Positions 1 through 64,000 of a stretch of DNA of 64,000 nucleotides are shown one piece after another (position 1 is the first letter of the stretch; each line of letters starts with the position of its first letter). The stretch comes from Eubacteriales bacterium (GTDB lineage Bacteria > Bacillota > Clostridia > Oscillospirales > CAG-272). Location of the stretch: the NCBI GenBank assembly GCA_045651985.1, contig JAZRTK010000026.1, positions 36,634-100,633 of the forward strand, in the 5' to 3' direction. The notes under the pieces were generated by a model. The model saw nothing but the letters and a program-made list of their open reading frames with translations. It searched no databases and was not told the DNA's origin. The translations under genes were made by a program, and so were the position numbers.

Positions 1-516
1 GACGAACATACAAAAGACATCCTTGACGTTGCAATTATTGAATTCAACGATACGTACAAGGTTATCCAGGAATTCTCCCCCATTGAATATATGAAGCCGG
101 TAGAGCTTTATGCAAGCGGTATGACATATATGTCCGGCGCAATTGACAAGGCAATCGAAATGGTAACCGATAGGTCTCGTTTTTACAGAAGATCGGGAGC
201 TGAACCATATAAACCTTGGATAGTTTTGATCTCTGACGGCGGTCCTATGGATGATATTGAAGATGTTGCACATAAAGTGAATTTGATGGTGGAGCAGGAG
301 AAGCTTGCCTTCTGGTCTCTCGCTGTTGAAGGCGCAGACCTTGAGGTTCTTCACGAACTTTCGGGACGCCGAGTTCTTAAACTTGCAGGTTATGATTTTT
401 CCAGCTTCCTTGATTGGGCAAATAAGAGCATGAGAGCAGTCTCTCAAAGCTCTCCCGGAGAAAAGGTCAAGGGACAGGCATTGCCACCGAGTGTTTCTAT
501 CGATGACCTTATGTGA
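1..516 (+). CDS. von Willebrand factor A (vWA) domain protein, TerY-like; 5' end cut by window edge
   Basis: Frame 1 is open from nt 1 (DEHTKDILDVAIIEFNDTYKV...) and runs into listed ORF 91..516. WIVLISDGGPMDD and the alternating hydrophobic/polar pattern fit the C-terminal half of a vWA fold. A PP2C gene follows. Confidence 0.8.
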   Translation, partial: DEHTKDILDVAIIEFNDTYKVIQEFSPIEYMKPVELYASGMTYMSGAIDKAIEMVTDRSRFYRRSGAEPYKPWIVLISDGGPMDDIEDVAHKVNLMVEQEKLAFWSLAVEGADLEVLHELSGRRVLKLAGYDFSSFLDWANKSMRAVSQSSPGEKVKGQALPPSVSIDDLM

Positions 517-530
517 TTTGAGGTGAAGCG

Positions 531-1394
531 ATGATTTACTATTATGGCATCACGCAGCAAGGACACTATCACATTAAAAACGGCACGCCCTGCCAGGACG
601 CCCACAAATTCAGGAAGATAAATGAGAATTTTGCGATTGCCGCAGTTGCGGACGGACTTGGAAGCCAGAAGTATACCGACGTTGCATCAAAGATAGCCGC
701 AGAACAGTCTGTTCAATATTGCTCTGACAAAGTAAGCGAGAAAATGGAATCTGACGAGATACTTCAGACAATAAAAGAAGCGTTTGCGGCTTCTCTTGCA
801 TCGATTGAGGAGAAAGCAAAAAACGATAAAAATCCTCTTGACCAGTACGATACTACGTTGGCCGTTGCTGTTTATTTGAACGGAAATGTCTATTTCGGAA
901 ACTCGGGCGATAGCGGAATTGTTGTGCAGAATATTGATGGCACATACGAAAGCATAACTGAGCAGCAGCGAGATGAAAACGGTTGCGTTTATCCCCTGTG
1001 CTTTGGCGAAAACCATTGGACTTTCGGTGAGAAAAAAGACGTTGCGAGCGTGCTTCTTGCTACCGATGGTATTTATGAAACGCTTTTCCCTTATCTGCTT
1101 CAAGGAGAAGAAGTAAATATCTACGTTGCTTTGGCGCACTTTTTGATGAGCAATGAATGCTTGGGATTTAACAAAAAGAACGAATCTGAAGTGCAGTCAA
1201 AAATGAATGACTTCGTATCCAATATTCCCGGAGAACAGGTTTCTGACGATAAAACTGTATTGGTGATGCTTAATGACAGCATTAAAGTATCAAGTCAACC
1301 GGATAAGTATTATCAATCTCCCGACTGGGCAGCTCTGAAAAAGAAGCGCGACGAAGAATACAAAAGACAAGCATACCCACATTTATTTAATTAA
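531..1394 (+). CDS. PP2C-family Ser/Thr protein phosphatase
   Basis: AVADGLGS, GNSGDSG and LLATDGIYE match the PP2C metal-binding motif pattern. There is a 14-nt gap after the vWA gene. Confidence 0.85.
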   Translation: MIYYYGITQQGHYHIKNGTPCQDAHKFRKINENFAIAAVADGLGSQKYTDVASKIAAEQSVQYCSDKVSEKMESDEILQTIKEAFAASLASIEEKAKNDKNPLDQYDTTLAVAVYLNGNVYFGNSGDSGIVVQNIDGTYESITEQQRDENGCVYPLCFGENHWTFGEKKDVASVLLATDGIYETLFPYLLQGEEVNIYVALAHFLMSNECLGFNKKNESEVQSKMNDFVSNIPGEQVSDDKTVLVMLNDSIKVSSQPDKYYQSPDWAALKKKRDEEYKRQAYPHLFN

Positions 1395-1414
1395 CAAAAC
1401 GAAGGTAACAAACC

Positions 1415-3214
1415 ATGAAAATAGAGGAATTCAAAAACAGCGAGGTACGGGAAGCGGAGACCAACAATAAAGCAGAAAAAGAACTTCAAAATGCACAGAA
1501 TCACAAGGCGCATAGAGAGAAACTTGAAGATTATTCATGTAAAGAACTTTTCGAAATGGTGAAAAAAGATCCCGATAGAGTCATAAAGCTTAACGCGGAC
1601 TTCAGAAAAAAATATGAAGCTGAAATTCGCGATATGACGGTGGAGGAATATCGTGATCATAAGAGCAAGCTTTCAGATGGCGACAATAAAACTGAACACC
1701 TATCAAGAGGAGAAAAATTTGAAGAAAAAAACGAAAAATCCGAACAGCGAGGGCTTTTAGTTTTTTACGAACAGACAAGAGAGAAAAATAAAAGTTTTAT
1801 AACCAATGGTGGCGAGCACAAGACCTATGGCGAGGCAGTTAAACAAATTTCCGATCGCGCGGAGACATACATGAAAGAAATGGGAGTGTCTGAAGATAAG
1901 ATTAAAGCTGTTAAATCAGATATTGAAGCGGAAATTTTCAAGCAACACGAAGAGGCAAAATCAAGAGGCATAGGCGACCATGGAATACGCCATATTTATG
2001 GTAACTTTGAAAGAAGTGAAAGCTATCTAAATACAAGAAACGATGTGAGTAGCGAGCAGAAACTTGGTGTTTTGATTGCGCAAACTTATCATGATGAAGG
2101 CTATACACAAAAAAATGATTTAGTCAATAATTCCGGGGTATTGCATGGTGGTTTTGACAAAAAACACGATCTGGCAAGTTTAGAAGTTTGGAACAGTAAA
2201 AAAGATTTATATGAAACTGTTTTCAGTAAAGAAACAATCTCTTCTGTCGACAAAGCAATTGGTGAACACAATGTTAGTGTAGAAGATGATAATGGTGTTG
2301 AGACGATCAAAGCAAATACATCCAAAGAAGCCGATGTTATTGTTTCTACTGTACATATTACTGATAAATTAGCCTTAAGCGGACGAGAGAAATTTTCCGA
2401 GTTGCTATATACAGATCCCAAGTTGATCGAGTTAACCGAGGGAATGAACTCTATGTTCAAAACTCTTTTTGATGAAAAAAGTATTTTTAAAGAAAGTGAT
2501 GAAAAACAGAATTCTAAATTTTTAGAGAAATATCATTCCGTGATAAATGATTATATAGATTCAAAATATTCGCCTGAAGATGCAGTAAAATTCATAGATG
2601 CGGTTAATAAAGACATTGGATTTAATTCCGGTAAGTTTACTTCTCGAATGAATTATATTTATACTCCTTCGGATTGTTATAGATATAATCCCGAAACTAA
2701 AACTAATGAAATAACTGTTTATAAGATTGATCATGGTGATACCAAGTCACAAGATTTACAAAACGACCAGTTAAAAAAATTATATAAAGATTTGGGGTTG
2801 AATGACGATGAAATAGTAACCGCTATTAAACAAGGAGGATACGAAGATAAAGATAGAGGCTTGAGTGTTCACGTTGAAACAAAAACGGTGGATGAAATAC
2901 GCAATATCGAATCCGAAAAACATCAAGAAAACAATGATTTAAGGGAAGTTAATGAAAGAATTGATGCTGGACGAGAGCAATATCAAGAATTAAACAACAA
3001 GTTTTTGGAGATTGTCGAAAATTTGGAAGCAACGGATATAAACTACGAAGATTACGATAAGATGTGTAAAGCTTGTAATAAATCTGATGGATGTACTAAA
3101 TCCGAATTTGAAGGAAAGACGGAAACGGACCGAAAGAAACTTATAATTGAGACTGTTTCAGAAATGATAATAACTGAAGTTAGTAATACTCTTGGAAAGG
3201 AGAAATTGAAATGA
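1415..3214 (+). CDS. hypothetical protein, possible HD-type phosphohydrolase core
   Basis: 599-aa uninterrupted ORF with a K/E-rich N-terminus. GDHGIRH, then about 30 residues, then YHDEGY, then KKHDLAS and HITDKLA resembles an H..HD..D pattern. This is not verified. Confidence 0.55.
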   Translation: MKIEEFKNSEVREAETNNKAEKELQNAQNHKAHREKLEDYSCKELFEMVKKDPDRVIKLNADFRKKYEAEIRDMTVEEYRDHKSKLSDGDNKTEHLSRGEKFEEKNEKSEQRGLLVFYEQTREKNKSFITNGGEHKTYGEAVKQISDRAETYMKEMGVSEDKIKAVKSDIEAEIFKQHEEAKSRGIGDHGIRHIYGNFERSESYLNTRNDVSSEQKLGVLIAQTYHDEGYTQKNDLVNNSGVLHGGFDKKHDLASLEVWNSKKDLYETVFSKETISSVDKAIGEHNVSVEDDNGVETIKANTSKEADVIVSTVHITDKLALSGREKFSELLYTDPKLIELTEGMNSMFKTLFDEKSIFKESDEKQNSKFLEKYHSVINDYIDSKYSPEDAVKFIDAVNKDIGFNSGKFTSRMNYIYTPSDCYRYNPETKTNEITVYKIDHGDTKSQDLQNDQLKKLYKDLGLNDDEIVTAIKQGGYEDKDRGLSVHVETKTVDEIRNIESEKHQENNDLREVNERIDAGREQYQELNNKFLEIVENLEATDINYEDYDKMCKACNKSDGCTKSEFEGKTETDRKKLIIETVSEMIITEVSNTLGKEKLK

Positions 3215-3906
3215 GTTTAGGCAACGATTTTTTAGAGCTAATCAATTTACTTTGGGAAATTGAAGAATTTGATATGTGGCTTCCCAAAGAACACGGCTCC
3301 CTTGCTTATCTTATGGAACGGCTTTATGGAACTGATGCGTACGCAGAAAAATATGACAAGTTAAAATCATTGGCAACAGAGAAAAAGGCAAACGAATTGG
3401 CTAATTATATTTCTTGTGAAATTTTAGCATCGGCTCAAAATGATAACACTATAAGTGAATCTGATAAGCTGAACTTAGAGGCAATGCTTGTTAGACAACA
3501 AAAGAATTATAAAGATAAAGCGTTAACGGGATTTGGTATAATTCAAGAAAAGTATATGCCGGATTGGTTTTTTGAGATTTTTTCGAGTTACATCATGTTA
3601 GAAGAAACAAAAAGAGAAACACTTATTCTCCTATATTGTAAAAACGAAGGAATGAATCAAGAACAAGCCAACGAAGCATATAAAAGACTCTCTACGCAGT
3701 ACGATTTACTTAACGAGTTTTATTTCTATGTTAAGAATAAAAGATTCAAAAACCATTACCCAAGAACGGTAAAGAAGTTGTCGGCAAAATCTCTTTACGA
3801 AACAATTTGCGACACTCCTCTTGCCGCTTATCTGTATCTTGTGTATTTAAGAGAAGACCCAGAAAAAGCATTTGCTGAATACCATGTAAAATTGAATAAT
3901 AAATAA
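3211..3906 (+). CDS. hypothetical protein (helical, no recognisable motif)
   Basis: The start overlaps the upstream stop (ATGA at 3211-3214), implying translational coupling inside the operon. Confidence 0.6.
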   Translation: MSLGNDFLELINLLWEIEEFDMWLPKEHGSLAYLMERLYGTDAYAEKYDKLKSLATEKKANELANYISCEILASAQNDNTISESDKLNLEAMLVRQQKNYKDKALTGFGIIQEKYMPDWFFEIFSSYIMLEETKRETLILLYCKNEGMNQEQANEAYKRLSTQYDLLNEFYFYVKNKRFKNHYPRTVKKLSAKSLYETICDTPLAAYLYLVYLREDPEKAFAEYHVKLNNK

Positions 3907-3927
3907 CAATACGCCCAGGAGAAAACA

Positions 3928-6036
3928 ATGAGATACAAAGGCAATAACGATACTTATACTCTTGAAGACCAGCCTATGAAGGCGGGCGGAGAGGGTGCGA
4001 TATATTCAATTCAAAGCCATCCGGATATGGTGGCAAAGATATACCATCGAGAAAAACTGTCTAATGAGCTTGAGGAAAAAATCATCTATATGCGGAACAA
4101 TCCGCCCGAAAGTTCCATACTTAACCAGATAGCTTGGCCTTTGGACGTCATCAGAGACGGTATAGGTAACTTCGTTGGATTTGTTATGCCCAAGCTCTCT
4201 ATTGACACTGACCTTAAGGCTATCTACTCTTACCCTCCGAATCCTCAGATCCCGATTACCTATGAGCAAAAAGTTATCGTAGCTATAAATATCGCTGTCG
4301 TTATTTCAACGATTCATAGAGCGGGATACGTTTTCGGAGATTTCAATCCGTTGAATATAGGAGTCAATCTTAAGACCGGTCACGTGGCTTTTCTTGACAC
4401 CGACTCATACCACATTACAAACCAAACCTCGGGTAAGGTATATCGCTGCGAGGTTTGTCTCGATGGTTACGTAGCCCCTGAACTTATTCAGAAGTGCAAG
4501 GGTACTGATTTTGCCAGCGCCCCGCTTCCTACGTTCACGCAAGAGACTGACCGTTTCGCTCTTGCCATACATATCTTTAAGCTTCTGATGAATGGATATA
4601 CCCCCTTTAATGGCATAAAAGAGGGCGAAAGCGCATCTCAGGCATCTCCCGGAGTTGGAAATCTCGCCATCGAGAGGGACAACTATTGCTTCAAGCCCGG
4701 CAACAAGCCCCAAAGTGTTGCAACGCCTGATATCAGTGCATTTTCTCCGGATTTGCAATATCTTTTCAAGAAAACCTTTTTGGGTGGTGCCACTTCTCCC
4801 GCCCAAAGAGCAACGGCGGACGAGTGGTATCATGCTCTCCGAGAATACAAGGATAATCTTACACGTTGCAAGAATAACCCCAATCACTATTATTACGTCA
4901 ACAATAACACCTGCCCCTATTGCGATGCGGATAACAGATACAATAACAGTATGGCATCTTTTGCCAACTCTGCATCTTCAGGTGGAACAGGAGCGCGTCC
5001 AAACCAGATGAATTTTGGTGCGCCCGTTAACGTTCCCCCTCGTCAACAAAACCAAAGCTATAATAGACAACAAAACAAAAGCACTCTTGTGCGAGTGCTT
5101 CTGTGGATATTCTTGTTCCCCGTTATGTTATGTATAACAATCGGAAAAAGCAAGATGGGATTGATTTGGAAAATTTTGCTCATATATACTGTGGCGCAGA
5201 TAACTCTGTCTACACTTGGTTCATGCGCAGCTATGATTTCTGCATTTGTTGAATATGATGGAAATGGTATAGGAACCAGTACGGCGACTGCGATAACTGT
5301 GGACGTAGAAAAGCTGACGGACCAACTAATAACTGGATACAACAATTATGGATATTTTGATGGCGAAAGAGACGCTCAAGATACTGTTACAGTCAAAGGC
5401 AAACAATACACACTGACGCTCAAAAACGAAAAATTCGAAGATGGATACAGATATCTCACTTTGCTTATTGACACTAAAACAAAAGCAATTGGTAATGCTG
5501 TGATCCGAGCAAAAAGTGACGAGTATCTATCTAATGATGCGGTGCTGGAATTTGAAATTTATCAAGAAGTTGGAAATGGGCACGATCTCTACTTGAAAAA
5601 CAACATTATACGAATAACAACCTTAAATACCAATGAAGTTATCCGTGATGATCCAAGAGATCACTTTGAAATAGTTTTTAGTCATGAGGAAACCAATGGT
5701 TGGTGGGATTACCAATGGAGCAAATTCAAATTACTCGACACATCATACTCCGTCGGAGATAAGGTTGTCAAACTCTCAGTCATAGAAGATAAACGACCTG
5801 GAGCTAAAGAAGTACAGCCAGGATTGTTATTCGAGATATATGACAAAGATGACAATTTGCTTGCATCGGGAAGCTATAAGTTCACTGGCATGAAATACAG
5901 TTCGAATTATGATGACTACGGAAACAATTCTGGTGCAGCTTTTTATTTTGTTCCATATTTTGACCAGTCAGAACTGGTAGGAAAGACAGGAATTCTTTTT
6001 ATAAACACTGAATATAAATATGATTTTTGCTATTGA
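3928..6036 (+). CDS. membrane-spanning Ser/Thr-kinase-like protein (kinase + Zn-ribbon-like + 2 TM + C-terminal domain)
   Basis: Kinase landmarks are KAGGEGAIYS (G-loop), VAKIYH (Lys), GDFNPLNIGV (catalytic loop-like), FLDTDSY (DFG-equivalent) and YVAPEL. These are followed by CPYCD, a Q/N-rich linker, and hydrophobic helices LVRVLLWIFLFPVMLCITIG and ILLIYTVAQITLSTLGSCAAMISAFV. Confidence 0.8.
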   Translation: MRYKGNNDTYTLEDQPMKAGGEGAIYSIQSHPDMVAKIYHREKLSNELEEKIIYMRNNPPESSILNQIAWPLDVIRDGIGNFVGFVMPKLSIDTDLKAIYSYPPNPQIPITYEQKVIVAINIAVVISTIHRAGYVFGDFNPLNIGVNLKTGHVAFLDTDSYHITNQTSGKVYRCEVCLDGYVAPELIQKCKGTDFASAPLPTFTQETDRFALAIHIFKLLMNGYTPFNGIKEGESASQASPGVGNLAIERDNYCFKPGNKPQSVATPDISAFSPDLQYLFKKTFLGGATSPAQRATADEWYHALREYKDNLTRCKNNPNHYYYVNNNTCPYCDADNRYNNSMASFANSASSGGTGARPNQMNFGAPVNVPPRQQNQSYNRQQNKSTLVRVLLWIFLFPVMLCITIGKSKMGLIWKILLIYTVAQITLSTLGSCAAMISAFVEYDGNGIGTSTATAITVDVEKLTDQLITGYNNYGYFDGERDAQDTVTVKGKQYTLTLKNEKFEDGYRYLTLLIDTKTKAIGNAVIRAKSDEYLSNDAVLEFEIYQEVGNGHDLYLKNNIIRITTLNTNEVIRDDPRDHFEIVFSHEETNGWWDYQWSKFKLLDTSYSVGDKVVKLSVIEDKRPGAKEVQPGLLFEIYDKDDNLLASGSYKFTGMKYSSNYDDYGNNSGAAFYFVPYFDQSELVGKTGILFINTEYKYDFCY

Positions 6037-6070
6037 GATTTGTAAAAACAAATAGTGATGAGGCTTGTTA

Positions 6071-9000
6071 ATGAATACTATTTCATCTTTTGATATGAAT
6101 AATAAGGCACAGCTTGTCCACAACGGTATTGTCACCGCGGACAAATTTATCAACAAGAGTTATTTGATAAATCTCGCTGATAATGAAGTGCTTCCCTTGA
6201 GTGATGAGTTTAATACGACCAAGACGATCAGGCTGTATCAGATTGAAAAGCTCGTTTATGACAAGGAAGAAAATATATGTGATAAGCTTATAAGCGTTTA
6301 CAGCTCTCTTTTGAATATTGACAGTTCCGTTCTTCTTGTTATCTCCGGTGAGGAGAGTGCCATCACCTTACACATCGGAATCCGCTCCGTGAATAACACT
6401 TCCGTTGCGGGTTTGATATTAGAAAAAAGTTTTTTGGGTAATTTCCCCGGCAGCTCACTGAAGAGACTTCGGAATGATGAAATAGAAGCCGTGATGAAAA
6501 GCGGTGTTGTTTCTGATTCTGTGGGGGTATTGAAGAACATATCATGTGTGACAGTCGTTCCCTCTATGCGAGACGAAAACAAAGATAAGTTTGTGCAGGG
6601 TATTGAGAAATTCATAGATACTATGCGCGGTGCAAAATATACTGCGGTTTTGATAGCTCAGCCTGTAAGCAAACAGGGTTTGGAGCAGAGAAAACGCGGA
6701 CTTGAGGAAATGTATTCCGCTTTGTCTCCTATGGCGAAAACAACACTTTCTTACGCAGAAAATTACAGCGAAGCAGTTACTAACGGAATGAGCGAAAATT
6801 TTTCCCACTCTATTAATAACAGCGTAAATATCACCAACGGCTCTAACAGCAGCGATAGTTATTCGAGAAGCAAAGGCGCAAATCTTGGTTTGTGGGGATC
6901 CGGAGTGAATACCGGGACATCACGTAGCTATACGTCGGGGCAATCATGGTCGAAATCGGTTACGCAAGGAAGCGCTGATACAACATCTACAGGAACTAAT
7001 AGTTCGACCTCGCAAACTACAGGGAATACAAGAACTCTTTCAGCAGAGCATCAAAATAAATCTGTAGCTGAGTTGATGACGAAACTGGAGGAACAATTAA
7101 AGAGAATTAAAGAGTGCGAGGGCTTTGGCCTTTGGGATTGCGCTTGTTATTTTACTTCCGATGATATCCAAACAGCTGTGGTTGCGGCAAATACATATAA
7201 AGCGCTAATGCTCGGAGACAATACTTCGGTTGAAAATTCTCATGTAAACATATGGGATATTCGTTCAAAAGATGAAAACAGAAAAAACGTATTGGATTAT
7301 GTAAAATGCGGTATACACCCGGTAATGAAAATCGAACCTGAGCAAGGATACGCTCCCCAAATCGTAACGCCCGGAAGCTATATCAGCGGAAAGGAACTTC
7401 CTTTTTTGGTCGGTATACCTCGCAAGTCAATTCCCGGGGTTCCTGTAAATAGCATTGCCGAGTTTGGAAGAAATGTATTTGTTCAAAATAGGGCAAGTGA
7501 CAGAGAGACTGTTCAACTTGGAAGCATATACCATATGGGCAAGATAGAAAAAAACAAAGTGGAACTTGACCTTAACAGTTTTACATCTCATTGTTTTGTC
7601 ACGGGCTCAACCGGTTCGGGAAAGTCAAATACGGTATATTGCCTTTTAGAAAAGTTTCACCAAAACCATATCCCCTTTCTTGTCATAGAACCGGCAAAAG
7701 GTGAATATAAATCGGCTTTTGGGGCATTGGAGAATATAAACATTATTTCGACAAATCCGTATGTAGGACAAATGCTCAAATTAAATCCCTTCAGCTTCAA
7801 TTCGCATATACATATTCTGGAGCATTTGGATAGGCTGATAGAGATCTTTAACGCTTGCTGGGAAATGTATGCCGCTATGCCGGCAATCTTAAAAGATGCC
7901 ATAGAGAAAATTTACGTTGACAAGGGCTGGGACCTACTGAATTCGGTTTATCTTGGTGAAGGCGAGCCGGTCTTTCCAAATTTCGGGGATCTTATGAAAG
8001 CACTTCCCGATATTATCAACGATTCGGGTTATTCCTCCGATACCAAAGGGGACTACATAGGCGCATTGGTTACTCGAGTGACATCATTGACTAACGGTAT
8101 ATCCGGTCAGATTTTTTGCGACAATTACGAGATTCACGATTCCGTTCTGTTTGATGAAAACACAGTTGTCGATTTGAGCCGAGTGGGGGCTATGGAGACA
8201 AAATCTCTTATTATGGGACTGATTGTGCTCAAATTGACAGAACACCGTATGGCAAATTCAAGCAGAGCAAATTCGGAACTTAAGCACATTACCGTTTTGG
8301 AGGAGGCCCACAATCTTTTGAAACGCTCATCGGGAGAATCGGCAGGCAGAAATCTTGTAGGGAAATCTGTCGAGATGATATGTAATAGTATAGCCGAGAT
8401 GCGTACATACGGAGAAGGATTTATCATTGTGGATCAATCTCCTACGGCGATCGATGTTGCAGCTATTAAAAATACGAATACTAAAATCATAATGCGTTTA
8501 CCTGAACGAAACGACTGTGAAGCCGTCGGAAATGCTGCTGGATTGAATGAGGATCAAAAAAAGGAAATAAGCAAGCTTGAAACGGGCGTTGCTGTCGTCA
8601 TGCAGAATAATTGGCTTGAGGCGGTTTTGGCGCGCGTGGATCTGTTCTCCAATCTTTATGAGGCCTGTATTCCGACCGTTTCCTATGAAGCTATGAAGGC
8701 GTTCAAAAGTATTGTGGTTCGGGAACTTATGAATCAATATATCATAGAAAAACAAATGAACCTTGAACGCATGCTTGGGGCGATTGACTCTGTTGATATT
8801 CCCTTTCACAAAAAGGCGGAAATGCGCCGTTGTATGGAGGGAACGTTGAAGCGTCTTTCCACAAAACGCGATGTAGATTTTTTCTCCGAAACACTTTATA
8901 ATCTTGTCGGGGCAAACTCCGTGTTTGAGATAGCAGAGTCGACCATTTTACCATCCAAAGAGACTGAGTATAGGTATGCTCCCGAAAGTGTTCGTGAGTG

Positions 9001-9157
9001 GAAATCACGGATCAGTGACGGTGTGAGAAGATGTATATCTCTACCGGAAGAATATATTCAAGCATTGCTTGATTTTTTGCTTTATGTCCAAGAAGAAAGA
9101 AACAAGAAAATCGATTATTACGAGATACAAAAAATCTTAGAGCAGGAAGTGCGATAA
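6071..9157 (+). CDS. HerA/FtsK-like (DUF87-type) P-loop ATPase with large N-terminal region
   Basis: Walker A is GSTGSGKSNT (nt 7604-7627) and Walker B-like is ITVLEEAHNL (about nt 8294-8311), with IIVDQSP and KIIMRLP downstream. ATG 6071 is preferred over TTG 6065 because GAGG lies about 9 nt upstream. Confidence 0.8.
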   Translation: MNTISSFDMNNKAQLVHNGIVTADKFINKSYLINLADNEVLPLSDEFNTTKTIRLYQIEKLVYDKEENICDKLISVYSSLLNIDSSVLLVISGEESAITLHIGIRSVNNTSVAGLILEKSFLGNFPGSSLKRLRNDEIEAVMKSGVVSDSVGVLKNISCVTVVPSMRDENKDKFVQGIEKFIDTMRGAKYTAVLIAQPVSKQGLEQRKRGLEEMYSALSPMAKTTLSYAENYSEAVTNGMSENFSHSINNSVNITNGSNSSDSYSRSKGANLGLWGSGVNTGTSRSYTSGQSWSKSVTQGSADTTSTGTNSSTSQTTGNTRTLSAEHQNKSVAELMTKLEEQLKRIKECEGFGLWDCACYFTSDDIQTAVVAANTYKALMLGDNTSVENSHVNIWDIRSKDENRKNVLDYVKCGIHPVMKIEPEQGYAPQIVTPGSYISGKELPFLVGIPRKSIPGVPVNSIAEFGRNVFVQNRASDRETVQLGSIYHMGKIEKNKVELDLNSFTSHCFVTGSTGSGKSNTVYCLLEKFHQNHIPFLVIEPAKGEYKSAFGALENINIISTNPYVGQMLKLNPFSFNSHIHILEHLDRLIEIFNACWEMYAAMPAILKDAIEKIYVDKGWDLLNSVYLGEGEPVFPNFGDLMKALPDIINDSGYSSDTKGDYIGALVTRVTSLTNGISGQIFCDNYEIHDSVLFDENTVVDLSRVGAMETKSLIMGLIVLKLTEHRMANSSRANSELKHITVLEEAHNLLKRSSGESAGRNLVGKSVEMICNSIAEMRTYGEGFIIVDQSPTAIDVAAIKNTNTKIIMRLPERNDCEAVGNAAGLNEDQKKEISKLETGVAVVMQNNWLEAVLARVDLFSNLYEACIPTVSYEAMKAFKSIVVRELMNQYIIEKQMNLERMLGAIDSVDIPFHKKAEMRRCMEGTLKRLSTKRDVDFFSETLYNLVGANSVFEIAESTILPSKETEYRYAPESVREWKSRISDGVRRCISLPEEYIQALLDFLLYVQEERNKKIDYYEIQKILEQEVR

Positions 9158-10737
9158 TGAACGAGCTAAAAATTGTCTTGAATCCTTATAACAGCGTCAA
9201 TACTGTCTCTCTGGACGGACGTTCACTTTCTGTTTACAGCGAGCTATGCAACTATATGAAAAGACCTTTTCTCGCTTGGGCAAACGATTTTTTCAAGGCG
9301 GCGGAAACTGAAATCAATGATTTTTTTGACTGTACCGTTGTAAGTGAGCGATTTGAGGCACTGTTTTTGACTGACCTATGTTTGAGGTCAGATGCCTGTA
9401 ATAAAATCAAAGCTGAAAATTTTGAGATAAACTTTCTTGTGGGCAAAAGATTTGATGTTGTAAAAAAATTGGCTGATAAGTATGGCGTTGCGTATTCGGT
9501 TGACGAATTTAAGCTTCCTGTTTCTTTGAATGGATTTGAAAATTTGCGCTCTGAAATGTTTAAACGGTCCTATGGCGAAGGAGATTTTTTAGAAATCGTC
9601 GATAAAACTCCGGCAACGCCAAATGCAAACATTACACTCGTTGTCTCAACTGACCGTCAAATACGTTGTTGTGAAAACGGAAAATACATATGGGAAGTGC
9701 CACGAGATGCGATAGTTGAAAGTGTTGAGGCTATAACCGATCGTTTTGTAAAGATTCCCTTTATCGTAAAAACGTCACAGAAGATACGTGCTTGTAAATT
9801 GCTTTCGTCAGATGACAGCGAGCTCCTTACGCTTGCAACGACAATAACACCGATACTTTCTGTGGATAATTTGAAAAAACTCGAAGTTGGCGAATCGACG
9901 GAGTTAAAGGTTAAGGTGTCTCCGACTAAAAACGCTTTGCCGTCTCTCAGAATAGAGGTTGACGACAATAGTATAGCGGTTGCAGATGGACTTACTATAA
10001 CAGCATTAAGTCCCGGCGAAACTGAAATATGCATCTTTCGAGCCGACGAGGCAATTCCTTTTGCGAAAAAACAGATTACAGTATTTCGGCAAAATCGAGT
10101 ACAAAAAATTGTGTTAGATAGACCTGAGCCTACAGTGGGAATTGGCAAAACACAGAAAATCGACATAAAGGTTTTTCCGGTCGATGCGGATGACAGTAAA
10201 TATGTTGTATGGTCTGTAAACAATCCGAATATCGCCACCGTAAATGAGTCTGGAGAAGTAACCGCGATAGCAAGCGGGAGGGTTGTTGTCACAGCATCGA
10301 CAATGAATCAAAAGGAAAGCGTTATTATCGATGTGATGCCCAATATATCAAAAATCACTTTTTCTGATACGAACGTCCAACTTCTCAAAGGTGAAAGCTA
10401 TTCTGTTGGTGTTGTATGCGAGCCTGCAAAGTGTTTTAATAACGAATATAATTGCAGGAGCAGTAATGATAACGTTGCTCTTGCAGAAAAACAAATTGAT
10501 GGCTCAATACTGATAACAGCCAAAGAACCGGGCATATGTACTGCAGTATGCTCGGCGGTTGAGGGCAACTGTATGGAGAGTTGCTCAATAGAGGTTTTGG
10601 ACCCTGTTGAAGTGGAACAAAAAATCAAGAAAAAACAAATGTCTGTTGATATTGCGTGTATTGTTGGAATTCCTCTTGCAGTCGTTGTAATTCTTACAAT
10701 TGTAACCATCATTCTTAATGCGCTTACTCACGGATAG
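9157..10737 (+). CDS. Big_2 (bacterial Ig-like) repeat protein with C-terminal membrane anchor
   Basis: Big_2-like signatures are ITALSPGETEICIF, VNESGEVTAIASGRVVVTAS and ILITAKEPGICTAVCS. The terminal hydrophobic helix is IVGIPLAVVVILTIVTIILNAL. TAATG overlaps the ATPase stop. Confidence 0.75.
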   Translation: MNELKIVLNPYNSVNTVSLDGRSLSVYSELCNYMKRPFLAWANDFFKAAETEINDFFDCTVVSERFEALFLTDLCLRSDACNKIKAENFEINFLVGKRFDVVKKLADKYGVAYSVDEFKLPVSLNGFENLRSEMFKRSYGEGDFLEIVDKTPATPNANITLVVSTDRQIRCCENGKYIWEVPRDAIVESVEAITDRFVKIPFIVKTSQKIRACKLLSSDDSELLTLATTITPILSVDNLKKLEVGESTELKVKVSPTKNALPSLRIEVDDNSIAVADGLTITALSPGETEICIFRADEAIPFAKKQITVFRQNRVQKIVLDRPEPTVGIGKTQKIDIKVFPVDADDSKYVVWSVNNPNIATVNESGEVTAIASGRVVVTASTMNQKESVIIDVMPNISKITFSDTNVQLLKGESYSVGVVCEPAKCFNNEYNCRSSNDNVALAEKQIDGSILITAKEPGICTAVCSAVEGNCMESCSIEVLDPVEVEQKIKKKQMSVDIACIVGIPLAVVVILTIVTIILNALTHG

Positions 10738-10783
10738 TAAGATCGCGGAAAGAAAAACCTTAATCAGATTATGTAAAAGCACA

Positions 10784-10819
10784 GCTCCGACGGAATCAAT
10801 CCGTCGGAGCTTTTGCTTT
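10784..10819 (+). terminator. intrinsic terminator closing the seven-gene operon
   Basis: GCTCCGACGG-aatcaat-CCGTCGGAGC followed by TTTTGCTTT. It overlaps the last codons of the convergent transposase ORF. Confidence 0.7.
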
Positions 10820-12430
10820 GATTTTGAAATGGCCTGCTTTGATGTAGGCGAGGTCCTCATCGGAAATTCGGTTTTTGCCGTCGCTCTCGAGCAATCGGTA
10901 AATAATTGCGTTAATGTCCGGGTGCTTCAGCAGCATCGAGATCACAGACCAGTTGGACAGCTTTCTGTAACCCTTGAGCCCGCACTCCTTACATATCTCA
11001 TGGAACTTTGTTTTCGGAATGCTCAGAAGATACTCGCGCTTGTTAAACGTCTTAAATCCGTCCTCCTCGTTGAACTTGAAAAATTTGTTTTCCGTTGCTA
11101 TTCTCGCCGCCTTTGTCTCTGCTTTGAGGATGGAAACGTACTTGCCTGTGGTCTTTGAAAGATCCACTGTCTGATTTTCAACGTCCAACGTGGTGTAGTT
11201 GACTTTCAGCTTCAGAAGTTCCTCGAAGATCATTTCTGCGTCCTTGAATGAAGTAGGTCTGCCGCTGTGATCAACCGCCCAATTCTTCACGAAAGTGAAA
11301 AATCCCACGTAATCCTGCAGATATTTCGTGCTTACATTGGTCTTATCCTTGTAAATCACGTCCTTGAGGTCTTTGTGGAGCTCGTTGACCCTTGCGAGGC
11401 TGAGCCCGTTAGACTTCTTTAGAGCGCAAAATTCGGCGTATGAGAGCTCGCCTCGATTAACTATTCGCTCTATTGCGCCGTCCTCGTATAACGATTTCAA
11501 TATCCTCTTGTTTTTTGCCGCTGTTTCAGCGGCTTTTTTGGGGTTTGAGGGATCGGGTTTCTCATATCCGTACTTTTTCAATATTTCCTCATAAGTTGAG
11601 GGCCTGATATAATGGGGAATATTGAAAAGACTGCTGTATTCCTCGTATGTACTGTTTCCGTCGCTGCATAAGAATGATGGATTTTCAAAATGCTCCTCGA
11701 ACAATTCAATGAACTGCTCTGTTGTCATTTTTCCAAGCCCGCTGACTTTACATACACAATAACCTCTGTTATCGATAGCTGTTATGATTGTTGCAAACTC
11801 GGGACCCATAACGCCGAGCTTTGACGGCGACAAGCCATATCGAGGAGTTCTTATCTCGCCCTTCAAAGTGCTCGTGAGATTGCGACTTCCTTTCTGAGAC
11901 TCCCGAACAAAGGTCTCGTCTACCTGAATAACACCTGTAAGCTTTGGCATAGGAACGGACGCCATTGCGTGCATCAGCTTCAATCGCCATAGCCATACGG
12001 TCTTGGGGTCAATTTCATCACAACCGTAGTCTTTTTTCAGAATGTTAACGGTGCTTTGAATTGAGATGTTGTTCAATAGAGTTTCCAACACCTTTACCCA
12101 AATGTCCCAATGCCAGCGAGTTTTCTCAAGCATCGTGCCGCTGAACAGGGAATATTCGTGCTCACAGTCCTTACATTTGTATTTCTGTATTCCTGTGGAC
12201 CGCTTTCCGTTCTTAACCACGTTCTCCGAGCCACAAGCTGGACAGACCGAGTTGATGCCGAGCTTTTCAAGATGAAGCTGATGATCAAGTGTTATGAGCT
12301 TCCTCATTTCCTTGTCAAAACTGCTTTTTGTTCGGTCGGAATATTCTTCTACAAGCTCCTTGAATTCGGCGTAAGACAGTCTGTTGAGTATGTCGGATAA
12401 TTTCTCCTTAGTTGGTTTTGTTATTGCCAT
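10796..12430 (-). CDS. IS1595-family (ISXO2-like) DDE transposase with extended C-terminus
   Basis: N-terminal Zn-ribbon (CPACGS...KCKDCEH) and VIQVDETFVRESQKG DDE-type motif. Start moved to ATG 12430 (MAITKPTKEK), which has GGAGG 8 nt upstream. Confidence 0.75.
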   Translation of the reverse strand: MAITKPTKEKLSDILNRLSYAEFKELVEEYSDRTKSSFDKEMRKLITLDHQLHLEKLGINSVCPACGSENVVKNGKRSTGIQKYKCKDCEHEYSLFSGTMLEKTRWHWDIWVKVLETLLNNISIQSTVNILKKDYGCDEIDPKTVWLWRLKLMHAMASVPMPKLTGVIQVDETFVRESQKGSRNLTSTLKGEIRTPRYGLSPSKLGVMGPEFATIITAIDNRGYCVCKVSGLGKMTTEQFIELFEEHFENPSFLCSDGNSTYEEYSSLFNIPHYIRPSTYEEILKKYGYEKPDPSNPKKAAETAAKNKRILKSLYEDGAIERIVNRGELSYAEFCALKKSNGLSLARVNELHKDLKDVIYKDKTNVSTKYLQDYVGFFTFVKNWAVDHSGRPTSFKDAEMIFEELLKLKVNYTTLDVENQTVDLSKTTGKYVSILKAETKAARIATENKFFKFNEEDGFKTFNKREYLLSIPKTKFHEICKECGLKGYRKLSNWSVISMLLKHPDINAIIYRLLESDGKNRISDEDLAYIKAGHFKIKAKAPTD

Positions 12431-12785
12431 TTCTTTACCTCCAAATGATTTCTGTACCCTCGCTATAAGTATGACTGAAACAGCGTCAGACCAACCTGAA
12501 GCTATGGGCAGTGTTGCCTCAATTTTCAACCGCGAGAGGGTACTTTTTCATCTGAAATTTTGTTATCGTTTCTCCGCAAACTATGCGAAAATCACATCTT
12601 CGAAATTACAGTTTTGTTTCGTTTTGGGGCCGTTTTTCCCCAAAATCAATTATTCCGGCCTTATTTTATCATATTTTTGAGATTTTTTCTATTCAAAAGT
12701 GTTTTTTGCCGCGATTTGTGCAACTTGTACAAACATTTATAGCCATCAGTCAATTCTTGGAATATATAAGAAGTGAAAAACAATC

Positions 12786-12814
12786 TTGATTTATTGTTTA
12801 TTTTGTAGTATAAT
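12786..12814 (+). promoter_or_regulatory. sigma-A-type promoter for dGTPase-like gene
   Basis: TTGATT (12786-12791), 17-nt spacer, TATAAT (12809-12814), 20 nt upstream of ATG 12834. Confidence 0.55.
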
Positions 12815-12833
12815 GTAATTAATAAGGAAAATT

Positions 12834-14246
12834 ATGACAACAACGGAGACGAACATGGAAAATTCTTCAACTAATTACTCATATATTGAAGGAATTGTTT
12901 ACTCAAAACAATTCCGTAATTTGCAGGATAAGACACAGCTGTTTTATTCAGCTCCCAAAAGACAAGTTAGGACGAGATTAACACACACAATAGAGGTAAA
13001 GATTATAGCACATGATATAGGTCAGCAAATCAACAAAAAAATGGGTACAGAGTTGATCGACTTAAATTTAGTGGAAGCTATCGCCTTAGCACATGATATA
13101 GGGCACACTCCCTTCGGGCATGTTGGCGAAAGAACTATAAATGATATTGTTTCAAAAAAAGATAATTTGGGCGGATTAACTAATGCTAACGGCACTTCTC
13201 AAATTAGATTTAAGCATAATGTTAACTCTATGAGAATTCTCGAAGAATTGAATATTCAAGACTGGAGAATTATTGATGGCGCATTGTGTCATACGAGAAT
13301 TTTTTATAAGAACGATAAAAATTCATCTTCTAAAAATCCTTATAACCCATTTGAGGTAAGCCCTTCTAAAATAGCAAAATTTATATACAATGAACATGGC
13401 ATTCTGTTTAACGCCCCGACGCAAGGAAAGGTGTATAGCTTAACCTTGGAAGGGCAAATTGTATCTATTGCTGATGAAGTTGCACAAAGAATAGCAGATA
13501 TAAGCGATGGCTTGGAATCTAGATATTTTGAAAAAATCAAAAGTATTCTTTCAACGAAAAAAGAAATACATACGCGTGCTGAATTGGAACAATTTATCCG
13601 CGAAATGCTTATCAAAGATGTTGTTGACAGCACTACTGAAAACATAAAAGCACAGCCTCAAAATTTTAAAAGTAATTCTGGTATTAGTCACGCTGTATAC
13701 TATCAAGAAGTAGTTGGATTTTCAGAAAGCATGAAAGCCAAAAATGATGAATTAGAAGAATACATAAAAATCATAATGGCTCAAAGCGAAAGCGTCAGGG
13801 AGTCTGACAGTCGTTCGAGATATATTATTCGTCAATTGTACAAAGCATATTTAAATGATATAACTTTGCTGCCGGATGACTTTATCGATGATTATTTTGG
13901 TAAAATAATTAACAAACAAATCTTTTTAAATGCTATTAGCACACTCCGTGGCGCATCGCGTAAAAACAAATCAAATCAAGATTTACATAAAACACTTGAA
14001 GTTCTTGATGAGATTCAAAAGCAAAGATGGAGAATCGATAAGGGCGATTTACCACAAAAGACAGTTGCTATTAGAATTGATTTGGTGAGAAGTTATTTTG
14101 AAATTTTGATAAAAAATCATCGTACTAATAACATGCCTTGCTTAAATGATCTATTTGACGAATATATTCTTAAAATTGGTTTTTACATAGCAGGTTTAAC
14201 AAACACGGAAGCTTTTACTACATACAACCGAATTTATGGACATTAA
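12834..14246 (+). CDS. dGTP triphosphohydrolase-like HD-domain protein
   Basis: RTRLTHTIEVKIIAHDIG and ALAHDIGHTPFGHVGE are the hallmark dGTPase/Dgt-family HD motifs. The gene is very AT-rich. Confidence 0.8.
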   Translation: MTTTETNMENSSTNYSYIEGIVYSKQFRNLQDKTQLFYSAPKRQVRTRLTHTIEVKIIAHDIGQQINKKMGTELIDLNLVEAIALAHDIGHTPFGHVGERTINDIVSKKDNLGGLTNANGTSQIRFKHNVNSMRILEELNIQDWRIIDGALCHTRIFYKNDKNSSSKNPYNPFEVSPSKIAKFIYNEHGILFNAPTQGKVYSLTLEGQIVSIADEVAQRIADISDGLESRYFEKIKSILSTKKEIHTRAELEQFIREMLIKDVVDSTTENIKAQPQNFKSNSGISHAVYYQEVVGFSESMKAKNDELEEYIKIIMAQSESVRESDSRSRYIIRQLYKAYLNDITLLPDDFIDDYFGKIINKQIFLNAISTLRGASRKNKSNQDLHKTLEVLDEIQKQRWRIDKGDLPQKTVAIRIDLVRSYFEILIKNHRTNNMPCLNDLFDEYILKIGFYIAGLTNTEAFTTYNRIYGH

Positions 14247-14307
14247 GCTTTTAGAACTATCTGTTATTTGAAAGGTTTAAAAAAACAAAAAAATTCATGA
14301 AAAGATC

Positions 14308-14336
14308 TTGACAAAAAGCGAATTGTTTGTTATAAT
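14308..14336 (+). promoter_or_regulatory. perfect consensus promoter with no ORF downstream
   Basis: TTGACA (14308-14313), 17-nt spacer, TATAAT (14331-14336). Confidence 0.7.
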
Positions 14337-14342
14337 AGAGCA

Positions 14343-14451
14343 TACACTTTATATAGGAATTTGCATTAGTTCCTATCCTTGGTTGATCGTAAACCTGAAA
14401 CGATCTTCCGTATAGCGGAACGAGAGCCCTGCATAGGGCTCTTTCCTTTTA
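14343..14451 (+). ncRNA. candidate small RNA (about 105 nt, four hairpins, unknown class)
   Basis: Hairpins are ATAGGAA/TTCCTAT (14353-14376), GATCGT/ACGATC (14385-14405), TTCCG/CGGAA (14406-14420), and the terminator-like AGAGCCCT-gcat-AGGGCTCT plus a T-rich tail (14423-14451). No plausible ORF. Confidence 0.45.
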
Positions 14452-14523
14452 TAAAAGTATTGCGGAGTTCAAATCCCGTGAGTACTTTTACGAAAATATC
14501 TTTTTTATAGCCAATAGACAAAA

Positions 14524-14558
14524 AAGAACAGACTCCCATTTGAGAGTCTGTTCTTTTT
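14524..14558. terminator. bidirectional intrinsic terminator
   Basis: AGAACAGACTC-ccatttga-GAGTCTGTTCT with an A-run before and a T-run after. Confidence 0.7.
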
Positions 14559-14750
14559 TCGTCGAGGACGGTTTTCATCCATGACCGACGGAGGAGGTCA
14601 TGGGCTTTGAGCCTGAGCGCCGCCGGTGGCGGAAAAAGCGAGGGTGAAAAGGGAGAAAATAAGGAGCGTTGGGCGTGCGACTTGCGCCGCGCTCAACGCG
14701 ACTATATTTTCGACAGGGCAATGAAAAATCCCATCCCCGCAACCAAAAAG

Positions 14751-14780
14751 AAAAGACACCCGAACGGGTGTCTTTTCTTT
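14751..14780. terminator. hairpin terminator, copy 1 of GACACCC..GGGTGTC
   Basis: AAAAGACACCC-gaac-GGGTGTCTTTT flanked by A- and T-runs. Confidence 0.65.
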
Positions 14781-14910
14781 TAGACCGAAGGTGGACTTTA
14801 TCCATGACCAACGGCGAAGGAACGGGGGGGTGAGCCCATTCGCTCGCAGTGCGGGAAGCAGCGACTCCACCGAGAGGGTCAAACCAAATCAAATTATGAA
14901 ATTACACAAA

Positions 14911-14936
14911 AAATGACACCCGAAGGGTGTCTTTTT
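14911..14936. terminator. hairpin terminator, copy 2 of GACACCC..GGGTGTC
   Basis: GACACCC-gaa-GGGTGTC (14915-14931) with an A-run before and TTTTT after. Confidence 0.65.
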
Positions 14937-15022
14937 CCTTTTTATTTGCCCACACTGTTGTTTTCTTTCGTTTATGGGGTAAAATATATATACATATATA
15001 TTACGAAAAGGAGATCGATACT

Positions 15023-15877
15023 ATGCCTAAATCATCTATCACAACAACCGATTTAACAAATTTTAAGAACCATTTATATAATGAAGAAAAAAGTGCTCTG
15101 ACCATCGAAAAATACCTGCGCGACGTGCGTGCTTTTACGGCATACCTGGACCACAGGCCACTGTCAAAGGAGATCACCGTCGAATGGAAACGGTCACTGG
15201 AAGAAAGGCGGTACAGACCCCGTTCAATAAACTCCATGATCGCAAGTCTGAACAGCTTTCTGATCTTTTTGGGGGCACACGACTGTAAGGTAAAAGCCAT
15301 AAGGATCCAAAAGGCAATATACATGCCCGAAGAAAAGGAGCTGACGAAAACAGAATACAAGCGTTTGCTTTCCTCGGCAAAAAAACAGGAGCGCCTGAGC
15401 CTTATCATGCGCGCCATTTGCGCTACGGGAATAAGGGTTTCCGAGCTGAAATATTTTACGGTGGAGGCGGTCAGAGAGCGGGAGGTCTCGGTCAAATGCA
15501 AAAGCAAGAACCGAACGATAATAATACCGCAAGAGCTGAGTCGCCTTTTGCTGAATTACGCCAAAAAGCAAGGTATCGACAGCGGCGCTATCTTTTTGAC
15601 GCGAGGCGGAAAGCCCCTTGACAGAAGCTATATCTGGGCGCAGATGAAAAAGTGCTGCATAACGGCGCACGTAAGCGCGTCAAAGGTATTCCCACACAAT
15701 TTGCGAAAGCTTTTCGCACGAACTTTTTACGCAATAGAGAAGGACATTGCCAAATTAGCCGACATTCTCGGACACAGCAGCATCGAAACGACGCGAATTT
15801 ATATAATGGCAACGGGTATTGAGCACAGACGTCAAATCGAGAAACTCGGTCTGGTTTTTGCTGATTTTTTTGCTTAG
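15023..15877 (+). CDS. tyrosine recombinase (XerC/D-phage integrase family)
   Basis: Has a core-binding N-domain, ATGIRVSEL (Arg), HNLRKLFA, LGHSSIETTRIY (His..Arg..Tyr). Start moved to ATG 15023 (AAAGGAG 9 nt upstream) rather than the ORF-track start at 14927. Confidence 0.85.
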   Translation: MPKSSITTTDLTNFKNHLYNEEKSALTIEKYLRDVRAFTAYLDHRPLSKEITVEWKRSLEERRYRPRSINSMIASLNSFLIFLGAHDCKVKAIRIQKAIYMPEEKELTKTEYKRLLSSAKKQERLSLIMRAICATGIRVSELKYFTVEAVREREVSVKCKSKNRTIIIPQELSRLLLNYAKKQGIDSGAIFLTRGGKPLDRSYIWAQMKKCCITAHVSASKVFPHNLRKLFARTFYAIEKDIAKLADILGHSSIETTRIYIMATGIEHRRQIEKLGLVFADFFA

Positions 15878-15889
15878 AAAACAAAAAAC

Positions 15890-15911
15890 CCACATAATTC
15901 GCATTATGTGG
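15890..15911. repeat. recombinase-type dyad site, copy 1 (core TCGC)
   Basis: CCACATAAT-TCGC-ATTATGTGG, starting 12 nt after the recombinase stop codon. Confidence 0.75.
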
Positions 15912-15932
15912 AAAATAAAAATAATCGCCTTG

Positions 15933-15952
15933 ACATAATTCGCATTATGTGG
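15933..15952. repeat. recombinase-type dyad site, copy 2 (core TCGC)
   Basis: ACATAAT-TCGC-ATTATGTGG, in direct orientation relative to copy 1. Confidence 0.75.
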
Positions 15953-16008
15953 ATTCAAGGCTTAAATAAAAGCGTACATAAATACCGCTTGGATTTGTAT
16001 TATACACG

Positions 16009-16037
16009 AAAAAGCTCTGTCCGTCAAGGGTTTTTGC
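16009..16037 (-). promoter_or_regulatory. near-consensus promoter inside the putative invertible segment, currently pointing leftward
   Basis: On the minus strand: TTGACG (16037-16032), 17-nt spacer, TATAAT (16014-16009). Confidence 0.65.
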
Positions 16038-16098
16038 AAAAAAACGCAAAAATTTTTACCTTTTTTTCAACTTCATATAAAAGTGCACACAAAAACAA

Positions 16099-16146
16099 AC
16101 CCTCCCTAACATTTTTTTGTTAAAAATAGGTTGGAGGGTATTTTTG
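16099..16146. terminator. long hairpin with T-runs on both strands inside the invertible segment
   Basis: CCCTCC (16100-16105) pairs with GGAGGG (16133-16138). It is followed by TATTTTT on the plus strand and TTTGTTTTT on the minus strand. Confidence 0.5.
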
Positions 16147-16211
16147 TGCGCATTTTTTCTTAGCGTTTTTTCATTTTTTGCTCCGCCGAAAGAAAATAAA
16201 AATCCCAAAAT

Positions 16212-16232
16212 CACATAATGCGAATTATGTGG
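16212..16232. repeat. recombinase-type dyad site, copy 3 (core GCGA, inverted)
   Basis: CACATAAT-GCGA-ATTATGTGG. Its reverse complement matches copy 1 at 21 of 22 positions. Confidence 0.75.
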
Positions 16233-16385
16233 ATATCCGGACGGATGGCACCACTATCGTGCTCTCCGTCAAAAATAATTATTAAATTGTAGCAAACGCT
16301 AAACGGATGGGCGCAGATTTTCTTCGTCGTCCGTAAAAATTTGGGCATTTTGTAGCAAATGCTAATTGGAGGCACACCGTAATTT

Positions 16386-16979
16386 ATGAAAAACGAAGAG
16401 CTTTTTAGAGAAATCTTTACAAAAAACACCATTCGCCTCGTCAGCGAGGGCGGATTTGAAGCGGCGACCACGAGAGCTATTGCGGGGGAACGCAGAGAAA
16501 TAAATAACGTCAGGGTGAACGAAGCGCATATTTACCGCATTTACGGCAAAAAGGAGCATTTATTCGCCGACGTCTTCTCTATGCTTGACTGTGAGCTTCT
16601 CGCCGCCGTGGGAGAGGCTTTGGACGAATTCTCCAATGAGACCGACAAGAAAAGGCAGTGGGAAATCCTCTTTTACAAGCTTTGGGACTTCCTTTTGACC
16701 GACGAGACAAAATGCAGATATTATGTCAGATATTACTATTCGGTATATTTTAAGGGCGAGCCCTTGAGAGTGCACAACGCAAAATTCAGAGATTTTGTTT
16801 GCGATCTGATGCCATATTTCGCCGAAAATGCCGACGTTTGCACCATTTTGCAGCACGTGGTTACAGTCGTTCTAAGCTTTGCCATCTGCGCTTATAACGG
16901 AACGCTCCCCAACGACGATCAAAACATTTTCCACGTTTTCAACGTCGTCTATTCATCTATCTCACCATATTTAAGATAA
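16386..16979 (+). CDS. TetR/AcrR-family transcriptional regulator
   Basis: N-terminal HTH pattern (FEAATTRAIAGE...EAHIYRIYGKKEHLF) with a helical C-terminal domain. GGAGG lies upstream. Confidence 0.8.
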   Translation: MKNEELFREIFTKNTIRLVSEGGFEAATTRAIAGERREINNVRVNEAHIYRIYGKKEHLFADVFSMLDCELLAAVGEALDEFSNETDKKRQWEILFYKLWDFLLTDETKCRYYVRYYYSVYFKGEPLRVHNAKFRDFVCDLMPYFAENADVCTILQHVVTVVLSFAICAYNGTLPNDDQNIFHVFNVVYSSISPYLR

Positions 16980-16993
16980 GCTCGGAGGTCAGC

Positions 16994-17161
16994 ATGAGAG
17001 AAAAAATTCGAAAACTCAAAATAGTTATTACAGTTTTTACCGTTCTGATCGCCATTTGCCTTTTGGCTCTTGTCTGCGTTCTCATTTTCGGCAACAACGG
17101 ACCCGTCATCGGTTCCGCTGTTGTATACGACAACGTGATCAATATTCCGGGCGGCAAATAA
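16994..17161 (+). CDS. 55-aa small membrane protein (below ORF-track cutoff)
   Basis: GGAGG lies 6 nt upstream of ATG 16994. MREKIRKLKIVITVFTVLIAICLLALVCVLIFG resembles the N-terminus of the 17793 gene product. Confidence 0.4.
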   Translation: MREKIRKLKIVITVFTVLIAICLLALVCVLIFGNNGPVIGSAVVYDNVINIPGGK

Positions 17162-17213
17162 ATTTGCTGTCGCATTTTCGTTTGGGTTATTGAAAAAGGA
17201 GGTCTAAAAACAA

Positions 17214-17732
17214 ATGAATCAAAAGAACAGGATCGAGCAGGGCTTTACACTCTGCTTGGTCTTAGCTATCATTCTCGCTATTTTGCTATATGTTTTGGCA
17301 TTTATGCTGTTTTACACCATAGAGCCTGTCAGCATAAACCTCAACGGCGGAAAACCCGTGATCGAAGATAACGAATATCTGTTTGAGCCGGGCATGACGG
17401 TCGAAAAGCCCTTTTACATAGGAAACGAGGGCTCCTGGGACGTTTATTATAAAATTTATTTGAACAACGTTTCGGGCGAATTTGCAGACCTGATCGAAAT
17501 TACGATCCTCAACGGAAAGACAGTCCTGTATGAGGGAACGGCTCAAAGCTTGACACGCGATCGAGTTTCGGTAGTCGACGACATTCTTCTCTCGGGCGAC
17601 CGACGACATCTTACCATTCGATTCCACCTGCCCGACACCGCGGAGATTTTGGAGGAAAACGGAAATCTGAAATTCGACTTTTGCGCCGATGCAGTCCAGA
17701 TCCAGAACAATTCCAACAAGAATTTTGAATAA
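17214..17732 (+). CDS. small TasA/camelysin-like secreted protein (SipW-type signal anchor)
   Basis: N-terminal hydrophobic segment, then LNGGKPVIEDNEYLFEPGMTVEKPFYIGNEG. It is a paralog of the 18760 gene and sits in the cluster with SipW. Confidence 0.65.
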   Translation: MNQKNRIEQGFTLCLVLAIILAILLYVLAFMLFYTIEPVSINLNGGKPVIEDNEYLFEPGMTVEKPFYIGNEGSWDVYYKIYLNNVSGEFADLIEITILNGKTVLYEGTAQSLTRDRVSVVDDILLSGDRRHLTIRFHLPDTAEILEENGNLKFDFCADAVQIQNNSNKNFE

Positions 17733-17792
17733 CCGGATCTTCGCTCTCCATTTACACGTATTTAAGACAAATCAAGCTTCGGAGGTCGATAC

Positions 17793-18770
17793 ATGAGTAA
17801 AAGACTTCAAAAAATAAAGATCGTTATATTTGTTTTTTCCATTCTCCTTGCGCTCAGCCTTGCATCTCTTGCGGGAATTCTCCTTTTCGGGCGCGCTGAG
17901 CTGTCCGTTGACTCCGATTCGGTTACCGACAATTACATAAAGCCCACAGTCAACGCAAACGGTACTATCACAACAAAAAGCCAATGCCTCGCGTCACCCG
18001 TTATGCTCAGTACACCTCTTTTAACCGCTGATCTTTCTCGTGGCGTCCCTTTAACGGCTTCTCAAAAGACCGTCATCGAGTCGGATAGTACGAAGGATAC
18101 CGTTATACGCATATACAAAAGACACGCTCAGGACAGCACCCCGTTCCGCTTGTTCAATATGTTTCCCGGCGACAGCCACACAAGATCTTATTTTGTTGAG
18201 GTGTCCCACAAAGGAACCGTTACGGTCCGTTTCCGCGCAAATATTCTTCAGGGCAGTGAAAAGCTGGCTGAGGTGCTGAAATGCAAGATCGTGATACGAG
18301 GCGAAAACAAGCCTCTGTTTGACGGTCTTATGCGTGATATGCCGAGTAGTCTCAAACATCGCGTTTCCGCTTTGTTTAACAAAACCACCGAGTTGGTCTA
18401 CGATGTCACGGTCTATCTTGATACGAGCGTAGGCAATGAGTATATGGACAAAGCATTGGCTGCAGATTTCTGCTGGTGGGTCTGTGACAGCGGCAGCGAC
18501 CCTTATCCCCCTTCAACAGACCCCCTTGACACCAATACCGCCGATCCCGATGATTCTACGTCTTCCGACGTGACCGCCGATCCGACAGACACTACCGACT
18601 CCGATCCCGATGACGGCGAGCTCGTCTCTCCCGAAACGGGCGTAAACGTGCATTTTTGTATCTGGTTTTGGATCGCAATGATATCAATTTTTATTAACTT
18701 CATCCTTCTCAGACCGGGACGGTGTGCAAAAAACGGCGAACAGGAGGATAAGACGACAAATGACAAATAA
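17793..18770 (+). CDS. TasA/camelysin-like protein with acidic S/T/D/P stalk and (S/P)PXTG-type cell-wall sorting signal
   Basis: FNMFPGDSHTRSYFVEVSHKG core. SPETG (nt 18627-18641) is followed by a hydrophobic helix and the basic tail RPGRCAK. Confidence 0.7.
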   Translation: MSKRLQKIKIVIFVFSILLALSLASLAGILLFGRAELSVDSDSVTDNYIKPTVNANGTITTKSQCLASPVMLSTPLLTADLSRGVPLTASQKTVIESDSTKDTVIRIYKRHAQDSTPFRLFNMFPGDSHTRSYFVEVSHKGTVTVRFRANILQGSEKLAEVLKCKIVIRGENKPLFDGLMRDMPSSLKHRVSALFNKTTELVYDVTVYLDTSVGNEYMDKALAADFCWWVCDSGSDPYPPSTDPLDTNTADPDDSTSSDVTADPTDTTDSDPDDGELVSPETGVNVHFCIWFWIAMISIFINFILLRPGRCAKNGEQEDKTTNDK

Positions 18771-19308
18771 GACAGTTACCGAACGCCAAGTGAGGATAAG
18801 TATCCTTATGGTTGTGCTTCTTGCCATCGCTCTGTGCGTGACCACCTACGCGTTGTTCTATGCCACCGTGTCCGTAACGGGAAACTTTTTCGGGACCGGC
18901 TACGTGAGCATCGACCTCAACGGAGGTAAGCCTATTATTGAAGCACACGAGTATTTGTTTGAGCCCGGCATGACCGTTGAAAAACCCTTTTACGTGCAAA
19001 GCGACAGTTCGTGGGCGGTGTACTTCAAGATCTATTTTGATAAGGTTGAAGGAGGTCTCGCCGACGTTCTGGAGATCACCGTTCTTGACGGAGACAAGGT
19101 CTTATACCGGGGAACGGCAGCCCGCTTGACACGGCAAACCGTGTCGGCTGCCGACGATGTTCTCCATCCGGGAGAACGAAAGGATCTCACCATTCGTTTC
19201 CATATGCCCAAAACCACGGGTAATTCGGCAAAAAACATGAGTCTTGCTTTTGATTTCTGTGCCGATGCCGTCCAGATGAAAAACAATCCAAACAGAGAAT
19301 TTGAATAA
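18760..19308 (+). CDS. small TasA/camelysin-like secreted protein, paralog of 17214
   Basis: Start moved to ATG 18760 (AGGAGGA upstream). TTYALFYATVS is signal-like, and LNGGKPIIEAHEYLFEPGMTVEKPFYVQSD matches the paralog. Confidence 0.7.
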   Translation: MTNKTVTERQVRISILMVVLLAIALCVTTYALFYATVSVTGNFFGTGYVSIDLNGGKPIIEAHEYLFEPGMTVEKPFYVQSDSSWAVYFKIYFDKVEGGLADVLEITVLDGDKVLYRGTAARLTRQTVSAADDVLHPGERKDLTIRFHMPKTTGNSAKNMSLAFDFCADAVQMKNNPNREFE

Positions 19309-19325
19309 CAGGAAGGAAATATGAA

Positions 19326-20015
19326 ATGAGGAAGGCATTGAAAATAACTTCTGCCGTTCTGGTATGGGTCCTCGTTGCCGTGACAGTGGGCATAATGATC
19401 TTCACCGTAATATCGGTAAACACCCTTGACCGCTCAAACAGAAGCATTTTCGGATACAAATTCTTTATCGTCCGCTCCGACTCCATGAGCGCCACCGATT
19501 TCAAGGCGGGAGACATCATATTCGTAAAGAATTGTGACCCCGCGACACTCAAGGTAGGCGATATTATCGCATTTACCTCGCAGAATTCCCACAATTTCGG
19601 CGAAACCGTCACCCATAAAATCAGAGAAAAAACCACCGATGCGGACGGAAATCCCGCATTCGTTACATACGGAACGACCACCGATGAAAATGACGAATCG
19701 GCGGTCACTTATCCGTACGTACTCGGAAAATATACGGGCAAGATACCGAACGTGGGCTCGTTTTTTCAGTTTATCAAGACGACGCCCGGTTACATTCTCT
19801 GTATTCTCGTTCCCTTTCTTCTGCTTATCCTTTATCAGGGCATCAACTGTATCAGGCTGTTCAGAAGATACAAAAAAGAACAGATGCAGGAGATCATATC
19901 CGAGCGTGAAAAAATCGAAGAGGAACGCAGACAGTCCGCAGAAATGATGAAAGAGCTGCAAGAGCTCAAAGCCCAGCTTGCCGAAAAGGAAGGCGCGGGC
20001 ACTCCTAAAGAATAA
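19326..20015 (+). CDS. sipW: signal peptidase I, SipW (ER/archaeal) type
   Basis: N-terminal TM, catalytic-Ser motif IVRSDSMSAT, His motif ETVTHKI, a second TM and a charged coiled C-terminal tail. Confidence 0.85.
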   Translation: MRKALKITSAVLVWVLVAVTVGIMIFTVISVNTLDRSNRSIFGYKFFIVRSDSMSATDFKAGDIIFVKNCDPATLKVGDIIAFTSQNSHNFGETVTHKIREKTTDADGNPAFVTYGTTTDENDESAVTYPYVLGKYTGKIPNVGSFFQFIKTTPGYILCILVPFLLLILYQGINCIRLFRRYKKEQMQEIISEREKIEEERRQSAEMMKELQELKAQLAEKEGAGTPKE

Positions 20016-20023
20016 AAATCTAA

Positions 20024-20043
20024 ATAAACGGTAAGTGCCGTTT
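20024..20043 (+). terminator. weak hairpin after sipW
   Basis: TAAACGG-taagtg-CCGTTTA followed by an AT-rich tail. The stem is short. Confidence 0.3.
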
Positions 20044-20086
20044 ATCATAATTTTAATAACATTCATAAATAGGAGGTATTAAGAAA

Positions 20087-21439
20087 ATGACGAATGTTAT
20101 AACAACAAAGAAAGCTCTGCTGAGCAGCGCAGTGGCGCTTCTTCTCTGCTTTGCAATGCTCATGGGAACCACGTTTGCGTGGTTTACCGACTCCGCTGCT
20201 TCCGGCAGCAACGTAATTACCGCAGGTAACCTTGACATCGTTGTTGAGTACACACTTGACGGCGAGACATGGAAGACACTTGACGGCGCAAACGATTTGT
20301 TCCAGAAGGGTCTCTGGGAGCCCGGCCATACCGAGGTTGTTGCTCTCCGTATCAAGAACAATGGTACTTTGGCTCTGAAATATGCGGCTAACATGAACAT
20401 TGTTAATGAAAACGTTGGTAAGACCAAGGACGGCGCGGATATCGTTCTCTCCGACATTCTTACTGTTAATTCGATCATTATGGATACAGGAGCAATGGGC
20501 GATGTTCTGCTTGGAGTGGCTTTCAGCGACGAAAGCACATTGCAGTACGAGAACACAGCTTCTTTTAAGAAGGCTAATGTTCTTGGTTCTGATGAAATGC
20601 TTCTCGCAGGCGCGTCAAAGTATCTCATCGTCAAGGTCGACATGGCTGAGACCGTAGGCAACGAAGCTAACCACAACGGTACAAACATTCCTTCCATCAA
20701 CTTTGGTATCAACGTTCTTGCAACTCAGTTTACATACGAGAATGACAGCTTTGGTAAGGATTACGATGAGGATGCGGAGTACCCTGTAGTCGATGCAGCC
20801 GGACTCAAGGAGGCGCTCGCTTCCGGCGTTGAAAATATCGCGCTTTCCGCCGATATCACCGTTAATAAGAATGAGACTGTTACCGTTGCATCCGGTGTGA
20901 ATGCTACTATCAACCTTAACGGTCATACTCTGTCTACTTCTGCTGACAAGAGCGGAAATCAGGAAATGTTCCTGGTCAAGGGCAACCTGACCGTTGAAAA
21001 CGGTAAACTTCAGATGACCGCTCAAAATAACCAGGAATGGAACGCCATGGCAGCAATTTTTGACGTTACCGCCGGCGGCGTCCTGACCATGAAAAATGTT
21101 GAAGCGAGTGTAAGCGGCACGGATATGAACTTTATCGTTCATTTGAACAACTGGGGCTCTGCAACTCTGACGGTCGAGAACTGTGACTTCACTGCTTCTT
21201 ACTGTGGTGTACGTGCCTTTAACAGCGGCTATGACATGAACACTGTTACCATCAAAAACACCGACTTCCACGGCGGAAGAATGTTCTGGGTACATAACTA
21301 CACATCTGAGGGGAAGGACGATTCCACTTTGACTCTGGACATCTACAACAACGGCAACACATCTGATAATGCAAAGCCCGTTCGTTTCGGCTTCAGCAAT
21401 TCTGTTTACTACGATCTTGACGGTAATGTGATCAGCTGA
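20087..21439 (+). CDS. SipW-dependent-signal TasA-like N-domain fused to beta-helix/adhesin-like C-domain
   Basis: MLMGTTFAWFTDS is the SipW-cognate signal hallmark. WEPGHTEVVALRIKNNGTLALKY is camelysin/TasA-like. The C-terminal part has repetitive beta-strand motifs (VTVASGVNATINLNGHTL...). Confidence 0.75.
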   Translation: MTNVITTKKALLSSAVALLLCFAMLMGTTFAWFTDSAASGSNVITAGNLDIVVEYTLDGETWKTLDGANDLFQKGLWEPGHTEVVALRIKNNGTLALKYAANMNIVNENVGKTKDGADIVLSDILTVNSIIMDTGAMGDVLLGVAFSDESTLQYENTASFKKANVLGSDEMLLAGASKYLIVKVDMAETVGNEANHNGTNIPSINFGINVLATQFTYENDSFGKDYDEDAEYPVVDAAGLKEALASGVENIALSADITVNKNETVTVASGVNATINLNGHTLSTSADKSGNQEMFLVKGNLTVENGKLQMTAQNNQEWNAMAAIFDVTAGGVLTMKNVEASVSGTDMNFIVHLNNWGSATLTVENCDFTASYCGVRAFNSGYDMNTVTIKNTDFHGGRMFWVHNYTSEGKDDSTLTLDIYNNGNTSDNAKPVRFGFSNSVYYDLDGNVIS

Positions 21440-21537
21440 TTGTTTCTCTTTTAAGATCAATACTCAGCAAGAAACACACATATCCCGTCAAGGATCATCC
21501 AAACGTATATGGGACACGGGCTACTGCGTAGCTGCGA

Positions 21538-21627
21538 GTGTTTTTCATATATTCTTCCCATCCAACTCTCCTTCGGGGGAGTTGGGCGGCAGTCAATGGG
21601 CATAAGTTCTAAATTTATGCCTTTTGA
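21538..21627. repeat. about 90-nt double-hairpin intergenic element, copy 1
   Basis: GTGTTTTTCATATATTCTTCCC...CAACTC.CC-ttcg-GGGGAGTTGGGCGGC.GTCAATGGGCATAA...TTATGCCTTTTGA. It is near-identical to the copy at 23648. Confidence 0.7.
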
Positions 21628-21745
21628 TTGCTGAAAAAGACAGCAAAAGATCAAACAGGCTCTTATGCGCGTTGGGTCAACGGTCAGCGCATAAGCGGCT
21701 TCAATACTTCCCAACGTTGGCAAATAAAAAAGGAGGTCATGATAA

Positions 21746-23602
21746 ATGACAAACGCAAAAACAACCAAAAAAGCGTTGCTCACATCTGCAGTTGCACTTC
21801 TGCTCTGCTTTGCAATGCTCATGGGAACCACGTTTGCGTGGTTTACCGACAGCTCAGCTTCCGGCAGCAACGTGATCACCGCAGGTAATCTTGACATCGT
21901 TGTTGAGTACACACTTGACGGCGAGACATGGAAGACCCTCGACGGCGCAAACGATCTGTTCTCAAAGGGTCTCTGGGAGCCCGGCCATACCGAGGTCGTT
22001 GCTCTCCGCATAAAGAACAACGGTACTCTGGCTCTGAAATATGCGGCTAACATGAACATTGTTAATGAGACCAAGGGTAAGACCAAGGACGGCGCGGATA
22101 TCGTTCTCTCCGACATCTTGACTGTCACTACTGTTACCCATCAGGTTAACCAGGTTGGAGACATTCTGCTCGACATGGTGTTTGGTGGTAGCCAAAACAC
22201 AGATACCGGTGCTGCTAAAGCATTTAAATCCGGCAATATCCTCGCATCTGACCAAGAACTTCTCGCAGGAGATGCTCACTATGTAATCATCACGGTCGAC
22301 ATGGCAGAGACTGTTGGCAACGAAGCTAACCACAACGGTACAAACATTCCTTCCATTAACTTCGGCATCAACGTTCTTGCAACTCAGTTTACATACGAGA
22401 ATGACAGCTTTGGCAACAAGTACGATAAGGATTCCGAATACCCTGCAACAAACACAGCCGACGTTTGGGATGGCTCCATTGATATTTCTTGGTACACGGA
22501 TAACCCCGATGCAACAGAATTTTCACTTAATACCGCAAGCGCGGTTGCTGGACTTGCCGCTCTGGTAGACGGCTCGGCAGTTGTTCCTGCAGACGTTTCA
22601 TCGGAAATAACCCTTCCTGTAACCTTTGATGGAAAGACTGTAATATTGAAAAATGACGTAGACCTTGCCGGCATCTTATTCAACCCGATCGGTTCTTACA
22701 GAAAAGAGGTTGCATTCACCGGTACATTCGACGGCAACGGCAAAACCATAAAGAATCTGAGCCAGAACACATGGGAGCTGAACACAGGCTATTATTACGA
22801 TGATCTTGGTTTGGGACTGTTTGGCTTGGTTGAAGATGCCCACATCAAGAATCTTAATATTGACAGCGCATCAATTTCCGGAGAATCCGGTATGGTCGGT
22901 ATCGTTGCCGCAGCGGCTTACGGCGACTGTGTTTTTGAAAACATAAAGGTAACAAATTCCCAGGCTGCAGATTACCAGTATTATGCAGGCGGTATCGTCG
23001 GTTGGGCAAGCGGCGAACAGACGTATAAGGGCATTGTCGTGGATGAGTCTACTGTTATTGGCGGACAGTGGGGCGATTTCGGTAACGCCAACGGAGGTAT
23101 TATCGGCGGCGCAGGCACAAGCGGCACCTATCATTTTGAGGATTGTACCGTTGCCTGCCGTATAGATGCCGTCAACGACATTGTCTCTGCTTATCAGTGG
23201 TATTGCTACCGCAATTGTGGCATGCTTATCGGTAAAGTTGATAGCTATGTTACGGATGAAGTCGTAAACGTTGTTGCAGAAAACGTAACCTGCAAGAATG
23301 TTACCGTTATTTACAACGATTGGGCAAATTACACCTACTGCGAGTTTGCAGGCACCAGCTATCCTTACGTTCGTGTTCAGGCTGGAACCAGTGTAGATGC
23401 TTACAGCAACATTCGTTACGGTCATCCGACCGATGCTAACGGCAATACGGTAGTGGATGATAATCACGTACATAATGACGGTGAAGATCACCATCTTCTT
23501 ATTGCGTTTGACCAGCTCTTCGGCGGTCCCGCAAATCATCGTTATTGCTACTACGGTGTTGCGGAGCATGAAGGCGTAACGGTTGTTTATAACAACAAGT
23601 AA
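21746..23602 (+). CDS. SipW-dependent-signal TasA-like N-domain fused to GLUG-like/beta-helix C-domain
   Basis: The N-terminal ~235 aa are near-identical to the 20087 product except for a variable central stretch. The C-terminal part has GLFGLVEDAHIKNLNI and GGIVGWASG type repeats. Confidence 0.75.
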   Translation: MTNAKTTKKALLTSAVALLLCFAMLMGTTFAWFTDSSASGSNVITAGNLDIVVEYTLDGETWKTLDGANDLFSKGLWEPGHTEVVALRIKNNGTLALKYAANMNIVNETKGKTKDGADIVLSDILTVTTVTHQVNQVGDILLDMVFGGSQNTDTGAAKAFKSGNILASDQELLAGDAHYVIITVDMAETVGNEANHNGTNIPSINFGINVLATQFTYENDSFGNKYDKDSEYPATNTADVWDGSIDISWYTDNPDATEFSLNTASAVAGLAALVDGSAVVPADVSSEITLPVTFDGKTVILKNDVDLAGILFNPIGSYRKEVAFTGTFDGNGKTIKNLSQNTWELNTGYYYDDLGLGLFGLVEDAHIKNLNIDSASISGESGMVGIVAAAAYGDCVFENIKVTNSQAADYQYYAGGIVGWASGEQTYKGIVVDESTVIGGQWGDFGNANGGIIGGAGTSGTYHFEDCTVACRIDAVNDIVSAYQWYCYRNCGMLIGKVDSYVTDEVVNVVAENVTCKNVTVIYNDWANYTYCEFAGTSYPYVRVQAGTSVDAYSNIRYGHPTDANGNTVVDDNHVHNDGEDHHLLIAFDQLFGGPANHRYCYYGVAEHEGVTVVYNNK

Positions 23603-23647
23603 ACCAGAAAAAATCGATATGAAACACCGGTCTCTCTGTGACCGCTC

Positions 23648-23738
23648 GTGTTTTTCATATATTCTTCCCCTCAACTCCCCCTCGGGGGAGTTGGGCGGCG
23701 GTCAATGGGCATAAAAACAAGACTTTTATGCCTTTTGA
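23648..23738. repeat. about 90-nt double-hairpin intergenic element, copy 2
   Basis: Same element as 21538-21627, sitting the same distance class downstream of the paralogous gene. Confidence 0.7.
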
Positions 23739-23776
23739 CCGACGCCGTAAACGTTTTTTAGAAAGGAAGACGGAGA

Positions 23777-25231
23777 TTGAAAAAAATCACCCTCACAAAG
23801 CAACAAAATAATAAGAAAATTTCGGCTTGCTCCTCGCTGTCAGATGGCATTTTCTATACGAAAATGACCCTCTCGCTTTTGACTATATTCGCTTGTCTGG
23901 TAATGATAGTCTCCTCCGCATTCGCGTTCTTCTTCACGTCGGTAGAAACGGACGGTGCAACCCTTTATGGTGCATATTATTCGCTTGAAATATCCGGAGC
24001 GACCGACAACAGCTACACAGCTCCTCTTGCCTTTGAGGACAAACATGTCTTCAAAATAAAGGCAACGGGCAATGCGACGACAGGCTACTGCAAGATCCGG
24101 ATCGGAGAAGACACCTATTACACCGAGCAGATAAACCGCGACGAGACCCTTTCCCTCACCGTTGTGGCGGCAAAAGGAACCGTCATTAAGTTTGAGCCTC
24201 ATTGGGGCTCAAACACAGCCAATAGAACCATCTCCGACACCATCAAACATTCCGTTACCCCGTCCGCACCCTACACCGTTGAGGTAACGGCAAAGCTCGA
24301 GGATATAGCTCTTTACTACGGCGTATCCGAGAACGATATTCTCACGTACAATGCCCTGACACAGATAAAAGTAGGCGACGCTCTGAAAATTCCCGGCGTT
24401 GACCCTGACACAAAGCCTTACGCGGTGCCCTACGCGGAATATAAGGTAGAGCCTACGGCAGATATTATGGACATCGCATTTTACTACGGAATAAAAGAAG
24501 AATACATTCTGACCTATAACAATATCAGTAATATCACCGTCGGCTCTGTTTTAAAGATCCCCGGAGTTGACAGGGAAACCACCCCCTATGCCGTCTCGTG
24601 CGTTTCCTTGAAGATCACCGATGGGGCAACTCTTAAAGGAATTGCCGAGCATTACGGTATTTTGGAATCGGATATTCTTACGTACAACAACATCTCGGCT
24701 CTGACCATCGAGACGACTATAAGAATTCCAGGCGCAACCGCAGCAACGACTCCTTACGTCGCTCCCGATCCCGATCCGATAAATAACGCTTACTATCAGA
24801 TCACAACCAAAAACAAGCTGACAGACAAGGATACCAAAGAGCTTCTTATATACCGAGGCAGATATTTCGACCCAAAGAAGGACATGAAGGTATTTGAGCT
24901 TGTGGACGACAAGGAAGGACAGAATTACGTAACCCTAAGAAACAAGGTGAAAGACCTCTCCTTCTGCTTTGCCTTGAAGGATAGCGTTGAGTCGGGCTAT
25001 TTGAAGATAATTATCGGCGAGAGCAACTATTACTCCGTTCCAATTAAAAAGGATTCCTACGTGAGACTTGATATATCCGCCGTGATAGGCACCGATATCC
25101 GCATCGAATTCTGTCGCGGCGAAATTGACCCGAAGCTTGACATCACGACCTTCTACGGTGATGATCTCAAGAACGAGATCAACGAGAAGAACAGAAAACT
25201 CGATCATACGATTCTGTCAAAAACGGAATAA
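23777..25231 (+). CDS. secreted protein with three LysM domains flanked by two related domains
   Basis: TTG start. SSAFAFFFTS is a signal-like segment. There are three LysM repeats (..DIALYYGVSENDILTYN..KIPG and two more, about nt 24272-24730). Confidence 0.75.
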   Translation: MKKITLTKQQNNKKISACSSLSDGIFYTKMTLSLLTIFACLVMIVSSAFAFFFTSVETDGATLYGAYYSLEISGATDNSYTAPLAFEDKHVFKIKATGNATTGYCKIRIGEDTYYTEQINRDETLSLTVVAAKGTVIKFEPHWGSNTANRTISDTIKHSVTPSAPYTVEVTAKLEDIALYYGVSENDILTYNALTQIKVGDALKIPGVDPDTKPYAVPYAEYKVEPTADIMDIAFYYGIKEEYILTYNNISNITVGSVLKIPGVDRETTPYAVSCVSLKITDGATLKGIAEHYGILESDILTYNNISALTIETTIRIPGATAATTPYVAPDPDPINNAYYQITTKNKLTDKDTKELLIYRGRYFDPKKDMKVFELVDDKEGQNYVTLRNKVKDLSFCFALKDSVESGYLKIIIGESNYYSVPIKKDSYVRLDISAVIGTDIRIEFCRGEIDPKLDITTFYGDDLKNEINEKNRKLDHTILSKTE

Positions 25232-25243
25232 TAATATTAAATC

Positions 25244-25275
25244 AAAAGAGACGCTTATAAAGCGTCTCTTTTTTA
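25244..25275 (+). terminator. intrinsic terminator ending the SipW/TasA-like cluster
   Basis: AAAAGAGACGCTT-ata-AAGCGTCTC followed by TTTTTT. Confidence 0.85.
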
Positions 25276-25287
25276 CGTCGATAACTG

Positions 25288-25315
25288 TTGATTTTTGCGA
25301 GTTTTGTGATATAAT
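25288..25315 (+). promoter_or_regulatory. promoter with extended -10
   Basis: TTGATT (25288-25293), 16-nt spacer, TGaTATAAT (-10 at 25310-25315). Confidence 0.55.
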
Positions 25316-25348
25316 TGTAATATAAACCTTACGGGAGGCGCACGGGAC

Positions 25349-26947
25349 GTGAAAAAAACATTCAATTACATCTTGCTCATAAACTGGGCTTGGCTGATCT
25401 CATCGCTTATAAATGCCGTGTCTCCTTTCTTGCCCGCATCTATACAAACCTCTTTTTTGACCCCGTATGATATGGGGCCGCTTTGGATGCTTTTGTTTCT
25501 TTCTGTCATGCTCGTTTTTATTGCGGAGCACAAAATGTATAAAAAAACGTGGCTGCAGGGAGTTTTCAGAACGATCGCCCTCGTTTCGCTTTTACCGGGT
25601 GTATTTTTTGCATGCACGTTCCTTTACCGCGGCTTTTCTTCATTTAAGTATATATCGGGCTGCGTTATGCTCTGTCTTTTCGCCGCCTTGCTTGTCTTGT
25701 TCCACAAAGCCTATAACAAATTACTTCTCAAAAAGGTCACAGCGGTATGGGAGGCAACGTCACTTATCACCGCTATGATCGGCGTATCCCTTTGGGTCCC
25801 GAATATGTGGGGCATCCGCCTGCCTCAGATAACTCTGAACGGCGATCTTCTTGACTATTACATAGGTCTGCTTTCCTTGACGTTTATCACTATTTCGGTC
25901 ATGAGCATGCTTTCTGACAAAAGCGTTATCATATACTGGGAAAACGTCGCCGAGGCGAAGCTTATAAAGCCGCTGTTTGGCAGCTTTGTGGCGTACACTG
26001 CCTATTCGATCTCCGCCACCGTTGGCGCGGGAATCAGCGTTTTGCTCGGCAATTCTCTTGCTTTTGCGGTATTTCTCGTGATCAACGTACTGATTTTGAT
26101 ATTCCTTACGCTTACCATGGTAGACGTTTACTACGGCAGAGAGCAAAAACGGCGGGGACTCGCCCAAAAATTGCGTATTGCCACGGGAATGCGAAAAATG
26201 CCCGAGTTCTTCTTTTCCGACGATCTGGCATTTTACAAAAGCATGGACTATCGTGACATGATGCAAAATCTTCACCATTATCTTTACCACGAGATCGAAG
26301 AGCGCAATATCCCGTATATCCGCGAGGTGGCGGAGCTTTACGGAGGGTATATGAATTGTTTTGACACAAAAGAGGGTGAGGAGGTCAAAAAACTTTTGTT
26401 CTCGGCACCTATTGAGTTAAATCAAATGGTAGTGGACGGAATCGGCGCGCGGGTGTCTGAAATGGCGCAAAAGCACGATTCACTCAACGCTTATGCAAAC
26501 CAAACGTGGAGGGAGGACGATCCGCTGTGGGCAAAGCTGGCCGAGAATGAAACTCTGGAATATCTTACGGCTGACCCTTCGCTTACCGACAAATTCGCGG
26601 AAACCGTCCTTGACAGAGTGACGCTTTTGTTCAACGATCTCCTTCTCTCAAAGGGGCAGTCCTACGAATGGAGGTTTCACATAACAAAAACCTTCCGCCG
26701 CTACCACTGTCGGGTAAATCACAGGCTTTTTGAAAGGCTTATTCCCGTATACGACCCCGACAACGATTTGATACCGAGCCTTGCTCATATAATTCTCTAT
26801 TTAATGAAAAACGGAAGCGACGGTACTCGCCGTTTAATTGAAAAGCACCCCGCGGTCAGAGCCTTTGGCATACACTTAAAGCGCCTTGGTTTTACCGACC
26901 CCGAGATCTCATTGTGGTACAAATATTTCGGCATCGACCATCAATAA
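25349..26947 (+). CDS. polytopic membrane protein with soluble C-terminal domain, unknown function
   Basis: GTG start with GGGAGG 9 nt upstream. It has at least six hydrophobic helices in the first ~260 aa and no recognisable motif. Confidence 0.6.
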   Translation: MKKTFNYILLINWAWLISSLINAVSPFLPASIQTSFLTPYDMGPLWMLLFLSVMLVFIAEHKMYKKTWLQGVFRTIALVSLLPGVFFACTFLYRGFSSFKYISGCVMLCLFAALLVLFHKAYNKLLLKKVTAVWEATSLITAMIGVSLWVPNMWGIRLPQITLNGDLLDYYIGLLSLTFITISVMSMLSDKSVIIYWENVAEAKLIKPLFGSFVAYTAYSISATVGAGISVLLGNSLAFAVFLVINVLILIFLTLTMVDVYYGREQKRRGLAQKLRIATGMRKMPEFFFSDDLAFYKSMDYRDMMQNLHHYLYHEIEERNIPYIREVAELYGGYMNCFDTKEGEEVKKLLFSAPIELNQMVVDGIGARVSEMAQKHDSLNAYANQTWREDDPLWAKLAENETLEYLTADPSLTDKFAETVLDRVTLLFNDLLLSKGQSYEWRFHITKTFRRYHCRVNHRLFERLIPVYDPDNDLIPSLAHIILYLMKNGSDGTRRLIEKHPAVRAFGIHLKRLGFTDPEISLWYKYFGIDHQ

Positions 26948-26978
26948 AATTACCCGAAATTTACAGCCTACAAAAAAA

Positions 26979-27005
26979 CAGGCGACACCAGCAGGTGTCG
27001 GCTGT
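26979..27005 (-). terminator. intrinsic terminator for the minus-strand small peptide gene
   Basis: CGACACC-agca-GGTGTCG with extended pairing. On the minus strand it is followed by TTTTTTT (26972-26978). Confidence 0.75.
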
Positions 27006-27009
27006 CTCT

Positions 27010-27126
27010 TTATGGTCTGAAAATCGGGCCCCATCCGTCGTTGTTCTCGGGAGTAGATACAGCCAAGATATTCTGACTTGGCTCTCCCAATATCTCAAGA
27101 GCGGGCGCAGTATATTTTTCTTTCAT
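27010..27126 (-). CDS. 38-aa peptide MKEKYTAPALEILGEPSQNILAVSTPENNDGWGPIFRP (below ORF-track cutoff)
   Basis: AAAGGAAAGGAG SD upstream of the ATG (27126-27124). It has its own consensus promoter and its own terminator. Confidence 0.5.
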   Translation of the reverse strand: MKEKYTAPALEILGEPSQNILAVSTPENNDGWGPIFRP

Positions 27127-27155
27127 TTCCACACTCCTTTCCTTTTTATACAAAA

Positions 27156-27184
27156 ATTATACACCTTTTCGGCAGATATGTCAA
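27156..27184 (-). promoter_or_regulatory. perfect consensus promoter for the 38-aa peptide gene
   Basis: On the minus strand: TTGACA (27184-27179), 17-nt spacer, TATAAT (27161-27156). Confidence 0.65.
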
Positions 27185-27310
27185 TAGGAAAATTTCATCA
27201 AAAAATATTCCTATCCAAAAATCCAAATAAATCGCAATGGGACGCACCGTTTCTCGGTCGTGCCACATGCATAAATAATGCAAAATCGTGCTTAAATTAA
27301 GACTGTAAAA

Positions 27311-29881
27311 TTACTCCCCGTCGGTGTTTTCCTCGGTTGGTGCAACGGGCTCTTTCATTATGGGAGCGTCCTGGTCGGGAATCTCCTGAACGGTCGCCGC
27401 CTGAGCCTCCTCGGCAGCCTTTTCAAGCTCTGCCTCGTTTTCAATGCGCGCCATTCCGATGATCTTCGCTTCTTCCTCAACGTTCATCACCTTGACACCG
27501 CCTGCGGTTCTGGAATACACGTTGATGCTGTCAACAGCCGTTCGAATGATTACGCCCTCATCGGTGATGACCATTACGTCATCGTCGTCGCTGACCGCCA
27601 AGATGCCCGCCAGCTTGCCCGAATCCTCGGTGATATTATGAACTGCGTAGCCCGTACCGCCCCTGTTCTTCATTGAACGGAAGTCCGCAAACTCGCTTCG
27701 CTTACCCTTGCCCTTTTCGGTGACGGTCAGCAGCTTCTTGCCGTCCTCTACCACAACGGTTCCCTTTATAAAGTCGCCCTCGCGCAAAGTCATTCCGCGC
27801 ACACCTCTTGCGGGACGTCCCATTGCACGGACGTTCTGCTCACTGAAGCGTACTGCCTGACCCTCGTGGGAAGCGATAATAATGTCACTCTCGCCATGGG
27901 TATGAACCACGTACAGAAGCTCGTCGTCCTCGTCAAGACCGATAGCGATCTTGCCGCCCTTTCTCTGGTACTCAAACTCGGAGAGCAGGGTCTTCTTAAT
28001 GACACCGTTCTTTGTTACCATGGTAAGATATTCGCTGTCAGCAAAGCCCGTGATACCGACCAGCGAGGTAATTCTCTCTCCCTCACGCAGGTCGAGAATG
28101 TTCACGATATTTGAGCCCTTTGCGGTTCTTGACGCCTCGGGAACGCGGTAAGCCTTCAAGGTGTAAACTCGTCCCGTGTTGGTAAAGAGCATCAGATAAG
28201 CGTGGCTGTTCATTACCACAACGCGGTCGATAAAATCGTTTTCCTTTGTGGTCATTCCGATCTTGCCCACGCCGCCGCGGTTCTGTGCCGCGTACTCGTC
28301 AACAGGCTGGCGCTTGATATAGCCCGCCTGTGTCATGGTAATAACGCAGGTGTGACGCTCGATCAGGTCCTCAAGATCGATCTCGTCGGTAGCTTCGACG
28401 ATATCTGTACGGCGAGGCTCGCCGAACTTGTCCTTGATCTCACTCATTTCTTCCTTAATTATAGCCTTCACGCGCCACTCGTTTGCAAGAATATCGCGCA
28501 GGTCGGCGATAGTGATGTTGAGCTTGTCAAGCTCGTCCTCTATCTTCTTTGTTTCAAGACCCGTCAGACGGCCAAGGGTCATCTCGACTATAGCCTGAGA
28601 CTGTGCATCGGTAAGACCGAAGCGCTCCATAAGCCTTTCCTTGGAATTGGGAATAGACTCGGAGGTCTTCATGATCTCCACCACCTCGTCGATATTGGCA
28701 ATAGCTATCTTATAACCCTCAAGGATATGCGCTCTTGCGAGAGCCTTATCCAGATCGAACTTGGTCCTTCTCTCAATTACCTGCTCCTGATGAGCGATGT
28801 AAATATCGAGAATTTCGGGCAGAGACAGAATTCTCGGCTCGTTGTTGACCAGCGCCAGCATATTTACGGCGCAGGTGTCCTGAAGCTGTGTATACTTGTA
28901 TAACTGATTAAGAATTACCTGTCCGTTTGCGTCGTTCTTGAACTCAACGACGATCCTCATACCGTCCTTACCCGACTCGTCGCGGATATCGCGGATACCC
29001 TCGACTCTCTTATCCTTAACAAGATTAGCCATTGCGATGCAAAGCTCCTTCTTGTTTACCTGATAAGGGATCTCGGTGATGATTATGCGGTGCTTTTCTT
29101 CCTCGATCTCCGCCTTGGCGCGGACCATAATGTGACCCTTACCCGTGCGGTAAGCCTCCTCTATTCCCTTTGTGCCGTAAATAGTTGCGGCGGTGGGGAA
29201 ATCGGGACCCTTGACGTGCTGCATCAGCTCTTCAAGAGTACACTCGGGGTTGTCGATGCGGCAGATCGTCGCATCAATTACCTCTGCCAGATTGTGTGTC
29301 GGAATATTTGTCGCCATACCTACGGCGATACCGATAGCGCCGTTTACAAGCAGGTTGGGGAACTTTGCGGGCAGGACCGTAGGCTCCTGAAGCTTGTTGT
29401 CAAAGTTGGGCATGAAGTCAACGACTTTCTTCTCGATGTCGCGCATCATGTAATCCGCGATTTTCGACATTCTCGCCTCGGTGTAACGGTAAGCAGCAGC
29501 GCCGTCGCCGTCCACTGAGCCAAAGTTGCCCTGACCGTCTACCAGCACGTGGCGCATTGAGAATTTCTGGGCAAATCTTACCATTGTGCCGTAGACCGCC
29601 GCGTCACCGTGGGGGTGATAGCGACCAAGCACGTTACCTACCGTCGTTGCCGACTTGCGGTAAGGCTTGTCGTAGGTCAGATTATCCTCGTACATAGCGT
29701 AGAGAATCCTTCTCTGACCGGGCTTCATGCCGTCTCGCGCGTCAGGCAGTGCTCGGCTCATGATTACGCTCATGGCGTACTCGATAAAGGACTTCTTTAC
29801 CTCTTTTTCAATGTCAATATCTACTATTTTCTGATTTTCGAACAGTATGTCCTGCTCGGTGTACTCGTTATTTTTAGCCAT
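27311..29881 (-). CDS. gyrA: DNA gyrase subunit A
   Basis: The [31 protein letters not shown] active-site region and C-terminal beta-pinwheel repeats are unmistakable. Confidence 0.97.
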
Positions 29882-29976
29882 TTTCTATTGCCTTTCCTTA
29901 AATATCCAATTTTCATAAACGCTCAGCTTTTTCCTCGGTTAACGCCAAGGAATTGTATGAGCTTCGTTTGCGTTTA

Positions 29977-31920
<1,944 letters not shown>

Positions 31921-31955
31921 TTACGTTGGAAATTTTATGTAAGAATATGTGTTTT

Positions 31956-33419
31956 TCAGACGCTTATACGCTTGGTACAATCGATCAGTATCCCGAGCTC
32001 GGAAAAAGGGATCTTTTCTCCGTTTATAAGCTGGTAATCCTCGTGACCCTTGCCCGCAAGCAGAATAATATCACCCTTTTGCGCTATTGAAACTGCTTTT
32101 TCGATAGCCGCGCGGCGGTCCGAGACCTTTAAATACGGACAATTTTCCATGTGAGATGCGATCTCATCAATTATCTGATCGGGGTCCTCAAAGTCGGGAT
32201 TGTCCGAGGTAATGATACAAAGGTCACAGTATTTTGAAGCCGACACAGCAAGCTCTGCCCTTCTTGTTTTCGTCCGACCTCCAACCGACCCGAACAGACA
32301 TATAAGCCTTTTCGGCTCGTACGCGCTTAAAACTCTCAAAACACTTTCAAGGCTTGCGCCGTTGTGGGCGTAGTCGATAACAAAGGTAGCATCAGAGTCA
32401 CAGTCAACCACCTGAAATCTGCCGTCAAGCTTCACGCTTTCAAAAGACTTTGCGATCCTTTCGATCCTCACACCCGCTTTAATACAGGCGACCGATGCCG
32501 CCAAGGCATTGTGAATATTGAAGATTCCCGGCATGGGCAGCTTTACTCTTTGGCGTTTGTCGCAAACGCAAAGGTCAAATTCAACTCCCAGATTTTTGCC
32601 GTTTCCCGACAGCGCCGTATTTTCGGCTCTTATCCAGCCCTTGCCGCCAACCGTGTACTCAACTCTGTGACCCTCGGTACCTTCGGTCATAAGATCCGAA
32701 TAAGGGTCGTCGCCGTTGGTGACTACAAGCGTGGTCGGAAACTCCGAAAACAGCCGTCTTTTTGAGTCTCTGTAATGCTCAAAGGTAGGGTGCTCGGCGC
32801 CTCCTATGTGGTCGGGGTAAAGATTTGTGTAAATGAGGCTGTCAAATTCGATTCCTCTTACCCGATTCAGATAAAGAGCCTGTGATGAAACCTCCAAGAC
32901 CGCGTATTTTACGCCGTCCTTTACCATATCGCTCATTATCCGAGCCAGCTCGGAGCTTTCGGGTGTGGTGTTGACTGTCTTTTCGGCATGATTGCCAAAC
33001 AAAACACCGTTTGTTCCTATGTAACCCGTTTTTATTTTATTGTCGTTTAACGTGTGATAAATAAACTGAGCCGTTGTTGTCTTGCCCTTTGTACCCGTTA
33101 TTCCGATGACCTTTATTTTTTCGGACGGGTGACCGTAAAACTCGTGTGAAAATTCTGCCAGCGCGATTCTCGTGTCGTCAAAAATAAGAACCTGAGCGTC
33201 GTCGGGAAGGTTTAAATTCTTCTCGGAAGCGAAATTTCTGCACCCTTTGTCATATGCCGACCGAGCAAAATCGTGGCCGTCGAATCTTGCCCCCGATATG
33301 CACACGAAAAGACTGTTTTCGTCTGCTGTGCGTGAATCGGACGTTATTTTTTTTATATCGGCTTCAGCTTTTATTTGATTTTTCGGACGGTAATTTACCG
33401 TCAAATACGATAATAGCAT
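31956..33419 (-). CDS. murE: Mur ligase family, MurE-like UDP-MurNAc-tripeptide synthetase
   Basis: GITGTKGKTTT P-loop, TNLYPDHIG, DYAHNGASL. Reads SDNPD where DAP-adding enzymes have DNPR. Confidence 0.75.
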   Translation of the reverse strand: MLLSYLTVNYRPKNQIKAEADIKKITSDSRTADENSLFVCISGARFDGHDFARSAYDKGCRNFASEKNLNLPDDAQVLIFDDTRIALAEFSHEFYGHPSEKIKVIGITGTKGKTTTAQFIYHTLNDNKIKTGYIGTNGVLFGNHAEKTVNTTPESSELARIMSDMVKDGVKYAVLEVSSQALYLNRVRGIEFDSLIYTNLYPDHIGGAEHPTFEHYRDSKRRLFSEFPTTLVVTNGDDPYSDLMTEGTEGHRVEYTVGGKGWIRAENTALSGNGKNLGVEFDLCVCDKRQRVKLPMPGIFNIHNALAASVACIKAGVRIERIAKSFESVKLDGRFQVVDCDSDATFVIDYAHNGASLESVLRVLSAYEPKRLICLFGSVGGRTKTRRAELAVSASKYCDLCIITSDNPDFEDPDQIIDEIASHMENCPYLKVSDRRAAIEKAVSIAQKGDIILLAGKGHEDYQLINGEKIPFSELGILIDCTKRISV

Positions 33420-33422
33420 GAA

Positions 33423-33740
33423 TTATAAATTTTTCTCCTGATTTTGAGCCGAATCCTCGCCTATTTTGTTTGCGCGGAGGCGTCCCTCAAGCGCGGACGA
33501 TGAAAGCTGTGAAAAACAGACCTTGAATTTACCGGGGTCGGCAAAATCCGACACCGTATCCGAATACAAAACGAAGGATTTCGGTATTTCCTCTTGGTTT
33601 GCGACTTCAACAAGACCCGCCTGCTGAGCCTCTTTCAGATATTTTTTGGTTTCACTCGCGACAGTTGCGTTATCGGCGTCAAAAATTCCGATAATGTTAC
33701 GAACGCGTATATTTTTGTTGTTTCCCACGTGTAAAAACAT
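33423..33740 (-). CDS. remB: DUF370 family protein (RemB/YaaB-like)
   Basis: The N-terminus MFLHVGNNKNIRVRNIIGIFD is typical of DUF370. Its position between recF and gyrB is as in B. subtilis. Confidence 0.65.
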   Translation of the reverse strand: MFLHVGNNKNIRVRNIIGIFDADNATVASETKKYLKEAQQAGLVEVANQEEIPKSFVLYSDTVSDFADPGKFKVCFSQLSSSALEGRLRANKIGEDSAQNQEKNL

Positions 33741-33758
33741 CCTTTTTTCCTTGTAATA

Positions 33759-34868
33759 TTACAGATCCTGTATATATTTTCCGTTTTCTACGGTAATTTT
33801 GTTAACGTCCCCGAAATCTGCGTCCTCGCAGGTTGTCATAATGACCTGTCTGCCTGCAACCGAGGACAAAAGAAATTCTCTGCGAGCACTGTCAAGTTCG
33901 CTTAATACGTCATCAAGCAGAAGAACAGGAAAATCTCCCGTTTCTTTTTTACAGATATCTCCCTCTGCCAGCTTCAGAGCAAGAGCTATTGAGCGTTGCT
34001 GACCCTGAGAAGCAAATCTTCGTGCTTCCTTTGAGTTTATCTTAATGTCAATATCGTCCTTGTGGATTCCCCAAAGGGTAGCACCCGCACCTATCTCGCG
34101 GTCGTGGTTTTCTGTGAGAAGCTTTAAAAATCTCTCCTCATTTGCGTGAAGGTCTTGGTAGCTTTCAAGCTTTCCCGACCCCGCGTAGGAAATTTCGATC
34201 TTCTCGCTTTTGTGCGACATATCCATTATGATTTCGGACACCGCATCATGGACCAATTTCACGTATTTTTCGCGGTAAGATGCAATGATCGCCGCCTCGT
34301 GGGCAAGCTGTGCGGACCAGATATCAACCGTGCTTTCAAAAAGCCGTCTGTCTTCCTCTGCACACTTGATGAGCTTGTTTCTTTGCTCTAAAACAGCGTA
34401 ATAGCGCTGTAAGGACCGCAAGTAAACGGGTCTGAACTGAGAGATCGCAACGTCAAGATAGGATCTTCGCATTGAAGGTCCCTCTTTTACAAGCGAAAGA
34501 TGCTCGGGGCAGAAAAGAACTGCGCGAAAATCTCCTATCATTTCAGAAAGTTTTCCGATTTTTACGCCATTTATTTCAATGGTACGGCGGCCCTTTCTCG
34601 CCATTTTCATAGTAATATTCTGAATATCGGAGCGGGAATTTTCCCGATAGAAAAGGGAAATTCTCGCCTCGTTTTGCGAGAAATTCACAAGATCGCTTTC
34701 CTTTGTTCCCCTAAAGGATTTTCCCAGCGAGAACATATAGATAGCCTCAAGCAGATTAGTCTTACCCTGTGCATTGTTTCCAACAAGGACGTTTACACCG
34801 TCGGTGAAGTTTACGTCAGCCTCAAGAGAATTTCTGAAATTCAGGGTCTTGATATTGGTGCAAACCAT
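33759..34868 (-). CDS. recF: DNA replication/repair protein RecF
   Basis: GNNAQGKTNLLEA Walker A, the SQGQQRS signature and LLLDDVLSELD Walker B. Confidence 0.93.
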   Translation of the reverse strand: MVCTNIKTLNFRNSLEADVNFTDGVNVLVGNNAQGKTNLLEAIYMFSLGKSFRGTKESDLVNFSQNEARISLFYRENSRSDIQNITMKMARKGRRTIEINGVKIGKLSEMIGDFRAVLFCPEHLSLVKEGPSMRRSYLDVAISQFRPVYLRSLQRYYAVLEQRNKLIKCAEEDRRLFESTVDIWSAQLAHEAAIIASYREKYVKLVHDAVSEIIMDMSHKSEKIEISYAGSGKLESYQDLHANEERFLKLLTENHDREIGAGATLWGIHKDDIDIKINSKEARRFASQGQQRSIALALKLAEGDICKKETGDFPVLLLDDVLSELDSARREFLLSSVAGRQVIMTTCEDADFGDVNKITVENGKYIQDL

Positions 34869-34932
34869 TTTTCAGTTCTCCTTCGGTCTGATTTTTTGTC
34901 GACGGCGTTATTTTACCATAAAATAACCGTCT

Positions 34933-34958
34933 GTGACTGACAGAAATCTGTCAGTGAC
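34933..34958. terminator. hairpin in dnaN-recF spacer
   Basis: GTGACTGACAG-aaat-CTGTCAGTGAC (one mismatch) with T-rich flanks. Function is uncertain. Confidence 0.35.
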
Positions 34959-35028
34959 ATTTTTTATTGAAAGTTTTGGTCAAGCTTTTTCTTTGCGCCT
35001 GTTTCTGCCAAAGAAAAAGCGGACTTGG

Positions 35029-36183
35029 TTACTGCTCTCTCATACGAACGGGCAGGAGCATAAATATTTCTTCTACGTTTTCGTCTTCTTCAACAGGCTC
35101 CACGTTGATGCTTGCAAGAGGAGATGTCATAGATATCTTTATCTTTTCGGTTGAAGCTGCGCGTACCGTATCCATAAGATAGCGGTTGTTGAAAGCGATA
35201 AGCACGCTGTCGCCATTGTGGTCTGTTGCGATCTCATCGTAGGACGAACCGTTTGTTGAAGCCGCGGAGATCTTGAGAACTCCCGACTCAAACTCAAGCT
35301 TAACGTGGCTTCGCATAGATCCCGCGATCTTTTCCTCGGTAATAAGGGAAGCTCTTTCAAGAGCACCCAGCATTTCCTCGCGGTCAAGCACTGCAGTTGT
35401 GGGATGGTTGGTCTGGATAATGCGGTCGTAGTCGATATACTCGCCTTCAATGAGACGCGAGAAGAACACGTACTCGCCTATCTCAAATACAATATGCTTT
35501 CTCATGATATATATACGCGTAATTCTGTCCTCGTCGTCTGACAGCATACGGCAAAGCTCGTTTACCGTCTTTACGGGCAGGATAAATGCGTACCTTATAT
35601 ATTTATCTTCGGGGTTGCCCGCCTTTATGGGCATGGAGCGGGAGCATTTTGCCAGCTTGAATGAGTCGCAGGCGACCATAAGGATCTCTTCGTCCTCAAC
35701 CTGCACGAAACAGCCGTTTAATACCTGCCTCTGGTCAACGGTACCCATAGCATAGCTGATTTTTCTGAACATACGGAGCAAAGCAGACTGTTCAATGAAG
35801 AACCCCATCTGACTCTTTAAAGACGGCACAGCGGGAAAATCCTCGCCTCTCAGTGCGTTCATTCTGAACTTTGACTTGCCGTCGGTGATAGTAACGCCCA
35901 GCTTTTCGTCAATTATCATTTCTATCTCGTCGCCGTCAAGAAGCTGGAGAGTCTGGAAGAATTTTTGAGCGTTTATTACGTTAAATCCTTCTTTTTCGAC
36001 CTGCGCTTCGACGCGGGTCCTGATTCCCTTTTCAAGATCATAGGTAGTAAAGATACAAGTATCGGGTTCTCTTGCCTCGATCAAAATTCCCTCGACGGCG
36101 GGAACGGTAGATCTGTTAACGGCTGTTGCCATAAGCGGAGCAATAGAGGACGCAAGCTCTGTTCTCTTGAATCTGATTTTCAT
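35029..36183 (-). CDS. dnaN: DNA polymerase III beta sliding clamp
   Basis: Size, three-domain repeat character and position immediately downstream of dnaA. The N-terminus is MKIRFKRTELASSI. Confidence 0.93.
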   Translation of the reverse strand: MKIRFKRTELASSIAPLMATAVNRSTVPAVEGILIEAREPDTCIFTTYDLEKGIRTRVEAQVEKEGFNVINAQKFFQTLQLLDGDEIEMIIDEKLGVTITDGKSKFRMNALRGEDFPAVPSLKSQMGFFIEQSALLRMFRKISYAMGTVDQRQVLNGCFVQVEDEEILMVACDSFKLAKCSRSMPIKAGNPEDKYIRYAFILPVKTVNELCRMLSDDEDRITRIYIMRKHIVFEIGEYVFFSRLIEGEYIDYDRIIQTNHPTTAVLDREEMLGALERASLITEEKIAGSMRSHVKLEFESGVLKISAASTNGSSYDEIATDHNGDSVLIAFNNRYLMDTVRAASTEKIKISMTSPLASINVEPVEEDENVEEIFMLLPVRMREQ

Positions 36184-36322
36184 TTGTATCTCCTTTTCGA
36201 GAGTATCTCTCTCATTTATTTAGTAATTTTAAAAATTTATTTTTAAATCATATTTTTTCCTTCGCGCGAAAGAAAGAAAAGATAGAATATATAGAATAAA
36301 TAGAAGTAGTCGTTATAGGGCC

Positions 36323-36700
36323 TGTGGAAATGGTGGAAAAGCTCGGCAGGTCTTTTTGTAAAAGACTTTTTAACACTTTTTCATGATCAAAACCACATGG
36401 AAAGACTGTTGAAAAGATTCCGAAAACCTTGTGACTTTCTTTTTTGGGATAAATTTAAAGAAAAAATTAATCTCCTCAAAATTTTCCACAATTTTTACAC
36501 AAGTCAAGATTTCAATAACTTCATTTTGGAGATGTGGAAAAATAATAAGAAAAAAAATCACTCCACATTTTCCAAATATAGATTTTCCCGATCTTCATTT
36601 ATTTGATCTCAAAGGCTTTCACAATATTACCGTCATTTTTTCCACAGAAAAAATAAAATATTTTATCATAAAAAAATCAAGTGTAAAAGCGTGTGGATAA
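36323..36700. promoter_or_regulatory. oriC DnaA-box cluster between dnaA and dnaN
   Basis: One perfect TGTGGATAA (36692-36700). One-mismatch boxes are TTTTCCACA (36482-36490, 36638-36646) and TGTGGAAAA (36533-36541). A weaker TGTGGAAAT sits at 36323-36331. Confidence 0.7.
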
Positions 36701-36713
36701 GCTGTTTAAAAGA

Positions 36714-38126
36714 TCATCCTATCTCTTTTTCTATTTCCGAAAGAATGAAAGAAAGCTGGTTATCGGTGGTAAGGCGCTTCTGAACTATTTCAATGGAAGA
36801 CATAATTGTAGTATGATCGCGGTTAAATATCTTTCCGATGTTGGGAAGCGACATTTCGGTGATATTTCTGACAAGATAAACAGCTATGTGCCTTGCGTTT
36901 ACTATCTCCTTGTTTCTCCTCTGTCCCACGATCTCCTCGCGCTTTACGCCGAATTTGTTGTAGACCGCGGCGAATATCTTATCAATAGTTACGCTTATAG
37001 GCTCTGAGTTGCCCAAAATATCCGACAGGAGGGATTTTACCGTTTCAAGGTTGATCTTCACCTGTGAAAGGAAAGACATGGCACAGAGCTTGTTTATAGC
37101 GCCTTCTATCTGACGTATGTTGGAACGGAGATTTTCAGCAAGGAAGGTGAGAACGTCGTCCGTCAGCTCGAGCTTGCCTTGCTCGGCTTTCTTTTTTATG
37201 ATTGCTATTCTCAGCTCCAGATCGGGGGGCTGAATGTCGGCAAGAAGACCCATCTCAAATCTGCTCTTCAATCTCTGTTCAAGAGAGTTTATTTCCTTTG
37301 GAGGACGGTCGGACGTAAGAATAATCTGCTTTGAGTTGTTGTAAAGTGCGTCAAAGGTGTGGAAAAATTCCTCTTGAGACGAGACCTTTCCCGCAATAAA
37401 TTGAATATCGTCGATCATTAAAAGATCGCATCGGCGGTATTCGTCGCGGAACTCCTTCATAGCCTGCCTTGCAAGACTGTCTATCATCTGGTTGGTAAAA
37501 TCCTCGCCCTTTATGTAAATTATCTTCGCGTCGGGATTTTCCTCTTTTATTTTGCTTGTGATAGCATACATCAAGTGGGTCTTTCCGATACCGCTGGGAC
37601 CGTAGATGAAAAGCGGGTTGTACTGGGACGCGGTTGCGCCGTTTTCCGCTCTCGCGGCAGTTTCCGCTACCGCCCAGCAGCATGCTCGGGCAAAGGTATT
37701 TGACGTTCCTTCAATGAAATTTTCGAACGTGTATTCAAAATTCACAACAGGCAAGGTTGAGCCGTAGGTTTTTTCACGGGCGTCGGGTCTCACCTGATGA
37801 GACGGAGCTTCGGCGTTTTCCGTTTCTTCCTTTTGAGGAGCTGCAGGCGCGCTTTCGGCTTTAGGCTTGTATATTACGTTTACTTTAAGTGAGAAGCCAA
37901 GGACTCTTTCAAAGGCTTTTTCCATCATTTGAACGTACTTTTTTGCAATTATTTCATACTTTCCTATCTGAGGAGAAGCAAGGGTTATCTCGTCGCCGGT
38001 AAATTTGGTTATTTCCATATCGCCAAACCAAAGGTCGCAGGTAGAGGGCGGCATGGTGTCGTTATCTATCATGGATTGCTTTACGTTTTCCCAAATTTCC
38101 TTTATCTCGTTAAGTGAAAAGTCCAT
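36714..38126 (-). CDS. dnaA: chromosomal replication initiator DnaA
   Basis: GPSGIGKTHL Walker A, LMIDDIQF, and the C-terminal DNA-binding HTH (..IGKIFNRDHTTIMSSI). Confidence 0.97.
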   Translation of the reverse strand: MDFSLNEIKEIWENVKQSMIDNDTMPPSTCDLWFGDMEITKFTGDEITLASPQIGKYEIIAKKYVQMMEKAFERVLGFSLKVNVIYKPKAESAPAAPQKEETENAEAPSHQVRPDAREKTYGSTLPVVNFEYTFENFIEGTSNTFARACCWAVAETAARAENGATASQYNPLFIYGPSGIGKTHLMYAITSKIKEENPDAKIIYIKGEDFTNQMIDSLARQAMKEFRDEYRRCDLLMIDDIQFIAGKVSSQEEFFHTFDALYNNSKQIILTSDRPPKEINSLEQRLKSRFEMGLLADIQPPDLELRIAIIKKKAEQGKLELTDDVLTFLAENLRSNIRQIEGAINKLCAMSFLSQVKINLETVKSLLSDILGNSEPISVTIDKIFAAVYNKFGVKREEIVGQRRNKEIVNARHIAVYLVRNITEMSLPNIGKIFNRDHTTIMSSIEIVQKRLTTDNQLSFILSEIEKEIG

Positions 38127-38170
38127 TTTAACCTCCTACTATATTTAAGCCCAAAGGGCAAAATCTTCCG

Positions 38171-38307
38171 ATATATATAATATTATAACATATATAATTA
38201 TATATTGCAAGGGCTTTTTCGATTTTTTCCACATTATACAGTCTATTTTTGTGGAAAAGTTATATTATATAAAAATCAGCGGTTGACAGTTTAGATTTTG
38301 TGGTTTA
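38171..38307. promoter_or_regulatory. oriC part 2: AT-rich unwinding candidate plus DnaA boxes upstream of dnaA
   Basis: A pure A/T run at 38171-38210. Boxes are TTTTCCACA (38225-38233), TGTGGAAAA (38250-38258) and the weaker TGTGGTTTA (38299-38307). Confidence 0.65.
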
Positions 38308-38311
38308 TAAT
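38283..38311 (+). promoter_or_regulatory. consensus promoter for the rightward copZ-like/rarA unit
   Basis: TTGACA (38283-38288), 17-nt spacer, TATAAT (38306-38311). Confidence 0.6.
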
Positions 38312-38349
38312 GATAACTGTAGAAAAATAATCTTTTAGGAGATTTTTAT

Positions 38350-38574
38350 ATGCTTGGATTGGGAAAAAAGAAAAAGATCGAAATATATATCGAGGGAATG
38401 TCCTGTAAACACTGCTCGGAAAGAGTTGAGAGACTGCTCAATTCCATACCCGGCGTCAAGGCTAAAGTTGACCTTGAAAGTGCAAAGGCTGTAATCGAAG
38501 CGCCTGCAAAGGTAAGCGCGGAAAAACTTAAAAAGGTCATTTTGGAATCGGGATTCAAGGCGGTAGATAAATGA
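38350..38574 (+). CDS. heavy-metal-associated (HMA) domain protein, CopZ-like
   Basis: GMSCKHC metal-binding motif in a 74-aa ferredoxin-like protein. Confidence 0.8.
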   Translation: MLGLGKKKKIEIYIEGMSCKHCSERVERLLNSIPGVKAKVDLESAKAVIEAPAKVSAEKLKKVILESGFKAVDK

Positions 38575-39803
38575 GAAACAGGCAGCTTGCCGACGTTTTG
38601 CGTCCTACGACTATCGACGAGATAGTAGGTCAGGAGCATCTTTTCGGACCGAGAGGAACAGTGCGCCGTCTCCTTGAGCGCGGTAAGATAAACAACATGA
38701 TATTTTTCGGACCTCCCGGTACGGGAAAAACGACCGCGGCGGGTATTATCGCGTCTCAGTCGGGTATGGTCTTTCACCGTCTCAACGCCACGACCGCGTC
38801 CCTTTCCGACGTAAAGGAAATAGCAAATCAGACAAACAACGTCTTTGGCTCGGGCGGGATACTGCTCTACCTTGATGAGATACAGTATTTTAACCGTAAG
38901 CAGCAGCAGTCGCTTCTTGAATACATAGAAGACGGTCGAATCACCCTTATTGCGTCAACTACCGAAAACCCTCATTTTTACGTTTACGACGCCTTGATAT
39001 CGAGATCCTCACTCTTTGAGTTCAGACCCGTATCGCCGCAGGCATGTGTTTTAGTGCTTCGCCGCGCTCTGAACTTTTTAAACAAAGAGGAAGCAAAGAC
39101 CGTGACAGCCGCGGACGAGGTTCTTTTAAGAGTATCGAAAATAGCAAAGGGAGACGTCCGAAGAGCTATCGGATTGCTTGAGAGCGCGTATTTTACGTGC
39201 GAAGGTCAGATAAATGAGGATGTTGTAAAAGAGCTGGACTTCGGATATGGAGAATATAGCGACGACGATCATTTTGATCTGCTGTCATGCCTGCAAAAAT
39301 CCATTCGCGGCTCCGACCCCGATGCCACCGCTTTCTACGTTGCAAAGCTTTGTGAGGCAGGGGAGCTTATTTCCCTTTGCCGCCGTCTTCAGGTCATAGC
39401 CTCCGAGGATATAGGACTTGCCTATCCTCAGGCGGCGGTAGTAACACGAGCATGCTGTGAATCCGCAAAAGAATTGGGTCTTCCCGAGGCGCGGATCCCG
39501 CTTGTAAACGCGGCGATCCTGCTTGCCACAGCACCAAAATCCAACTCCGCATACACGGCTTTGGCGGTAGCCTCCGAGGATATACACGCAGGTAAAGGAC
39601 AGGATATTCCAGTCCACCTTAAAAGCCCGCTTTATAAGGGCTATAAGTACCCTCACGAATATCCTAACCACTACGTAAAACAGCAATATCTGCCTTCCGA
39701 TATAAAGGATAATATCTACTACATCTACGGTGAGAATAAGACCGAGCAGGCAGCTCACGCTTATGCTGAAGCTATCGGAAGCGCAAAATATAAGAAGAAA
39801 TAA
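38571..39803 (+). CDS. rarA: replication-associated recombination protein A (AAA+ ATPase)
   Basis: FFGPPGTGKTT, LYLDEIQYFNRKQQ and the MgsA C-terminal domain pattern. The start overlaps the upstream stop. Confidence 0.9.
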   Translation: MRNRQLADVLRPTTIDEIVGQEHLFGPRGTVRRLLERGKINNMIFFGPPGTGKTTAAGIIASQSGMVFHRLNATTASLSDVKEIANQTNNVFGSGGILLYLDEIQYFNRKQQQSLLEYIEDGRITLIASTTENPHFYVYDALISRSSLFEFRPVSPQACVLVLRRALNFLNKEEAKTVTAADEVLLRVSKIAKGDVRRAIGLLESAYFTCEGQINEDVVKELDFGYGEYSDDDHFDLLSCLQKSIRGSDPDATAFYVAKLCEAGELISLCRRLQVIASEDIGLAYPQAAVVTRACCESAKELGLPEARIPLVNAAILLATAPKSNSAYTALAVASEDIHAGKGQDIPVHLKSPLYKGYKYPHEYPNHYVKQQYLPSDIKDNIYYIYGENKTEQAAHAYAEAIGSAKYKKK

Positions 39804-39858
39804 GGGAGCGATCAGGACTTTTTAAAAAAGGCTTGGTCACCGATCAAAAGGTCACAGA

Positions 39859-41739
39859 ATGAATATAGAACTTTCCACCCGTGTCGCCGTTATCGGCGCG
39901 GGCCACGCGGGGATCGAAGCCGCGCTGGCAAGTGCCAGAATGGGACTTGACACGGTGCTCTTTACCATGAATTTAGACTCGGTTGGCAACATGCCCTGCA
40001 ACCCCTCGATAGGAGGAACGGGAAAAGGCCATCTGGTCTATGAAATAGACGCGCTGGGCGGCGAAATGGGACGTGCGGCGGATAAAGTCACGCTCCAGAG
40101 CCGAACTCTGAATCTCGGTAAGGGTGCGGCTGTCCACTCAAAAAGAATACAGGCAGACAGATACAAATACCGCGCCGTCATGAAAAAGACCCTTGAAGAA
40201 CAAGAAAACCTCCGTCTGGTTCAAGCTGAAATAGTGTCGATACAAACCGAAGAGTTTGAAGGGAAAAAGTGCGTAAGATCAGTTACTACAAGACTTGGCG
40301 AGGTCTGGGAGGCACAAGCGGTCATCATCTGCTCGGGAACGTACCTTGACGGTGCTGTTTTTGTCGGAAACACCTGCCACACGTCGGGTCCCGACTCGAT
40401 GCTGGCGGCGATCGGTCTATCGGATTCGCTCCGCCAAATGGGGATCAAGCTCATGAGATTTAAAACGGGCACTCCCGCAAGAGTAAAAAGATCGACCATA
40501 GACCTCACAAAACTTGAAATACAGACGGGTGAGGAAAAGGCGACCCCCTTTTCGTCTGACACGCCCGAGGACTCGTTTGACGATCTTTCCCAGATACCCT
40601 GCCATATCGTTTATACAAATGAAAATACTCATAATATTATAAAAGAAAATATCTCACAAAGTGCAATGTATTCGGGACTCATTCACGGAACGGGACCCAG
40701 ATATTGCCCGTCGATCGAAGACAAGATCAAACGCTTTGCGGATAAAGAAAGACACCAGCTTTTCGTTGAGCCCGTAGGCGAGGATACCGAGGAAATGTAT
40801 ATCCAAGGATTTTCAACTTCTCTCCCCGCACACGTTCAGCACAAAATGCTTCGCTCCCTTTCGGGATTTGAAAAAGCCCAGATAATGCGCTATGCTTACG
40901 CCATAGAATACGACTGCTGCGACCCGCTTCAGCTTCTTGCGACCCTTGAATTTAAAGGGGTCAGCGGACTTTACGGGGCAGGGCAGTTTAACGGCACGTC
41001 GGGATATGAGGAGGCAGCCGCCCAAGGACTTGTGGCAGGTATCAACGCCGCCCTGAAGCTGAGAGGAGAGCCGCCTATGATACTTGAAAGAAGCGGGTCT
41101 TATATAGGTACGCTCATCGACGATCTGGTGACGAAAGGTACCAACGAGCCATACCGAATGATGACCTCGCGAAGCGAGTACAGACTGCTTTTGCGACAGG
41201 ATAACGCCGATATTCGATTGACCACAAAAGGACATGAAATAGGACTTGTTTCCGATGAAAAATACAACGCTTTTTTAAGGAAAAAAGAGCATATTGAAAC
41301 CGAAGTAAAACGGCTCGAGGAGACCTTTGTTTCTCCAAATAAAGTAAACCCATTTTTAGAGGAGATCGGTGAGCCCGCCATAAATCGCGGAATTTCTCTC
41401 TCTGAGCTTTTAAGAAGACCCTCGGTCACATACGAGTCCCTGTTATCTCTTGACCCGAACCGCCCCGCGCTGACCCGCGCGGAAAAAACGAGTGTTGAGG
41501 TCACGGTGAAATACGAGGGTTATATCAAGCGCCAGATAGCGCAGGTAAACCGCCAATCGGCGCTTGAAAGTAAAGTGCTTCCCGCCGACATCGACTACAA
41601 ATCGGTAAAAGGGCTTCGAATCGAGGCGGCTCAAAAACTTGACGCTATCCGACCCATGACCGTAGGTCAGGCGTCCCGTATCAGCGGTGTCAGCCCGGCG
41701 GATATTTCTGTGCTTCTCATCTATTTGGGAATACGTTGA
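39859..41739 (+). CDS. mnmG: tRNA uridine 5-carboxymethylaminomethyl modification enzyme MnmG (GidA)
   Basis: VIGAGHAGIEAA FAD motif, GPRYCPSIEDK and the C-terminal GidA-associated domain. Confidence 0.95.
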   Translation: MNIELSTRVAVIGAGHAGIEAALASARMGLDTVLFTMNLDSVGNMPCNPSIGGTGKGHLVYEIDALGGEMGRAADKVTLQSRTLNLGKGAAVHSKRIQADRYKYRAVMKKTLEEQENLRLVQAEIVSIQTEEFEGKKCVRSVTTRLGEVWEAQAVIICSGTYLDGAVFVGNTCHTSGPDSMLAAIGLSDSLRQMGIKLMRFKTGTPARVKRSTIDLTKLEIQTGEEKATPFSSDTPEDSFDDLSQIPCHIVYTNENTHNIIKENISQSAMYSGLIHGTGPRYCPSIEDKIKRFADKERHQLFVEPVGEDTEEMYIQGFSTSLPAHVQHKMLRSLSGFEKAQIMRYAYAIEYDCCDPLQLLATLEFKGVSGLYGAGQFNGTSGYEEAAAQGLVAGINAALKLRGEPPMILERSGSYIGTLIDDLVTKGTNEPYRMMTSRSEYRLLLRQDNADIRLTTKGHEIGLVSDEKYNAFLRKKEHIETEVKRLEETFVSPNKVNPFLEEIGEPAINRGISLSELLRRPSVTYESLLSLDPNRPALTRAEKTSVEVTVKYEGYIKRQIAQVNRQSALESKVLPADIDYKSVKGLRIEAAQKLDAIRPMTVGQASRISGVSPADISVLLIYLGIR

Positions 41740-41856
41740 CAGGTTGAGATCATCCCTAAAAAACAGTCAAATAAAATTATTCGAATCAGATCTCTGACCG
41801 AAAATAATCATTTTATTTAAAAGAAAATTGTAACAAAATCGACGGTATATAATAAT

Positions 41857-42606
41857 ATGATAGAAAAATCAAAATTTTTCTCGGTTTCAGAGGAAATCTT
41901 CTCCGAAAACGGGCTTTTTGAGTTTGCGAAAGCCGAAATTTTCGAAAAGTTCTACCTTTTGACCGAGATCATGCTGAAAGTCAATGAGGAGATGAATCTG
42001 ACTGCCATAACCGACCCCGAATCGGTGATTTTGAAGCACTATGCCGACTGTCTTCTCATCGCAAAGGAGACCGATGAGTATCTGTCTAAGGGCGCAAAGG
42101 TAGTGGACGTTGGGTGCGGAGCGGGATTCCCGTGCATTCCTCTGGCAGTTGCCCGACCCGACCTTGAAATTCTCGGAATAGACAGCACTGCAAAGCGCAT
42201 ACGATACGTAAACGAAACGTCGCAGGCGTTAGGTCTTGCAAATCTTCGGGCGGAATCCATGCGCGCCGAGGACGGCGCAAAGAAAGGAAACTCCTTGCGC
42301 GAATCCTTCGACGTTGCAACCGCCCGTGCGGTTGCAGCTCTGCCCGTTCTCTCCGAGCTTTGCTTGCCTTACGTTAAGGTCGGGGGAAAATTTGTTGCTA
42401 TGAAGGCAAAAGCCGCCTCCGAGGAGCTTGAAAGCTCCAAAAACGCCATAAAAACTCTGGGCGGACGGTTATTGTCCGTGGACCTGCTCCCCCTGCGTCG
42501 TGCAGGCTTGGAGGAAAACAGAACTATTATATTGGTAGAAAAAAGGCTCCCCACCCCCGAAACATACCCGCGCCATTACAGTCGGATATCAAAAAAGCCG
42601 TTATAA
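41857..42606 (+). CDS. rsmG: 16S rRNA (guanine527-N7)-methyltransferase RsmG (GidB)
   Basis: The SAM motif VVDVGCGAGFPCIPLA and its position after mnmG. Confidence 0.9.
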   Translation: MIEKSKFFSVSEEIFSENGLFEFAKAEIFEKFYLLTEIMLKVNEEMNLTAITDPESVILKHYADCLLIAKETDEYLSKGAKVVDVGCGAGFPCIPLAVARPDLEILGIDSTAKRIRYVNETSQALGLANLRAESMRAEDGAKKGNSLRESFDVATARAVAALPVLSELCLPYVKVGGKFVAMKAKAASEELESSKNAIKTLGGRLLSVDLLPLRRAGLEENRTIILVEKRLPTPETYPRHYSRISKKPL

Positions 42607-42617
42607 CGAACCCCCAA

Positions 42618-42633
42618 TGTTTCACGTGAAACA
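42618..42633. promoter_or_regulatory. parS site 1 (perfect TGTTTCACGTGAAACA)
   Basis: Exact match to the Firmicute parS consensus. It is embedded in a 30-bp perfect palindrome (42611-42640) that may also terminate rsmG. Confidence 0.85.
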
Positions 42634-42652
42634 TTGGGGGTATTTTGGAAGA

Positions 42653-42668
42653 TGTTTCACGTGAAACA
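42653..42668. promoter_or_regulatory. parS site 2 (perfect TGTTTCACGTGAAACA)
   Basis: A second exact copy 35 nt after the first, upstream of parA-parB. Confidence 0.85.
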
Positions 42669-42802
42669 TAAATAAAAATTAATGAAAAAGCCTTAAAAAA
42701 TAAGAAAAAACGGTTGAAAAAGTCCGCAAGTTGTGATATTATATAGTATAGGGTAAAAATTGCCCTCAAAGGGCACTTTAAAAGACAAAAACGGAGTTAC
42801 AA

Positions 42803-43564
42803 ATGGGAAAAATCATAACGTTTGCAAATCAAAAAGGCGGTGTCGGCAAGACTACCTCGGCGGTAAACGTAGCCGCGTCCCTGGGAATACTGGGAAAAAA
42901 GGTGCTGATCGTTGACATGGACCCTCAGGGAAACGCCACCAGCGGTGTGGGCGTGGCGAAAAAAAGCCTTAAACATACCACGTCCGAGGTGCTTCTTGAC
43001 GGAGTTCCCGCAAAGGACGCAATAATCACCACCAAGTTCAAAAATCTTGACATTATCCCCACAAATATAGGTCTTGCGGGCAGTGAGCTTGATCTTTTTC
43101 AGGTCGAACACGGGGAAGAGCAGATGAAGCGTGCGTTGGAGCCTGTTCGCGATGACTACGATTACCTCATCGTTGACTGCCCTCCGTCATTGGGAATGCT
43201 CACACTCAACGCGTTGGTGGCGTCGGACGGCGTGATAATTCCCATGCAGTGTGAATTTTACGCTCTGGAAGGACTTTCCCAGCTCGTTATTACAATAGGC
43301 AAGATTAAGCAGAAGTACAACCCGTCGCTTACCGTCACGGGAATACTTGTGACCATGTATAACGGACGTCTGCTGCTTTCGATGCAGGTCATCGCCGAGT
43401 TGAAAAAGCACTACTCGGAAAAGCTGTTCAAGACCGCAATTTCAAGAAACGTAAGACTTTCCGAGGCTCCCGGATTTGGAACACCGGTGTATTATCACGA
43501 CAAAAACTCAAAGGGCACTATCGAATATCTTGAAGTTGCCAAGGAGCTTGCAACACGCATATAA
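42803..43564 (+). CDS. parA: chromosome partitioning ATPase ParA/Soj
   Basis: Deviant Walker A, NQKGGVGKTT. Confidence 0.92.
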   Translation: MGKIITFANQKGGVGKTTSAVNVAASLGILGKKVLIVDMDPQGNATSGVGVAKKSLKHTTSEVLLDGVPAKDAIITTKFKNLDIIPTNIGLAGSELDLFQVEHGEEQMKRALEPVRDDYDYLIVDCPPSLGMLTLNALVASDGVIIPMQCEFYALEGLSQLVITIGKIKQKYNPSLTVTGILVTMYNGRLLLSMQVIAELKKHYSEKLFKTAISRNVRLSEAPGFGTPVYYHDKNSKGTIEYLEVAKELATRI

Positions 43565-43630
43565 AAAAGAAGATCGCCCTCAAAAAGCTCTGAAAGGAGC
43601 ATACGGAGCGGCGGAAAGGACATAAATAAA

Positions 43631-44542
43631 ATGGCAAGAAAAAACACAGGTCTGGGAAGAGATTTTTTTTCGACGCTTGACGATAACATTCTTGAAGCCA
43701 AGCGCGGCTCGGTGACGACCCTGCGTCTGTCCGAGATAGAGCCGAGAAAGAGCCAGCCCCGAAAGACCTTTGACGAGGAAAACCTCGCGGGGCTGTCAGC
43801 CTCTATCGCGCAGCATGGGGTGCTGCAGCCGATAATCGTAAGAGAAAACCCCCTGAGTGCGGGAAATTACGAGATAATAGCGGGAGAACGCCGTTGGAGA
43901 GCATCAAAAATGGCGGGACTTGCCGAGATCCCCGTAATAATCCTTGACGGCGACGACCAGAAGGCGGCGCAGATAGCTCTTATCGAAAACGTACAAAGAC
44001 AGGACTTGAATCCTCTTGAGGAGGCGCTGGGCTACCGCGATCTTATTGAGAGATTCGGTCTTACACAGGAGCAGGTTGCCGAGCAGGTCGGAAAATCCCG
44101 ACCCACCATCACCAACATGATGCGTCTGCTTGACCTGCCCGACGACGTGCTTGAAATGCTCCGCGACGGCAGAGTCACAACGGGTCACGCCAGAGCTATC
44201 CACTCGCTGAAAGACCCCGAGGACGTGACTGTCCTTGCCACAAGGACTTATATGAGAGGACTTTCGGTGCGAGAAGTGGAGGCGGCGGTAAAGCGCCTCA
44301 ACGCCGAGTACGAGCGCAAGCTCACGGGTGCCCAAGAGGTTATAGCCGAGACGGCGGCGCAAAAACAGGCAAGAATTTACCTTTCCGAGCTTGAAAAGCG
44401 CGCGATGGAGGAGCTGGGCCGCCGTGTGAAAATTCGGAACGAGGGTCGCAAAAAGACCGTTGAGATCTCTTACAGCGACAACGACGACTTAGAAGAACTT
44501 CTTAAAAAGATATGCGGAAACGCAATATTTGACCAAGAATAA
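43631..44542 (+). CDS. parB: chromosome partitioning protein ParB/Spo0J
   Basis: ParB box [19 protein letters not shown], and the [22 protein letters not shown]. Confidence 0.92.
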
Positions 44543-44582
44543 AAAGCTTTATAGCAATATTTATCAAGGAAGGACAAGAGAA

Positions 44583-45863
44583 ATGCTTGACATCAAATTT
44601 ATTAAAGAGAACGTAGAATACACAAAAGAAAGACTGAAGACCAGAAACGCAAACTACGACGACAAAATAGACGAGCTTATCGCCCTTGACGCCGAGAGAC
44701 GCGCGCTTATCGCGGACACTGAGGCAAAAAAAGCGGAGCAGAACAAAATAAACAAGACCATTCCCGCCCTGAAGAAGGAGGGCAAGGACGTAACTCCTAT
44801 TTTTGCGGAAATGAAGGCACTTTCCGACACGGTAAAGGCTGACAACGAAAGAATATCCGTGATCGACGAGACGATGACAAACACATTGCTCTCTATCCCC
44901 AACCTGCCAAACGCCTCCGTGCAGACAGGCGCAGATGATTCCGATAACGTTGAGATCCGCCGCTGGGGCGAGCCTCGCAGCTTTGACTTTGAGCCCAAGG
45001 CACACTGGGATCTCGGCAAAGATCTTGGGATCCTCGACCCCGAGACGGCAGCAAAGGTAACGGGACCCCGCTTCCACTTCTACCGTGGAATGGGCGCAAG
45101 ACTTGAGAGAGCTATCATCTCCTATTTCCTTGACACTCACACCGAAAACGGATATACGGAGATCCTGCCTCCTTACATGGTAAACAGAGCGTCCATGAAG
45201 GGCACGGGTCAGTTGCCCAAGTTTGAGGAGGACGCGTTCAGAGTTGCAAACAACGACTGCTTCCTTATCCCCACCGCGGAGGTTCCCGTGACTAACATTC
45301 ACCGCGACGAGATACTTGAAGCGAACCAGCTTCCTATCAGCTACTGCGCATATTCCGCTTGCTTCCGCGCGGAAGCGGGCTCTGCAGGACGCGACACGAG
45401 AGGACTTATCCGCCAGCACCAGTTCAACAAGGTCGAGCTTGTAAAGTTCACGACCCCCGAGACTTCCTACGACGAGCTTGAAAAGCTTACAAGGGACGCG
45501 GAAAGAGTTTTGCAGGGTCTGGGACTTCCTTACCGCGTAGTCTGCCTGTCCACAGGCGATCTGGGCTTCTCGTCTGCAAAGACCTACGATATCGAGGTGT
45601 ATATGCCTTCTTACGGCAGATACGTTGAGATCAGCTCCTGCTCCGACTTTGAGGACTATCAGGCGCGCCGCGCGAACATCAAGTACCGTCCCGCGCCGGG
45701 CGAGAAGGCAAAACTCGTTCACACCCTCAACGGCTCGGGCGTAGCGGTCGGACGTACCGTTGCGGCTATCATGGAGAACTACCAGAACGCCGACGGCTCC
45801 GTGACCGTTCCCGAAGCGCTCCGCCGTTACGTTGGCGCCGACGTTATCAGAGGTATTAAGTAA
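44583..45863 (+). CDS. serS: seryl-tRNA synthetase
   Basis: N-terminal coiled coil and class-II motifs ([33 protein letters not shown]). Start moved to ATG 44583 ([10 protein letters not shown]), which has an AAGGAAGGA SD. Confidence 0.95.
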
Positions 45864-45945
45864 CTTTGAACAGGGGTTATGCGGGGGTGCTTTTGGGAAA
45901 GAGCACCTCAGCTCCCGTTAACATATTTAAAGAGGAAACCGAATT

Positions 45946-46566
45946 ATGCTGAACAAAAACCTGCTCACGATCCCCGACCAAGAAGAGAGCAAGATCAAGA
46001 TAATACTTGAAAAGATAAAGGATTTTTTCTTTGAGTCGGAAACCTACGAGCATTTTTCCACCGCTTCCCGTATGACGTCTTTGCGGATCTTCATCACCGC
46101 TCTGCTGCTGGGCGTTTTTGTCTTTGTGGTGTTTTTTGCGGTGAAAAAAAGGGCGGCAAAGCGCTTCGTTGACGCAATAGAACGTGCGGGCGCGTATACG
46201 CGCGAGAGCGCAAAAACCCTCGCCGAGCTTGGAATTTGCGACGATAAAGCAGTTTTGCGCGCGCTTAGAAAAGGTGGGTTGGCTCGTCTTGCGTCGAGTG
46301 CCCAAGGGGACGAGTATAACGAGAAAAATTTTACGGCGGGCGACAAAAAAAGAAAGAAAACAGCGCCCCCGCCCTATAAGGCAGACCCACAAAAAGACAG
46401 TTTTTATTTGACCGAGAGAAAAGCGCTGTCCCTGAAGTCGATCTACGGCGGCAAAATGAGCACCGCAGGCACAATAATTCTGGGCGCTGTCGTGTGCATC
46501 GTCCTCTGGTTTGCCCTTGACAGTCTCGTACCGTTTTTCCTGTCCATGGTGGACGCAAGACTCTGA
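45946..46566 (+). CDS. hypothetical membrane protein
   Basis: Two hydrophobic helices (LRIFITALLLGVFVFVVFFAV; TIILGAVVCIVLWFALD) and a basic linker. Confidence 0.55.
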   Translation: MLNKNLLTIPDQEESKIKIILEKIKDFFFESETYEHFSTASRMTSLRIFITALLLGVFVFVVFFAVKKRAAKRFVDAIERAGAYTRESAKTLAELGICDDKAVLRALRKGGLARLASSAQGDEYNEKNFTAGDKKRKKTAPPPYKADPQKDSFYLTERKALSLKSIYGGKMSTAGTIILGAVVCIVLWFALDSLVPFFLSMVDARL

Positions 46567-46604
46567 TCTCAAACCAACCCACTCCAAAGAAAGGAACTGC
46601 ACAA

Positions 46605-47432
46605 ATGAACAATATGTACAGCGGCTCCCAGAGACGCAAACCAAAGAAAAACCCAAACGCGGGCAAGACCCTGCTTATAATTTTCATACTTGCGCTTCTT
46701 TCTGCCGCCGTTATCGTCGGCGCGCTGATAGCGTCGGGCTTCCGCGTGGTGGTTCAGGAAAACGGAGCAGGAGAGGAAGTCAGATTTTTCGGAATGACAG
46801 ACCGCGGTGTGCCGCAGAAAGGACTATTGTTCTACCCCGACGGGGTAAGAGCCGACCTCGACGCAAAAAAGCAGACCATCAAATTTAAAGACGGCTCGGT
46901 GTACACAGGTCAGATAAAGGACCTTCTCCGCGACGGAAATGGCAAGATGATCTATTCAAACGGCGACACATACGAGGGTGAATTTTCCGCAGACCTGCTC
47001 AGCGGCAGCGGAACTTTTACATATAAGTCGGGCGACACCTACGTGGGGGATTACGAAAACGGCAAAAAGTCGGGTATCGGAACGTACACGTGGGCGGACG
47101 GCTCGTCCTATACGGGCGGCTTTGAAAACGATCTTCGCCATGGCAGAGGCAGACAGATCTATAAGGATAAGATCTCCTACTACGAGGGTGATTTCAAGGA
47201 CGGCTTAAAGGACGGTCACGGACTGTTCGTGTTAGCCTCGGGCGACACCTACGACGGGGAGTTTAAAAACGACATGAAGAACGGTCAGGGGAAGTACGCC
47301 TGGGCAAACGGCGACGTTTACGAGGGCGAATTCAAGGACGACGTTCTGTGCGGAATGGGAACGTTTACCTGGGCGTCGGGCAAGTTTTATACGGGCGAGT
47401 TCAAGGACGGTAAGATCGTTTCACAAGAGTAA
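46605..47432 (+). CDS. MORN-repeat protein with N-terminal membrane anchor
   Basis: About eight tandem YxGxxxxGxxxGxG MORN units (YEGEFSADLLSGSG, YVGDYENGKKSGIG, ...). Confidence 0.75.
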   Translation: MNNMYSGSQRRKPKKNPNAGKTLLIIFILALLSAAVIVGALIASGFRVVVQENGAGEEVRFFGMTDRGVPQKGLLFYPDGVRADLDAKKQTIKFKDGSVYTGQIKDLLRDGNGKMIYSNGDTYEGEFSADLLSGSGTFTYKSGDTYVGDYENGKKSGIGTYTWADGSSYTGGFENDLRHGRGRQIYKDKISYYEGDFKDGLKDGHGLFVLASGDTYDGEFKNDMKNGQGKYAWANGDVYEGEFKDDVLCGMGTFTWASGKFYTGEFKDGKIVSQE

Positions 47433-47503
47433 AAAGACATAAATTGCGGGCGCAGGAAAAGACATATTCGGCACCCGCAATTTTAGAAAATACAGAGGAA
47501 AAA

Positions 47504-48136
47504 ATGAAAAGCAATAAGAAAATTACACGAAATCTCATAATCGTACATCTTTTTGCGGCACTTTTGCTCACCGTCTGCTCCTGCAGCTCCGAGCCGCCCG
47601 CGCTTGATGAGGTCAAGGACGAATATGCGGCGCTTATCGAAGCGTCTTACGAGATAAACGGGATCGTCTTCGGCGACGACGTTGAGACCTACGACCGACA
47701 GGACGAGGAGGTCATCAAAAACGGCGTGTATTACGACGTGCCCGAGGGCTTTTATAACTACGAGTTTCTCACCGAGAACAACAAATACAGGACCGAGGAC
47801 GAAATAAGAGACGCGGCACTGAAGGTGTACAGTGAGGACTATATTTTGTCGGTGCTGGACTCCTGCTTTGAGGGCTTTATGGACGACAACGGCGAGACGG
47901 CGGTCCAGCCCAAGTATTTGAACTACACGGGCAGGCTCATGCTGAACACCGAGTACGAGGTGTACGTTGTGGGGGACCGCAGATACGACTTTGACACCAT
48001 GGAGATAACCAAACCGTCGAGCGCAAAGATAGTTAACGTGACCCTTGACGCGCTTGACGGCGACGAGCGCACGAGCACGCGTCTGACCTTCGTTTTGCAG
48101 GACGGCGAGTGGCGACTTGACAGCCCCACCTATTAA
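47504..48136 (+). CDS. putative lipoprotein
   Basis: Start moved to ATG 47504. The signal peptide has a lipobox-like LLLTVCSC. Confidence 0.6.
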   Translation: MKSNKKITRNLIIVHLFAALLLTVCSCSSEPPALDEVKDEYAALIEASYEINGIVFGDDVETYDRQDEEVIKNGVYYDVPEGFYNYEFLTENNKYRTEDEIRDAALKVYSEDYILSVLDSCFEGFMDDNGETAVQPKYLNYTGRLMLNTEYEVYVVGDRRYDFDTMEITKPSSAKIVNVTLDALDGDERTSTRLTFVLQDGEWRLDSPTY

Positions 48137-48988
48137 ATGAAAAACGTCTATATTGAGATAACCAACGTCTGTAACCTGAATTGCTCCTTTTGCCCGGGTC
48201 ATAAACGGCGGCAGGGCTTTATGAACGCCGCCGAATTTGAGAAGGTGATAAGGAAGATAGAGGGAAAGGCGGACAATATTTTTCTTCATGTCATGGGAGA
48301 GCCCCTGCTCCACCCCGAGCTTGAGGAGATCCTTGAAATTGCGGACGGAATGAGGGGAGCTACAGCTCTTAAAATAACCACGAACGGCACGCTTCTTTTT
48401 GAAAAACTGCCGATTTTGCTCGGGTCAAAAAGGCTCAAAACGCTCTGCATCTCATTACACTCATTTGAAGCAAATAACGGCGGAGATTTTGAGGAATATA
48501 TTGAAAAAAGCCTTGAATGTGCGTCGGAAATCGGGAGAGCGGGCAAATTTGCTGTCCTGAGACTTTGGAACGAGGGCGGACTTGACAGCCTGAACGAACA
48601 GATCCTTGAGCTTGTAAAAAAGAGATTTCCGCAGGAAGATTGGGAAAAAACCAGACGGGGCGTGAGGATAGCAGACCGCGTTTTCGTTGAATTCGGGGAG
48701 AAATTCGACTGGCCTGACGCAGATAAAATTCCCGAGAGTATGGATGAGCTTGAGACCGACTGCCACGCTCTGCTGACGCAGTACGCGGTCCTGTGCGACG
48801 GCACGGTAGTGCCCTGCTGCCTCGACCGCAACGGCGATATTCCTCTTGGCAATATCTTTGAGCAGACCCCCGAGGAGATTTTGTCCTCGCCCCGCGCAAA
48901 AAAAATGCGGGACGGCATCGCCGCACACCGTGCAGAGGAAAAGCTTTGCGCCACCTGCTCAAAGCGGTGCGGTGCTTTCCAACCATAA
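48137..48988 (+). CDS. radical SAM protein with Cys-rich (SPASM-like) C-terminus
   Basis: CNLNCSFCPG (CxxxCxxC) at the N-terminus and CCLDRNG..CATCSKRC at the C-terminus. The start abuts the upstream stop. Confidence 0.8.
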   Translation: MKNVYIEITNVCNLNCSFCPGHKRRQGFMNAAEFEKVIRKIEGKADNIFLHVMGEPLLHPELEEILEIADGMRGATALKITTNGTLLFEKLPILLGSKRLKTLCISLHSFEANNGGDFEEYIEKSLECASEIGRAGKFAVLRLWNEGGLDSLNEQILELVKKRFPQEDWEKTRRGVRIADRVFVEFGEKFDWPDADKIPESMDELETDCHALLTQYAVLCDGTVVPCCLDRNGDIPLGNIFEQTPEEILSSPRAKKMRDGIAAHRAEEKLCATCSKRCGAFQP

Positions 48989-49010
48989 AAATCATTCAAA
49001 AGGATAAATT

Positions 49011-50159
49011 ATGATAAAGATATTTCACATGGGAGACGTGCATCTCGACAGCGCATACAGTGCCGTAGCCCTGCCTTTGCGCGAGAAGAAAAGGACACGC
49101 GCAAGAGAGCATTTTGCGCAGGTGGTTGAATATATAAAAAACGGCGGATATGATCTGGTGCTGATCTCGGGCGACCTTTTTGAGAGTGAGTCGCTCACCC
49201 GCGGCGGTGCCGAGTTTTTGAGAGCACAGCTTGGCAATATTCCTTGCCCCGCGGTCATCGCGCCGGGAAACCACGACCCATACGTTCAGGGCTCCTTTTA
49301 CACAGGCGACCTGCCCGAAAACGTCCATGTTTTCAGTGGCGAAGGACTTTCATATTTCGATTTTGATGACCTTGGCGTACGCGTGTACGGCTACGCCTTT
49401 ACAGGCAATTCCCACCGCCAAAATCCCTTAACGGGATTTGAGTGTGAGAAAAGCGGAAAGATAAATGTCCTGTGCGCACACGGTGACACGGCGTCGCCTT
49501 TGTCTCCTTACGCACCCTTGTCGGTGCCCGACATGGAGCGCGCGGGATTTACCTATTGTGCCCTTGCGCATATCCACCGCCCGCCGCGTATAGTCGAGGG
49601 CGATACTGTCGTGGCGTATTCGGGCTTTCTTTTCGGTCAAGGCTTTGACGAAACGGGTAACGGCACAGCCGTTTCCGTTACGATCGAGGACATGGGAGAG
49701 AAAGCTTTAGCCGAGGCTGAACGGGTGACATTTGAGGGAGCAAGATATGAGATCGCGACCGTCGGCATCGACGGCGCGCAAAACGACGCCGAGGTAGCTG
49801 AAATTATACGTAAAACCACCGAAAAATACGGCGCGGACGTGTCCTTGCGCGTGACGTTGACGGGGAATATTAAAAAGGAATACCGCCCCGACACCCGCCG
49901 ACTTGCGCTACAGCTGTCCGACGGACTTGAATATCTTGAGGTCAAGGACGGCACCCTGCCCCTGCTCGGAAGCGAGGTATACGAGGCAGATCAGACGGTA
50001 GTGGGAGAGCTTTTCCGCACCTTGAAAGAGAAAATGATGTGCGGCGACGAGCGTCAAAGAGCTGTTGCGGCAATGGCTTTTAGAGTGGGCTTGGCAGCAA
50101 TAGAGGACCGTGAGATAACCCCGATCCTCGGCATCTCCGAGGAAGAAGGCGAGGACTGA
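49011..50159 (+). CDS. SbcD/Mre11-like metallophosphoesterase (YhaO-like)
   Basis: The HMGDVHLD, ISGDLFE, PGNHD and AHGD calcineurin-like motifs. Confidence 0.8.
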   Translation: MIKIFHMGDVHLDSAYSAVALPLREKKRTRAREHFAQVVEYIKNGGYDLVLISGDLFESESLTRGGAEFLRAQLGNIPCPAVIAPGNHDPYVQGSFYTGDLPENVHVFSGEGLSYFDFDDLGVRVYGYAFTGNSHRQNPLTGFECEKSGKINVLCAHGDTASPLSPYAPLSVPDMERAGFTYCALAHIHRPPRIVEGDTVVAYSGFLFGQGFDETGNGTAVSVTIEDMGEKALAEAERVTFEGARYEIATVGIDGAQNDAEVAEIIRKTTEKYGADVSLRVTLTGNIKKEYRPDTRRLALQLSDGLEYLEVKDGTLPLLGSEVYEADQTVVGELFRTLKEKMMCGDERQRAVAAMAFRVGLAAIEDREITPILGISEEEGED

Positions 50160-50161
50160 AA

Positions 50162-52483
50162 TTGATTATTAGAAGTGTTTACATAAAGGAATTCGGTTCG
50201 ATCGTTGACCGCGAAATAAACTTTCACGATGGGCTGAATATCATTGAGGGCGACAACGAATCGGGAAAAAGCACCCTGTTGTCCTTTATCAAATTCATGC
50301 TTTACGGACTGCAAAAAAAGACGGCGGGAGAGGTGGTTTCCGAAAAGGAAAGAGCATTTTCGTGGAACACAGGGATCGCCGCGGGGGCTATGACCGTGCA
50401 GACTGACGAAGGGATCTTCCGTATTGAGCGAAGTGCCAAGGCGTCATCGCGCGCCGAAACGCCGAAGATCTTCAATGCTGAAACGGGCGAGCAGGTACAT
50501 TCGGGAGAAAACCCCGGAGAGCTGTTTTTCGGTCTGCCGTTGAACGTATTTGAAAGCACCGCCTGTGTAAAACAGCTGAAATGCACACAGCTTGACGGTG
50601 GCGGACTCGGCACGTCAATAGAAAACCTTATGGTAGCGGCGGACGAGAACACCAGCGTAAAAAAGGCGGCACAAAAGCTTGACAGCATCCGCAAAAAGCT
50701 GCAGCACAAAAGCGGCAGAGGGGGAGAGATCGCTGAGATCGAGGACGAGGTCTTGGCGCTTCAGACCCGCATAAAAAACGCGGGCGAGCGCGCAAAGCAC
50801 ATGGCGATGAAGGAAGCGTCCCTTGAGAGCGCGGATAAAATAATAGCCGAGGCGAGAGCGACCCTGGAGGAAGAAAAGACGCTGAGCCGCGCTTACGAGA
50901 AGCGTCAGACTCTGATCCGCTTTGAAGCACTGAAAAGCGCGGAAAAGCGCGTTGAAAGCTTAAAAAAACAGGAAAAAGAGGAGCTGGAGAGCGGTCGGTT
51001 TGGAGGCAGACTGCCCGACGCCACAGAAATTTCGACGCTGTCCGAGCTTCGCATAAAATACACCCAGACAAAGGAGAGCCGCGTACGCGCCGAGGCGGGA
51101 TTTGAGGAGCTTAAAAGGCAGAGGGTTTCCGAGGACGAAATTGACCGCCAGGCCCGCCTCATGACCGACGAGGGCGGAGAGCGAGCCGTGCTTGAAAATT
51201 ATTCCGTAGGACTGAAAAAGTCGGGTAAAGCAAGGAAAACGGGTGTTTTGTTTTTGATATTTTCGGTGATCTGTACCCTTTTGGGCGGAGTTTTTGCCCT
51301 GACCGTCAGCTTTTTGCCTACGCTGATAGCACTGGGTAAAACTGTGAAGATCGTCTGCTCCGCGCTTGCGTTCTCGTGCGCCGTTTTGTGTGTGGTAACG
51401 GGAATTTCGCGCTTTGTAAAGTCGAAAAAGCTCGAAAAGGAAAGCGACGGGATCATAGAGACCTACGGCTGCAGCGAATATAGCCGAGAGGCGCTTGTTA
51501 TACGGCTTGCCGCCCTGCGCCACCGTATCTCCGAGCGTGAGAGCTTTGAAGCTATGGTCTGCCGTCTGCGGGACGGCATCGGCGAGGCTGTTGCCGCCGA
51601 AAAGAGCGCCGAGGAGCAGCTTTCAAGACAGCTTCGCGCACTTTGTTCCAAAGAAAATTTCGAAGACGGCGAGTTGGAGAAGATATCCGTTCAGCTGGCA
51701 GAGGAGTACCGCGTGCTTGCCGAAAAGGTGGGCGAGATCAGGCGGGATATTGACAAATACAGCGCCCTTGCCACCGAGCGCCGAGCCGAGCTTTCTTCCT
51801 ACGACGAAAACGAGATACGAAGCGCGGTAACCCCCGAAATAGAGGAAAAGCTGGCAACGTTGAATATCACCATGCTCCGCCGAGACATAGATTTCCAGCA
51901 GGCGAGGCTTGAGTCCGCCATGCAGAAAAAGCAGTCGGCAGAGCGCGAGATGATAACCCTGCAAGCCACCTCCGAGGATGGAGAAAAGCTTTCTTCTCGG
52001 TTAGAGGAGCAGAAAAAATTGCTTGACTCCCGCCGTTTTATGCTGGACAGCCTGACACTTGCCGCCGAGAGCATAGCGCAAGCGTCGGATGCGGTCCGCC
52101 GCAACATAACACCCCGTCTCCGCCGCCACGCGGGAGAGATACTGGGACGGCTCACAGACGGAAAGTACACCGAGCTTTCAATTTCGCCCGATTTCACTGT
52201 CAGCGTTCTGGCTGACGGCGAGACGAGACCTGTTGAGGCACTGAGCAGCGGCACGCGCGACGCGGCGTACCTTGCTATTCGTCTGGCACTTGTGTCCGTG
52301 CTTTACCGAAACGAAAAGCCCGCATTGCTTTTCGATGAGATCCTTTCCCAGATAGACGATACAAGAGCGAAAAATATTCTTGAAATGCTTTCCGAGTACA
52401 CGAAAAACGGCACGCAGTGCTTGCTTTTCACCTGCCACACCCGCGAGTCGTCCATGACGGATGCCTACGCGGTCAGAATGTGA
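50162..52483 (+). CDS. SbcC/Rad50-like AAA ATPase (YhaN-like)
   Basis: TTG start. GDNESGKST Walker A, long coiled-coil segments, and C-terminal LSSGTRD signature with LLFDEILSQIDD Walker B. Confidence 0.75.
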   Translation: MIIRSVYIKEFGSIVDREINFHDGLNIIEGDNESGKSTLLSFIKFMLYGLQKKTAGEVVSEKERAFSWNTGIAAGAMTVQTDEGIFRIERSAKASSRAETPKIFNAETGEQVHSGENPGELFFGLPLNVFESTACVKQLKCTQLDGGGLGTSIENLMVAADENTSVKKAAQKLDSIRKKLQHKSGRGGEIAEIEDEVLALQTRIKNAGERAKHMAMKEASLESADKIIAEARATLEEEKTLSRAYEKRQTLIRFEALKSAEKRVESLKKQEKEELESGRFGGRLPDATEISTLSELRIKYTQTKESRVRAEAGFEELKRQRVSEDEIDRQARLMTDEGGERAVLENYSVGLKKSGKARKTGVLFLIFSVICTLLGGVFALTVSFLPTLIALGKTVKIVCSALAFSCAVLCVVTGISRFVKSKKLEKESDGIIETYGCSEYSREALVIRLAALRHRISERESFEAMVCRLRDGIGEAVAAEKSAEEQLSRQLRALCSKENFEDGELEKISVQLAEEYRVLAEKVGEIRRDIDKYSALATERRAELSSYDENEIRSAVTPEIEEKLATLNITMLRRDIDFQQARLESAMQKKQSAEREMITLQATSEDGEKLSSRLEEQKKLLDSRRFMLDSLTLAAESIAQASDAVRRNITPRLRRHAGEILGRLTDGKYTELSISPDFTVSVLADGETRPVEALSSGTRDAAYLAIRLALVSVLYRNEKPALLFDEILSQIDDTRAKNILEMLSEYTKNGTQCLLFTCHTRESSMTDAYAVRM

Positions 52484-52549
52484 CCGAGACTTTTTTAAAA
52501 AGGGGCAAGTACCCCGTAACCCCCAAAAATCCACCCGAAGGAGAAAAAA

Positions 52550-55096
52550 ATGAAAAAACTGTTTTTCATACTTGCCACACTTGCCGTAACCCTCCTTGCC
52601 CTCACCGCGTGCGGTGACAGAACGGGAGAAGCGGACGGCATAACAAAGGTAAAATATGACTCCGAGACGGGAAAGGTGTCCCTTGTGGCAACGCTCACAT
52701 CTGACACGTTAAAGCAATACAAAAATGAGACTTTGTACTTGATGGAGATACCTGCGGGACAGTCGGTGCGTGACGTTGCAACCTCTGTGCCTGCGGCACA
52801 GATGAAAGCCAAAGGTACAATGGAGCACTCCCTGGAGCTGAAAAGCGGCGCGCGCACTCTGCTCTATTCGGGATTTGTTCTGGCGTACTATAATTACGCC
52901 GAGGGCTATACGCCCATCGGCGAGGTGAGATACGTTGAAAACCCTGACGCACTTGCCGCCTCAAAGCAAAAATACCCGACCTACACCTCACAAAAAGGAC
53001 TTTTCGTGTCCTCAGCGGCACAGGCGGTCAAAACGGGTGTAAAGCACACGGTGATACGAGTTCCCATTGAAGATTTCATTCGCGCCAAGGGCGACGAGGA
53101 GACATTTGCTACCATTTTCTGCGGAAATTCCTATTACATCGACCGCTCAGCGATCGCAAAGCTCGACCACAAGGTGAAAACCATGTCGGAGTCGGGAATT
53201 GAGGTGCTTTTGCAGTTCACCCTTGACACCGACCCGTACGAGCTTGAGGCAGGTGTCGGTAAGCTGGCATCCCTTTACACCCAAGGCGGAAAATCCCCCG
53301 AGGGAGAAAGCGATCACTACGCGACGGCGGTAAATGACCCCGACGGATTTGAAAAGCTGGCGTCCTTTTTTGAATATATAGGCGCACGCTACACCCGAGA
53401 GGACGGTGAATACGGTTTTGCGGGAGCGTTCATTATCGGCGACAGCGTAAACGATCTTGAAAGCGCCAACACCGACATCGAGCGCACTCTGGCGGAGACC
53501 ACCGAGCGCTACGCGACCATTTTCCGCATAGCATATACAGCACTGCGCTCAAAGTACGCAAACGGCAAAATTTTCGTGCCCGTTAACAGTGAGTGGACGG
53601 TGGATATATCCCCCGAAGCGGATAATACGGCACCCGAAACGGGTGACCAAACGCAAGAGGGCAACACAGACGAAAGTACCCTTACTCCCATGCCCGTGGC
53701 GCGGCGCCGCCGATTTGGTGCAAGAGAGTTTCTTTCCAACTTTGCCGCGAAGGTCAAGCTTGGCGGAGATATTTCCTATTCGGTTTGCCTGACGCTTCTC
53801 CACGACGGTGACAGCGACGTAAAGAACGACGCTTCCGAGGGAGGACAGATACCGAGCAAGATAAATTGCGGCAATCTTACCGCCGTGAACACGTTTCTTA
53901 ACAGTGCGGGCTTGACCTTTGGCGGCGAACGCCGAGAGCTTTCGGTGATCGCCTCGATCCCCGCCTCAAACGAGAAAAAAATGGCTCAGTCATATGCAGA
54001 GCTTTATTTTGCCTGCGCGGATAACGGCGTTTCCGCCTTTATTTACAACGGCGAGCGGGACGGCGAAACGGGCAACGGCGAGACGGGACTCATGACCGCT
54101 GTCGCCGAGGGACAAAAGGGAGAAACGCGTAAGATATACGACATTTTCTGCTCAATTGACCGCGCAGACGGTGCCGAGACCCTTTCAAAGCTCTCGGAAT
54201 CACTTGGAAAGAGAGCTGAGAAATACGCAGACGGAAAAACTCTCGCGTATCACGTAAGCGAAAAGGGCTCGAACACGGAAATTAAGGTAAAGCGGGGGCA
54301 AAAAAATGCACTTTTCGCCTTTGACGGCGCAAGCGCAGCGGGATTTTACCCCGCATACAGTGCTCTTTCCGTAGAGCCTTGTGCCGAGAACGGTGCGGGA
54401 AGCGTCTTTGCCGCCCTGTCGCCGCTTGGTCCCGGCGACCTTATGGGGATCCGTTCTCCCGAAATTTCGGGAGCGGACTTTGAGCGAGTGAAGGTTGTAA
54501 AATTGACCCTCAACGTGGAGCTTCCAACCTCCAACACGGGCAAAATCACTCTTTTCCTGCAAGGTATGGGTGAAAAATCCGTCAGCTACGAGGGTCAGGC
54601 GACTGTCCAGTCCGGCAATTTGCAGACGGTTTGGTTCGATATTTCAAAATTTTCCGAGGAGATAGACGAAAAAGACCTTGTACGCTTGTCGCTGTGGTGC
54701 GAGGCGGATAATAACGCACCCATCAGGGCAGACGAGCCGTCCGATGCGGGATATTCTCTGACCCTGCATGGGGTCGAGCTTGTTTCAAAGAAGCCTGTCA
54801 GCCCTCTGTGGTGGATAATTCCTCTGATTTTGGTGCTTGGCGCGGGAATCTTCTTCTTCCTTTACGGAAAGTCAGCCACTGAAAGAGCACCTTCAAGCTA
54901 CCGCAAGGACCCCGCACGTGAGCACAGCGGTCGCCAAGGAGCACGCAGAACGGGCAGACCCGCGCAACGTCGGGGGCGTCATCAAGGCAGACAGGGATAC
55001 GGCGCACCCAATACGCAACCCCGCCGCCCTCAAAATCAAAACTCCCACGCAAGAGACCCAAGACCCCCTCAAAATACTTTAAACGGGAGAATTTGA
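52550..55096 (+). CDS. large lipoprotein with additional C-terminal TM helix and R/Q/P-rich tail
   Basis: LLALTACG lipobox, C-terminal PLWWIIPLILVLGAGIFFFLY, then an Arg/Gln/Pro-rich tail. Confidence 0.6.
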   Translation: MKKLFFILATLAVTLLALTACGDRTGEADGITKVKYDSETGKVSLVATLTSDTLKQYKNETLYLMEIPAGQSVRDVATSVPAAQMKAKGTMEHSLELKSGARTLLYSGFVLAYYNYAEGYTPIGEVRYVENPDALAASKQKYPTYTSQKGLFVSSAAQAVKTGVKHTVIRVPIEDFIRAKGDEETFATIFCGNSYYIDRSAIAKLDHKVKTMSESGIEVLLQFTLDTDPYELEAGVGKLASLYTQGGKSPEGESDHYATAVNDPDGFEKLASFFEYIGARYTREDGEYGFAGAFIIGDSVNDLESANTDIERTLAETTERYATIFRIAYTALRSKYANGKIFVPVNSEWTVDISPEADNTAPETGDQTQEGNTDESTLTPMPVARRRRFGAREFLSNFAAKVKLGGDISYSVCLTLLHDGDSDVKNDASEGGQIPSKINCGNLTAVNTFLNSAGLTFGGERRELSVIASIPASNEKKMAQSYAELYFACADNGVSAFIYNGERDGETGNGETGLMTAVAEGQKGETRKIYDIFCSIDRADGAETLSKLSESLGKRAEKYADGKTLAYHVSEKGSNTEIKVKRGQKNALFAFDGASAAGFYPAYSALSVEPCAENGAGSVFAALSPLGPGDLMGIRSPEISGADFERVKVVKLTLNVELPTSNTGKITLFLQGMGEKSVSYEGQATVQSGNLQTVWFDISKFSEEIDEKDLVRLSLWCEADNNAPIRADEPSDAGYSLTLHGVELVSKKPVSPLWWIIPLILVLGAGIFFFLYGKSATERAPSSYRKDPAREHSGRQGARRTGRPAQRRGRHQGRQGYGAPNTQPRRPQNQNSHARDPRPPQNTLNGRI

Positions 55097-55136
55097 GCTT
55101 TAATACCTTGCCCAAAACGGCAGAAAGGAGACCCGA

Positions 55137-55976
55137 ATGGATATTCGCGACCGCGAGTTTTCAAGTGAGATAACCCGATACGAGACCAAGACCGAGGACT
55201 ATTACTGTATGCGGAGAAACGAGCAGTCACGCGGCAAGCTGCACTGCCGTCCTCACCTGCACTACCATATAGAGTTCGGAATCCTGAGGGAGGGCAACAC
55301 CACGTTTTTTGTGGATTCGGCGGAGTACAAAATAGAGCCGGGCGACATTTTCATCGCTTTTCCCAACCAGATCCACCGATACGATTCAATTGATTTCGAG
55401 CAGTACGATCTTATAATCGCCAATCCCGACACCATGCCCGAGCTTTCCGGCGTTTTCGGCTCCTGCGTACCAAAGAACGCGGTGCTAAAAAAATGTGCGC
55501 AAACGGAGCATTTGGGAGAGCTTATCGGCGAGATCTGCCGAGCAAATTCCAATACCGACGGTCAGTACCGTGAGCTGGTGGTCAAAGGATATATGCTGTC
55601 CTTTTTTGGAGAGCTTCTGTCGGTCATGGAGCTTTCGGACACGAAGCTGGGCGACTCCCACGCGCTCAAAAGCGTGGTAAACTACTGCACCAAGAATTTT
55701 TCAAAGGACTTGTCCCTGTCAATTCTTGAAAACGAGCTTCACATCAGCAAATATTACATTTCCCACTTGTTTTCAAATAAGTTAAAGGTTCGGTTTAACG
55801 ATTATATAAACTCCCTGCGTATCTCGGAGGCTTGCCGCCGCCTGCGCCGAAGCGACGATACGGTGACGGAGATCTCCGAGGCGGTGGGTTTTGGCACTTT
55901 GCGAACCTTCAACCGCGCCTTTACAAAGCAAATGGGAATGTCCCCGTCCGAGTATAAAAGGCAGAACAGCAGATAA
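55137..55976 (+). CDS. AraC-family transcriptional regulator (cupin + HTH)
   Basis: C-terminal double HTH (..ISEAVGFGTLRTFNRAFTKQMGMSPSEYK). Confidence 0.85.
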   Translation: MDIRDREFSSEITRYETKTEDYYCMRRNEQSRGKLHCRPHLHYHIEFGILREGNTTFFVDSAEYKIEPGDIFIAFPNQIHRYDSIDFEQYDLIIANPDTMPELSGVFGSCVPKNAVLKKCAQTEHLGELIGEICRANSNTDGQYRELVVKGYMLSFFGELLSVMELSDTKLGDSHALKSVVNYCTKNFSKDLSLSILENELHISKYYISHLFSNKLKVRFNDYINSLRISEACRRLRRSDDTVTEISEAVGFGTLRTFNRAFTKQMGMSPSEYKRQNSR

Positions 55977-56007
55977 AAAGCGAGACCCGAAAGGGTCTCG
56001 CTTTTTA
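55976..56007 (+). terminator. intrinsic terminator after the AraC-like gene
   Basis: AAAAGCGAGACCC-gaaa-GGGTCTCGCTTTTT. Confidence 0.85.
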
Positions 56008-56173
56008 TCTGCCCGTGATCTTCCGTATGAGTTTTGCGATAAATCCGGGGGGTTTGATAACGAAGATCTTCATATGTAAACGCCTCCTTGGCTTTTTTAA
56101 CAGTATATTCCGCCACAGGGCGGCGGGTGAAAGGAAAAACGGGTAAAATGTGGGTCTGATTTATAAAATACAG

Positions 56174-56202
56174 TAGACAAAACGGTAATTTTATGATAGA
56201 AT
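56174..56202 (+). promoter_or_regulatory. candidate galK promoter
   Basis: TAGACA (56174-56179), 17-nt spacer, TGaTAGAAT (-10 at 56197-56202). Confidence 0.4.
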
Positions 56203-56242
56203 GATATCTGTATAGAAATAACTTCACCGAAAGGAAAAAAAT

Positions 56243-57526
56243 ATGAACACAAAAGAACTTATCCGTGCATTTGAAAGCGGTACGGCAGACAAAATTCTGA
56301 CCGAACTTTACGGCGCAAAGAATATTGAAAGGCAGAAGGAGAGATATATTTCCGCCATCGAAAAATTCGCGGAGCTCTACGGAGAGGACCGTGAGGTCAA
56401 CGCATACTCTGTTGCGGGCAGAACCGAGATCTCGGGCAACCACACCGACCACAACTACGGCCGTGTTATCGCCGCGTCCCTGGACCTTGACATTATCGCT
56501 GTCGCCTCCCCTGCCGCAGGCAGTTCTATCCGCGTGCATAGCGAGGGCTTTGGCGAGCAGAAGGTGGATTTCGAAGCGTACAGCGTACCCGACGAGGCAA
56601 AATTCGGAACCTCCGAATCTATAATTGCGGGAATGTGCGCGGGATTCAAGAAGAACGGCCACAAGGTGGGCGGCTTTGACGCTTACGCCACATCAAACGT
56701 ACTCAAGGGCTCGGGAATGTCTTCCTCTGCCGCGTACGAGGATATGATCGGCAACATTCTCAGCCATATTTATAACGACGGCAAGGTGGATAACGTTGAG
56801 ATCGCAATGCTTGCGCAGTATGCCGAGAACGAGTTCTTCGGCAAGCCCTGCGGACTTATGGATCAGGTTGCCTGCGCAGCAGGCGGTATCGTGGGTATCG
56901 ATTTTGCAGACCCTGCAGCTCCCGTCATTGAAAAGCTTGATTTTGATATTACGGGTGCGGGCTATAACCTTTGCATCGTCGATACGGGCGGAAACCACGC
57001 AGACCTTACGGATGACTACGCGTCCGTCCCTGCCGAGATGAAGTCGGTGGCATCTCATTTCGGAAAGAAAGTACTCCGCGAGCTTGACGAGGAAACGGTT
57101 ATTGCAGATATCCCCGCGCTTCGCGAAAAGGTTGGCGACCGCGCCGTTTTACGCGCGCTTCATTTCTTTGCTGAAAACAAGCGGGTCGGTGAGATGAACG
57201 ATGCCTTGCGCGCAGGCGATCTTGACGCATTCCTTGCAGGAATTTTAGCATCGGGACGCTCCAGCTTCTGCTATCTGCAGAACGTATATACAACAAAGAA
57301 CCTGTCCGAGCAGGGACTTTCGCTCGCCCTCTGCCTTGCCGATAAGTACCTGTCGGGGGCACGTGCCGCGTTCCGCGTTCACGGCGGCGGCTTTGCGGGA
57401 ACGATTCAGGCGTTTGTTCCGAGCCATCTGGCGGAAGGCTTCCGCGCACTTATGGACGGAGCTTTCGGAGAAGGTGCTTGTCTGATACTTAACATTCGCC
57501 CGTACGGCGCGCTCCGCGTTCTGTGA
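56243..57526 (+). CDS. galK: galactokinase (GHMP kinase)
   Basis: GRTEISGNHTDHNYG galactokinase signature and the GSGMSSSAA GHMP ATP motif. Confidence 0.92.
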   Translation: MNTKELIRAFESGTADKILTELYGAKNIERQKERYISAIEKFAELYGEDREVNAYSVAGRTEISGNHTDHNYGRVIAASLDLDIIAVASPAAGSSIRVHSEGFGEQKVDFEAYSVPDEAKFGTSESIIAGMCAGFKKNGHKVGGFDAYATSNVLKGSGMSSSAAYEDMIGNILSHIYNDGKVDNVEIAMLAQYAENEFFGKPCGLMDQVACAAGGIVGIDFADPAAPVIEKLDFDITGAGYNLCIVDTGGNHADLTDDYASVPAEMKSVASHFGKKVLRELDEETVIADIPALREKVGDRAVLRALHFFAENKRVGEMNDALRAGDLDAFLAGILASGRSSFCYLQNVYTTKNLSEQGLSLALCLADKYLSGARAAFRVHGGGFAGTIQAFVPSHLAEGFRALMDGAFGEGACLILNIRPYGALRVL

Positions 57527-57957
57527 TGGGAAAGAAGAGAAAAAACACGGCGGCGGCAGAAAAGACCGCCGAGGGCAAGAGAGGAAGCAGAAAAATTCTG
57601 CTTCCTCTGCTCCTGCTTGCAAATACCGTTATAGCGGCGGTCGTCTATTTTGCGCTTTTGAACTACGTGCGCCCCGAGCCCGTGCTTATGGTATATATGA
57701 CGGTCTTTGCGGCGGCGCTTATTTTCTACGTCTGCTACAATCGCGGTTTTTTTGCCAAGGGTCTTACCCCCGACCGTCTGCCCGACACGATGACATCTCA
57801 GCAGAAGTCGGATTTTATTGCGGACGTGAAAAGACGGGAGCAGAGGTCGAAATGGGTGGTCGTTTTCGGCTTTCCCTTTGGCTTTGCCCTGCTTTTTGAC
57901 AGCCTTTCCTGGCTTGCAGAGGACATAATTTCTCAGTTTTCAATACTTTTTAAATAA
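57523..57957 (+). CDS. hypothetical membrane protein
   Basis: Basic N-terminus then three hydrophobic helices. The start overlaps the galK stop. Confidence 0.5.
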   Translation: MMGKKRKNTAAAEKTAEGKRGSRKILLPLLLLANTVIAAVVYFALLNYVRPEPVLMVYMTVFAAALIFYVCYNRGFFAKGLTPDRLPDTMTSQQKSDFIADVKRREQRSKWVVVFGFPFGFALLFDSLSWLAEDIISQFSILFK

Positions 57958-57959
57958 AA

Positions 57960-58745
57960 ATGGCAAATAATTCAGTTTACACCCTTTATTCAGGGTCGGA
58001 AGGAAACGCTGTATATTTTAACCTTGCGGGACACCAATTTCTTATTGACGCGGGCAAGAGCGCAAGGTCGCTGTGCGCAGCGCTGCGTGAGATCGGCTCG
58101 GATATTTCAAAGATCGAGGCGATATTTATTACCCACGAGCATTCGGACCACACCTCCGCTCTTGAAATACTTGAAAAATACAATTCCATACCCATACATA
58201 TAGCTGCCCGCTCGGCGGAGAAGCTGAAAAGCGGAAAAAATCAGTACCTTTTGCCAAACCTCGTGACCCACCCGCCGATATTTTGCGAGCGTCTGGGCTG
58301 CGTAAAAATAAGCTCCTTTGAGACTCTCCACGACAGCAGATGCAGCGTGGGATACAGGATCGAGTTCGCCGATAGCGAGGGCGACCATAAAATAGGCCTT
58401 GCCACCGATATGGGGCGGGTGACCGATGCTGTACGGCGAGGCTTGACGGGCTGCGGCAGCGTTATAATTGAGTCGAATCACGATGTGGAGATGCTTTTGT
58501 GCGGACCTTATCCCGAGCACCTTAAAATGCGGATACTTTCCGACCACGGGCACCTTTGCAACGCCGACTGCGCGGCATTCGCCGCGGAGCTTGCCCGCGA
58601 TGGAACAAAGCGATTTTTGCTTGCCCACCTGAGCGAGGAGAACAATGATCGCGAATTGGCGCTCTGCGAGGTGCGGGCAGCCATAGGTGACGATTCCGTC
58701 ACCGTCGGCGTTGCCGACCGTCACGAGCCGACAAGATTGATTTAA
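57960..58745 (+). CDS. MBL-fold metallo-hydrolase
   Basis: The ITHEHSDH motif plus downstream His/Asp ligands. Confidence 0.8.
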   Translation: MANNSVYTLYSGSEGNAVYFNLAGHQFLIDAGKSARSLCAALREIGSDISKIEAIFITHEHSDHTSALEILEKYNSIPIHIAARSAEKLKSGKNQYLLPNLVTHPPIFCERLGCVKISSFETLHDSRCSVGYRIEFADSEGDHKIGLATDMGRVTDAVRRGLTGCGSVIIESNHDVEMLLCGPYPEHLKMRILSDHGHLCNADCAAFAAELARDGTKRFLLAHLSEENNDRELALCEVRAAIGDDSVTVGVADRHEPTRLI

Positions 58746-58902
58746 CATACCCATTGAAAAGGGGGCGACTCCCCAATCCAACAAAAAATGATGGCCGGAC
58801 TGAAAGGCCTTATTGTATTCCCAATCCCTAAATTAAAAGTTTTGCGGGGTTTGGGGCGCTTTTTCAAAAGCACCCCATGCTTTCCCCCCTTCGGAGGTCA
58901 CT

Positions 58903-60762
58903 ATGGACGAAAAATACAGCAGCTTGCTAAAAAGCGTGCAGAAGCCGGGCAGATACAGCGGCGGCGAGTACGGACAGACTATAAAAGATCTGTCGGACGG
59001 TCGTGTAAAAGCCAGATTTGCCTTCTGCTTCCCCGACACGTATGAAATAGGAATGTCAAATCTTGGAGTGCGTATCCTTTACGGTGCGCTGAACCGTGAG
59101 GAAGATATCTGGTGCGAACGCGCCTACGCGCCCTGGGCGGACATGGAAGAAAAGATGCTCGAGCACGACATTCCTCTTTGCGCTCTGGAGAGCGGAGACC
59201 CGTTGTCGGTCTTTGACATCGTGGGCTTTACGCTCCAGTACGAAATGTGCTATACGAACGTGCTCCAGATGCTGAAATTGGCAAAGATACCGCTGAAAAG
59301 CGAGGACAGAACAAACGACCAGCCGATCATTATCGGCGGCGGTCCCTGCAGCTACAACCCCGAGCCATTGGCAGACTTTTTCGACTGCTTTTCTATCGGG
59401 GAGGGCGAGGATATGCTGGTGGAGTTTACAAAATTGCTCATTGAGGAAAAGGCGAAGGGCAACTTTGACCGCCGCGAATTTCTGCACTACGCTGCCACGA
59501 AAATAAAAGGGCTTTACGTGCCCTCGCTCTATGAGGTTACGTATAAAGAGGACGGCACCATCGGCTCCTTTGAGCCGATCTTTTCCGACGTGCCAAAGCG
59601 CGTCACCAAGCGCATCATGCGCGATATGGATAAGGCGTACTTCCCCGAAAAGGTTGTAATGCCCTATATTGAAACGGTTCAGGACAGGATCATGCTTGAG
59701 GTCTACCGCGGCTGTATCCGCGGCTGCCGTTTCTGTCAGGCGGGTATGATCTACCGCCCCGTGCGTGAAAAAACGCCCGAGGTGCTCTGCCGTCAGGCGA
59801 AGTGCCTGTACGAAAACACGGGCTACGACGAAATTTCGCTGTCGTCTCTGTCTATCAGCGACTACACGGAGATAGAAAAGCTGACCACAAAGCTCCTTGA
59901 ATGGACTGACGACAAAAAGGTAAACCTGTCCTTGCCGTCATTGCGCGTAGATAGCTTTACCAAGGAATTGATGGAAAAAATTGCGTCTGTGCGCTCAAGC
60001 TCGCTGACCTTTGCCCCCGAGGCGGGAACTCAGAGACTCCGCGACGTTATCAACAAAAACGTATGTGAGGAGGACCTCTTTCACGCGGTTGGCGTAGCAT
60101 TTGACGCGGGCAAGACGACGGTCAAGCTATATTTTATGAACGGACTGCCCACAGAAACAGCCGACGACCTGCTTGGAATCCCCAAGCTTGCCTCCGATGT
60201 GGTGCATCAGTTCTATATCAACCCCAATCGCCCAAAAGGCAAGTCGCCGCAGGTGACTATCAGCGTGGCTTGCTTTGTCCCCAAGCCCTTTACGCCTTTC
60301 CAGTGGGAAAGGCAGGACACGGTTGAGGAGCTGACCGAAAAGAACGAGTTTATCTATCAGAACGTGACCGACCGTAAGGTCAGATACACTCACCACGACC
60401 CAAAGACGTCTCACATTGAGTGTGTTTTGGCGCGCGGCGACCGCCGACTGGGACGCGCGCTTCTTGAAGCGTCCGACCGCGGCTTCCACTTTGACGCATG
60501 GGACGAATATTTCGACTATGATAAGTGGCTTGAGGTGTTCGAAACGACGGGGATCGACCCTGCGTTTTACGCAAACCGTCAGTGGGGATTTGATGAAATT
60601 CTCCCTTGGGATGTAATCGATTGCGGAGTTTCAAAAGAATTTTTCCGCCGAGAGCGCGACCGCGCCTACGGCGAGGTGACGACCCCCTCCTGCCGCGAAA
60701 AGTGCAGCGGCTGCGGGGCAAATAAGCTGGGAGGTGAGCGCACGTGTTGCCCTCAGGCATGA
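58903..60762 (+). CDS. B12-binding-domain radical SAM protein (TIGR03960-like)
   Basis: The N-terminus KPGRYSGGEYG, YRGCIRGCRFCQAG, and pairing with the following DUF2344-like gene. Confidence 0.85.
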   Translation: MDEKYSSLLKSVQKPGRYSGGEYGQTIKDLSDGRVKARFAFCFPDTYEIGMSNLGVRILYGALNREEDIWCERAYAPWADMEEKMLEHDIPLCALESGDPLSVFDIVGFTLQYEMCYTNVLQMLKLAKIPLKSEDRTNDQPIIIGGGPCSYNPEPLADFFDCFSIGEGEDMLVEFTKLLIEEKAKGNFDRREFLHYAATKIKGLYVPSLYEVTYKEDGTIGSFEPIFSDVPKRVTKRIMRDMDKAYFPEKVVMPYIETVQDRIMLEVYRGCIRGCRFCQAGMIYRPVREKTPEVLCRQAKCLYENTGYDEISLSSLSISDYTEIEKLTTKLLEWTDDKKVNLSLPSLRVDSFTKELMEKIASVRSSSLTFAPEAGTQRLRDVINKNVCEEDLFHAVGVAFDAGKTTVKLYFMNGLPTETADDLLGIPKLASDVVHQFYINPNRPKGKSPQVTISVACFVPKPFTPFQWERQDTVEELTEKNEFIYQNVTDRKVRYTHHDPKTSHIECVLARGDRRLGRALLEASDRGFHFDAWDEYFDYDKWLEVFETTGIDPAFYANRQWGFDEILPWDVIDCGVSKEFFRRERDRAYGEVTTPSCREKCSGCGANKLGGERTCCPQA

Positions 60763-61451
60763 TATCAAAGGAAAATCCTCAGCCTATCAGGATAAAATTC
60801 AAAAAGGTGGGCAATCTGCAGTATATCTCTCACCTTGACCTTCAAAGGACGTTTGAAAAGGTCATCGTGCGCTCGGGAATACCCGCTTGGTACACCATGG
60901 GCTTCAACCCCCACGCGAAAATGGTGTTCGGTCTGCCATTGTCGGTGGGCTGTCAGAGCGTTTGCGAGTATCTGGATATAAAAATCACCGAATATATGAC
61001 CTTCAACGAGATAAAGGCACGTCTGAAAACGGCGTTGACGGAGGAGCTGGACGTGATCGAGGTCTACGAGCCTCAGATGAAGCTCACCGACATCGGCGCT
61101 GCCCGCTACATACTTACCATCGAAACTGCGGGTGCGTGCCAGGAGCTTGCAGACAAAGCAAGGGAGCTTTTTTCAAAGCCCGTCATGATGGAAAAGAAGG
61201 GCAAGGCAGGGGTAAAAGAGATAGATATTACGAAAATGATAAAATCTCTCGACGTTCGCTATGACCCCGAGACCGACCGTATCGTAATTGATACCACGGT
61301 GTCGGCGGGTCAGTCGGAAACGCTTAATCCCGAGATGATGGTCACGGCTTTGCGTGAAAATCTCGGTTTTCTGTCGGGCGACATTCTGTCCGAGCATTAC
61401 AGTATTATGAGAGAAGAAATCTTTAATTTGAACGGCGAGGCATTCAGATAA
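60744..61451 (+). CDS. radical-SAM-associated protein (TIGR03936/DUF2344-like)
   Basis: IRIKFKKVGNLQYISHLDLQRTFEKVIVRSGIP is typical of the family. The start is ambiguous (60744 or ATG 60759). Confidence 0.75.
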   Translation: MLPSGMISKENPQPIRIKFKKVGNLQYISHLDLQRTFEKVIVRSGIPAWYTMGFNPHAKMVFGLPLSVGCQSVCEYLDIKITEYMTFNEIKARLKTALTEELDVIEVYEPQMKLTDIGAARYILTIETAGACQELADKARELFSKPVMMEKKGKAGVKEIDITKMIKSLDVRYDPETDRIVIDTTVSAGQSETLNPEMMVTALRENLGFLSGDILSEHYSIMREEIFNLNGEAFR

Positions 61452-62273
61452 ATGTTTGAAAAAATTACCGCCGAAAACGGCGTCGTTTTCTTCCGTTCGA
61501 CGCTTTTGCCCTGTCCACATGGGTTTTCCGCAAGGATAGGGGGCAAAAGCGCGTTGGCACACACATCGTCGCTGAATCTGGCGTTCCGTCGTGGCGACGA
61601 CGAGGAGACCGTGCTTGAAAATCTCAGACTTTTTGGTCAGGCTGTGGGGTTCGACTGTTCAAAGACGGTTTCGCTTCATCAAGTTCACTCGGCTCGTGTG
61701 CGTGAGGTGACCTCAGAGGATGCGGGGCTGGGATATTTTGTACCCACCGACGAGTGTGCCGACGGCTACGTAACGTTGGAAAAGGGACTTCCCGTGGGCG
61801 TAAAAAACGCCGACTGCACCCCCGTGCTTTTCGCGTGGGTGAAGGACGGCACCGCACAAGCGGTTGCCGCCGTTCACGCGGGCTGGCGGGGGACACTTTC
61901 CGAAATCTCGCTTGAAGCTGTCGGAAGGTTGAGCGAAAAGGGCGCAAAAAAAGACGAGATATTTGCCGCAATAGGGCCGTCTATCGGCGTTTGCTGCTAC
62001 GAGGTCGGGAAGGACTTTTACGATGCGTTCAGAGAAAAGTACGGCGAGGATTTTTGCCGTGAATTTATACCCGAAAGCAAACAAAAAGACGGAAAATATT
62101 TTGCCCACGTGGCAAAAATGAACCTGTGGCAGCTGAAAAACGCGGGGATTCCCGAAGAAAACATCGACCTTTTTTCGCTTTGCACCTCCTGCGAGGAGGA
62201 GCTGTTCTATTCCCACCGCAAGTCCCGAGGGCTGCGCGGCACCATGCTGTCGGTGGTTACCAAGCCCCTTTAA
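61452..62273 (+). CDS. pgeF: peptidoglycan editing factor PgeF / YfiH (DUF152, laccase-domain) family
   Basis: QVHSARV, NADCTPVLF, AAVHAGWRGT and CTSCEEELFYSHR are family hallmarks. Confidence 0.85.
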   Translation: MFEKITAENGVVFFRSTLLPCPHGFSARIGGKSALAHTSSLNLAFRRGDDEETVLENLRLFGQAVGFDCSKTVSLHQVHSARVREVTSEDAGLGYFVPTDECADGYVTLEKGLPVGVKNADCTPVLFAWVKDGTAQAVAAVHAGWRGTLSEISLEAVGRLSEKGAKKDEIFAAIGPSIGVCCYEVGKDFYDAFREKYGEDFCREFIPESKQKDGKYFAHVAKMNLWQLKNAGIPEENIDLFSLCTSCEEELFYSHRKSRGLRGTMLSVVTKPL

Positions 62274-62304
62274 AAAGGTGGCTGCCCCCAAAAGCTAAAA
62301 CGTC

Positions 62305-62333
62305 AAAAGCAATGGCCGAACACCATTGCTTTT
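62305..62333 (+). terminator. hairpin terminator after pgeF
   Basis: AAAAGCAATGG-ccgaaca-CCATTGCTTTT. Confidence 0.55.
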
Positions 62334-62366
62334 GAGAACGAAAATCCCATAGAAAGGAGACACCAA

Positions 62367-63734
62367 ATGAAAAAAACCATAAAAATTTTCGCCCTTATTT
62401 TGTGCGCAAGTCTCCTTTTGTGCAGTTTTGCCGCTTGCGGCAGGAAGGAAGAGACCGAGGACAGGGATTTTTCCCTTTCCACACTTTCCCCCGTTGACCC
62501 CGATACCGTACCCGAGGGAGCAAAGGAGCTTTCGGCGGTAAGACCCGGCACGTATACCGTTCTTTGCCATAACGGTGCAAACGGTCTGCTGTCCGCGTCG
62601 GGGGAAAGCACCGACAGGGTGGAAAAGGAGATATATCTCCGCAACTCCGAGCTGCGCGACAAATATTCCATAGAGCTTAAAGAGCTGAGCATCACGGGCA
62701 AGACCGTGGATTTCGTGCGAAATTCCACCCTTTCGGGGCTTGTGAGCTACGATATTGCGTCCTTGACGTATAGTGACGCGATGCTTTTGACCGTGTCAAA
62801 TTCTCTTTGTGCGCTGTCGGACCTTGGCGGCTATTATCAAAACAGAGAAATGTTTTCTCCCACACTATCGGTGGGCGGAAAGCAGTATATCGAGGACTTT
62901 AACATCTTCGCGCCGCGAATTGACAGCACCTACGCTCTGGCACTTAACCGCGCGCGCTTAAAAACCACCGCGCTTGAGGAGTCGATCTCGCTTCTTGTGA
63001 CACACGGGGAGTGGACCTACGACGCAGTCCACAGTTTTATGCGCGGAAAAGGTACTATCGGTCTTACCGACGGCGGAATCGACGCTCTTTGGTGCGGTAG
63101 CGGAGTCCGCTTTTATGAAAACGGAATGGGCGACGTTCCGGGATACAGAAAGCTTGATGCAAAAGCAAAAGACGTATATTCTACCCTCAAGCTTGTCAAC
63201 GACGAGGGATATCTGGAAAGAACTGCGTCAGCGGAGGGTGAGAACACCTTTGTGAAGATCGCGAAAAAGACACTTTTTACTATCGGCACGGTCGGACAGA
63301 TAAGGGCGGCAATAGACGAAGGTCTTGATCTTGCTGTTTTGCCCATGCCAAAGCTTGAAAAAGAGGACAAATATAGCTCTTTTGTGTCGCCCGACGCGCT
63401 CTGTACGGTAATACCGTCGGGGGACGAGACGAAAAATTCGGTGGCGTTTGCCCTGACGGGTATGCTCTACGAATACGACCTCGATAAACTCCGCCGCGAG
63501 GAATTTGCGGCACTGTCAGGGGAGGATAATGCGGCGGTCGGCGAGATCTTTGACATGATCCTGTCATCTCGCACGTTTGACCTGCCCGCGCTTTATAACA
63601 TCGGCGGTGTTTACGATTTCCTTGACGACTCCCTGCGCTATAACCTGCTGCCGGACGCCTTTTTGGAGGGAGTTGACGACCGTATCCAGACGGCAGTGGT
63701 GGCAATTGAGATAATGAGAGAGAACGGACGGTAA
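62367..63734 (+). CDS. putative lipoprotein (function unknown, possibly solute-binding-like)
   Basis: Signal peptide with an LCSFAACG lipobox. No firm motif. Confidence 0.55.
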   Translation: MKKTIKIFALILCASLLLCSFAACGRKEETEDRDFSLSTLSPVDPDTVPEGAKELSAVRPGTYTVLCHNGANGLLSASGESTDRVEKEIYLRNSELRDKYSIELKELSITGKTVDFVRNSTLSGLVSYDIASLTYSDAMLLTVSNSLCALSDLGGYYQNREMFSPTLSVGGKQYIEDFNIFAPRIDSTYALALNRARLKTTALEESISLLVTHGEWTYDAVHSFMRGKGTIGLTDGGIDALWCGSGVRFYENGMGDVPGYRKLDAKAKDVYSTLKLVNDEGYLERTASAEGENTFVKIAKKTLFTIGTVGQIRAAIDEGLDLAVLPMPKLEKEDKYSSFVSPDALCTVIPSGDETKNSVAFALTGMLYEYDLDKLRREEFAALSGEDNAAVGEIFDMILSSRTFDLPALYNIGGVYDFLDDSLRYNLLPDAFLEGVDDRIQTAVVAIEIMRENGR

Positions 63735-63749
63735 ACGCCCGTTCTTTTT
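63721..63749 (+). terminator. intrinsic terminator overlapping the lipoprotein stop codon
   Basis: AGAACGG...CCGTTCT followed by TTTTT. Confidence 0.65.
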
Positions 63750-63754
63750 CGCAC

Positions 63755-63783
63755 TTGACTTTTTAATGATTTTACGATATAAT
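63755..63783 (+). promoter_or_regulatory. promoter of RNase P RNA gene
   Basis: TTGACT (63755-63760), 17-nt spacer, TATAAT (63778-63783). Confidence 0.65.
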
Positions 63784-63788
63784 TTACA

Positions 63789-64000
63789 GGCGACCGAGCT
63801 AAGCGATCGCGCGGTATGGTGCCGAAAGGTGTTACCGTGAGGAAAGTCCGGGCTTCACAGGGCAGGATAACTGATAACGTCAGCCGGAGGCGACTCCCGG
63901 GAAAGTGCAACAGAAATAAACCGCCAAGGCGACTTGGTAAGGATGGAAAGGCGAGGTAAGAGCTCACCCAAGGGGCGGGTAACCGTTCTTTGCTGTAAAC
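63789..64000 (+). ncRNA. rnpB: RNase P RNA, bacterial type A, 3' end cut by window edge
   Basis: GAGGAAAGTCCGGGC (from 63839), AGTGCAACAGAAA, GGTAAGAGCTCACC and GGGTAACC..GCTGTAAAC match the conserved type-A core in the order seen in E. coli M1 RNA. Confidence 0.85.

Follow-up and report, generated by a model that had tools for sequence, protein, structure and literature searches.

A Ser/Thr/Asn/Gly-rich tract in a VirB4/HerA-type ATPase is probably an ordered, membrane-directed β-hairpin

Introduction

What is the function of a long tract built mostly of Ser, Thr, Asn and Gly within a HerA/FtsK-type ATPase that is encoded next to a kinase-like protein and a PP2C phosphatase? The locus lies in a 64,000-nt stretch of DNA from an Eubacteriales bacterium (the window), and a preliminary description, made from the sequence alone, had read the tract as a disordered linker and an obvious candidate for a phospho-regulated segment. 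Here, the composition, periodicity, covariation and predicted structure of the tract are considered together with its conservation and with the genes that accompany the ATPase at related loci.

Results

Domain architecture of the ATPase

The ATPase reading frame starts at TTG 6065 or at ATG 6071, the latter with a GAGG about 9 nt upstream, and ends at 9157 on the + strand (Table 1). The protein belongs to the DUF87 group of the HerA/FtsK superfamily and has intact Walker A and B motifs. PF01935 (DUF87) matches aa 490-579 with 55.9 bits, above the curated cutoff of 23.2, the PADLOC profiles for HerA (5.7e-21) and mad8 (6.5e-20) both match, aa 485-863 match HerA 4d2i (E=1.8e-12), and Foldseek relates the model of the ATPase to HerA, VirB4 and DndH-C. 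The assignment as a HerA/FtsK-like ATPase with a long N-terminal region is thus borne out, and Walker A (GSTGSGKS, aa 512-519, nt 7604-7627) and Walker B (VLEEAH, aa 742-747, nt 8294-8311, within a longer ITVLEEAH, aa 740-747) lie exactly where they had been placed. All 58 homologues compared keep G512, T514, G515, G517, K518, S519 and E744-H747 unchanged, and a VDQSP motif follows at nt 8423-8440. The ring is presumably hexameric.

The P-loop domain, the best conserved region (top-residue fraction 0.68), does not occupy the C-terminal half, as had been proposed, but the third quarter of the protein, preceded by a fold of about 155 aa and followed by an all-helical domain about 170 aa long. 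The latter is the most variable part (0.27) and is predicted by AF2 with a pLDDT of 79-93 except for the last residues. The N-terminal region is likewise modelled with confidence on both sides of the tract: part a has a pLDDT mostly of 72-90 at aa 11-160 and 181-220 (57-66 at aa 161-180), and part b, made of strands and helices and conserved at 0.52, mostly of 78-90 with dips at aa 381-390 and 451-480. When the N-terminal model (aa 1-485) was searched alone, the top seven Foldseek matches were full-length TrwK/VirB4 chains (E=3.6e-4 to 3e-3) with low TM-scores of 0.29-0.33, and on these models the N-terminal domain appears to have a VirB4-like fold. The tract had been described as a linker following a domain of about 240 aa; it sits instead inside this one N-terminal domain.

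Table 1. Features of the ATPase operon, in positions of the window.
Feature	Position (nt)	Strand	Evidence
vWA-domain gene, TerY-like, 3' part; reading frame leaves the window at its start	1..516	+	PF00092 VWA E=2.4e-4 (partial product)
PP2C-family Ser/Thr phosphatase, 287 aa	531..1394	+	PF13672 PP2C_2 E=4.2e-28
Cargo/effector-like protein, 599 aa	1415..3214	+	N-terminal resemblance to L006/L087 proteins
Partner of the 599-aa protein, 231 aa	3211..3906	+	start overlaps 599-aa stop by 4 nt
Membrane Ser/Thr protein kinase-like protein, 702 aa	3928..6036	+	weak kinase matches, TM prediction
VirB4/HerA-type ATPase bearing the tract, 1028 aa (stop included)	6071..9157	+	PF01935 DUF87, PADLOC, HerA 4d2i, Foldseek
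N-terminal domain, part a (aa 1-222)	6071..6736	+	AF2 and Foldseek to TrwK/VirB4
S/T/N/G 'ladder', probable hairpin (aa 223-326)	6737..7048	+	composition, period-2, indels, covariation, AF2 strands
Predicted hairpin tip LGLWGSGV (aa 272-279)	6884..6907	+	alternating Gly/hydrophobic columns, 81 homologues
N-terminal domain, part b (aa 327-480)	7049..7510	+	AF2 fold and conservation
P-loop ATPase domain (aa 481-860)	7511..8650	+	profile, motif and structure matches
C-terminal all-helical domain (aa 861-1028)	8651..9154	+	AF2 helices
Big_2 protein, 526 aa, single C-terminal TM	9157..10737	+	PF02368 Big_2 E=6e-20; TM aa 502-520

The tract is periodic, conserved and fixed in register

The limits of the tract were set by composition and periodicity. 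Its extreme bias is real: S/T/N/G make up 65 of the 104 residues (62%) against 25% elsewhere (background 0.249, binomial P = 6e-16), reaching 70% in a narrower span (aa 249-322), and Ser plus Thr account for about 40%. The two peptides quoted in the preliminary description map to nt 6836-6877 and 6983-7036, and no tandem repeat was found in the DNA under the tract.

Within the tract the small residues are strictly ordered. They fill about 90% of every second position along two arms of about 48 residues each (N arm, aa 223-271; C arm, aa 280-326), the register flipping across a Gly/hydrophobic tip, with occupancies of 0.90 versus 0.27 in the N arm and 0.89 versus 0.35 in the C arm. Across homologues the median z of the period-2 power is 11.3 in 162 arms, as opposed to about 0 in four control regions, and indels are confined to the centre (aa 264-283). 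The top-residue fraction is 0.48 at aa 223-255 and 0.40 at aa 301-322, versus 0.48-0.52 for the folded N-terminal domain, and the tract as a whole (0.38-0.48) is better conserved than the C-terminal domain. A tract of 97-167 aa is present in all 81 full-length homologues from other loci (38-76% identity), from Bacillota, Bacteroidota, Methanosarcina, Brachyspira, Campylobacter and Bifidobacterium, and an S/T/N/G-rich segment (median 0.60) in 114/114 full-length cluster representatives; the N-terminal profile matches 1572 clusters at 50% identity.

Pairing between the arms was assessed from the mean MI over 31 antiparallel registers and from charge pairs compared with a row-shuffled null. Among the 31, mean MI peaks at i+j=549, where 288 opposite-charge pairs face 105 same-charge ones (null mean -23, sd 19, z=10.8), both statistics being inflated by shared ancestry, for which the comparison among registers controls partly. 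AF2 draws one strand pair (221-236::313-328) in this same register and another (256-271::280-298) near it (i+j 551-554); neither model reaches a pLDDT of 50 over the tract, so that the drawn strands are unreliable alone, and such low confidence is equally expected of a disordered segment. Because the period-2 order, the restriction of indels to the centre, the charge-swap covariation between the arms and the AF2 register all agree, the tract is probably a long two-armed antiparallel β-hairpin inserted in the VirB4-like N-terminal domain, rather than an interdomain linker. One face of both arms would consist of nearly all small hydroxyl/amide residues and Gly, forming a Ser/Thr 'ladder', the opposite face would alternate hydrophobic residues with charged ones that covary between the arms, and the tip would be a Gly/hydrophobic/aromatic loop.

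The same composition and period-2 pattern, rich in S/T/N/G/Y, would also fit the cross-β structure of a prion-like amyloid polar zipper that polymerises the ATPase on activation and gives threshold or amplification behaviour, and prion-like assembly has been proposed for conflict systems of the kind in which relatives of this ATPase occur (PMC7159879). Prion-like domains, however, keep their composition and not the position of residues, whereas here register and length are fixed, the arms covary intramolecularly and the tract lies in the middle of a domain rather than at a terminus, and we regard polymerisation of this kind as very improbable. The hairpin model has a weak point of its own: a ribbon of just two strands, each about 48 residues long, would probably not be stable by itself, and the model therefore requires an oligomer or a docking surface.

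The ATPase belongs to a tight operon

The genes around the ATPase are separated by gaps of 14-34 nt, with two overlaps, one of them of 1 nt between the ATPase stop and the start of the Big_2 gene. The partial vWA product scores 21.8 bits, under the VWA cutoff of 23.8; its orthologues match VWA, and its identity to the complete VWA protein (241 aa) of a related locus, L087, is 65%. The phosphatase, also 65% identical to its L087 orthologue, confirms one half of the pair of regulatory enzymes first described here, while the other half, the kinase, is weakly recognisable: it matches a DMPK catalytic region (E=7e-4) and, weakly, PD-T4-6, LanL and MAD6 (E=0.004), gives zero Pfam matches at E<=0.01, and aligns over 460 aa with the L087 kinase at 57% identity (the latter having LRR_5 and a weak Pkinase match). 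Its layout comprises an N-terminal kinase, two predicted TM segments (aa 387-430) and a C-terminal ectodomain.

Pfam and NCBIfam searches of the 599-aa cargo-like protein gave zero domain matches. Over aa 17-156 it is similar to the N-terminal parts of proteins whose genes lie 3' of the ATPase/Big_2 pair at L006 and L087, and the C-termini of these proteins differ. The 231-aa partner, which we infer to be immunity-like, resembles in its C-terminal half a 255-aa protein located 3' of a cargo with a DUF6782 peptidase at L086. The Big_2 protein, in which an N-terminal signal peptide is not obvious by eye, belongs to a family of 42 genes across 85 loci, mostly directly 3' of the ATPase.

The tract is kept where the kinase is absent

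The order vWA-PP2C-kinase-ATPase-Big_2 recurs with orthologous proteins at L087, L088, L089 and L090, giving five close loci with the window. The vWA-PP2C-kinase triad was found at 0/84 other loci surveyed (80 from a genome scan and 4 metagenome contigs), where the upstream module is instead an M48 peptidase, dynamins, GAP1/DO-GTPases or Hsp70.

This distribution bears directly on the earlier reading, according to which a flexible hydroxyl-rich linker is phosphorylated by the adjacent kinase, dephosphorylated by the PP2C and thereby switches the ATPase. The tight and recurrent synteny, the Ser/Thr content and the low pLDDT all speak for it, and so does the retention of the tract in every kinase-linked orthologue, which had been named beforehand as a test. 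Yet the same tract is found in every relative that has no kinase, and when kinase-linked and M48-linked ATPases (45-67% identity) are compared, S and T counts are the same and no tract position distinguishes the two groups. Moreover, the periodicity, the centre-only indels and the covariation of the arms point to a fixed fold rather than disorder, a Pfam search detected no FHA or other phospho-reader domain in the operon, and triads of the TerY-P type are usually proposed to be a self-contained switch involving the vWA protein (PMC11090510, citing Anantharaman 2012). We consider a phospho-switched linker quite unlikely, and the segment can no longer be called an obvious one for such control. 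Nothing in these data points specifically to phosphorylation of the tract; the kinase synteny of the near clade keeps it plausible that the ATPase is regulated by phosphorylation at some site.

Cargo at the related loci is toxin-like (TNT, WHH, LHH, Endonuclease_NS_2, patatin and DUF6782), with small genes downstream, and N-terminal motifs recur in cargoes whose toxin domains differ. The ATPase with its probable hairpin is the invariant core around which a large family of mobile, membrane-associated operons is built. They combine the motor, which a Big_2 membrane protein usually follows, with polymorphic toxin-like cargo, often with small partner genes, and with one interchangeable input or regulatory module, which may be M48, a dynamin pair, GAP1/DO-GTPase, Hsp70/GrpE/TPR or vWA-PP2C-kinase. 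In the window this place is taken by a TerY-P-like triad, in which vWA and PP2C are joined by a membrane Ser/Thr kinase that bears an ectodomain, and the triad probably gates the system on an envelope signal; the direction of signalling and the substrate of the kinase are our suppositions.

A hydrophobic tip and membrane partners

The tip has the family consensus FGLLGIGF, and across 81 homologues its columns alternate hydrophobic residues (0.70-0.84) with Gly (0.30-0.82). In a dynamin-linked sister clade its place is taken by about 45 aa of Gly/Ala-rich, hydrophobic, transmembrane-like sequence (Kyte-Doolittle >=1.6). The partners of the ATPase are membrane proteins: M48 (4-5 TM), a TM2 protein, a TPR-TM protein, the Gly-zipper protein F4, Big_2 with its C-terminal TM and the kinase with two TM. 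The polarity of the non-Ser face and of the greater part of the arms rules out a classical transmembrane β-hairpin, and an 8-residue tip would reach into one leaflet only. It is nevertheless probably a structural, membrane-directed element, and not a floppy phosphorylation linker. The reading that we favour, and hold to be reasonably probable, is that of a two-armed antiparallel β-hairpin in the VirB4-like N-terminal domain that would direct or anchor the motor to the cytoplasmic membrane or to TM partners and/or assemble with the hairpins of the other subunits; the tip, the partners and the VirB4-like domain speak for the link to the membrane.

A bolder arrangement can be drawn from the same features, in which six hairpins form a long 12-stranded β-barrel lined by Ser, Thr, Gly and Asn, with tips in the membrane, as a conduit for unfolded toxins or nucleic acid. 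The arms are equal in length and one face bears small residues only, as a narrow lumen needs, the tip is hydrophobic and Gly-rich and of TM length in the dynamin-linked clade, HerA/VirB4 relatives are hexameric translocases, the loci bear toxin-like cargo with common N-terminal motifs and small downstream genes, and the Big_2 partner has a C-terminal TM and, by eye, no clear signal peptide at its N-terminus. In the window's clade, however, a tip of 8 residues is too short for a bilayer, the outer face of the hairpin is polar over most of its length, and comparable gene sets, those with GAP1/DO-GTPase, have been read as intracellular conflict systems, not as secretion systems (PMC7159879). Such a barrel is, on balance, unlikely. 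We are equally doubtful that the VirB4-like ATPase is a self-contained translocon exporting the adjacent polymorphic toxins, with the hairpins as a tube bearing membrane-inserting loops, and no less so about the version of it with full transmembrane hairpins in the dynamin-linked clade. We return below to the membrane-directed hairpin.

Discussion

The family defined here, with more than 1,500 clusters at 50% identity, most of them lacking an adjacent kinase, is uncharacterised, abundant in Lachnospiraceae and other gut anaerobes, and the constant core of mobile operons with nuclease, NADase (TNT), phospholipase and peptidase toxins. An ordered membrane-directed hairpin would give a concrete structural starting point for asking how a HerA/VirB4 motor connects with the membrane and with its cargo, and shifts the focus of experiments from phospho-site mapping to assembly, localisation and translocation. 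The same motor joins gene sets that have been described apart, namely TerY-P triads, GAP1/DO-GTPase systems, LeoA/LeoBC-like dynamins and perhaps the 'EccE3-HerA' of CoCoNuT loci. Were the barrel true, it would represent a secretion or effector-delivery apparatus of a kind previously unrecognised, widespread in gut Bacillota, spread to Bacteroidota and Methanosarcina, and gated by kinase/PP2C/vWA, M48, dynamins, GAP1 GTPases or Hsp70; if the conservative reading alone holds, the tract is still an unusual and sharply defined sequence-structure motif.

Such a barrel has its analogy in the stems of pore-forming toxins (anthrax protective antigen, α-haemolysin and the aerolysin family), long Ser/Thr/Gly-rich hairpins that show dipeptide periodicity, end in a hydrophobic tip and become a barrel only on oligomerisation. 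The window hairpin has no kinship with them in sequence or fold, and it would be borne by a cytoplasmic motor, with an outer face that is mostly polar. VirB4/TrwK likewise combines an N-terminal domain with a C-terminal HerA/FtsK-type P-loop domain (Foldseek matches of the ATPase domain are 4ag5, 7o43 and 8rtd), and both would be membrane-associated motors. NCBIfam VirB4 models, however, score 13-32 bits on the window ATPase against cutoffs of 590-643 (TIGR00929, 13.4 vs 643; NF045975, 31.9 vs 590), and no VirB3/6/8/10, VirD4 or relaxase genes occur among the annotated neighbour families of the window and the 84 related loci; to our knowledge, VirB4 has no Ser/Thr ladder insertion.

The ATPase domain is also homologous to those of HerA in SIR2-HerA/Nezha and DUF4297-HerA and of Mad8 (PDB 8wiv, 9c1m, 8xau), and MADS pairs an ATPase of the same kind with a kinase, MAD6 being one of the weak matches of the window kinase. 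A SIR2, DUF4297 or methyltransferase partner is absent at the window locus, and NCBIfam scores are far under cutoffs. The anti-phage HerAs have a HAS-barrel N-terminal domain, and we know of none with a VirB4-like N-terminal domain or a Ser/Thr hairpin.

Relatives of the ATPase sit in GAP1-N2/DO-GTPase loci, with an FN3/Zn-ribbon protein, DO-GTPase2 and GAP1-N2+GAP1-M, and Hsp70/GrpE/TPR and kinase+PP2C+vWA, described as alternative accessory themes of such systems (Kaur, Burroughs, Iyer, Aravind, eLife 2020; PMC7159879), likewise surround relatives of the window ATPase. That paper makes no mention of VirB4, DUF87, M48 or dynamin and so seems not to cover this ATPase, and no GAP1 or DO-GTPase genes are present in the window. 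In the upstream module all three gene types and their order agree with those of the TerY-P triad (vWA, PP2C and Ser/Thr kinase; Anantharaman 2012 and Gao 2020, summarised in PMC11090510), a modular add-on that accompanies different systems, and here too they lie upstream of an effector machine. The TerY-P kinase carries a C-terminal zinc ribbon or OB fold, whereas the window kinase has TM segments and an ectodomain (LRR_5 in orthologues), and PADLOC at E<=0.01 gave no TerY-P model for the three triad proteins, with weak PD-T4-6 kinase matches alone.

The closest published mention of this type of ATPase is 'EccE3-HerA' of extended type III-A CoCoNuT loci (Bell et al., eLife 2024; PMC11090510). 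EccE3 was not in the top 50 Foldseek matches of either model, and no McrBC/CoCoNuT genes were found in the operon within the window, the DNA upstream of the vWA gene lying outside it. Ser/Thr periodicity, a hydrophobic tip and contexts with toxins, dynamins, GAP1 or M48 form no part of the account in PMC11090510. There, the gene for EccE3-HerA shares its operon with that of a small helical protein, has TerY-like vWA genes on its flanks and lies next to TerY-P triads; the small helical F4 partner of the sister clade parallels its small partner, and the window ATPase, with a β-strand insertion in the N-terminal domain, a VirB4-like ATPase and vWA/PP2C/kinase neighbours, fits it by description.

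A Ser/Thr-rich tract in the N-terminal region of a HerA/VirB4-type ATPase

The ATPase gene (ORF 6065/6071-9157, + strand; 1028 aa if counted from the ATG at 6071, with GAGG ~9 nt upstream) encodes a protein in which DUF87/HerA (aa 490-579) is the sole domain recognised by Pfam, and whose residues 470-863 are covered by the PADLOC HerA and mad8 models and by the HerA crystal structure 4d2i. An AlphaFold2 model built with 58 homologues places a folded N-domain ahead of the ATPase domain (Table). These matches bear out the preliminary description, in which the protein is a HerA/FtsK-type ATPase whose N-terminal region is long; the coordinates given there for both Walker motifs and for two quoted peptides are all correct.

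Features of the ATPase protein and of the surrounding DNA (nt, window coordinates)
Feature	nt	aa	Strand	Source
Walker A, GSTGSGKS	7604-7627		+	
Walker B, VLEEAH	8294-8311		+	
Two peptides quoted in the preliminary description	6836-6877 and 6983-7036		+	
Folded N-terminal region		5-227		AlphaFold2
Low-confidence tract		228-321		AlphaFold2
Second folded region		322-480		AlphaFold2
ATPase domain		481-860		AlphaFold2
Helical C-terminal domain		861-1028		AlphaFold2
Cargo/partner-like pair	1415-3906		+	
Big_2 protein	9157-10737		+	
Transposase-like protein	10796-12529		-	
HD-domain dGTPase	12834-14246			
Tyrosine integrase	14927-15877			
TetR regulator	16386-16979			

When the model of aa 1-485 alone is submitted to a Foldseek search, the top 7 PDB hits are full-length TrwK/VirB4 chains (E=3.6e-4 to 3e-3, modest TM-scores), and the full-length model matches HerA, VirB4 and DndH-C via its ATPase domain; a sequence search of the N-terminal profile against PDB gave no usable match. 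Since the scores of curated VirB4 models on this protein fall well short of the cutoffs, and annotated neighbour families include no T4SS gene, the ATPase is not a bona fide VirB4. A HAS-barrel HerA of a known defence system was also considered and rejected, as the N-domain matches VirB4 and not the N-domains of HerA, and the locus has neither a SIR2 nor a DUF4297 partner. Residues 329-820 also match, weakly and with a score well under the cutoff (E=1.7e-15), the 1163-position NCBIfam model NF033849 ('ser_rich_anae_1, serine-rich protein'). Curators thus seem to have already met a sister family of the same architecture, in which a serine-rich region precedes the ATPase.

Within this N-terminal region, Ser, Thr, Asn and Gly make up 65 of the 104 residues of aa 223-326 (nt 6737-7048), versus 24.9% of the remainder of the protein (binomial P = 6e-16), confirming the low-complexity tract noticed earlier; a DNA tandem repeat or slippage was rejected as its origin, no repeat lying beneath it. 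Word-sharing homologues of the protein number more than 860, and at E<=1e-3 a profile of its N-terminal 485 residues retrieves 1572 clusters (50% identity representatives), 562 of which also pass E<=1e-30. When one genome per species was scanned, at least 561 loci with an ATPase homologue emerged, of which 80 were kept, mostly from Bacillota but also from Bacteroidota, Bifidobacterium, Brachyspira, Campylobacter, one Vulcanimicrobiota MAG and two Methanosarcina MAGs. The two contigs assigned to Methanosarcina (loci L023 and L029) carry full-length family members (~47% identity), which points to mis-binning or else to gene transfer across the two domains of life.

The tract is present in all 81 full-length proteins from the scanned loci (38-76% identical), with a length of 97-167 aa and an S/T/N/G content of 47-71%, compared to 22-29% elsewhere in the protein; an S/T/N/G-rich window (median 0.60) likewise occupies the same place upstream of Walker A in 114 of 114 full-length representatives. 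In the alignment of the 81 sequences, the fraction of the top residue is 0.48 in the proximal N arm, similar to the folded N-domain (0.48-0.52), 0.40 in the C arm and 0.38 in the tract centre, all higher than in the C-terminal domain (0.27), and all insertions fall at aa 264-283.

Sequence patterns indicate a two-armed beta-hairpin

The composition of the tract follows a strict period of two residues: in the N arm (aa 227-271) S/T/N/G occupy 90% of the odd positions but only 27% of the even ones, and in the C arm (aa 280-326) the preference lies with the even positions (89%, versus 35% of the odd ones). Over the 162 arms, the median z of period-2 spectral power is 11.3; in four control regions it is ~0. 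Such a flip of parity between arms is required by an antiparallel hairpin with odd i+j. At the tip between the arms, the columns alternate between hydrophobic residues and Gly (family consensus F-G-L-L-G-I-G-F; LGLWGSGV in the window protein).

Among 31 registers tested, i+j=549 has the highest mean mutual information, and pairs of opposite charge in this register outnumber those of same charge by 288 to 105 (row-shuffled null mean -23, sd 19; z=10.8), with no such excess in registers away from 547-555. At low confidence, AlphaFold2 pairs strand 221-236 with 313-328 in register i+j=549, and strand 256-271 with 280-298 close to it. From the fixed period-2 pattern, the confinement of insertions to the centre, the parity flip, the covariation between arms and these low-confidence strands, we take the tract to be a beta-hairpin with two arms of ~48 residues each and with one face of Ser/Thr/Asn/Gly, inserted within a single domain and not a disordered linker. 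A classical transmembrane beta-hairpin was set aside, as the non-Ser face is largely polar or charged.

The tract is not specific to kinase-linked ATPases

The ATPase gene is the sixth of seven close-packed genes on the + strand (gaps of 14-34 nt, two overlaps), in the order vWA (truncated by the window edge), PP2C, 599-aa protein, 231-aa protein, membrane kinase-like protein, ATPase and Big_2 protein. The kinase and PP2C belong to the same operon as the ATPase, a proximity from which the tract, described as a disordered linker, had been proposed to be phospho-regulated. Ser and Thr counts in the tract are equal for five ATPases linked to the vWA-PP2C-kinase triad and eight linked to a polytopic M48 peptidase, and none of the five positions that separate these two groups lies in the tract; a kinase-specific adaptation was rejected on these grounds. 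Neither part of that proposal is supported by the sequence comparisons: disorder is at odds with the family-wide conservation, periodic order, localized insertions and arm covariation, and phospho-regulation, though it may occur, is not singled out by the tract, which lacks kinase-specific positions and is present also in relatives without an adjoining kinase. Comparison among homologues, which had been suggested as a check, shows a tract that is kept in every full-length homologue examined, including those with the kinase linkage, and whose sequence does not drift freely. No FHA domain was detected in the operon.

Interchangeable gene contexts and associated cargo

Clustering of ORFs from 84 other loci with an ATPase homologue finds the window's vWA, PP2C or kinase beside the ATPase in none of them. 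Alternative modules are (i) a polytopic M48 peptidase, (ii) a WYL regulator with two LeoA/LeoBC-like dynamin GTPases and a small helical protein with a Gly-zipper TM, (iii) an FN3/Zn-ribbon protein, DO-GTPase2, GAP1-N2/GAP1-M and a transglutaminase-like protein, (iv) Hsp70, GrpE and a TPR-TM protein, and (v) a TM2 protein with patatin. Six close relatives have a readable upstream region: four (L087-L090, 61-65% identical) display the order vWA-PP2C-kinase(LRR_5)-ATPase-Big_2, with two unrelated genes inserted between PP2C and kinase in L088, and two (P0049, P0120) display M48-ATPase-Big_2. Kinase linkage therefore constitutes a genuine conserved subtype, yet one among several interchangeable modules.

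Downstream of the ATPase are toxin-like proteins, i.e., WHH, LHH and Endonuclease_NS_2 nucleases, TNT and a DUF6782 metallopeptidase, often followed by small genes. In loci L038, L039, L041-L043, L057, L059, L067, L070, L072 and L082 toxin genes lie just 3' of the ATPase; their small WHH, LHH and Endonuclease_NS_2 toxins have a common short N-terminal motif (~F-A-K/D ... D/N-K/Q-P-L) ahead of differing toxin domains, and small genes follow, with DUF6985 in one case. Polymorphic toxins that share a targeting region show this layout.

In the window, a cargo/partner-like pair lies between PP2C and kinase, while elsewhere such pairs are downstream of ATPase/Big_2; L088 has an unrelated pair (448 aa and 150 aa) at exactly the same position. 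Pfam and NCBIfam recognise no domain in any of these four proteins, nor did a sequence search of the 599-aa protein against PDB give a match. Its N-terminal 140 residues are common to proteins downstream of the ATPase in L006 and L087, and the 231-aa protein resembles the gene after the DUF6782 cargo in L086; the two are best read as a putative cargo and partner pair (toxin/immunity-like) of this locus. Visual inspection of the 599-aa protein shows an H...HD-like motif (GDHGIRH ... YHDEGY), but no HD-domain model matches the protein. The start of the Big_2 gene and the stop of the ATPase gene overlap by 1 nt. The Big_2 protein has one TM segment, at its C-terminus (aa 502-520), and no N-terminal signal peptide obvious by eye; it may be either tail-anchored with cytoplasmic Ig-like domains or dependent on a dedicated export route.

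Directly after Big_2, where related loci have cargo genes, lies a gene for a transposase-like protein (577 aa, InsA-type zinc ribbon); its insertion may have cut into the operon's 3' end or replaced it. The match of the following dGTPase to the PADLOC anti-phage dGTPase model (E=6.6e-47) suggests that the operon sits in a defence island. The GC content of the first ~17 kb is 34-44%, versus 46-53% in most of the remaining window (41% at 36-38 kb), as would be expected of an island gained by horizontal transfer. Integrases are found beside the related loci L085, L087, L088 and L090 as well.

Possible function and relation to known systems

An intact P-loop motor here carries, within a VirB4-like N-domain, a Ser/Thr ladder hairpin with a Gly/hydrophobic tip. 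Its partners are largely membrane proteins, and in the dynamin-linked sister clade the tip is expanded to a ~45-residue Gly/Ala-rich hydrophobic segment of transmembrane character. In dynamin-linked loci (L038-L084; e.g., L082 9331-9888), the gene just before the ATPase encodes a small protein of ~185 aa that combines a helical N-domain with a Gly/Ala-zipper TM segment at the C-terminus, and resembles in composition the hydrophobic segment replacing the tip in the ATPases of the same loci. The hairpin probably directs a presumably hexameric motor to the membrane or to transmembrane partners, and probably assembles with the hairpins of neighbouring subunits; the triad would sense an envelope signal via the kinase ectodomain and probably gate the system. 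At its boldest, the interpretation could extend to a 12-stranded barrel, lined with hydroxyl groups, through which cargo passes, but the polar outer face and the short tip in the window's clade call for caution. As a hairpin, the tract represents an unusual structural insertion with sharp limits, located in the motor at the core of membrane-associated operons that carry toxins and make up a large, uncharacterised family.

Literature searches retrieved no paper on DUF87 with dynamin or with serine-rich, and none that reports the Ser/Thr periodicity, the hairpin tip or the full range of gene contexts. GAP1-N2/DO-GTPase systems have been described with Hsp70/GrpE/TPR or kinase+PP2C+vWA as accessory themes, with no mention of VirB4, DUF87, M48 or dynamin (Kaur et al. 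2020, PMC7159879). Although EccE3 is absent from the top structural hits of the models of the window ATPase, the closest published description is 'EccE3-HerA' in extended type III-A CoCoNuT loci (Bell et al. 2024, PMC11090510, section 10), which, judged by its description, is probably the same or a sister family.

Follow-up and report, generated by a model that had tools for sequence, protein, structure and literature searches.

The window, a 64,000-nucleotide stretch of DNA, carries a conserved block at 12769..14456 (+), composed of a promoter, an HD-domain protein gene, a second promoter, a small structured RNA and a terminator, with an overall GC content of 32.6%. The HD gene encodes a Dgt/SAMHD1-family dNTP triphosphohydrolase-like protein, recognised by profile HMMs, motifs and homolog alignment, and its coding sequence is assigned to 12855..14246 (+; 463 aa). 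The longest ORF spans 12834..14246 (+) and would give 470 aa; translation probably begins at the second ATG, position 12855, because the 90% and 82% homologs do not keep the upstream ATG, a GGAG lies 8 nt 5' of the second ATG and the NCBI-derived protein is 463 aa long. A promoter scan places the HD-gene promoter, TTGATT-17-TATAAT, at 12786..12814 (+), matching the consensus at 10/12 positions and kept in the loci of the homologs with 90%, 82% and 61% identity. An earlier sequence-only reading had placed a dGTPase-like HD gene with its own promoter at 12786-14246; the gene is real and the predicted promoter bears out that claim, with the start coordinate 12786 corresponding to the -35 box. The coding sequence has a GC content of 33.0% and a GC3 of 27.4%, the lowest of 43 ORFs in the window by a narrow margin: the next-lowest ORFs, 3211..3906 (33.3%) and 1415..3214 (34.4%), are close behind. 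This agrees with its description as lying on an AT-rich islet, which is compositionally foreign. No second dGTPase homolog is found within the 64-kb window.

To the left of the block lies an IS1595-family transposase gene (10796..12529, -), flanked by a candidate 20-nt terminal inverted repeat (10742-10761 / 12696-12715, 80% complementary). To the right, 680 nt from the HD gene, a small Xer-like tyrosine recombinase is encoded at 14927..15877; after it come three palindromic sites that precede a TetR/SipW/TasA-like operon. The HD gene had been described as flanked by mobile-element genes on both sides; this applies to the transposase, but the right-hand recombinase is probably not a mobile-element gene, given its host-like GC content (44.6%), its short Xer type and the palindromic sites before the operon. 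The block also adjoins a cluster of six low-GC genes that includes a HerA-like ATPase. As to the host, a class A RNase P RNA and a SipW/TasA-like operon are present, and gyrB-gyrA lies within the window.

By profile, motif and predicted fold, the HD protein is a member of the Dgt/SAMHD1 dNTP triphosphohydrolase superfamily. It passes the Pfam models HD (PF01966; E 1.6e-11, 45 bits against a cut-off of 22) and HD_assoc (PF13286; E 8.5e-8, 33.1 bits against 22.2) as well as TIGR01353 dGTP_triPase (163.6 bits against 152.35). It also matches the PADLOC dGTPase model PDLC02374 (E 6.6e-47, 158.7 bits, model positions 48-349 of 395), a broad model that does not separate clades. The catalytic residues are intact, in keeping with the family assignment made from sequence: H51, H87, D88, H96, E99 and D214 (470-aa numbering) are invariant among 30 homologs, and presumably correspond to E. 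coli Dgt H69, H117, D118, H126, E129 and D268. Together they supply the H...HD...D metal site of the superfamily and the catalytic His/Glu of its HDIGxxPFGHxGE motif, and the structures 7tu1 and 3bg2 show these motifs at the aligned positions. Two Dgt motifs had been pointed out: the motif 'LAHDIGHTPFGH' stands, containing the invariant H87, D88 and H96, whereas the first 'HDIG' (AHDIGQQ, aa 59-63) is rejected as a motif, not being conserved among relatives. The AlphaFold2 model (pLDDT 89.2, pTM 0.90) retrieves only dNTP/dGTP triphosphohydrolases among the best 50 PDB matches listed by Foldseek (E about 1e-11 to 1e-9, TM 0.50-0.69), with TT1383, the L. blandensis dGTPase, E. coli Dgt and Sp-dGTPase at the top. 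From these features we infer dNTPase activity. In the homolog alignment, a clade-specific insertion of ~80 aa (about aa 355-440) is positioned N-terminal to the C-terminal helices.

Placed by curated HMM cut-offs and structure matches in lieu of a reference phylogeny, the protein is assigned to a rare separate clade, because neither the curated models for known anti-phage dGTPases nor those for housekeeping Dgt accept it. The anti-phage dGTPase models NF041026 (109.3 bits against 400) and NF003701 (79.7 against 383) are missed, and the identity to Sp-dGTPase (9p8w), 17% in the Foldseek structural alignment, falls short of the at least 45% that Tal et al. use as the criterion for membership. 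The housekeeping equivalog models (PRK04926, PRK01286.x, PRK03007 and PRK01096) all fail widely; the best housekeeping model, NF002326, scores 128.7 bits against 390 and the E. coli-type NF003429 scores 70.5 against 405.

Downstream of the HD gene, a second promoter, TTGACA-17-TATAAT with a TG before the -10 box, is predicted at 14308..14336 (+). It agrees with the consensus at 12/12 positions, is the best promoter match in 12500-16500 and scores above the HD-gene promoter in the same scan, with both its -35 and -10 boxes kept across loci. It precedes a structured small non-coding RNA at 14338..14454 (+), defined by folding, covariation and cmsearch, with a predicted transcript of about 105-115 nt that folds into four hairpins. 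Hairpin P1 (14353-14361/14368-14376) is separated by a UUGGUU linker (14379-14384) from P2 (14385-14390/14400-14405), which displays the conserved loop AAACCUGAA and is followed directly by P3 (14406-14410/14416-14420). The P4 hairpin and its U tract form an intrinsic terminator at 14422..14452 (+), found by terminator scan, that ends the small RNA and probably the HD mRNA too, the interval from 14246 to 14308 being free of terminators.

The RNA has a minimum free energy of -39.5 kcal/mol compared with -20.8 kcal/mol for shuffles (z = -6.79). Across homologs, 95% of cells are paired and double-sided compensatory changes occur in 20-21 of the 27 pairs, where one alignment was fitted to the RNA model and is biased toward the structure and an independent MAFFT alignment agrees. 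This level of covariation is reached in 0/500 shuffles, slid controls are 34-52% paired, and the P4 stem has compensatory changes in 6/6 pairs. A candidate GGUU/AACC pseudoknot is compatible with 15/15 sequences but is invariant. A coding function for the region is rejected on the basis of indels of 1, 2, 7, 9, 13 and 14 nt between relatives together with the compensatory substitutions. Within the window, cmsearch finds the RNA as a single copy (127 bits), and 12500-15000 contains no tandem repeats save a 9-nt trace elsewhere. No Rfam family matches 14338-14454 at gathering scores; at E<=10 the sole overlap is a sub-threshold Ysr202 match reaching the last 3 nt of the RNA (8.9 bits; gathering score 315). 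By these comparisons the element is an undescribed structured small RNA, with its own predicted promoter and terminator.

Among the loci examined, the RNA and the HD-protein clade co-occur strictly. The RNA is found 3' of the stop codon in all 12 distinct clade members examined, at a distance of 30-115 nt and over protein identities of 90-40%. Searching JGI metagenomes with the RNA pattern only gives the same association from the other side, with a full-length HD homolog immediately upstream of 3/3 true RNA matches; all eight pattern matches in viral contigs were dismissed as chance. More distant dGTPases are free of the RNA: it is absent from 80 listed loci of 25-32% identity and from the locus of a 29.5% homolog in a phage-like contig (81 distant loci in total). 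The HD gene had been called stand-alone, which describes it as a protein gene but overlooks the structured RNA gene with its own promoter that follows it in all relatives examined. In the literature, as far as it could be searched, no RNA partner has been reported for anti-phage dGTPases.

The conserved unit has sharp limits. When 10501-16500 is compared with the homolog loci by blastn, the shared block is exactly 12769-14456 (89% identity) or 12773-14438 (82%), with no homology outside 12769-14456. Conservation extends ~210 nt 3' of the HD stop codon, and in the 61% homolog the post-stop part is 72% conserved compared with 65% for the CDS. No neighbours are common to any two non-identical homologs among the loci examined. 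The genes around the homologs include serine recombinases, IS elements (IS3 among them), type I restriction-modification, TIR, AbiEii (AbiE) and ImmA/IrrE genes, and the leading region of an ICE that carries ArdA and methylases; at one locus the module lies between hrcA-grpE-dnaK and hemN. Because the flanking genes change from locus to locus, the unit is regarded as mobile accessory cargo and, judged from these alignments, it is a compact two-part module that moves horizontally.

Homologs are known from metagenome contigs with Firmicutes-type neighbours, and the clade is rare: among 1.84 billion representatives at 50% identity, about 10 belong to it. The exact sequence of the HD protein does not occur in the assembly index. 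The phage and plasmid collections contain no close homolog; their best match (29.5% identity) is the RNA-free homolog above, located on a 5.4-kb faecal 'Bacteriophage sp.' contig of putative phage origin. A single-protein search of genome contigs for clade members gave no match, and in a second, alignment-based search with generic patterns the matches listed were distant dGTPases only (<=32% identity), which served as the negative controls for the RNA. The proposal that this is a defensive rather than a housekeeping copy gains from the apparent lack of conserved synteny among the loci examined and from the mostly mobile or defence-rich neighbourhoods, but the protein stands outside the characterised anti-phage clade (NF041026, 109 against 400 bits). 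From context and analogy we infer a defensive function.

The module shares features with several known systems. Its closest functional counterpart is AvcID, which likewise pairs a nucleotide-depleting enzyme with an adjacent small non-coding RNA on mobile islands. There, the neighbouring small RNA AvcI inhibits the dCTP/dCMP deaminase AvcD at the post-translational level; AvcI outnumbers the enzyme mRNA and decays on transcription shut-off (PMC10511110, PMC12409362); correspondingly, the RNA promoter of the module is predicted to be stronger than the enzyme promoter. The enzymes are unrelated, AvcD combining a deaminase with a kinase and the module encoding an HD triphosphohydrolase, and AvcI is 171-300 nt long compared with ~115 nt for the module RNA. 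In this AvcID-like sense, with a protein gene and an adjacent, co-inherited structured non-coding RNA gene, the arrangement resembles that of a type III toxin-antitoxin system. ToxIN, CptIN and TenpIN also couple a protein to an adjacent structured RNA, antitoxin-like in the module's case, and act in phage defence with activation by loss of the labile RNA, as is proposed here for the module. However, their toxins, all endoribonucleases, process RNAs built of tandem repeats located upstream of the toxin gene, whereas the module RNA is single copy, repeat-free, downstream and under its own promoter, and its protein is an HD phosphohydrolase and no known RNase.

With the anti-phage dGTPases (the Sp-dGTPase clade; NF041026, NF003701; PADLOC dGTPase; Vdg) the HD protein shares superfamily, fold, HD active-site motifs, a defence-island or mobile location and the match to the PADLOC model. 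The Sp-dGTPase clade is proteobacterial, whereas the HD clade occurs in contigs with Firmicutes-type neighbours and carries the ~80-aa insertion and an RNA partner in every member examined. Among housekeeping Dgt and broad dNTPases (E. coli Dgt, T. thermophilus TT1383, the PRK01286 group), TT1383 is the best profile and structure match, and the 'FKHN' motif is reminiscent of short-type dNTPases; E. coli Dgt binds single-stranded DNA effectors, according to the title of PDB entry 4x9e. The HD clade differs from this group in having no apparent conserved genomic position, a foreign composition and an RNA partner, and in failing the equivalog models. Human SAMHD1, a distant homolog that restricts viruses through dNTP depletion, provides an in-family precedent for RNA control: binding of ssRNA leads to a dNTPase-inactive state and excludes formation of the dNTPase-active tetramer (PMC4513882). 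SAMHD1 differs in possessing a SAM domain and nucleotide allostery and in having no dedicated encoded RNA partner.

On these analogies we tentatively propose, with slightly less than even confidence, that the module mediates anti-phage dNTP depletion under AvcID-like RNA control, in which the RNA restrains the enzyme. In an uninfected cell, abundant RNA would bind the HD enzyme via its invariant loops, leaving the enzyme inactive. A phage that halts or hijacks transcription in the host, or breaks down host RNA, would cause loss of the RNA, and the stable enzyme, once freed, would hydrolyse dNTPs and starve phage DNA replication. RNA-protein binding, inhibition as its direction, the trigger and the resulting phage protection are all posited by analogy. 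Defensive dGTPases appear to sense the integrity of host RNA polymerase (10.1101/2021.04.26.441389). With somewhat greater reserve, the module may be the first case in which a dedicated structured small RNA, encoded alongside an HD-family (SAMHD1/Dgt-like) dNTPase, gates the antiviral activity of that enzyme.

An activating, scaffolding or sensing role of the RNA fits the same sequence data, given that the coupling, the structure and the conserved loops would be shared by a two-part module in which the RNA serves as a sensor or a positive cofactor, either a scaffold for the active oligomer or a guarded decoy cleaved or modified by a phage factor. Activity in the dGTPase family is controlled by oligomerisation (PMC13519002), nucleic acids alter the oligomeric state of SAMHD1 (PMC4513882) and non-coding RNAs serve as sensors or cofactors in retron-type and DRT-type defences (PMC12489045). 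We nevertheless consider such a role unlikely, as an activator expressed from a strong constitutive promoter would keep the dNTPase always on, which is hard to square with a replicating host, and AvcID, the nearest functional precedent for a nucleotide-depleting enzyme, works by inhibition. Less probable still is a single-gene defensive dGTPase whose RNA is merely a 3' UTR, a terminator, a stabiliser or an unrelated hitch-hiking small RNA. A plain terminator needs neither a conserved 12/12 promoter nor three extra hairpins with invariant loops, and would not exceed the CDS in conservation across 40-90% protein identity, even though characterised defensive dGTPases do act as single genes (10.1101/2021.04.26.441389; PMC13519002), the PADLOC dGTPase model is matched and the HD gene, having no terminator of its own, is served by the RNA element as one.

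We give similarly little weight to action by base pairing, whether antisense to the HD mRNA in a type I-like manner or directed at a host or phage transcript. Pairing is the mode of most bacterial small RNAs and the conserved single-stranded UUGGUU, AAACCUGAA and UUGCAU segments are possible seed regions, but no complementarity between the RNA and the HD mRNA 5' region was found: for each RNA and its own mRNA, the duplex energies do not improve on those of shuffled sequence (z from -1.3 to +1.3), and pairing sites predicted in one locus are not conserved in others. With antisense control disfavoured in this way, protein binding is left, and the presence of the module in very different hosts makes a conserved trans target unlikely. 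A module devoid of any phage-defence role, stabilising mobile elements by toxin-antitoxin-type addiction or regulating the dNTP pool as a housekeeping function, is improbable in our estimation as well. In its favour, the module often lies beside recombinases at element edges, most dGTPase homologs far removed from Sp-dGTPase have no link to defence according to Tal et al. (10.1101/2021.04.26.441389) and one locus sits between housekeeping operons. The housekeeping version conflicts with the apparent lack of synteny, the foreign composition, the rarity and the failure of all equivalog models, whereas addiction is compatible with defence and the two are not mutually exclusive.

Nucleotide depletion is a defence common to bacteria through humans, and a clade with a constant, strongly promoted structured RNA makes it directly testable, by a 1.7-kb construct, how bacterial dGTPases stay off in an uninfected cell and are turned on by infection. 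PADLOC and DefenseFinder, being protein-only, would call the locus a single-gene 'dGTPase' and miss half the system. If RNA restraint of the enzyme is correct, the module would be a second, independently evolved system of a nucleotide-depleting enzyme plus an RNA antitoxin, with a new RNA family, and would explain in concrete molecular terms, for at least one clade, how a phage's interference with host transcription is sensed by defences that deplete dNTPs. Should the RNA bind the enzyme, a SAMHD1-type fold would have a natural inhibitor or ligand made of RNA. One clade of Dgt/SAMHD1 enzymes may be kept in check by RNA.

Comparison of the window with contigs encoding the closest relatives of the HD protein, a Dgt/SAMHD1-family dNTP triphosphohydrolase-like product, reveals a block of common DNA that runs from 12769 to 14456 and ends there. 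The block extends ~210 nt beyond the HD stop codon, and in a 61% identical homolog this post-stop part is better conserved than the coding sequence (72% versus 65%). It contains a promoter (TTGACA-17-TATAAT with an upstream TG, 14308-14336), the best σ70 match of the region, followed by a structured ~115-nt RNA (14338-14454, forward strand) composed of three hairpins, P1 to P3, and an intrinsic terminator, P4 (14422-14452). A terminator scan found none between the HD stop codon and the RNA promoter.

The predicted folding energy of the RNA is -39.5 kcal/mol, compared with -20.8 kcal/mol in shuffles (z -6.8). The four hairpins are common to 11 distinct sequences, whose loci encode proteins with 90% to 43% identity to that of the window; in the alignment of these sequences, P1, P2, and the terminator are fixed in length and P3 is variable. 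A structure-blind MAFFT alignment has 95.3% of cells paired, with double-sided changes in 20 of 27 pairs, a level reached by 0 of 500 shuffles, and slid controls are 36-51% paired; the model-aligned set (n=15) yields 95.0% and 21 of 27 pairs. With indels of 1, 2, 7, 9, 13, and 14 nt, the region cannot be coding. Variation is almost absent from the UUGGUU linker and from the loop of P2, (A)AACCUGAA; the two could form a 4-bp pseudoknot, for and against which the data are neutral. Rfam gives no match to the RNA at gathering scores, and the sole match at E<=10 is sub-threshold and touches just its last 3 nt.

The RNA and the HD gene are tightly coupled. A covariance model of the RNA (R1) detects a single 127-bit copy in the window and one copy, 30-115 nt past the stop codon, in each clade locus examined; these loci encode 12 distinct proteins, the most divergent at 40% identity. 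Scanning JGI metagenomes with an RNA-only pattern returned 95 loci, three of which are true matches (103-115 bits); each of the three immediately follows, on the same strand, a gene for a full-length HD homolog (56-58% identity). R1 finds no RNA at the eight viral pattern matches, and the RNA is absent from all 80 loci of distant dGTPases (25-32% identity, among the matches listed) and from a phage-like contig of faecal origin that encodes a 29.5% identical homolog. The gene is therefore not stand-alone, contrary to a sequence-only reading: a structured RNA with its own promoter accompanies it in 12 of 12 distinct clade members examined.

The HD gene is itself preceded by a promoter (TTGATT-17-TATAAT, promoter scan), as that reading had claimed; its -35 box begins at 12786, which had been taken as the gene start. 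The longest ORF spans 12834..14246 (+). Since its upstream ATG is unconserved in 90% and 82% identical homologs, the second ATG has a GGAG 8 nt ahead of it, and the protein's database copy is 463 aa long, the CDS is most likely 12855..14246. Its GC content (33.0%) is the lowest of 43 ORFs in the window, bearing out, only just, its description as the most AT-rich coding stretch; the whole module has 32.6%.

The assignment as a dGTPase-like HD gene holds. The product carries Pfam domains HD and HD_assoc, passes TIGR01353 (dGTP_triPase; 163.6 versus a cut-off of 152.35 bits), and scores 158.7 bits against the PADLOC dGTPase model. Its confident AlphaFold2 model (pLDDT 89, pTM 0.90) matches dNTP/dGTP triphosphohydrolases throughout the best PDB hits, with similar E-values and 16-19% identity, including T. 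thermophilus TT1383, L. blandensis dGTPase, E. coli Dgt, the anti-phage Sp-dGTPase 9p8w, and CloA. H51, H87, D88, H96, E99, and D214, which comprise the metal ligands plus the His and Glu from HDIGxxPFGHxGE, are invariant across 30 homologs. The other proposed Dgt motif, the first 'HDIG' (aa 59-63), is not conserved in relatives: a 19-nt direct repeat (13006-13024 / 13087-13105, 95% identical) gives rise to a second, unconserved 'AHDIG' peptide. No curated housekeeping equivalog model is passed, and the curated anti-phage dGTPase models fail (NF041026, 109 versus 400; NF003701, 80 versus 383). The protein belongs to a separate clade within the superfamily; by profile and by structure it most resembles TT1383-type enzymes of broad specificity, so 'dNTPase-like' is a safer label than 'dGTPase'. 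The clade is small, with ~10 representatives at or above 215 bits followed by a gap to 190 (6,442 related among 1.84 billion representatives).

In the homolog loci compared, no neighbour is common to two non-identical homologs. Neighbours include large serine recombinases, IS3 copies on both sides, an ICE leading region (ArdA, SAM synthetase, methylases), type I R-M with AAA_14/DUF4143, TIR with DUF2971, ImmA/IrrE with a UvrD-like helicase, PARG, and AbiEii, and an RHS toxin locus. In one metagenome contig (L089, 4149-6362), the module alone forms a clean insertion between hrcA-grpE-dnaK and an RDD/hemN pair, with no mobility gene visible around it, showing that a 1.7-kb unit can move or be retained by itself.

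To the left in the window lies a low-GC (33-42%) operon of six tightly packed or overlapping genes (531-10737, +), encoding a PP2C phosphatase, two orphans without family match (599 and 231 aa), a 702-aa protein weakly resembling kinases (MAD6 / PD-T4-6), a HerA/FtsK-type ATPase of 1030 aa that has a Ser-rich region and matches PADLOC HerA and mad8, and a Big_2 protein of 526 aa with a membrane anchor at its C-terminus. Adjoining the dNTPase module, this operon resembles a conflict or defence system, as yet unclassified. Between them, within 10742-12715, is an IS1595-family transposase gene (10796..12529, -; 576 aa, unusually long) whose GC of 44.8% is host-like, unlike either neighbour; the two arms of a candidate terminal inverted repeat of 20 nt (10742-10761 / 12696-12715) are 80% complementary.

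To the right, 470 nt (14457-14926) without a credible ORF contain terminator-like hairpins (14520-14559, 14746-14781, and 14915-14931) and two GC-rich stretches with like starts (TCCATGACC-ACGG, ~14578 and ~14803). Homolog loci lack this stretch, apart from 40 nt in one of them (L086), and Rfam returns nothing significant for it, only sub-threshold, chance-level matches to hairpins. The short Xer-like recombinase that follows has host-like GC. Between its gene and a TetR gene with a SipW/camelysin(TasA)-like operon (16386-23602), a near-palindromic site of 21-27 nt (CACATAAT-TCGC-ATTATGTG; 15886-16233) occurs three times, the third copy with an inverted core and copies 1 and 3 separated by 301 nt; an 11/12 σ70 promoter points leftward within this region (16027-15999). 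The sites may serve as operators for TetR or make the promoter invertible (phase variation); the arrangement of recombinase, sites, and promoter suggests one of these two roles rather than the integrase of a mobile element. Of the mobile-element flanks claimed earlier, the left transposase stands, but the recombinase is probably unrelated. Farther right, gyrB and gyrA (27.3-31.9 kb, family models), minus-strand ORFs beyond them, up to 38126, that on position alone would complete an origin-proximal gene cluster (27311-38126), and a class A RNase P RNA beginning at 63791 and cut by the window end (64000) place the island on the chromosome, apparently near oriC.

A direct functional precedent for a nucleotide-depleting enzyme restrained by an adjacent small RNA is AvcID, in which the dCTP/dCMP deaminase AvcD is inhibited post-translationally by AvcI, an RNA that exceeds the enzyme mRNA in abundance and vanishes once transcription stops; its authors regard as unclear whether dGTPases are TA systems (PMC10511110, PMC12409362). 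SAMHD1 bound to ssRNA adopts a dNTPase-inactive state (PMC4513882), and T7 escapes dGTPase defence through mutation of gp5.7 and gp0.7, two RNAP-modifying genes (Tal et al., 10.1101/2021.04.26.441389). Among the open-access papers searched, none ties a dGTPase or triphosphohydrolase to an RNA partner. The RNA promoter is a stronger match than the HD-gene promoter (promoter scan), and no complementarity of the RNA to the HD mRNA was found. Because of these features, the invariant loops, and the strict co-inheritance, the best-supported model is that the RNA would bind the dNTPase and restrain it until infection removes the RNA, which would free the enzyme. The main rival is an activating or sensor role for the RNA. 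The defensive role proposed from sequence is plausible for the HD gene but calls for revision, as the protein lies outside the known defensive clade by its NF041026 score, the gene has company, and the recombinase is probably unrelated; the obligatory structured RNA is a new element of the locus.

Follow-up and report, generated by a model that had tools for sequence, protein, structure and literature searches.

At position 14308 of the window, as we call the whole 64,000-nt stretch of DNA analyzed here, stands a full consensus promoter with no protein-coding gene behind it, which raises the question of what it transcribes and which neighboring gene, if any, its product serves. Comparison with homologous loci indicates that the promoter drives a genuine gene for a structured RNA of ~105 nt, undescribed before, and that it is conserved as the second member of a cassette of two genes (~1.69 kb, ~12765–14451), the first of which encodes a dGTPase-like enzyme. 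The regulatory mechanisms of defense dNTPases are an acknowledged gap (PMC12265719), and the cassette offers a concrete candidate answer, for one clade, to how anti-phage dGTPases stay harmless and how they are switched on.

The promoter (14308–14336, plus strand) consists of TTGACA (14308–14313) and TATAAT (14331–14336) separated by a 17-nt spacer. It agrees with the consensus at 12/12 positions, carries a TG extension at 14328–14329, one nucleotide ahead of the −10 hexamer, and is preceded by an A-rich stretch. A promoter scan found no other 12/12 site within 13000–16000. The interval holds no excess of promoter-like sites overall (9 observed versus 8.0 expected from shuffles), so the match would be weak on its own, and its weight comes from the fact that no homologous locus has lost the promoter. 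In each of the 13 host loci with upstream DNA, the two hexamers persist 17 nt apart while the spacer sequence drifts; the −35 element reads TTGACA in 11 loci, TTGGAA in one, and TTGATA in one. Such retention points to selection and would fit a need for a high, continuous supply of the transcript.

The predicted small RNA gene spans ~14342–14451 on the plus strand (~105–110 nt), with the 5′ end placed from the promoter and the 3′ end at the U-tract. It contains not a single ATG or GTG codon. The TTG-started and minus-strand ORFs that overlap it are not conserved among homologs, and a search for a conserved small ORF on both strands of the noncoding parts of the cassette found none. A coding reading was rejected for these reasons and because substitutions among homologs would be non-synonymous in the TTG frame. 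A scan of the whole 64-kb window with Rfam 15 at the gathering score passed RNase P alone (truncated, 63791–64000), and a relaxed scan of 14100–15100, at E-values up to 10, gave zero matches overlapping 14337–14451. ARAGORN detected no tRNA or tmRNA in the window, and both identities were rejected. As predicted here, the small RNA represents a new family, absent from Rfam and currently missed by annotation pipelines.

The transcript is predicted to fold into a row of four hairpins. H1 (14353–14376) pairs residues 14353–14361 with 14368–14376, generating a 9-bp stem with an apical UGCAUU loop. A linker, UCCUUGGUU, connects H1 to H2 (linker and hairpin, 14377–14405), where residues 14385–14390 pair with 14400–14405 to form six base pairs closed by the 9-nt loop AAACCUGAA. 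H3 (14406–14420, with 14406–14410 paired to 14416–14420) is variable in length and sequence and is missing from a viral copy described below; its stem is maintained by differing sequences across loci, with 4–12 pairs (10 standard). H4 and its U-rich tail (14422–14451) pair residues 14424–14430 with 14435–14441, in a stem extendable to 14422–14443 and followed by CUUUCCUUUU; this hairpin is the intrinsic terminator, and a terminator scanner calls it as such. The minimum-free-energy fold of 14343–14451 has a z-score of −4.9, and 0/200 shuffled sequences fold equally well. This fold draws H1, H2, and the terminator, but pairs the 5′ strand of H3 with GG 14381–14382; the four-hairpin model is preferred over this alternative because of the covariation.

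Covariation was assessed in an alignment of 13 sequences, with pairing partners slid by 1–3 columns and 500 column shuffles as controls. Across the four helices, 95–96% of cells are paired versus 32–53% in the slid controls, and 20 of the 27 pairs carry at least one compensatory double change, with every helix contributing; 0/500 shuffles reach the observed values. Specifically, compensatory changes occur in 6/9 pairs of H1 (94% of cells paired), in 4/6 pairs of H2 (100% paired, around a near-invariant 9-nt loop), and in 6/7 pairs of H4. An example is the H2 stem, which changes from GAUCGU/ACGAUC to GGACAU/AUGUUC in locus L021. Folded individually, each homolog yields the same row of hairpins. 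Together, these data support an RNA structure under selection. A first inspection of this DNA, the sequence-only reading, had proposed a full consensus promoter, a ~105-nt RNA of four hairpins ending in a terminator-like stem, the absence of an ORF, and the absence of a match to a riboswitch or known sRNA class; the promoter match, the fold with its covariation and terminator call, the codon count with the ORF comparison, and the Rfam scan uphold all four.

A covariance model built from the small RNA alignment, R1, finds one copy only in the 64-kb window (14340–14447, 122 bits). It scores homologs at 82–127 bits and 700 kb of unrelated viral DNA at no more than 20 bits.

Conservation peaks outside the stems, at the 5′ CAUACAC, the linker UUGGUUG, the H2 loop AAACCUGAA, and the apical parts of H1 and H4. 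The latter two hairpins look alike: the apex of H4, U-GCAU-A, resembles that of H1, both read Y-U-GCAU-A-R, and in locus L009 the 10-mer CUUGCAUAAG occurs in both. In locus L027, whose host protein is the most divergent (43% identical), the H1 and H4 loops have changed in parallel to UUGAAGU. This parallel change, a single evolutionary event, would fit one reader surface on a homo-oligomer that contacts both loops. Pairing of the palindromic UGCA apices of H1 and H4 in a kissing interaction was rejected as a conserved feature, since the UGAAGU loops of L027 and of the viral copy (L029) are not self-complementary, though they still match each other. GGUU in the linker and AACC in the H2 loop are invariant, and a GGUU:AACC pseudoknot could form in 13/13 sequences. 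With its bases invariant, the pseudoknot has no covariation either way, and it is sterically doubtful because zero linker nucleotides would remain.

The promoter and RNA were initially taken for orphans, which proved wrong. Wherever upstream DNA was available, in 13 distinct host loci including the window, the RNA directly follows the stop codon of the dGTPase-like gene: after the stop codon, each locus presents a −35/−10 pair 17 nt apart, a homologous sequence of ~105–120 nt, and a terminator. The proteins of these loci are 100, 90, 89, 82, 71, 70, 61, 57, 48, 45, and 43% identical to that of the window, with two further loci from RNA-only scans. The RNA-only search used a degenerate pattern of the H2 region over 185,579 representative genomes and the JGI metagenomes. 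It returned two matches in representative genomes (an Oscillospiraceae MAG and an Eubacteriales MAG) and one real match in the metagenomes. The RNA-first matches with upstream DNA (L015 and L020, from the Oscillospiraceae MAG and the metagenome) all adjoin the same dGTPase; in the Eubacteriales MAG (L016), the contig starts at the RNA, and this locus was excluded from the adjacency count. Three pattern matches from soil metagenomes (L017–L019) were dismissed as chance, lying inside an ORF. The association of RNA and enzyme is complete within the 13 distinct host loci inspected. No real match to the RNA was found by blastn in plasmids or GenBank phages.

The conserved unit has sharp edges. In blastn comparisons with loci L001 and L003, similarity in the window runs from 12765–12769, ~90 nt before the dGTPase start codon, to 14450–14456, at the U-tract. 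The left edge is marked by the predicted promoter of the dGTPase-like gene (12786–12814, plus strand; TTGATT, 17 nt, TATAAT), which is conserved upstream of homologs. Flanking genes differ from locus to locus, and the downstream ones are often convergent; they include IS elements (IS3), serine and tyrosine recombinases, an RDD protein, an acetyltransferase, a UvrD-like helicase, and housekeeping genes.

The partner gene (12855–14246, plus strand) encodes a 463-residue dGTPase-like HD-domain enzyme. Its ATG lies behind a GGAG and is the likely start, in agreement with the 463-residue database protein P0001; the longest ORF begins at 12834. The protein matches Pfam HD (1.6e-11) and HD_assoc (8.5e-8), the PADLOC dGTPase model (6.6e-47), and TIGR01353 (163.6 bits against a cut-off of 152.35). 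It thus combines the two features that define dGTPases, an HD domain with an H...HD...D metal site and an HD-associated domain, and its HDIGHTPFGH motif is invariant across the enzyme clade. The NCBIfam anti-phage dGTPase models score below their cut-offs (NF041026, 109 versus 400 bits; NF003701, 80 versus 383 bits). Because it misses these curated anti-phage cut-offs though it matches the PADLOC dGTPase model, we place the enzyme in a divergent clade. An AlphaFold2 model (pLDDT 84.5) has dGTPases as top Foldseek matches, including the anti-phage Sp-dGTPase (9p8w) and CloA (9p8s); the matches to CloA, to the anti-phage Shewanella enzyme, and to the dGTPases of L. blandensis, T. thermophilus, and E. 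coli have TM-scores of ~0.55 and 16–18% identity. The single-gene anti-phage dGTPases (Tal et al. 2022; Sp-dGTPase 9p8w; the octameric Vibrio Vdg) share this fold and the catalytic HD motif, and the identity of the window enzyme to the solved ones in structural alignment is 16–18%. The genomic context suggests that the enzyme may serve in defense. Neither the charge nor the pI of the protein points clearly to RNA binding. A tblastn search with the enzyme gave no match in plasmids and, in phages, only matches of at most 34% identity. Neither a full-length dGTPase homolog at 29.5% identity nor three viral dGTPases at 29–32% identity is accompanied by the RNA, and the association is therefore specific to one enzyme clade.

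A second setting for the RNA came from a looser pattern scan of IMG/VR, which gave one true match, on contig IMGVR_UViG_3300045988_171924 (288,789 bp). The copy (L029:5926–6022) scores 56.6 bits with R1 (E ~1e-11) and starts one base after a tRNA-Met/tRNA-Glu/tRNA-Phe array. It has neither a promoter of its own nor the CAUACAC leader, and is otherwise almost base-for-base the RNA of host locus L027, UGAAG loops included. The exception is the 18 nt that make up H3, which are cleanly deleted; H1, H2, and H4 still fold. It is a single example, on a contig whose viral status is given by its IMG/VR classification and by PHROG matches to non-hallmark proteins. In the 6.6 kb around the copy, these matches are to a FolD-like enzyme, a NinI-like phosphoesterase, and a nucleotidyltransferase. 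No dGTPase is present in these 6.6 kb, though a divergent one elsewhere on the 288.8-kb contig is possible; two protein-based scans and, in addition, a fully degenerate back-translation of HDIGHTPFGH found no dGTPase of the clade on the contig or in the viral collection. A loose H1 pattern gave at least 120 chance matches in viral contigs, and 0 of the 80 loci listed was confirmed by R1.

Functionally, the cassette most resembles AvcID, a phage-defense system of the non-canonical type III toxin–antitoxin kind and likewise a nucleotide-depleting defense enzyme with a dedicated small RNA in a compact two-gene mobile module. The AvcI gene lies upstream of avcD, whereas the RNA gene of the cassette, compared with AvcI by description, follows its enzyme gene and has a consensus promoter and a terminator of its own. 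The enzymes also differ, AvcD being a dCTP/dCMP deaminase and the cassette protein an HD-domain dGTPase, and so do the RNAs in length (about 171–300 nt for AvcI versus ~105 nt here). The AvcI sRNA binds and inhibits the AvcD dCTP deaminase, which acts in phage defense; it is made in excess and lost after transcription stops (PMC10511110). Anti-phage dGTPases are likewise activated by transcription shut-off, although that study left their toxin–antitoxin status undecided (PMC10511110). In Clover, CloA, an effector of the dGTPase family, is toxic when its inhibitory partner is missing (PMC12265719); the effector is again restrained by the product of a partner gene, the nucleotidyltransferase CloB, but through a small nucleotide and not an RNA.

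With the canonical type III systems (ToxIN, CptIN, and TenpIN), the cassette would share the proposed logic of an RNA that neutralizes a protein, an anti-phage role, mobility, and the existence of phage mimics. The RNA of these systems is encoded as short direct repeats in tandem, ahead of the toxin gene, and is processed by the toxin, an endoribonuclease. The RNA of the cassette is a single unit: Tandem Repeats Finder detected no array within 12500–15000 other than a two-copy 9-mer at 14641–14659. The canonical order of RNA, terminator, and toxin is also reversed, since the RNA lies downstream of the protein gene in all loci, and the sequence-specific endoribonuclease is replaced by an HD-domain phosphohydrolase of the dGTPase family. 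Given the lack of repeats, the reversed order, and the lack of an endoribonuclease, the cassette should not be filed as ToxIN-like. It also departs from type I toxin–antitoxin systems, which pair a small toxic peptide ORF with an antisense RNA, in that we found no conserved small ORF and no antisense overlap. To evade systems with an RNA antitoxin, phages can carry mimics of it, such as the pseudo-ToxI of phage PhiTE (PMC3475682).

These comparisons suggest a mechanism that we consider about evenly poised between right and wrong. An abundant RNA, made constitutively from its own near-perfect promoter and probably present also on the 3′ end of the dGTPase mRNA, would bind the oligomeric enzyme directly and keep it inactive, in the manner of a type III antitoxin and of AvcI with AvcD. 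Contact is likely to be made by the similar apices of H1 and H4, which suggest two equivalent protein sites, and by the invariant center formed by GGUUG and AAACCUGAA, which suggests a third. When a phage shuts off host transcription, an RNA of this kind, if unstable, would no longer be replenished, and the enzyme would be freed to deplete dNTPs and so block phage DNA synthesis. The viral copy, by analogy with known mimics, may be a decoy that, expressed from the tRNA operon, prolongs inhibition as a counter-defense. The initial suggestion of a regulatory or antitoxin-like RNA of the islet fits the evidence, and direct binding with neutralization has indirect support in the strict co-occurrence, the conserved loops, and the viral copy that has no enzyme gene beside it.

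We regard it as somewhat less assured, though still plausible, that this is the first immune module in which a dGTPase, or any dNTPase, is restrained by an RNA, with release tied to the loss of host transcription and a three-hairpin phage mimic carried in a tRNA operon. A literature search for a dedicated RNA partner of any dGTPase found none, although very recent overlapping work is possible. RNA-restrained, nucleotide-depleting defense enzymes were known already; what is new here is the RNA family, the architecture, and a possible natural phage countermeasure. If the mechanism holds, control by an RNA antitoxin evolved independently for two nucleotide-depleting effectors, a deaminase and a dGTPase, and the cassette provides a sequence-defined RNA–protein pair for structural work. 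The system is small, with an enzyme gene and a 105-nt RNA gene, each behind its own promoter, in 1.7 kb, and natural variation already maps its helices and candidate contacts. The viral copy, if a decoy, would be a natural RNA anti-defense element and another example of cargo in phage tRNA clusters.

The sign of the proposed effect could also be the opposite. As a positive cofactor of the enzyme, the RNA would act as an oligomerization scaffold, an allosteric activator, or a sensor of a phage cue, a reading that we find unlikely but that would account no less well for the linkage, the structure, and the conserved loops. Nucleic acids modulate relatives of the enzyme. E. coli Dgt reportedly binds ssDNA effectors (the 4x9e/4xds work). 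Guanine-containing ssDNA and RNA reportedly alter the oligomeric state of SAMHD1 (PMC10711556). A decoy role for the viral copy would also fit an activating or sensing RNA, and a truncated copy without H3 could act as a dominant-negative decoy. Inhibition is favored by three considerations, namely that the simplest gain for a phage is to carry an inhibitor, that a very strong constitutive promoter fits a restraint kept always in excess, and that the known partners of nucleotide-depleting effectors, AvcI and the product of CloB, are inhibitory.

A base-pairing sRNA that represses the dGTPase mRNA or other mRNAs, whether type I-like or trans-acting, would have the anatomy observed here, that of an RNA of ~100 nt that starts at its own promoter, keeps some single-stranded stretches conserved, and ends in a Rho-independent terminator with a U-tail. 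In enterobacteria, sRNAs that derive from 3′-UTRs but have a promoter of their own (the 'type I' class, for instance DapZ and MicL) pair with unrelated mRNAs in an Hfq-dependent manner. The RNA of the cassette resembles this class in its position at the 3′ end of a coding gene, its independent promoter, and a terminator probably shared with the mRNA, but differs in its partnership with the upstream gene's own product and in that no pairing target was found. The one suggestive contact is CUUCC at the H2/H3 junction, which could touch the GGAG ribosome-binding site; however, this motif lies partly inside H3, and in loci L011 and L022 it changes while the ribosome-binding site shows no corresponding change. 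Duplex energies between the RNA and its cognate initiation regions resemble those of shuffled sRNAs (z-scores of −1.2 to +1.2 in 12 loci), and perfectly complementary 8-mers in the mRNA are as frequent as chance predicts and are not conserved. With no antisense overlap and no conserved small toxic ORF in addition, we judge a base-pairing role improbable.

Equally doubtful is a purely cis-acting role, in which the sequence would be a 3′-UTR element of the dGTPase mRNA, a stabilizer and terminator, and the promoter incidental. The RNA is always downstream and on the same strand, and the scanner finds no terminator between the dGTPase stop codon and H4; the mRNA therefore probably ends at H4, and the small RNA is probably also its 3′ end. 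This alone would leave unexplained why every locus keeps the promoter hexamers and their 17-nt spacing amid drifting surroundings, in which the A-rich run from the stop codon to the −35 element differs in length. It also fits poorly with a viral copy that stands in a tRNA operon, apart from the gene.

A riboswitch or a leader that has lost its gene (the leader was also considered in the sequence-only reading), or a chance promoter beside chance hairpins, would agree with a strong promoter that has neither an ORF behind it nor a match to a known family, but these readings are rejected as highly improbable, because the compensatory conservation persists across loci whose downstream genes are unrelated, differ in every case, and often lie on the other strand, so that the conserved same-strand downstream gene expected of a riboswitch is missing, and because the element always ends at its own terminator.

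The surroundings of the cassette add several minor observations. A second terminator, which the sequence-only reading had placed at 14524–14558, is a real palindrome at 14520–14559 (19 nt, 95% complementary, between A- and T-runs), yet it belongs to the variable flank outside the conserved RNA unit. Weak minus-strand R1 matches just downstream of the RNA (19–24 bits), considered as a possible second gene, were ascribed to this palindrome. The left neighbor of the cassette is an IS1595-like transposase (10796–12529, minus strand), and the right neighbor is a tyrosine recombinase (14927–15877), on which integron-integrase models score far below their cut-offs. The cassette itself forms a low-G+C islet, with 31–35% G+C versus 42–48% in the flanks.

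Directly 3′ of the RNA terminator, the window contains a stretch of ~80 nt (14452–14532) that is common to some loci only, recurring at about 1592–1667 of L016 (minus strand), at about 4624–4700 of L009, and at 5039–5076 of L013, all comparison loci. The stretch has the 3′ end ATATCTTTTTTATAGCC(A/C)ATAGACAAA and is followed by a different bidirectional terminator. In L013, it is displaced 550 nt farther downstream, behind a tRNA 3′ fragment (GCAGGTTCAAGTCCTGTCGCCCGTACCA), and the window copy itself encloses a T-arm-like sequence, GGAGTTCAAATCC. This shared DNA may be what is left of an attachment site, or else host flanking sequence that has been conserved.

Three related terminator-like palindromes (14520–14559, 14745–14781, and 14908–14941) occupy the region 14518–14941, with a spacing of 224 and 160 nt. 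The spacers between them are non-coding and G+C-rich, and have similar starts (CATCCATGACCGACGG and TATCCATGACCAACGG). Nucleotides 14726–14758, a short distance 5′ of the tyrosine recombinase gene (14927–15877), match the 3′ end and trailer of a tRNA-Met gene of comparison locus L003, with 91% identity over 34 nt. The region has the appearance of an integrative element's att end. The G+C-rich non-coding DNA flanking the cassette also includes a 17-mer, GGTGGCGGAAAAAGCGA (14626–14642), identical to positions 3245–3261 of L028, where it is located beside a distant dGTPase in a human-faecal 'Bacteriophage sp.' contig. This match could be due to chance, with roughly 0.03 such matches expected, or to a shared repeat element.

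In the 82%-identical cassette (L006–L008), similarity stops within the terminator 3′ arm, between GGGTT and GAACAGG (about 5565–5580 in L006), at a break that adjoins an IS3-family transposase. The U-tract is gone from the RNA of this cassette, which would be predicted to read through. In the viral contig IMGVR_UViG_3300045988_171924 (L029), a tRNA-Met/Glu/Phe cluster runs directly into an RNA homolog that starts 1 nt after tRNA-Phe (5679–6022 for cluster and homolog together), and this fusion implies that the homolog is expressed and processed as one member of a tRNA operon. Farther on, at position 6240, is a small lipoprotein-like ORF.

On the other side of the cassette, the minus strand encodes an IS1595/IS1-type zinc-ribbon transposase homolog (10796–12529), which is unusually long at 577 aa, with the transposase model matching only residues ~96–309. 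Upstream of this IS element, six genes lie on the plus strand (531–10737), encoding a PP2C phosphatase, a 1030-aa HerA/FtsK-like ATPase, a Big_2-domain protein, and three further proteins of 599, 231, and 702 aa that had no match in a Pfam search. This block might constitute a defence or transport system. At the opposite end of the window, which cuts it off, lies a bacterial RNase P RNA (63791–64000) of class A and not class B, which would fit a Clostridia-type rather than a Bacilli-type host.

Follow-up and report, generated by a model that had tools for sequence, protein, structure and literature searches.

The question raised by this locus is whether the three palindromes that follow a tyrosine recombinase gene belong to a DNA switch, in which a short promoter-bearing segment is inverted in front of a cluster of surface-fibre genes. 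The locus lies in a window of 64,000 nucleotides, the whole stretch of DNA analysed here, from an Eubacteriales bacterium (Oscillospirales, CAG-272; contig JAZRTK010000026.1, positions 36,634 to 100,633). The first-pass annotation had read it as an inverton, and this reading is supported by inverted and matching cores, linkage to a recombinase, an internal promoter, flipped orthologues and the occurrence of both orientations. On this sequence evidence the locus is very probably a promoter inverton, that is, a site-specific DNA inversion switch. Its features are listed in Table 1.

Table 1. Features of the candidate switch and neighbouring genes (positions in the window; promoter and both terminators predicted from consensus matches or folding energies)
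Feature	Position	Strand	Description
Tyrosine recombinase, Xer-like, putative invertase	15023..15877	+	284 aa; PF00589 + PF02899; outside the invertible segment
Direction-specific terminator	15878..15912	-	Palindrome of site A as stem; U-run from A-rich spacer 15878-15889
Site A, outer left	15890-15911	none	CCACATAATTCGCATTATGTGG = CCACATAAT-TCGC-ATTATGTGG; core 15899-15902
Site B, inner left	15932/15933-15952	none	(G)ACATAATTCGCATTATGTGG; GACATAAT-TCGC-ATTATGTGG; core 15940-15943
Predicted invertible segment, core to core	15899..16223 (A x C); 15940-16223 (B x C)	none	~280-325 bp
Sigma-70-type promoter	15999..16027	-	TTGACG-17 nt-TATAAT; -35 16027-16022, -10 16004-15999; 11/12 consensus match
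Hairpin in segment, upstream of promoter	16085..16158	both	T-rich tails on both strands; stem 16085-16151
Site C, right, inverted	16212-16232	none	CACATAATGCGAATTATGTGG = CACATAAT-GCGA-ATTATGTGG; core 16220-16223
Leader between switch and TetR start	16233..16385	+	Two TGTAGCAAAYGCTA boxes, 16288-16301 and 16351-16364
TetR-family regulator, first gene past switch	16386..16979	+	Pfam TetR_N 23.5 bits (cut-off 24), E 4.8e-5
Putatively regulated cluster	16994..23602	+	SipW/TasA-like surface-fibre genes
Membrane peptide	16994-17161	+	55 aa; cluster gene
Two paralogous proteins	17214-17732, 18724-19308	+	172 and 194 aa; cluster genes
Protein with SPETG-type sorting signal	17793-18770	+	325 aa; cluster gene
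SipW-type signal peptidase	19326-20015	+	TIGR02228 68.9 bits, above cut-off 51.85
Two TasA/camelysin-like proteins	20087-21439, 21746-23602	+	PF12389; SipW-cognate signal peptide model TIGR04088

Each site consists of two palindromic arms of about 9-10 bp, with the consensus AC-n-ACATAAT / ATTATGT-n-GT, which are most likely bound by two monomers of the adjacent Xer-like recombinase. The 4-bp asymmetric core between the arms would set the polarity of the site and fall within the region of strand exchange. Three copies with the right one inverted, cores TCGC, TCGC and GCGA, and a 12-nt gap between the recombinase stop and the first copy had been annotated previously; all three copies were located close to where they had been placed, the cores read as claimed, and site A begins 12 nt after the TAG stop. 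Sites A and C are perfect inverted repeats (21 nt, 100% complementary) and thus, as far as sequence goes, possess the repeat structure of a promoter inverton. Site B has the same polarity as A, is offset from it by 41 nt and differs at the outermost base alone; it is a predicted alternative crossover partner for C, and such alternative inversions had not been foreseen. A 20-mer pattern with up to three mismatches identified just these three sites in the 64 kb, the expectation from dinucleotide shuffles being 0.00, and a free-core pattern with up to two mismatches identified three against 0.22 expected. A direct repeat, GAAAATAAAAAT, at 15911 and 16192 was considered as part of the site and dismissed as A/T-rich flank.

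The promoter inside the segment had been described as TTGACG-17-TATAAT on the minus strand. The element itself stands, but its coordinates (16037-16009) were 10 nt off, and after correction the likely start lies at about 15992 instead of about 16002. The promoter scan agrees with the claim that this promoter fires leftward as sequenced, and by its sequence the window would be in the OFF state for the operon. The scan found no sigma-70-like site on the plus strand of 16233-16385, an interval previously said to contain no consensus-grade promoter. Folding energies also bear out the annotated hairpin with a T-run upstream of the promoter: the stem at 16085-16151 reaches -25.1 kcal/mol on the plus and -32.0 kcal/mol on the minus strand (z -4.6 and -6.5), and none of 200 shuffles folds equally well. 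Comparable hairpins are found in loci L066-L069, L071-L079 and L081. This hairpin is a putative bidirectional terminator that, whichever way the segment points, would keep read-through from the recombinase gene out of the operon. The second terminator, matched by the scan at 15912..15889 with the tail TTTTTTGTTT, has a weak stem (-11.6 kcal/mol). Across 112 loci the A-rich stretch on the outer side of the site nearest the recombinase is conserved, A making up 57-69% at positions -10 to -5. The site A terminator would halt OFF transcripts ahead of their antisense entry into the recombinase gene. Rfam gave no match in or near the switch.

The recombinase matches PF00589 (Phage_integrase, 79.6 bits) and PF02899 (SAM_1, 31.3 bits), and its top PDB match is the XerA-like chain 4a8e. 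Motif reading and alignment with XerA place the catalytic residues in GIR(138), KSK(160/162), H225-x-x-R228, H251 and Y260; the ORF is intact and keeps every catalytic motif. By its Phage_integrase domain and R-K-H-R-H/W-Y set, the predicted protein is a member of the tyrosine recombinase superfamily. Identity as a XerC, XerD or XerA dimer resolvase was rejected, as its NCBIfam scores are under the equivalog cut-offs (XerA, 138 bits against 220; XerD, 107 against 330; XerC, 101 against 335) and the sites come in pairs on either side of a promoter, several times in one genome. Membership in the FimB/FimE-type invertases was likewise rejected (model NF007370, 20.2 bits, far under the cut-off of 221). 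The recombinase, tied to the switch by genetic linkage only, would act as its invertase. An exact-sequence look-up of the window recombinase returned no record. A relative with 95% recombinase identity (P0001) is on a 954-bp contig without a readable switch, and among sequenced relatives in which the switch can be read, recombinase identity reaches only 80-82%.

The same architecture is widespread. The GTDB set comprises 65 loci found through the exact site, so that conservation of the arms is partly built in but core covariation and recombinase linkage are not. A recombinase homologue (44-76% identity) is present at 55 of these loci, with its 3' end 4-82 nt from the TCGC site and the GCGA site 180-310 nt further on. 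The P0068 contigs (L081-L090) contain no site with the TCGC/GCGA pattern and combine the same arms with a different core, TTGT/ACAA; metagenomes were therefore scanned with an unconstrained 4-bp core, which gave 120 loci of the same architecture with at least 46 distinct cores. The two cores of a pair are exact reverse complements in 119 of the 120, with no direct and no palindromic pair. The 3' end of a homologous recombinase gene adjoins the sites in all 113 testable metagenome loci (the other seven are cut by the contig end), and in no locus was a site found on the 5' side of this gene. About 35 of 45 related switches have an equivalent promoter, also with a 17-nt spacer, in mirror-image position, and under a strict criterion a promoter was recovered for no more than 47 of the 113 switches from metagenomes. 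These loci point to a large family that is widespread in gut Clostridia and seems not to have been described, although its kind, the fimS-type promoter inverton, is known. Among individual contigs, L069 (3x coverage) has one site with a TCGA core; a mis-aligned recombination product was considered, and the site was left as an unexplained single-base variant. Several recombinase contigs (L070, L080, L087, L088) break off at a site or no more than about 50 nt from one.

The covarying cores also bear on the possibility that the palindromes are operators of a DNA-binding regulator, such as the adjacent TetR, and take no part in recombination. Each site is a dyad of the usual size for the operator of a dimeric regulator, weak promoter-like matches are found next to or overlapping A and B, and the TetR gene is 150 nt away. 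Against this, 27 loci without TetR also have the sites beside a recombinase, and it is a different box, TGTAGCAAnnGCTA, that tracks the TetR ortholog, being found in 11 of 12 loci with a close ortholog and in none of the 27 without TetR. Operators would predict neither always-inverted asymmetric cores nor a flipped segment with exchange of half-sites. Binding without recombination is thus extremely improbable; the first-pass annotation had itself named TetR operators as the competing reading, and the same evidence has already largely refuted it.

Relatives vary in the number and arrangement of their sites. Tandem extra sites, spaced 41-53 nt apart, are found on either side of the switch, giving configurations 1+1, 1+2, 2+1, 2+2 and 1+3. 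An early rule from strict matching, under which an extra tandem site would always lie on the side faced by the promoter (10/10), was abandoned once mismatches were allowed, as L066 and L010 are counter-examples; inner and outer sites are both used.

Both orientations occur in nature. Across species, the near-consensus internal promoter faces out through whichever site is nearest to it, and is directed away from the recombinase in 23 loci and toward it in 18. The segment of L051 is inverted relative to L027 (99.3% identity as the reverse complement), the sites forming the limits of the inversion and the flanks being colinear, and that of L010 is inverted relative to L049 (96.7%). Between L022 and L027 the inverted block takes in the extra site, which changes side as predicted for an outer-site inversion; the same change is seen between L073 and L076. 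The window itself, at 15875-16234, aligns to L068 in reverse complement with 80% identity and colinear flanks, and similarly to L069 and L066, while L067 is colinear with it throughout. The difference between L066 and the window fits a B x C inversion. Sets of contigs from different samples that encode a 100% identical recombinase were compared as well. The P0007 set contains four interconvertible configurations, among which polymorphisms at outer bases swap half-sites as a reciprocal crossover predicts. Both ON and OFF are present in the P0058 set, and the P0049 set, with a third core (TCTC/GAGA), shows both orientations and the same half-site exchange as P0007. For the family and for close homologues of the window, therefore, two orientations are present in sequenced alleles.

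These alleles are also relevant to an alternative in which the sites are MITE-like terminal inverted repeats, or attachment sites of a mobile recombinase cassette, with insertion, excision or cassette movement as the main event and inversion incidental. Some genomes do contain several loci (5 in MAG JAZNBB, 3 in CAZCRV, 2 in JAFVTI), one MAG has paralogous recombinase-plus-switch modules, about 1.2 kb long and sharply delimited in their homology, in front of unrelated genes, and sites in direct repeat recombine, as L071 and L078 look like deletion products of L072. However, the short segment is always accompanied by the recombinase gene (113/113), the sites are always at its 3' end and never upstream of it, the content of the segment is kept as a terminator and an outward-facing promoter, and alleles within species are in-place inversions and not presence or absence of an element. 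Membership in MITE or transposon terminal repeats was rejected on these grounds, and movement as the main function is very unlikely.

A further alternative accepts the family but supposes that the window copy is locked or decaying in OFF, the operon being silent or transcribed from an unrecognised promoter. OFF is the single orientation seen for the window's own organism, namely in the window sequence; with so little of this species in public data, no flipped allele could be found there, and the right side has a single site where L067 has two. Against this, the copy has perfect A/C repeats with B off at one outermost base, an intact recombinase ORF with its motifs, and a promoter with 11 of 12 consensus positions. 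Its 2+1 state is also one normal interconvertible state of the P0007 set (L076). A locked copy accordingly receives only a small probability, and flipping in this organism, with an effect of orientation on operon expression, would be expected of a promoter inverton.

The genes past the switch suggest what would be regulated. Syntenic TetR orthologs with 51-76% identity are found behind the switch in L002, L009, L010, L014, L035, L049 and L053, and the SipW/TasA-like cluster is syntenic behind it in L002, L010, L014, L053 and others. Elsewhere, the genes downstream of switches mostly encode surface proteins, including BspA-type LRR, collagen-like, cohesin/dockerin, SLH and sortase proteins. The TGTAGCAAAYGCTA boxes in the leader are likely TetR operators, and the TetR-type regulator with its own operator boxes is probably a second layer of control.

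The proposed mechanism is as follows. Recombination between a left site (A or B, TCGC) and the inverted right site C (GCGA) would flip the 280-325-bp segment with its cargo, a terminator hairpin followed by a near-consensus promoter. In OFF, the promoter would read leftward and its transcript meet the hairpin and U-run of site A just before the recombinase gene. In ON, the promoter is predicted at 16095-16123 (+) after A x C inversion or at 16136-16164 (+) after B x C inversion, and would read through site C, which has no T-run 3' of it on the plus strand and so gives the transcript no U-run. A leader of about 215-256 nt would then lead into the TetR gene and the SipW/TasA-like cluster. The predicted flipped junctions are CACATAATTCGCATTATGTGATTTTGGGATTTTTATTTTC (left, A x C), GATTATTTTTATTTTCCACATAATGCGAATTATGTGGATATCC (right, A x C) and AAGCCTTGAATCCACATAATGCGAATTATGTGGATATCCGG (right, B x C). 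Flipping most likely toggles the TetR/SipW/TasA-like surface-fibre operon, and the fibre cluster (16.4-23.6 kb) is probably expressed in just a subpopulation of cells.

A broader proposal is that gut Clostridia possess a very large, hitherto undescribed family of phase-variation cassettes, each self-contained, to which these loci belong. Such a cassette would measure about 1.2 kb and include the recombinase's own promoter, the Xer-like recombinase gene and the terminator-promoter segment between sites. The arms would be universal and the crossover cores vary by locus (at least 46 natural ones), and the cassette would have been duplicated before many different surface-protein genes within single genomes. 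The site palindrome would double as a one-directional terminator shielding the recombinase gene, and tandem extra sites would create several interconvertible structural states. We consider this proposal tentative, its chance falling a little short of even.

Little work exists on phase variation of TasA/SipW-type fibres and other surface proteins in the Oscillospiraceae and Faecousia-like Clostridia of the gut, which are abundant and for the most part uncultured. Switches can be found from sequence, and their ON/OFF state read from metagenomes, by a signature in which the gene for a Xer-like recombinase precedes ACATAAT-N4-ATTATGT pairs whose inverted cores match. The natural cores, always matching within a pair, also offer a ready test of crossover-region specificity and a possible source of orthogonal sites; if the core alone separates switches, they would be natural orthogonal site variants for one recombinase scaffold.

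Literature on TasA invertons, invertible promoters of Oscillospiraceae and the repeat sequence yielded nothing specific in the accessible parts of the sources, among them the text of the DeepInverton paper and the catalogue of hCom2 invertons. Among known systems, fimS of E. coli (FimB/FimE) is alike in its segment of about 300 bp with a sigma-70 promoter, its short inverted repeats, its own adjacent tyrosine recombinase(s) and, as predicted for the window, its ON/OFF control of a surface-fibre operon. In contrast to fimS with its two recombinases, the window has one, which is Xer-like with a SAM_1 N-terminal domain and scores 20 bits on the FimB/E-type model against 221. Its sites are palindromes of about 22 bp with a 4-bp core, whereas fimS has 9-bp repeats with half-sites beside them, together with IHF/Lrp sites; the window yielded no sites for accessory factors, and extra tandem sites here allow alternative inversions.

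The Cdi switches of C. difficile, such as cwpV and flgB with RecV, are likewise phase-variation elements of Clostridia in the 5' leaders of surface-structure genes. They are inverted by tyrosine recombinases; Cdi7 has an adjacent recombinase gene, RecV is a remote master recombinase, and most Cdi inverted repeats are mutually unrelated (PMC5903667). The present family is set apart from them by description: each switch has an adjacent recombinase, and the arms are kept across thousands of loci. The cwpV and flgB switches act after transcription initiation, through a terminator or Rho, whereas here the promoter is flipped. Bacteroides promoter invertons (Mpi, Tsr-type), described for capsule and other surface loci (PMC11892184), share the occurrence of many switches per genome, conserved inverted-repeat motifs, an internal promoter and surface molecules as targets, but differ in phylum, recombinase family, repeat motif and promoter type, and one recombinase per switch is found here. 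The inverted-repeat motif of the window is absent from the text and the searched supplements of that paper (PMC11892184).

In loxP/Cre, FRT/FLP and dif/XerCD, as in the present sites, inverted protein-binding arms enclose a short asymmetric crossover region that matches between partners and is not itself recognised, and the logic of heterospecific lox variants is mirrored by the natural cores. The visible asymmetric core is 4 bp here, and the role would be promoter inversion, not dimer resolution or the maintenance of plasmids or phages. Finally, the R64 Rci shufflons resemble this family in that more than two sites and one tyrosine recombinase produce several interconvertible arrangements. 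Unlike in shufflons, no coding segments are shuffled, and all arrangements amount to two orientations of a promoter.

Within the window, the three candidate recombination sites, A and B on the left and C inverted on the right, lie where the first-pass annotation had placed them, site A beginning, as it had noted, 12 nt past the stop codon of the tyrosine recombinase gene. A and C form perfect inverted repeats of 21 nt. The three are the sole site matches in 64 kb at up to 3 mismatches (0.00 expected from shuffles), and 0.22 matches would be expected from a free-core search of the window. The minus-strand promoter that had been described in the enclosed segment is present as a motif, but the position given for it, 16037-16009, was 10 nt too high. 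The same annotation had seen no good promoter ahead of the TetR-like gene, and a promoter scan agrees, finding no plus-strand promoter-like site between site C and the start of that gene at 16386. The initial observation as a whole stands, with one coordinate corrected.

Features of the switch and its surroundings, in window coordinates
Feature	Position	Strand	Description
Putative IS-type transposase	10796-12529	-	577-aa ORF, zinc-finger-like CxxC motifs
Phosphohydrolase	12834-14246	+	470 aa, HD / HD_assoc
Three palindromes	14520-14941		One 34-nt family, e.g. AAAAGACACCCGAACGGGTGTCTTTTC
Tyrosine recombinase gene	15023-15877		284 aa, Pfam Phage_integrase and SAM_1 domains
Site A	15890-15911		CCACATAAT-TCGC-ATTATGTGG
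Site B	15932-15952		GACATAAT-TCGC-ATTATGTGG
Internal promoter	16027-15999	-	TTGACG, 17 nt, TATAAT
Internal hairpin	16085-16151		Inside the segment, upstream of the promoter; from folding energy
Site C	16212-16232		CACATAAT-GCGA-ATTATGTGG
Two TGTAGCAAAYGCTA boxes	16288-16301, 16351-16364		Fixed leader
TetR-like gene	start 16386	+	Downstream of the switch
SipW-type signal peptidase			Downstream cluster; TIGR02228, above cut-off
Two TasA/camelysin-like proteins			Downstream cluster; PF12389, SipW-cognate signal peptide model TIGR04088
Several small proteins			Downstream cluster; no family assigned
325-aa protein	17793-18770		C-terminal SPETG, then a hydrophobic stretch and a basic tail (read from the translation)
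RNase P RNA, bacterial class A	63791-64000	+	5' part, 145.9 bits; the rest is cut by the window end

Upstream of the recombinase gene, the palindromes resemble bidirectional terminators and sit within a stretch of about 780 nt that otherwise holds only short overlapping ORFs (50-105 aa); beyond it the phosphohydrolase and the putative transposase are neighbours. In the related loci L066 and L067 a HAD hydrolase gene occupies this position in place of the window's genes, so this side of the locus is not conserved.

Because the first scan, of GTDB genomes, had used a fixed core, metagenome contigs were scanned for two copies of ACATAAT-NNNN-ATTATGT lying 250-280 nt apart with the cores left free, which returned at least 120 loci. 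Among the matches listed, the two cores are exact reverse complements in 119 of 120 pairs, a match expected by chance in 1 of 256, and at least 46 distinct core sequences occur; neither direct-repeat pairs nor palindromic cores were found among these 120 loci. A recombinase homologue abuts one site in 113 of the 120, the other 7 being cut by the contig end. By position profile, the full arms read AC-n-ACATAAT / ATTATGT-n-GT, with an A-rich tract outside the recombinase-proximal site. On the same arms, the core is TTGT/ACAA in the contig set with recombinase P0068 (L081, 2365-2385 and 2670-2690) and TCTC/GAGA in the P0049 set (L221-L224), both variants keeping the internal hairpin and promoter. 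Arm sequence is conserved; the core varies yet is matched, inverted, in its partner; and a recombinase gene is always attached. Such a pattern is expected of the simple sites of tyrosine recombinases, in which arms that bind the protein flank a crossover region whose sequence must be homologous in the two partners, the logic of lox, FRT and dif. It would not be expected of an operator.

In most related switches (about 35 of 45) there is a near-consensus promoter, its spacer 17 nt long, at a distance of 35-60 nt from one end and directed out through the nearest site; these promoters occupy mirror-image positions, 23 pointing away from the recombinase and 18 toward it. In four comparisons of orthologous loci with colinear flanks, exactly the block between the sites is inverted. 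Between L051 and L027, whose flanks are 94-95% identical, the block is 99.3% identical in reverse complement; the corresponding values are 96.7% for L010 and L049 and 80.6% for L060 and L037, while the block inverted between L022 and L027 takes in an extra site. Four loci (L066-L069) encode recombinases 80-82% identical to that of the window. The window block (15875-16234) is colinear in L067 and inverted in L068 at 80% identity with colinear flanks, the picture being similar in L069 and L066. Matched inverted cores, recombinase linkage and flipped segments in relatives support the promoter-bearing invertible switch proposed from the sequence. L068 and L069, contigs of low coverage with identical recombinases, differ in site distribution (1+3 vs 2+2 sites to the left and right of the segment), and the L069 site at 339-358 past the recombinase stop has the palindromic core TCGA where L068 has GCGA; mutation, error and aberrant exchange are all conceivable sources of this variant.

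Where contigs of separate samples share an identical recombinase, states with the promoter pointing to the recombinase gene (OFF) or to the genes beyond the switch (ON) can be compared more closely. The P0007 set, whose recombinase is 70% identical to the window protein, comprises four configurations: 1+2 sites OFF (L072, L075, L077, L079), 1+2 ON (L073, L074), 2+1 OFF (L076) and 1+1 OFF (L071, L078). The outermost bases vary from site to site in this set, and the variation follows the exchange. The OFF allele has A as CACATAAT-TCGC-ATTATGTG and C1 as AACATAAT-GCGA-ATTATGTT, which in the ON allele become CACATAATTCGCATTATGTT and CACATAATGCGAATTATGTT; this half-site swap is exactly a reciprocal crossover within the site. 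L076 is what inversion of the ON allele at its outer sites yields: spacer and inner site lie on the opposite side in reverse complement. L071 and L078 look like the result of a deletion between C1 and C2, two sites in direct repeat. The P0058 set has 2+2 sites ON versus 1+1 OFF, and the P0049 set, with its third core, shows the same half-site exchange between ON and OFF. Assembly k-mers are normally longer than these repeats of about 20 bp, so each contig should show an orientation that existed in real molecules.

The fixed-core scan (query ACATAATKCGMATTATGTG, one genome per GTDB species) gave 65 loci, nearly all of them in gut MAGs of Oscillospiraceae, Faecousia or other Clostridia. At 55 of these loci the window recombinase has a homologue (44-76% identity) with its 3' end 4-82 nt before a TCGC site, and a GCGA site follows 180-310 nt past that site; one to three tandem site copies are possible on either side. 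A protein search with a threshold of E <= 1e-60 returned at least 7957 recombinase homologues; the contigs of many measure about 1 kb, which fits assembly breaks from mixed orientations or repeated modules in one sample. The contigs of L070, L080, L087 and L088 terminate at a site or within about 50 nt of one. Several modules with an identical TCGC core occur in single MAGs: JAFVTI (L001/L011), JAZNBB (L018/L026/L037/L039/L046) and CAZCRV (L036/L047/L048). Such paralogous recombinase and switch modules are about 1.2 kb long with sharp boundaries, homology running from 65-80 nt before the recombinase start to 30-50 nt past the distal site, and in the LRR/collagen group on into the regulated lipoprotein gene's ribosome-binding site and its MKK start. 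Since they stand ahead of different genes, the cassette has been duplicated or moved. Against reading the switch as a MITE or mobile cassette, no short segment was seen apart from a recombinase, and the alleles are related by inversion in place.

Genes behind the other switches of the family mostly encode surface proteins (BspA-type LRR lipoproteins, collagen-like, cohesin/dockerin, SLH and sortase), a set typical of phase variation, with a TIR-TPR protein, a metallophosphatase and an AMP-binding enzyme also represented. In the window, the 325-aa protein ends in what resembles an SPxTG-type signal for cell-wall sorting by a sortase, and its homologues in L055 and L054 carry PPKTG and PPQTG. 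A GACGGA...TCCGTC hairpin and an A-run stand ahead of each TGTAGCAAAYGCTA box in the leader, within a repeated stretch of about 63 nt. Presence of the box follows that of a close TetR ortholog (11 of the 12 loci having one, versus none of 27 without TetR), so it is probably the TetR operator and a better candidate than the recombination sites, and it suggests a second, conventional control layer. The sites themselves were rejected as TetR operators on their inverted matched cores, recombinase linkage and flipped segments, besides this separate box.

As sequenced, the window switch is 2+1 and OFF, the same type as L076. In this state the promoter would fire leftward from about 15992, via B into A. 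On the minus strand, site A forms a 10-bp hairpin followed by UUUUUUGUUUU (-11.6 kcal/mol), scored as a terminator by the scan, and the A-rich spacer encoding this U-run is conserved family-wide; site A may thus double as a terminator that shields the recombinase gene from antisense transcription. Inversion between A and C would place the promoter at 16095-16123 (+), and inversion between B and C at 16136-16164 (+). The ON transcript would cross site C, which has no T-run after it, and enter the leader and then the TetR-SipW-TasA cluster. The internal hairpin (-25.1 kcal/mol on the plus strand and -32.0 on the minus strand; none of 200 shuffles as stable) is trailed by T-rich tails on both strands and would halt recombinase read-through in either orientation, so that operon expression would hinge on promoter orientation alone. 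Less probably, the window copy is locked or decayed; against this, its sites, promoter and recombinase are all intact.

The window recombinase is Xer-like in architecture and closest structures, while scoring far below all cut-offs for the XerC, XerD and XerA equivalogs and lying outside the FimB/E family, where its 20 bits compare with a cut-off of 221. Functionally, the switch is most probably a fimS-type promoter inverton with an adjoining tyrosine recombinase. It differs in this from the switches of C. difficile, where one remote, shared recombinase, RecV, serves switches with mostly unrelated repeats (PMC5903667). Neither the repeat motif nor inverton control of TasA-type loci was found described in the literature searched; bulk inverton catalogues may contain members. 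The family is new and very large and belongs to a known kind of system; the result is solid and of use to gut-microbiome biology, and not surprising in kind. Its instructive traits are arms that are universal, cores that vary but match within a pair, alternative sites in tandem, and a site predicted to double as a directional terminator.
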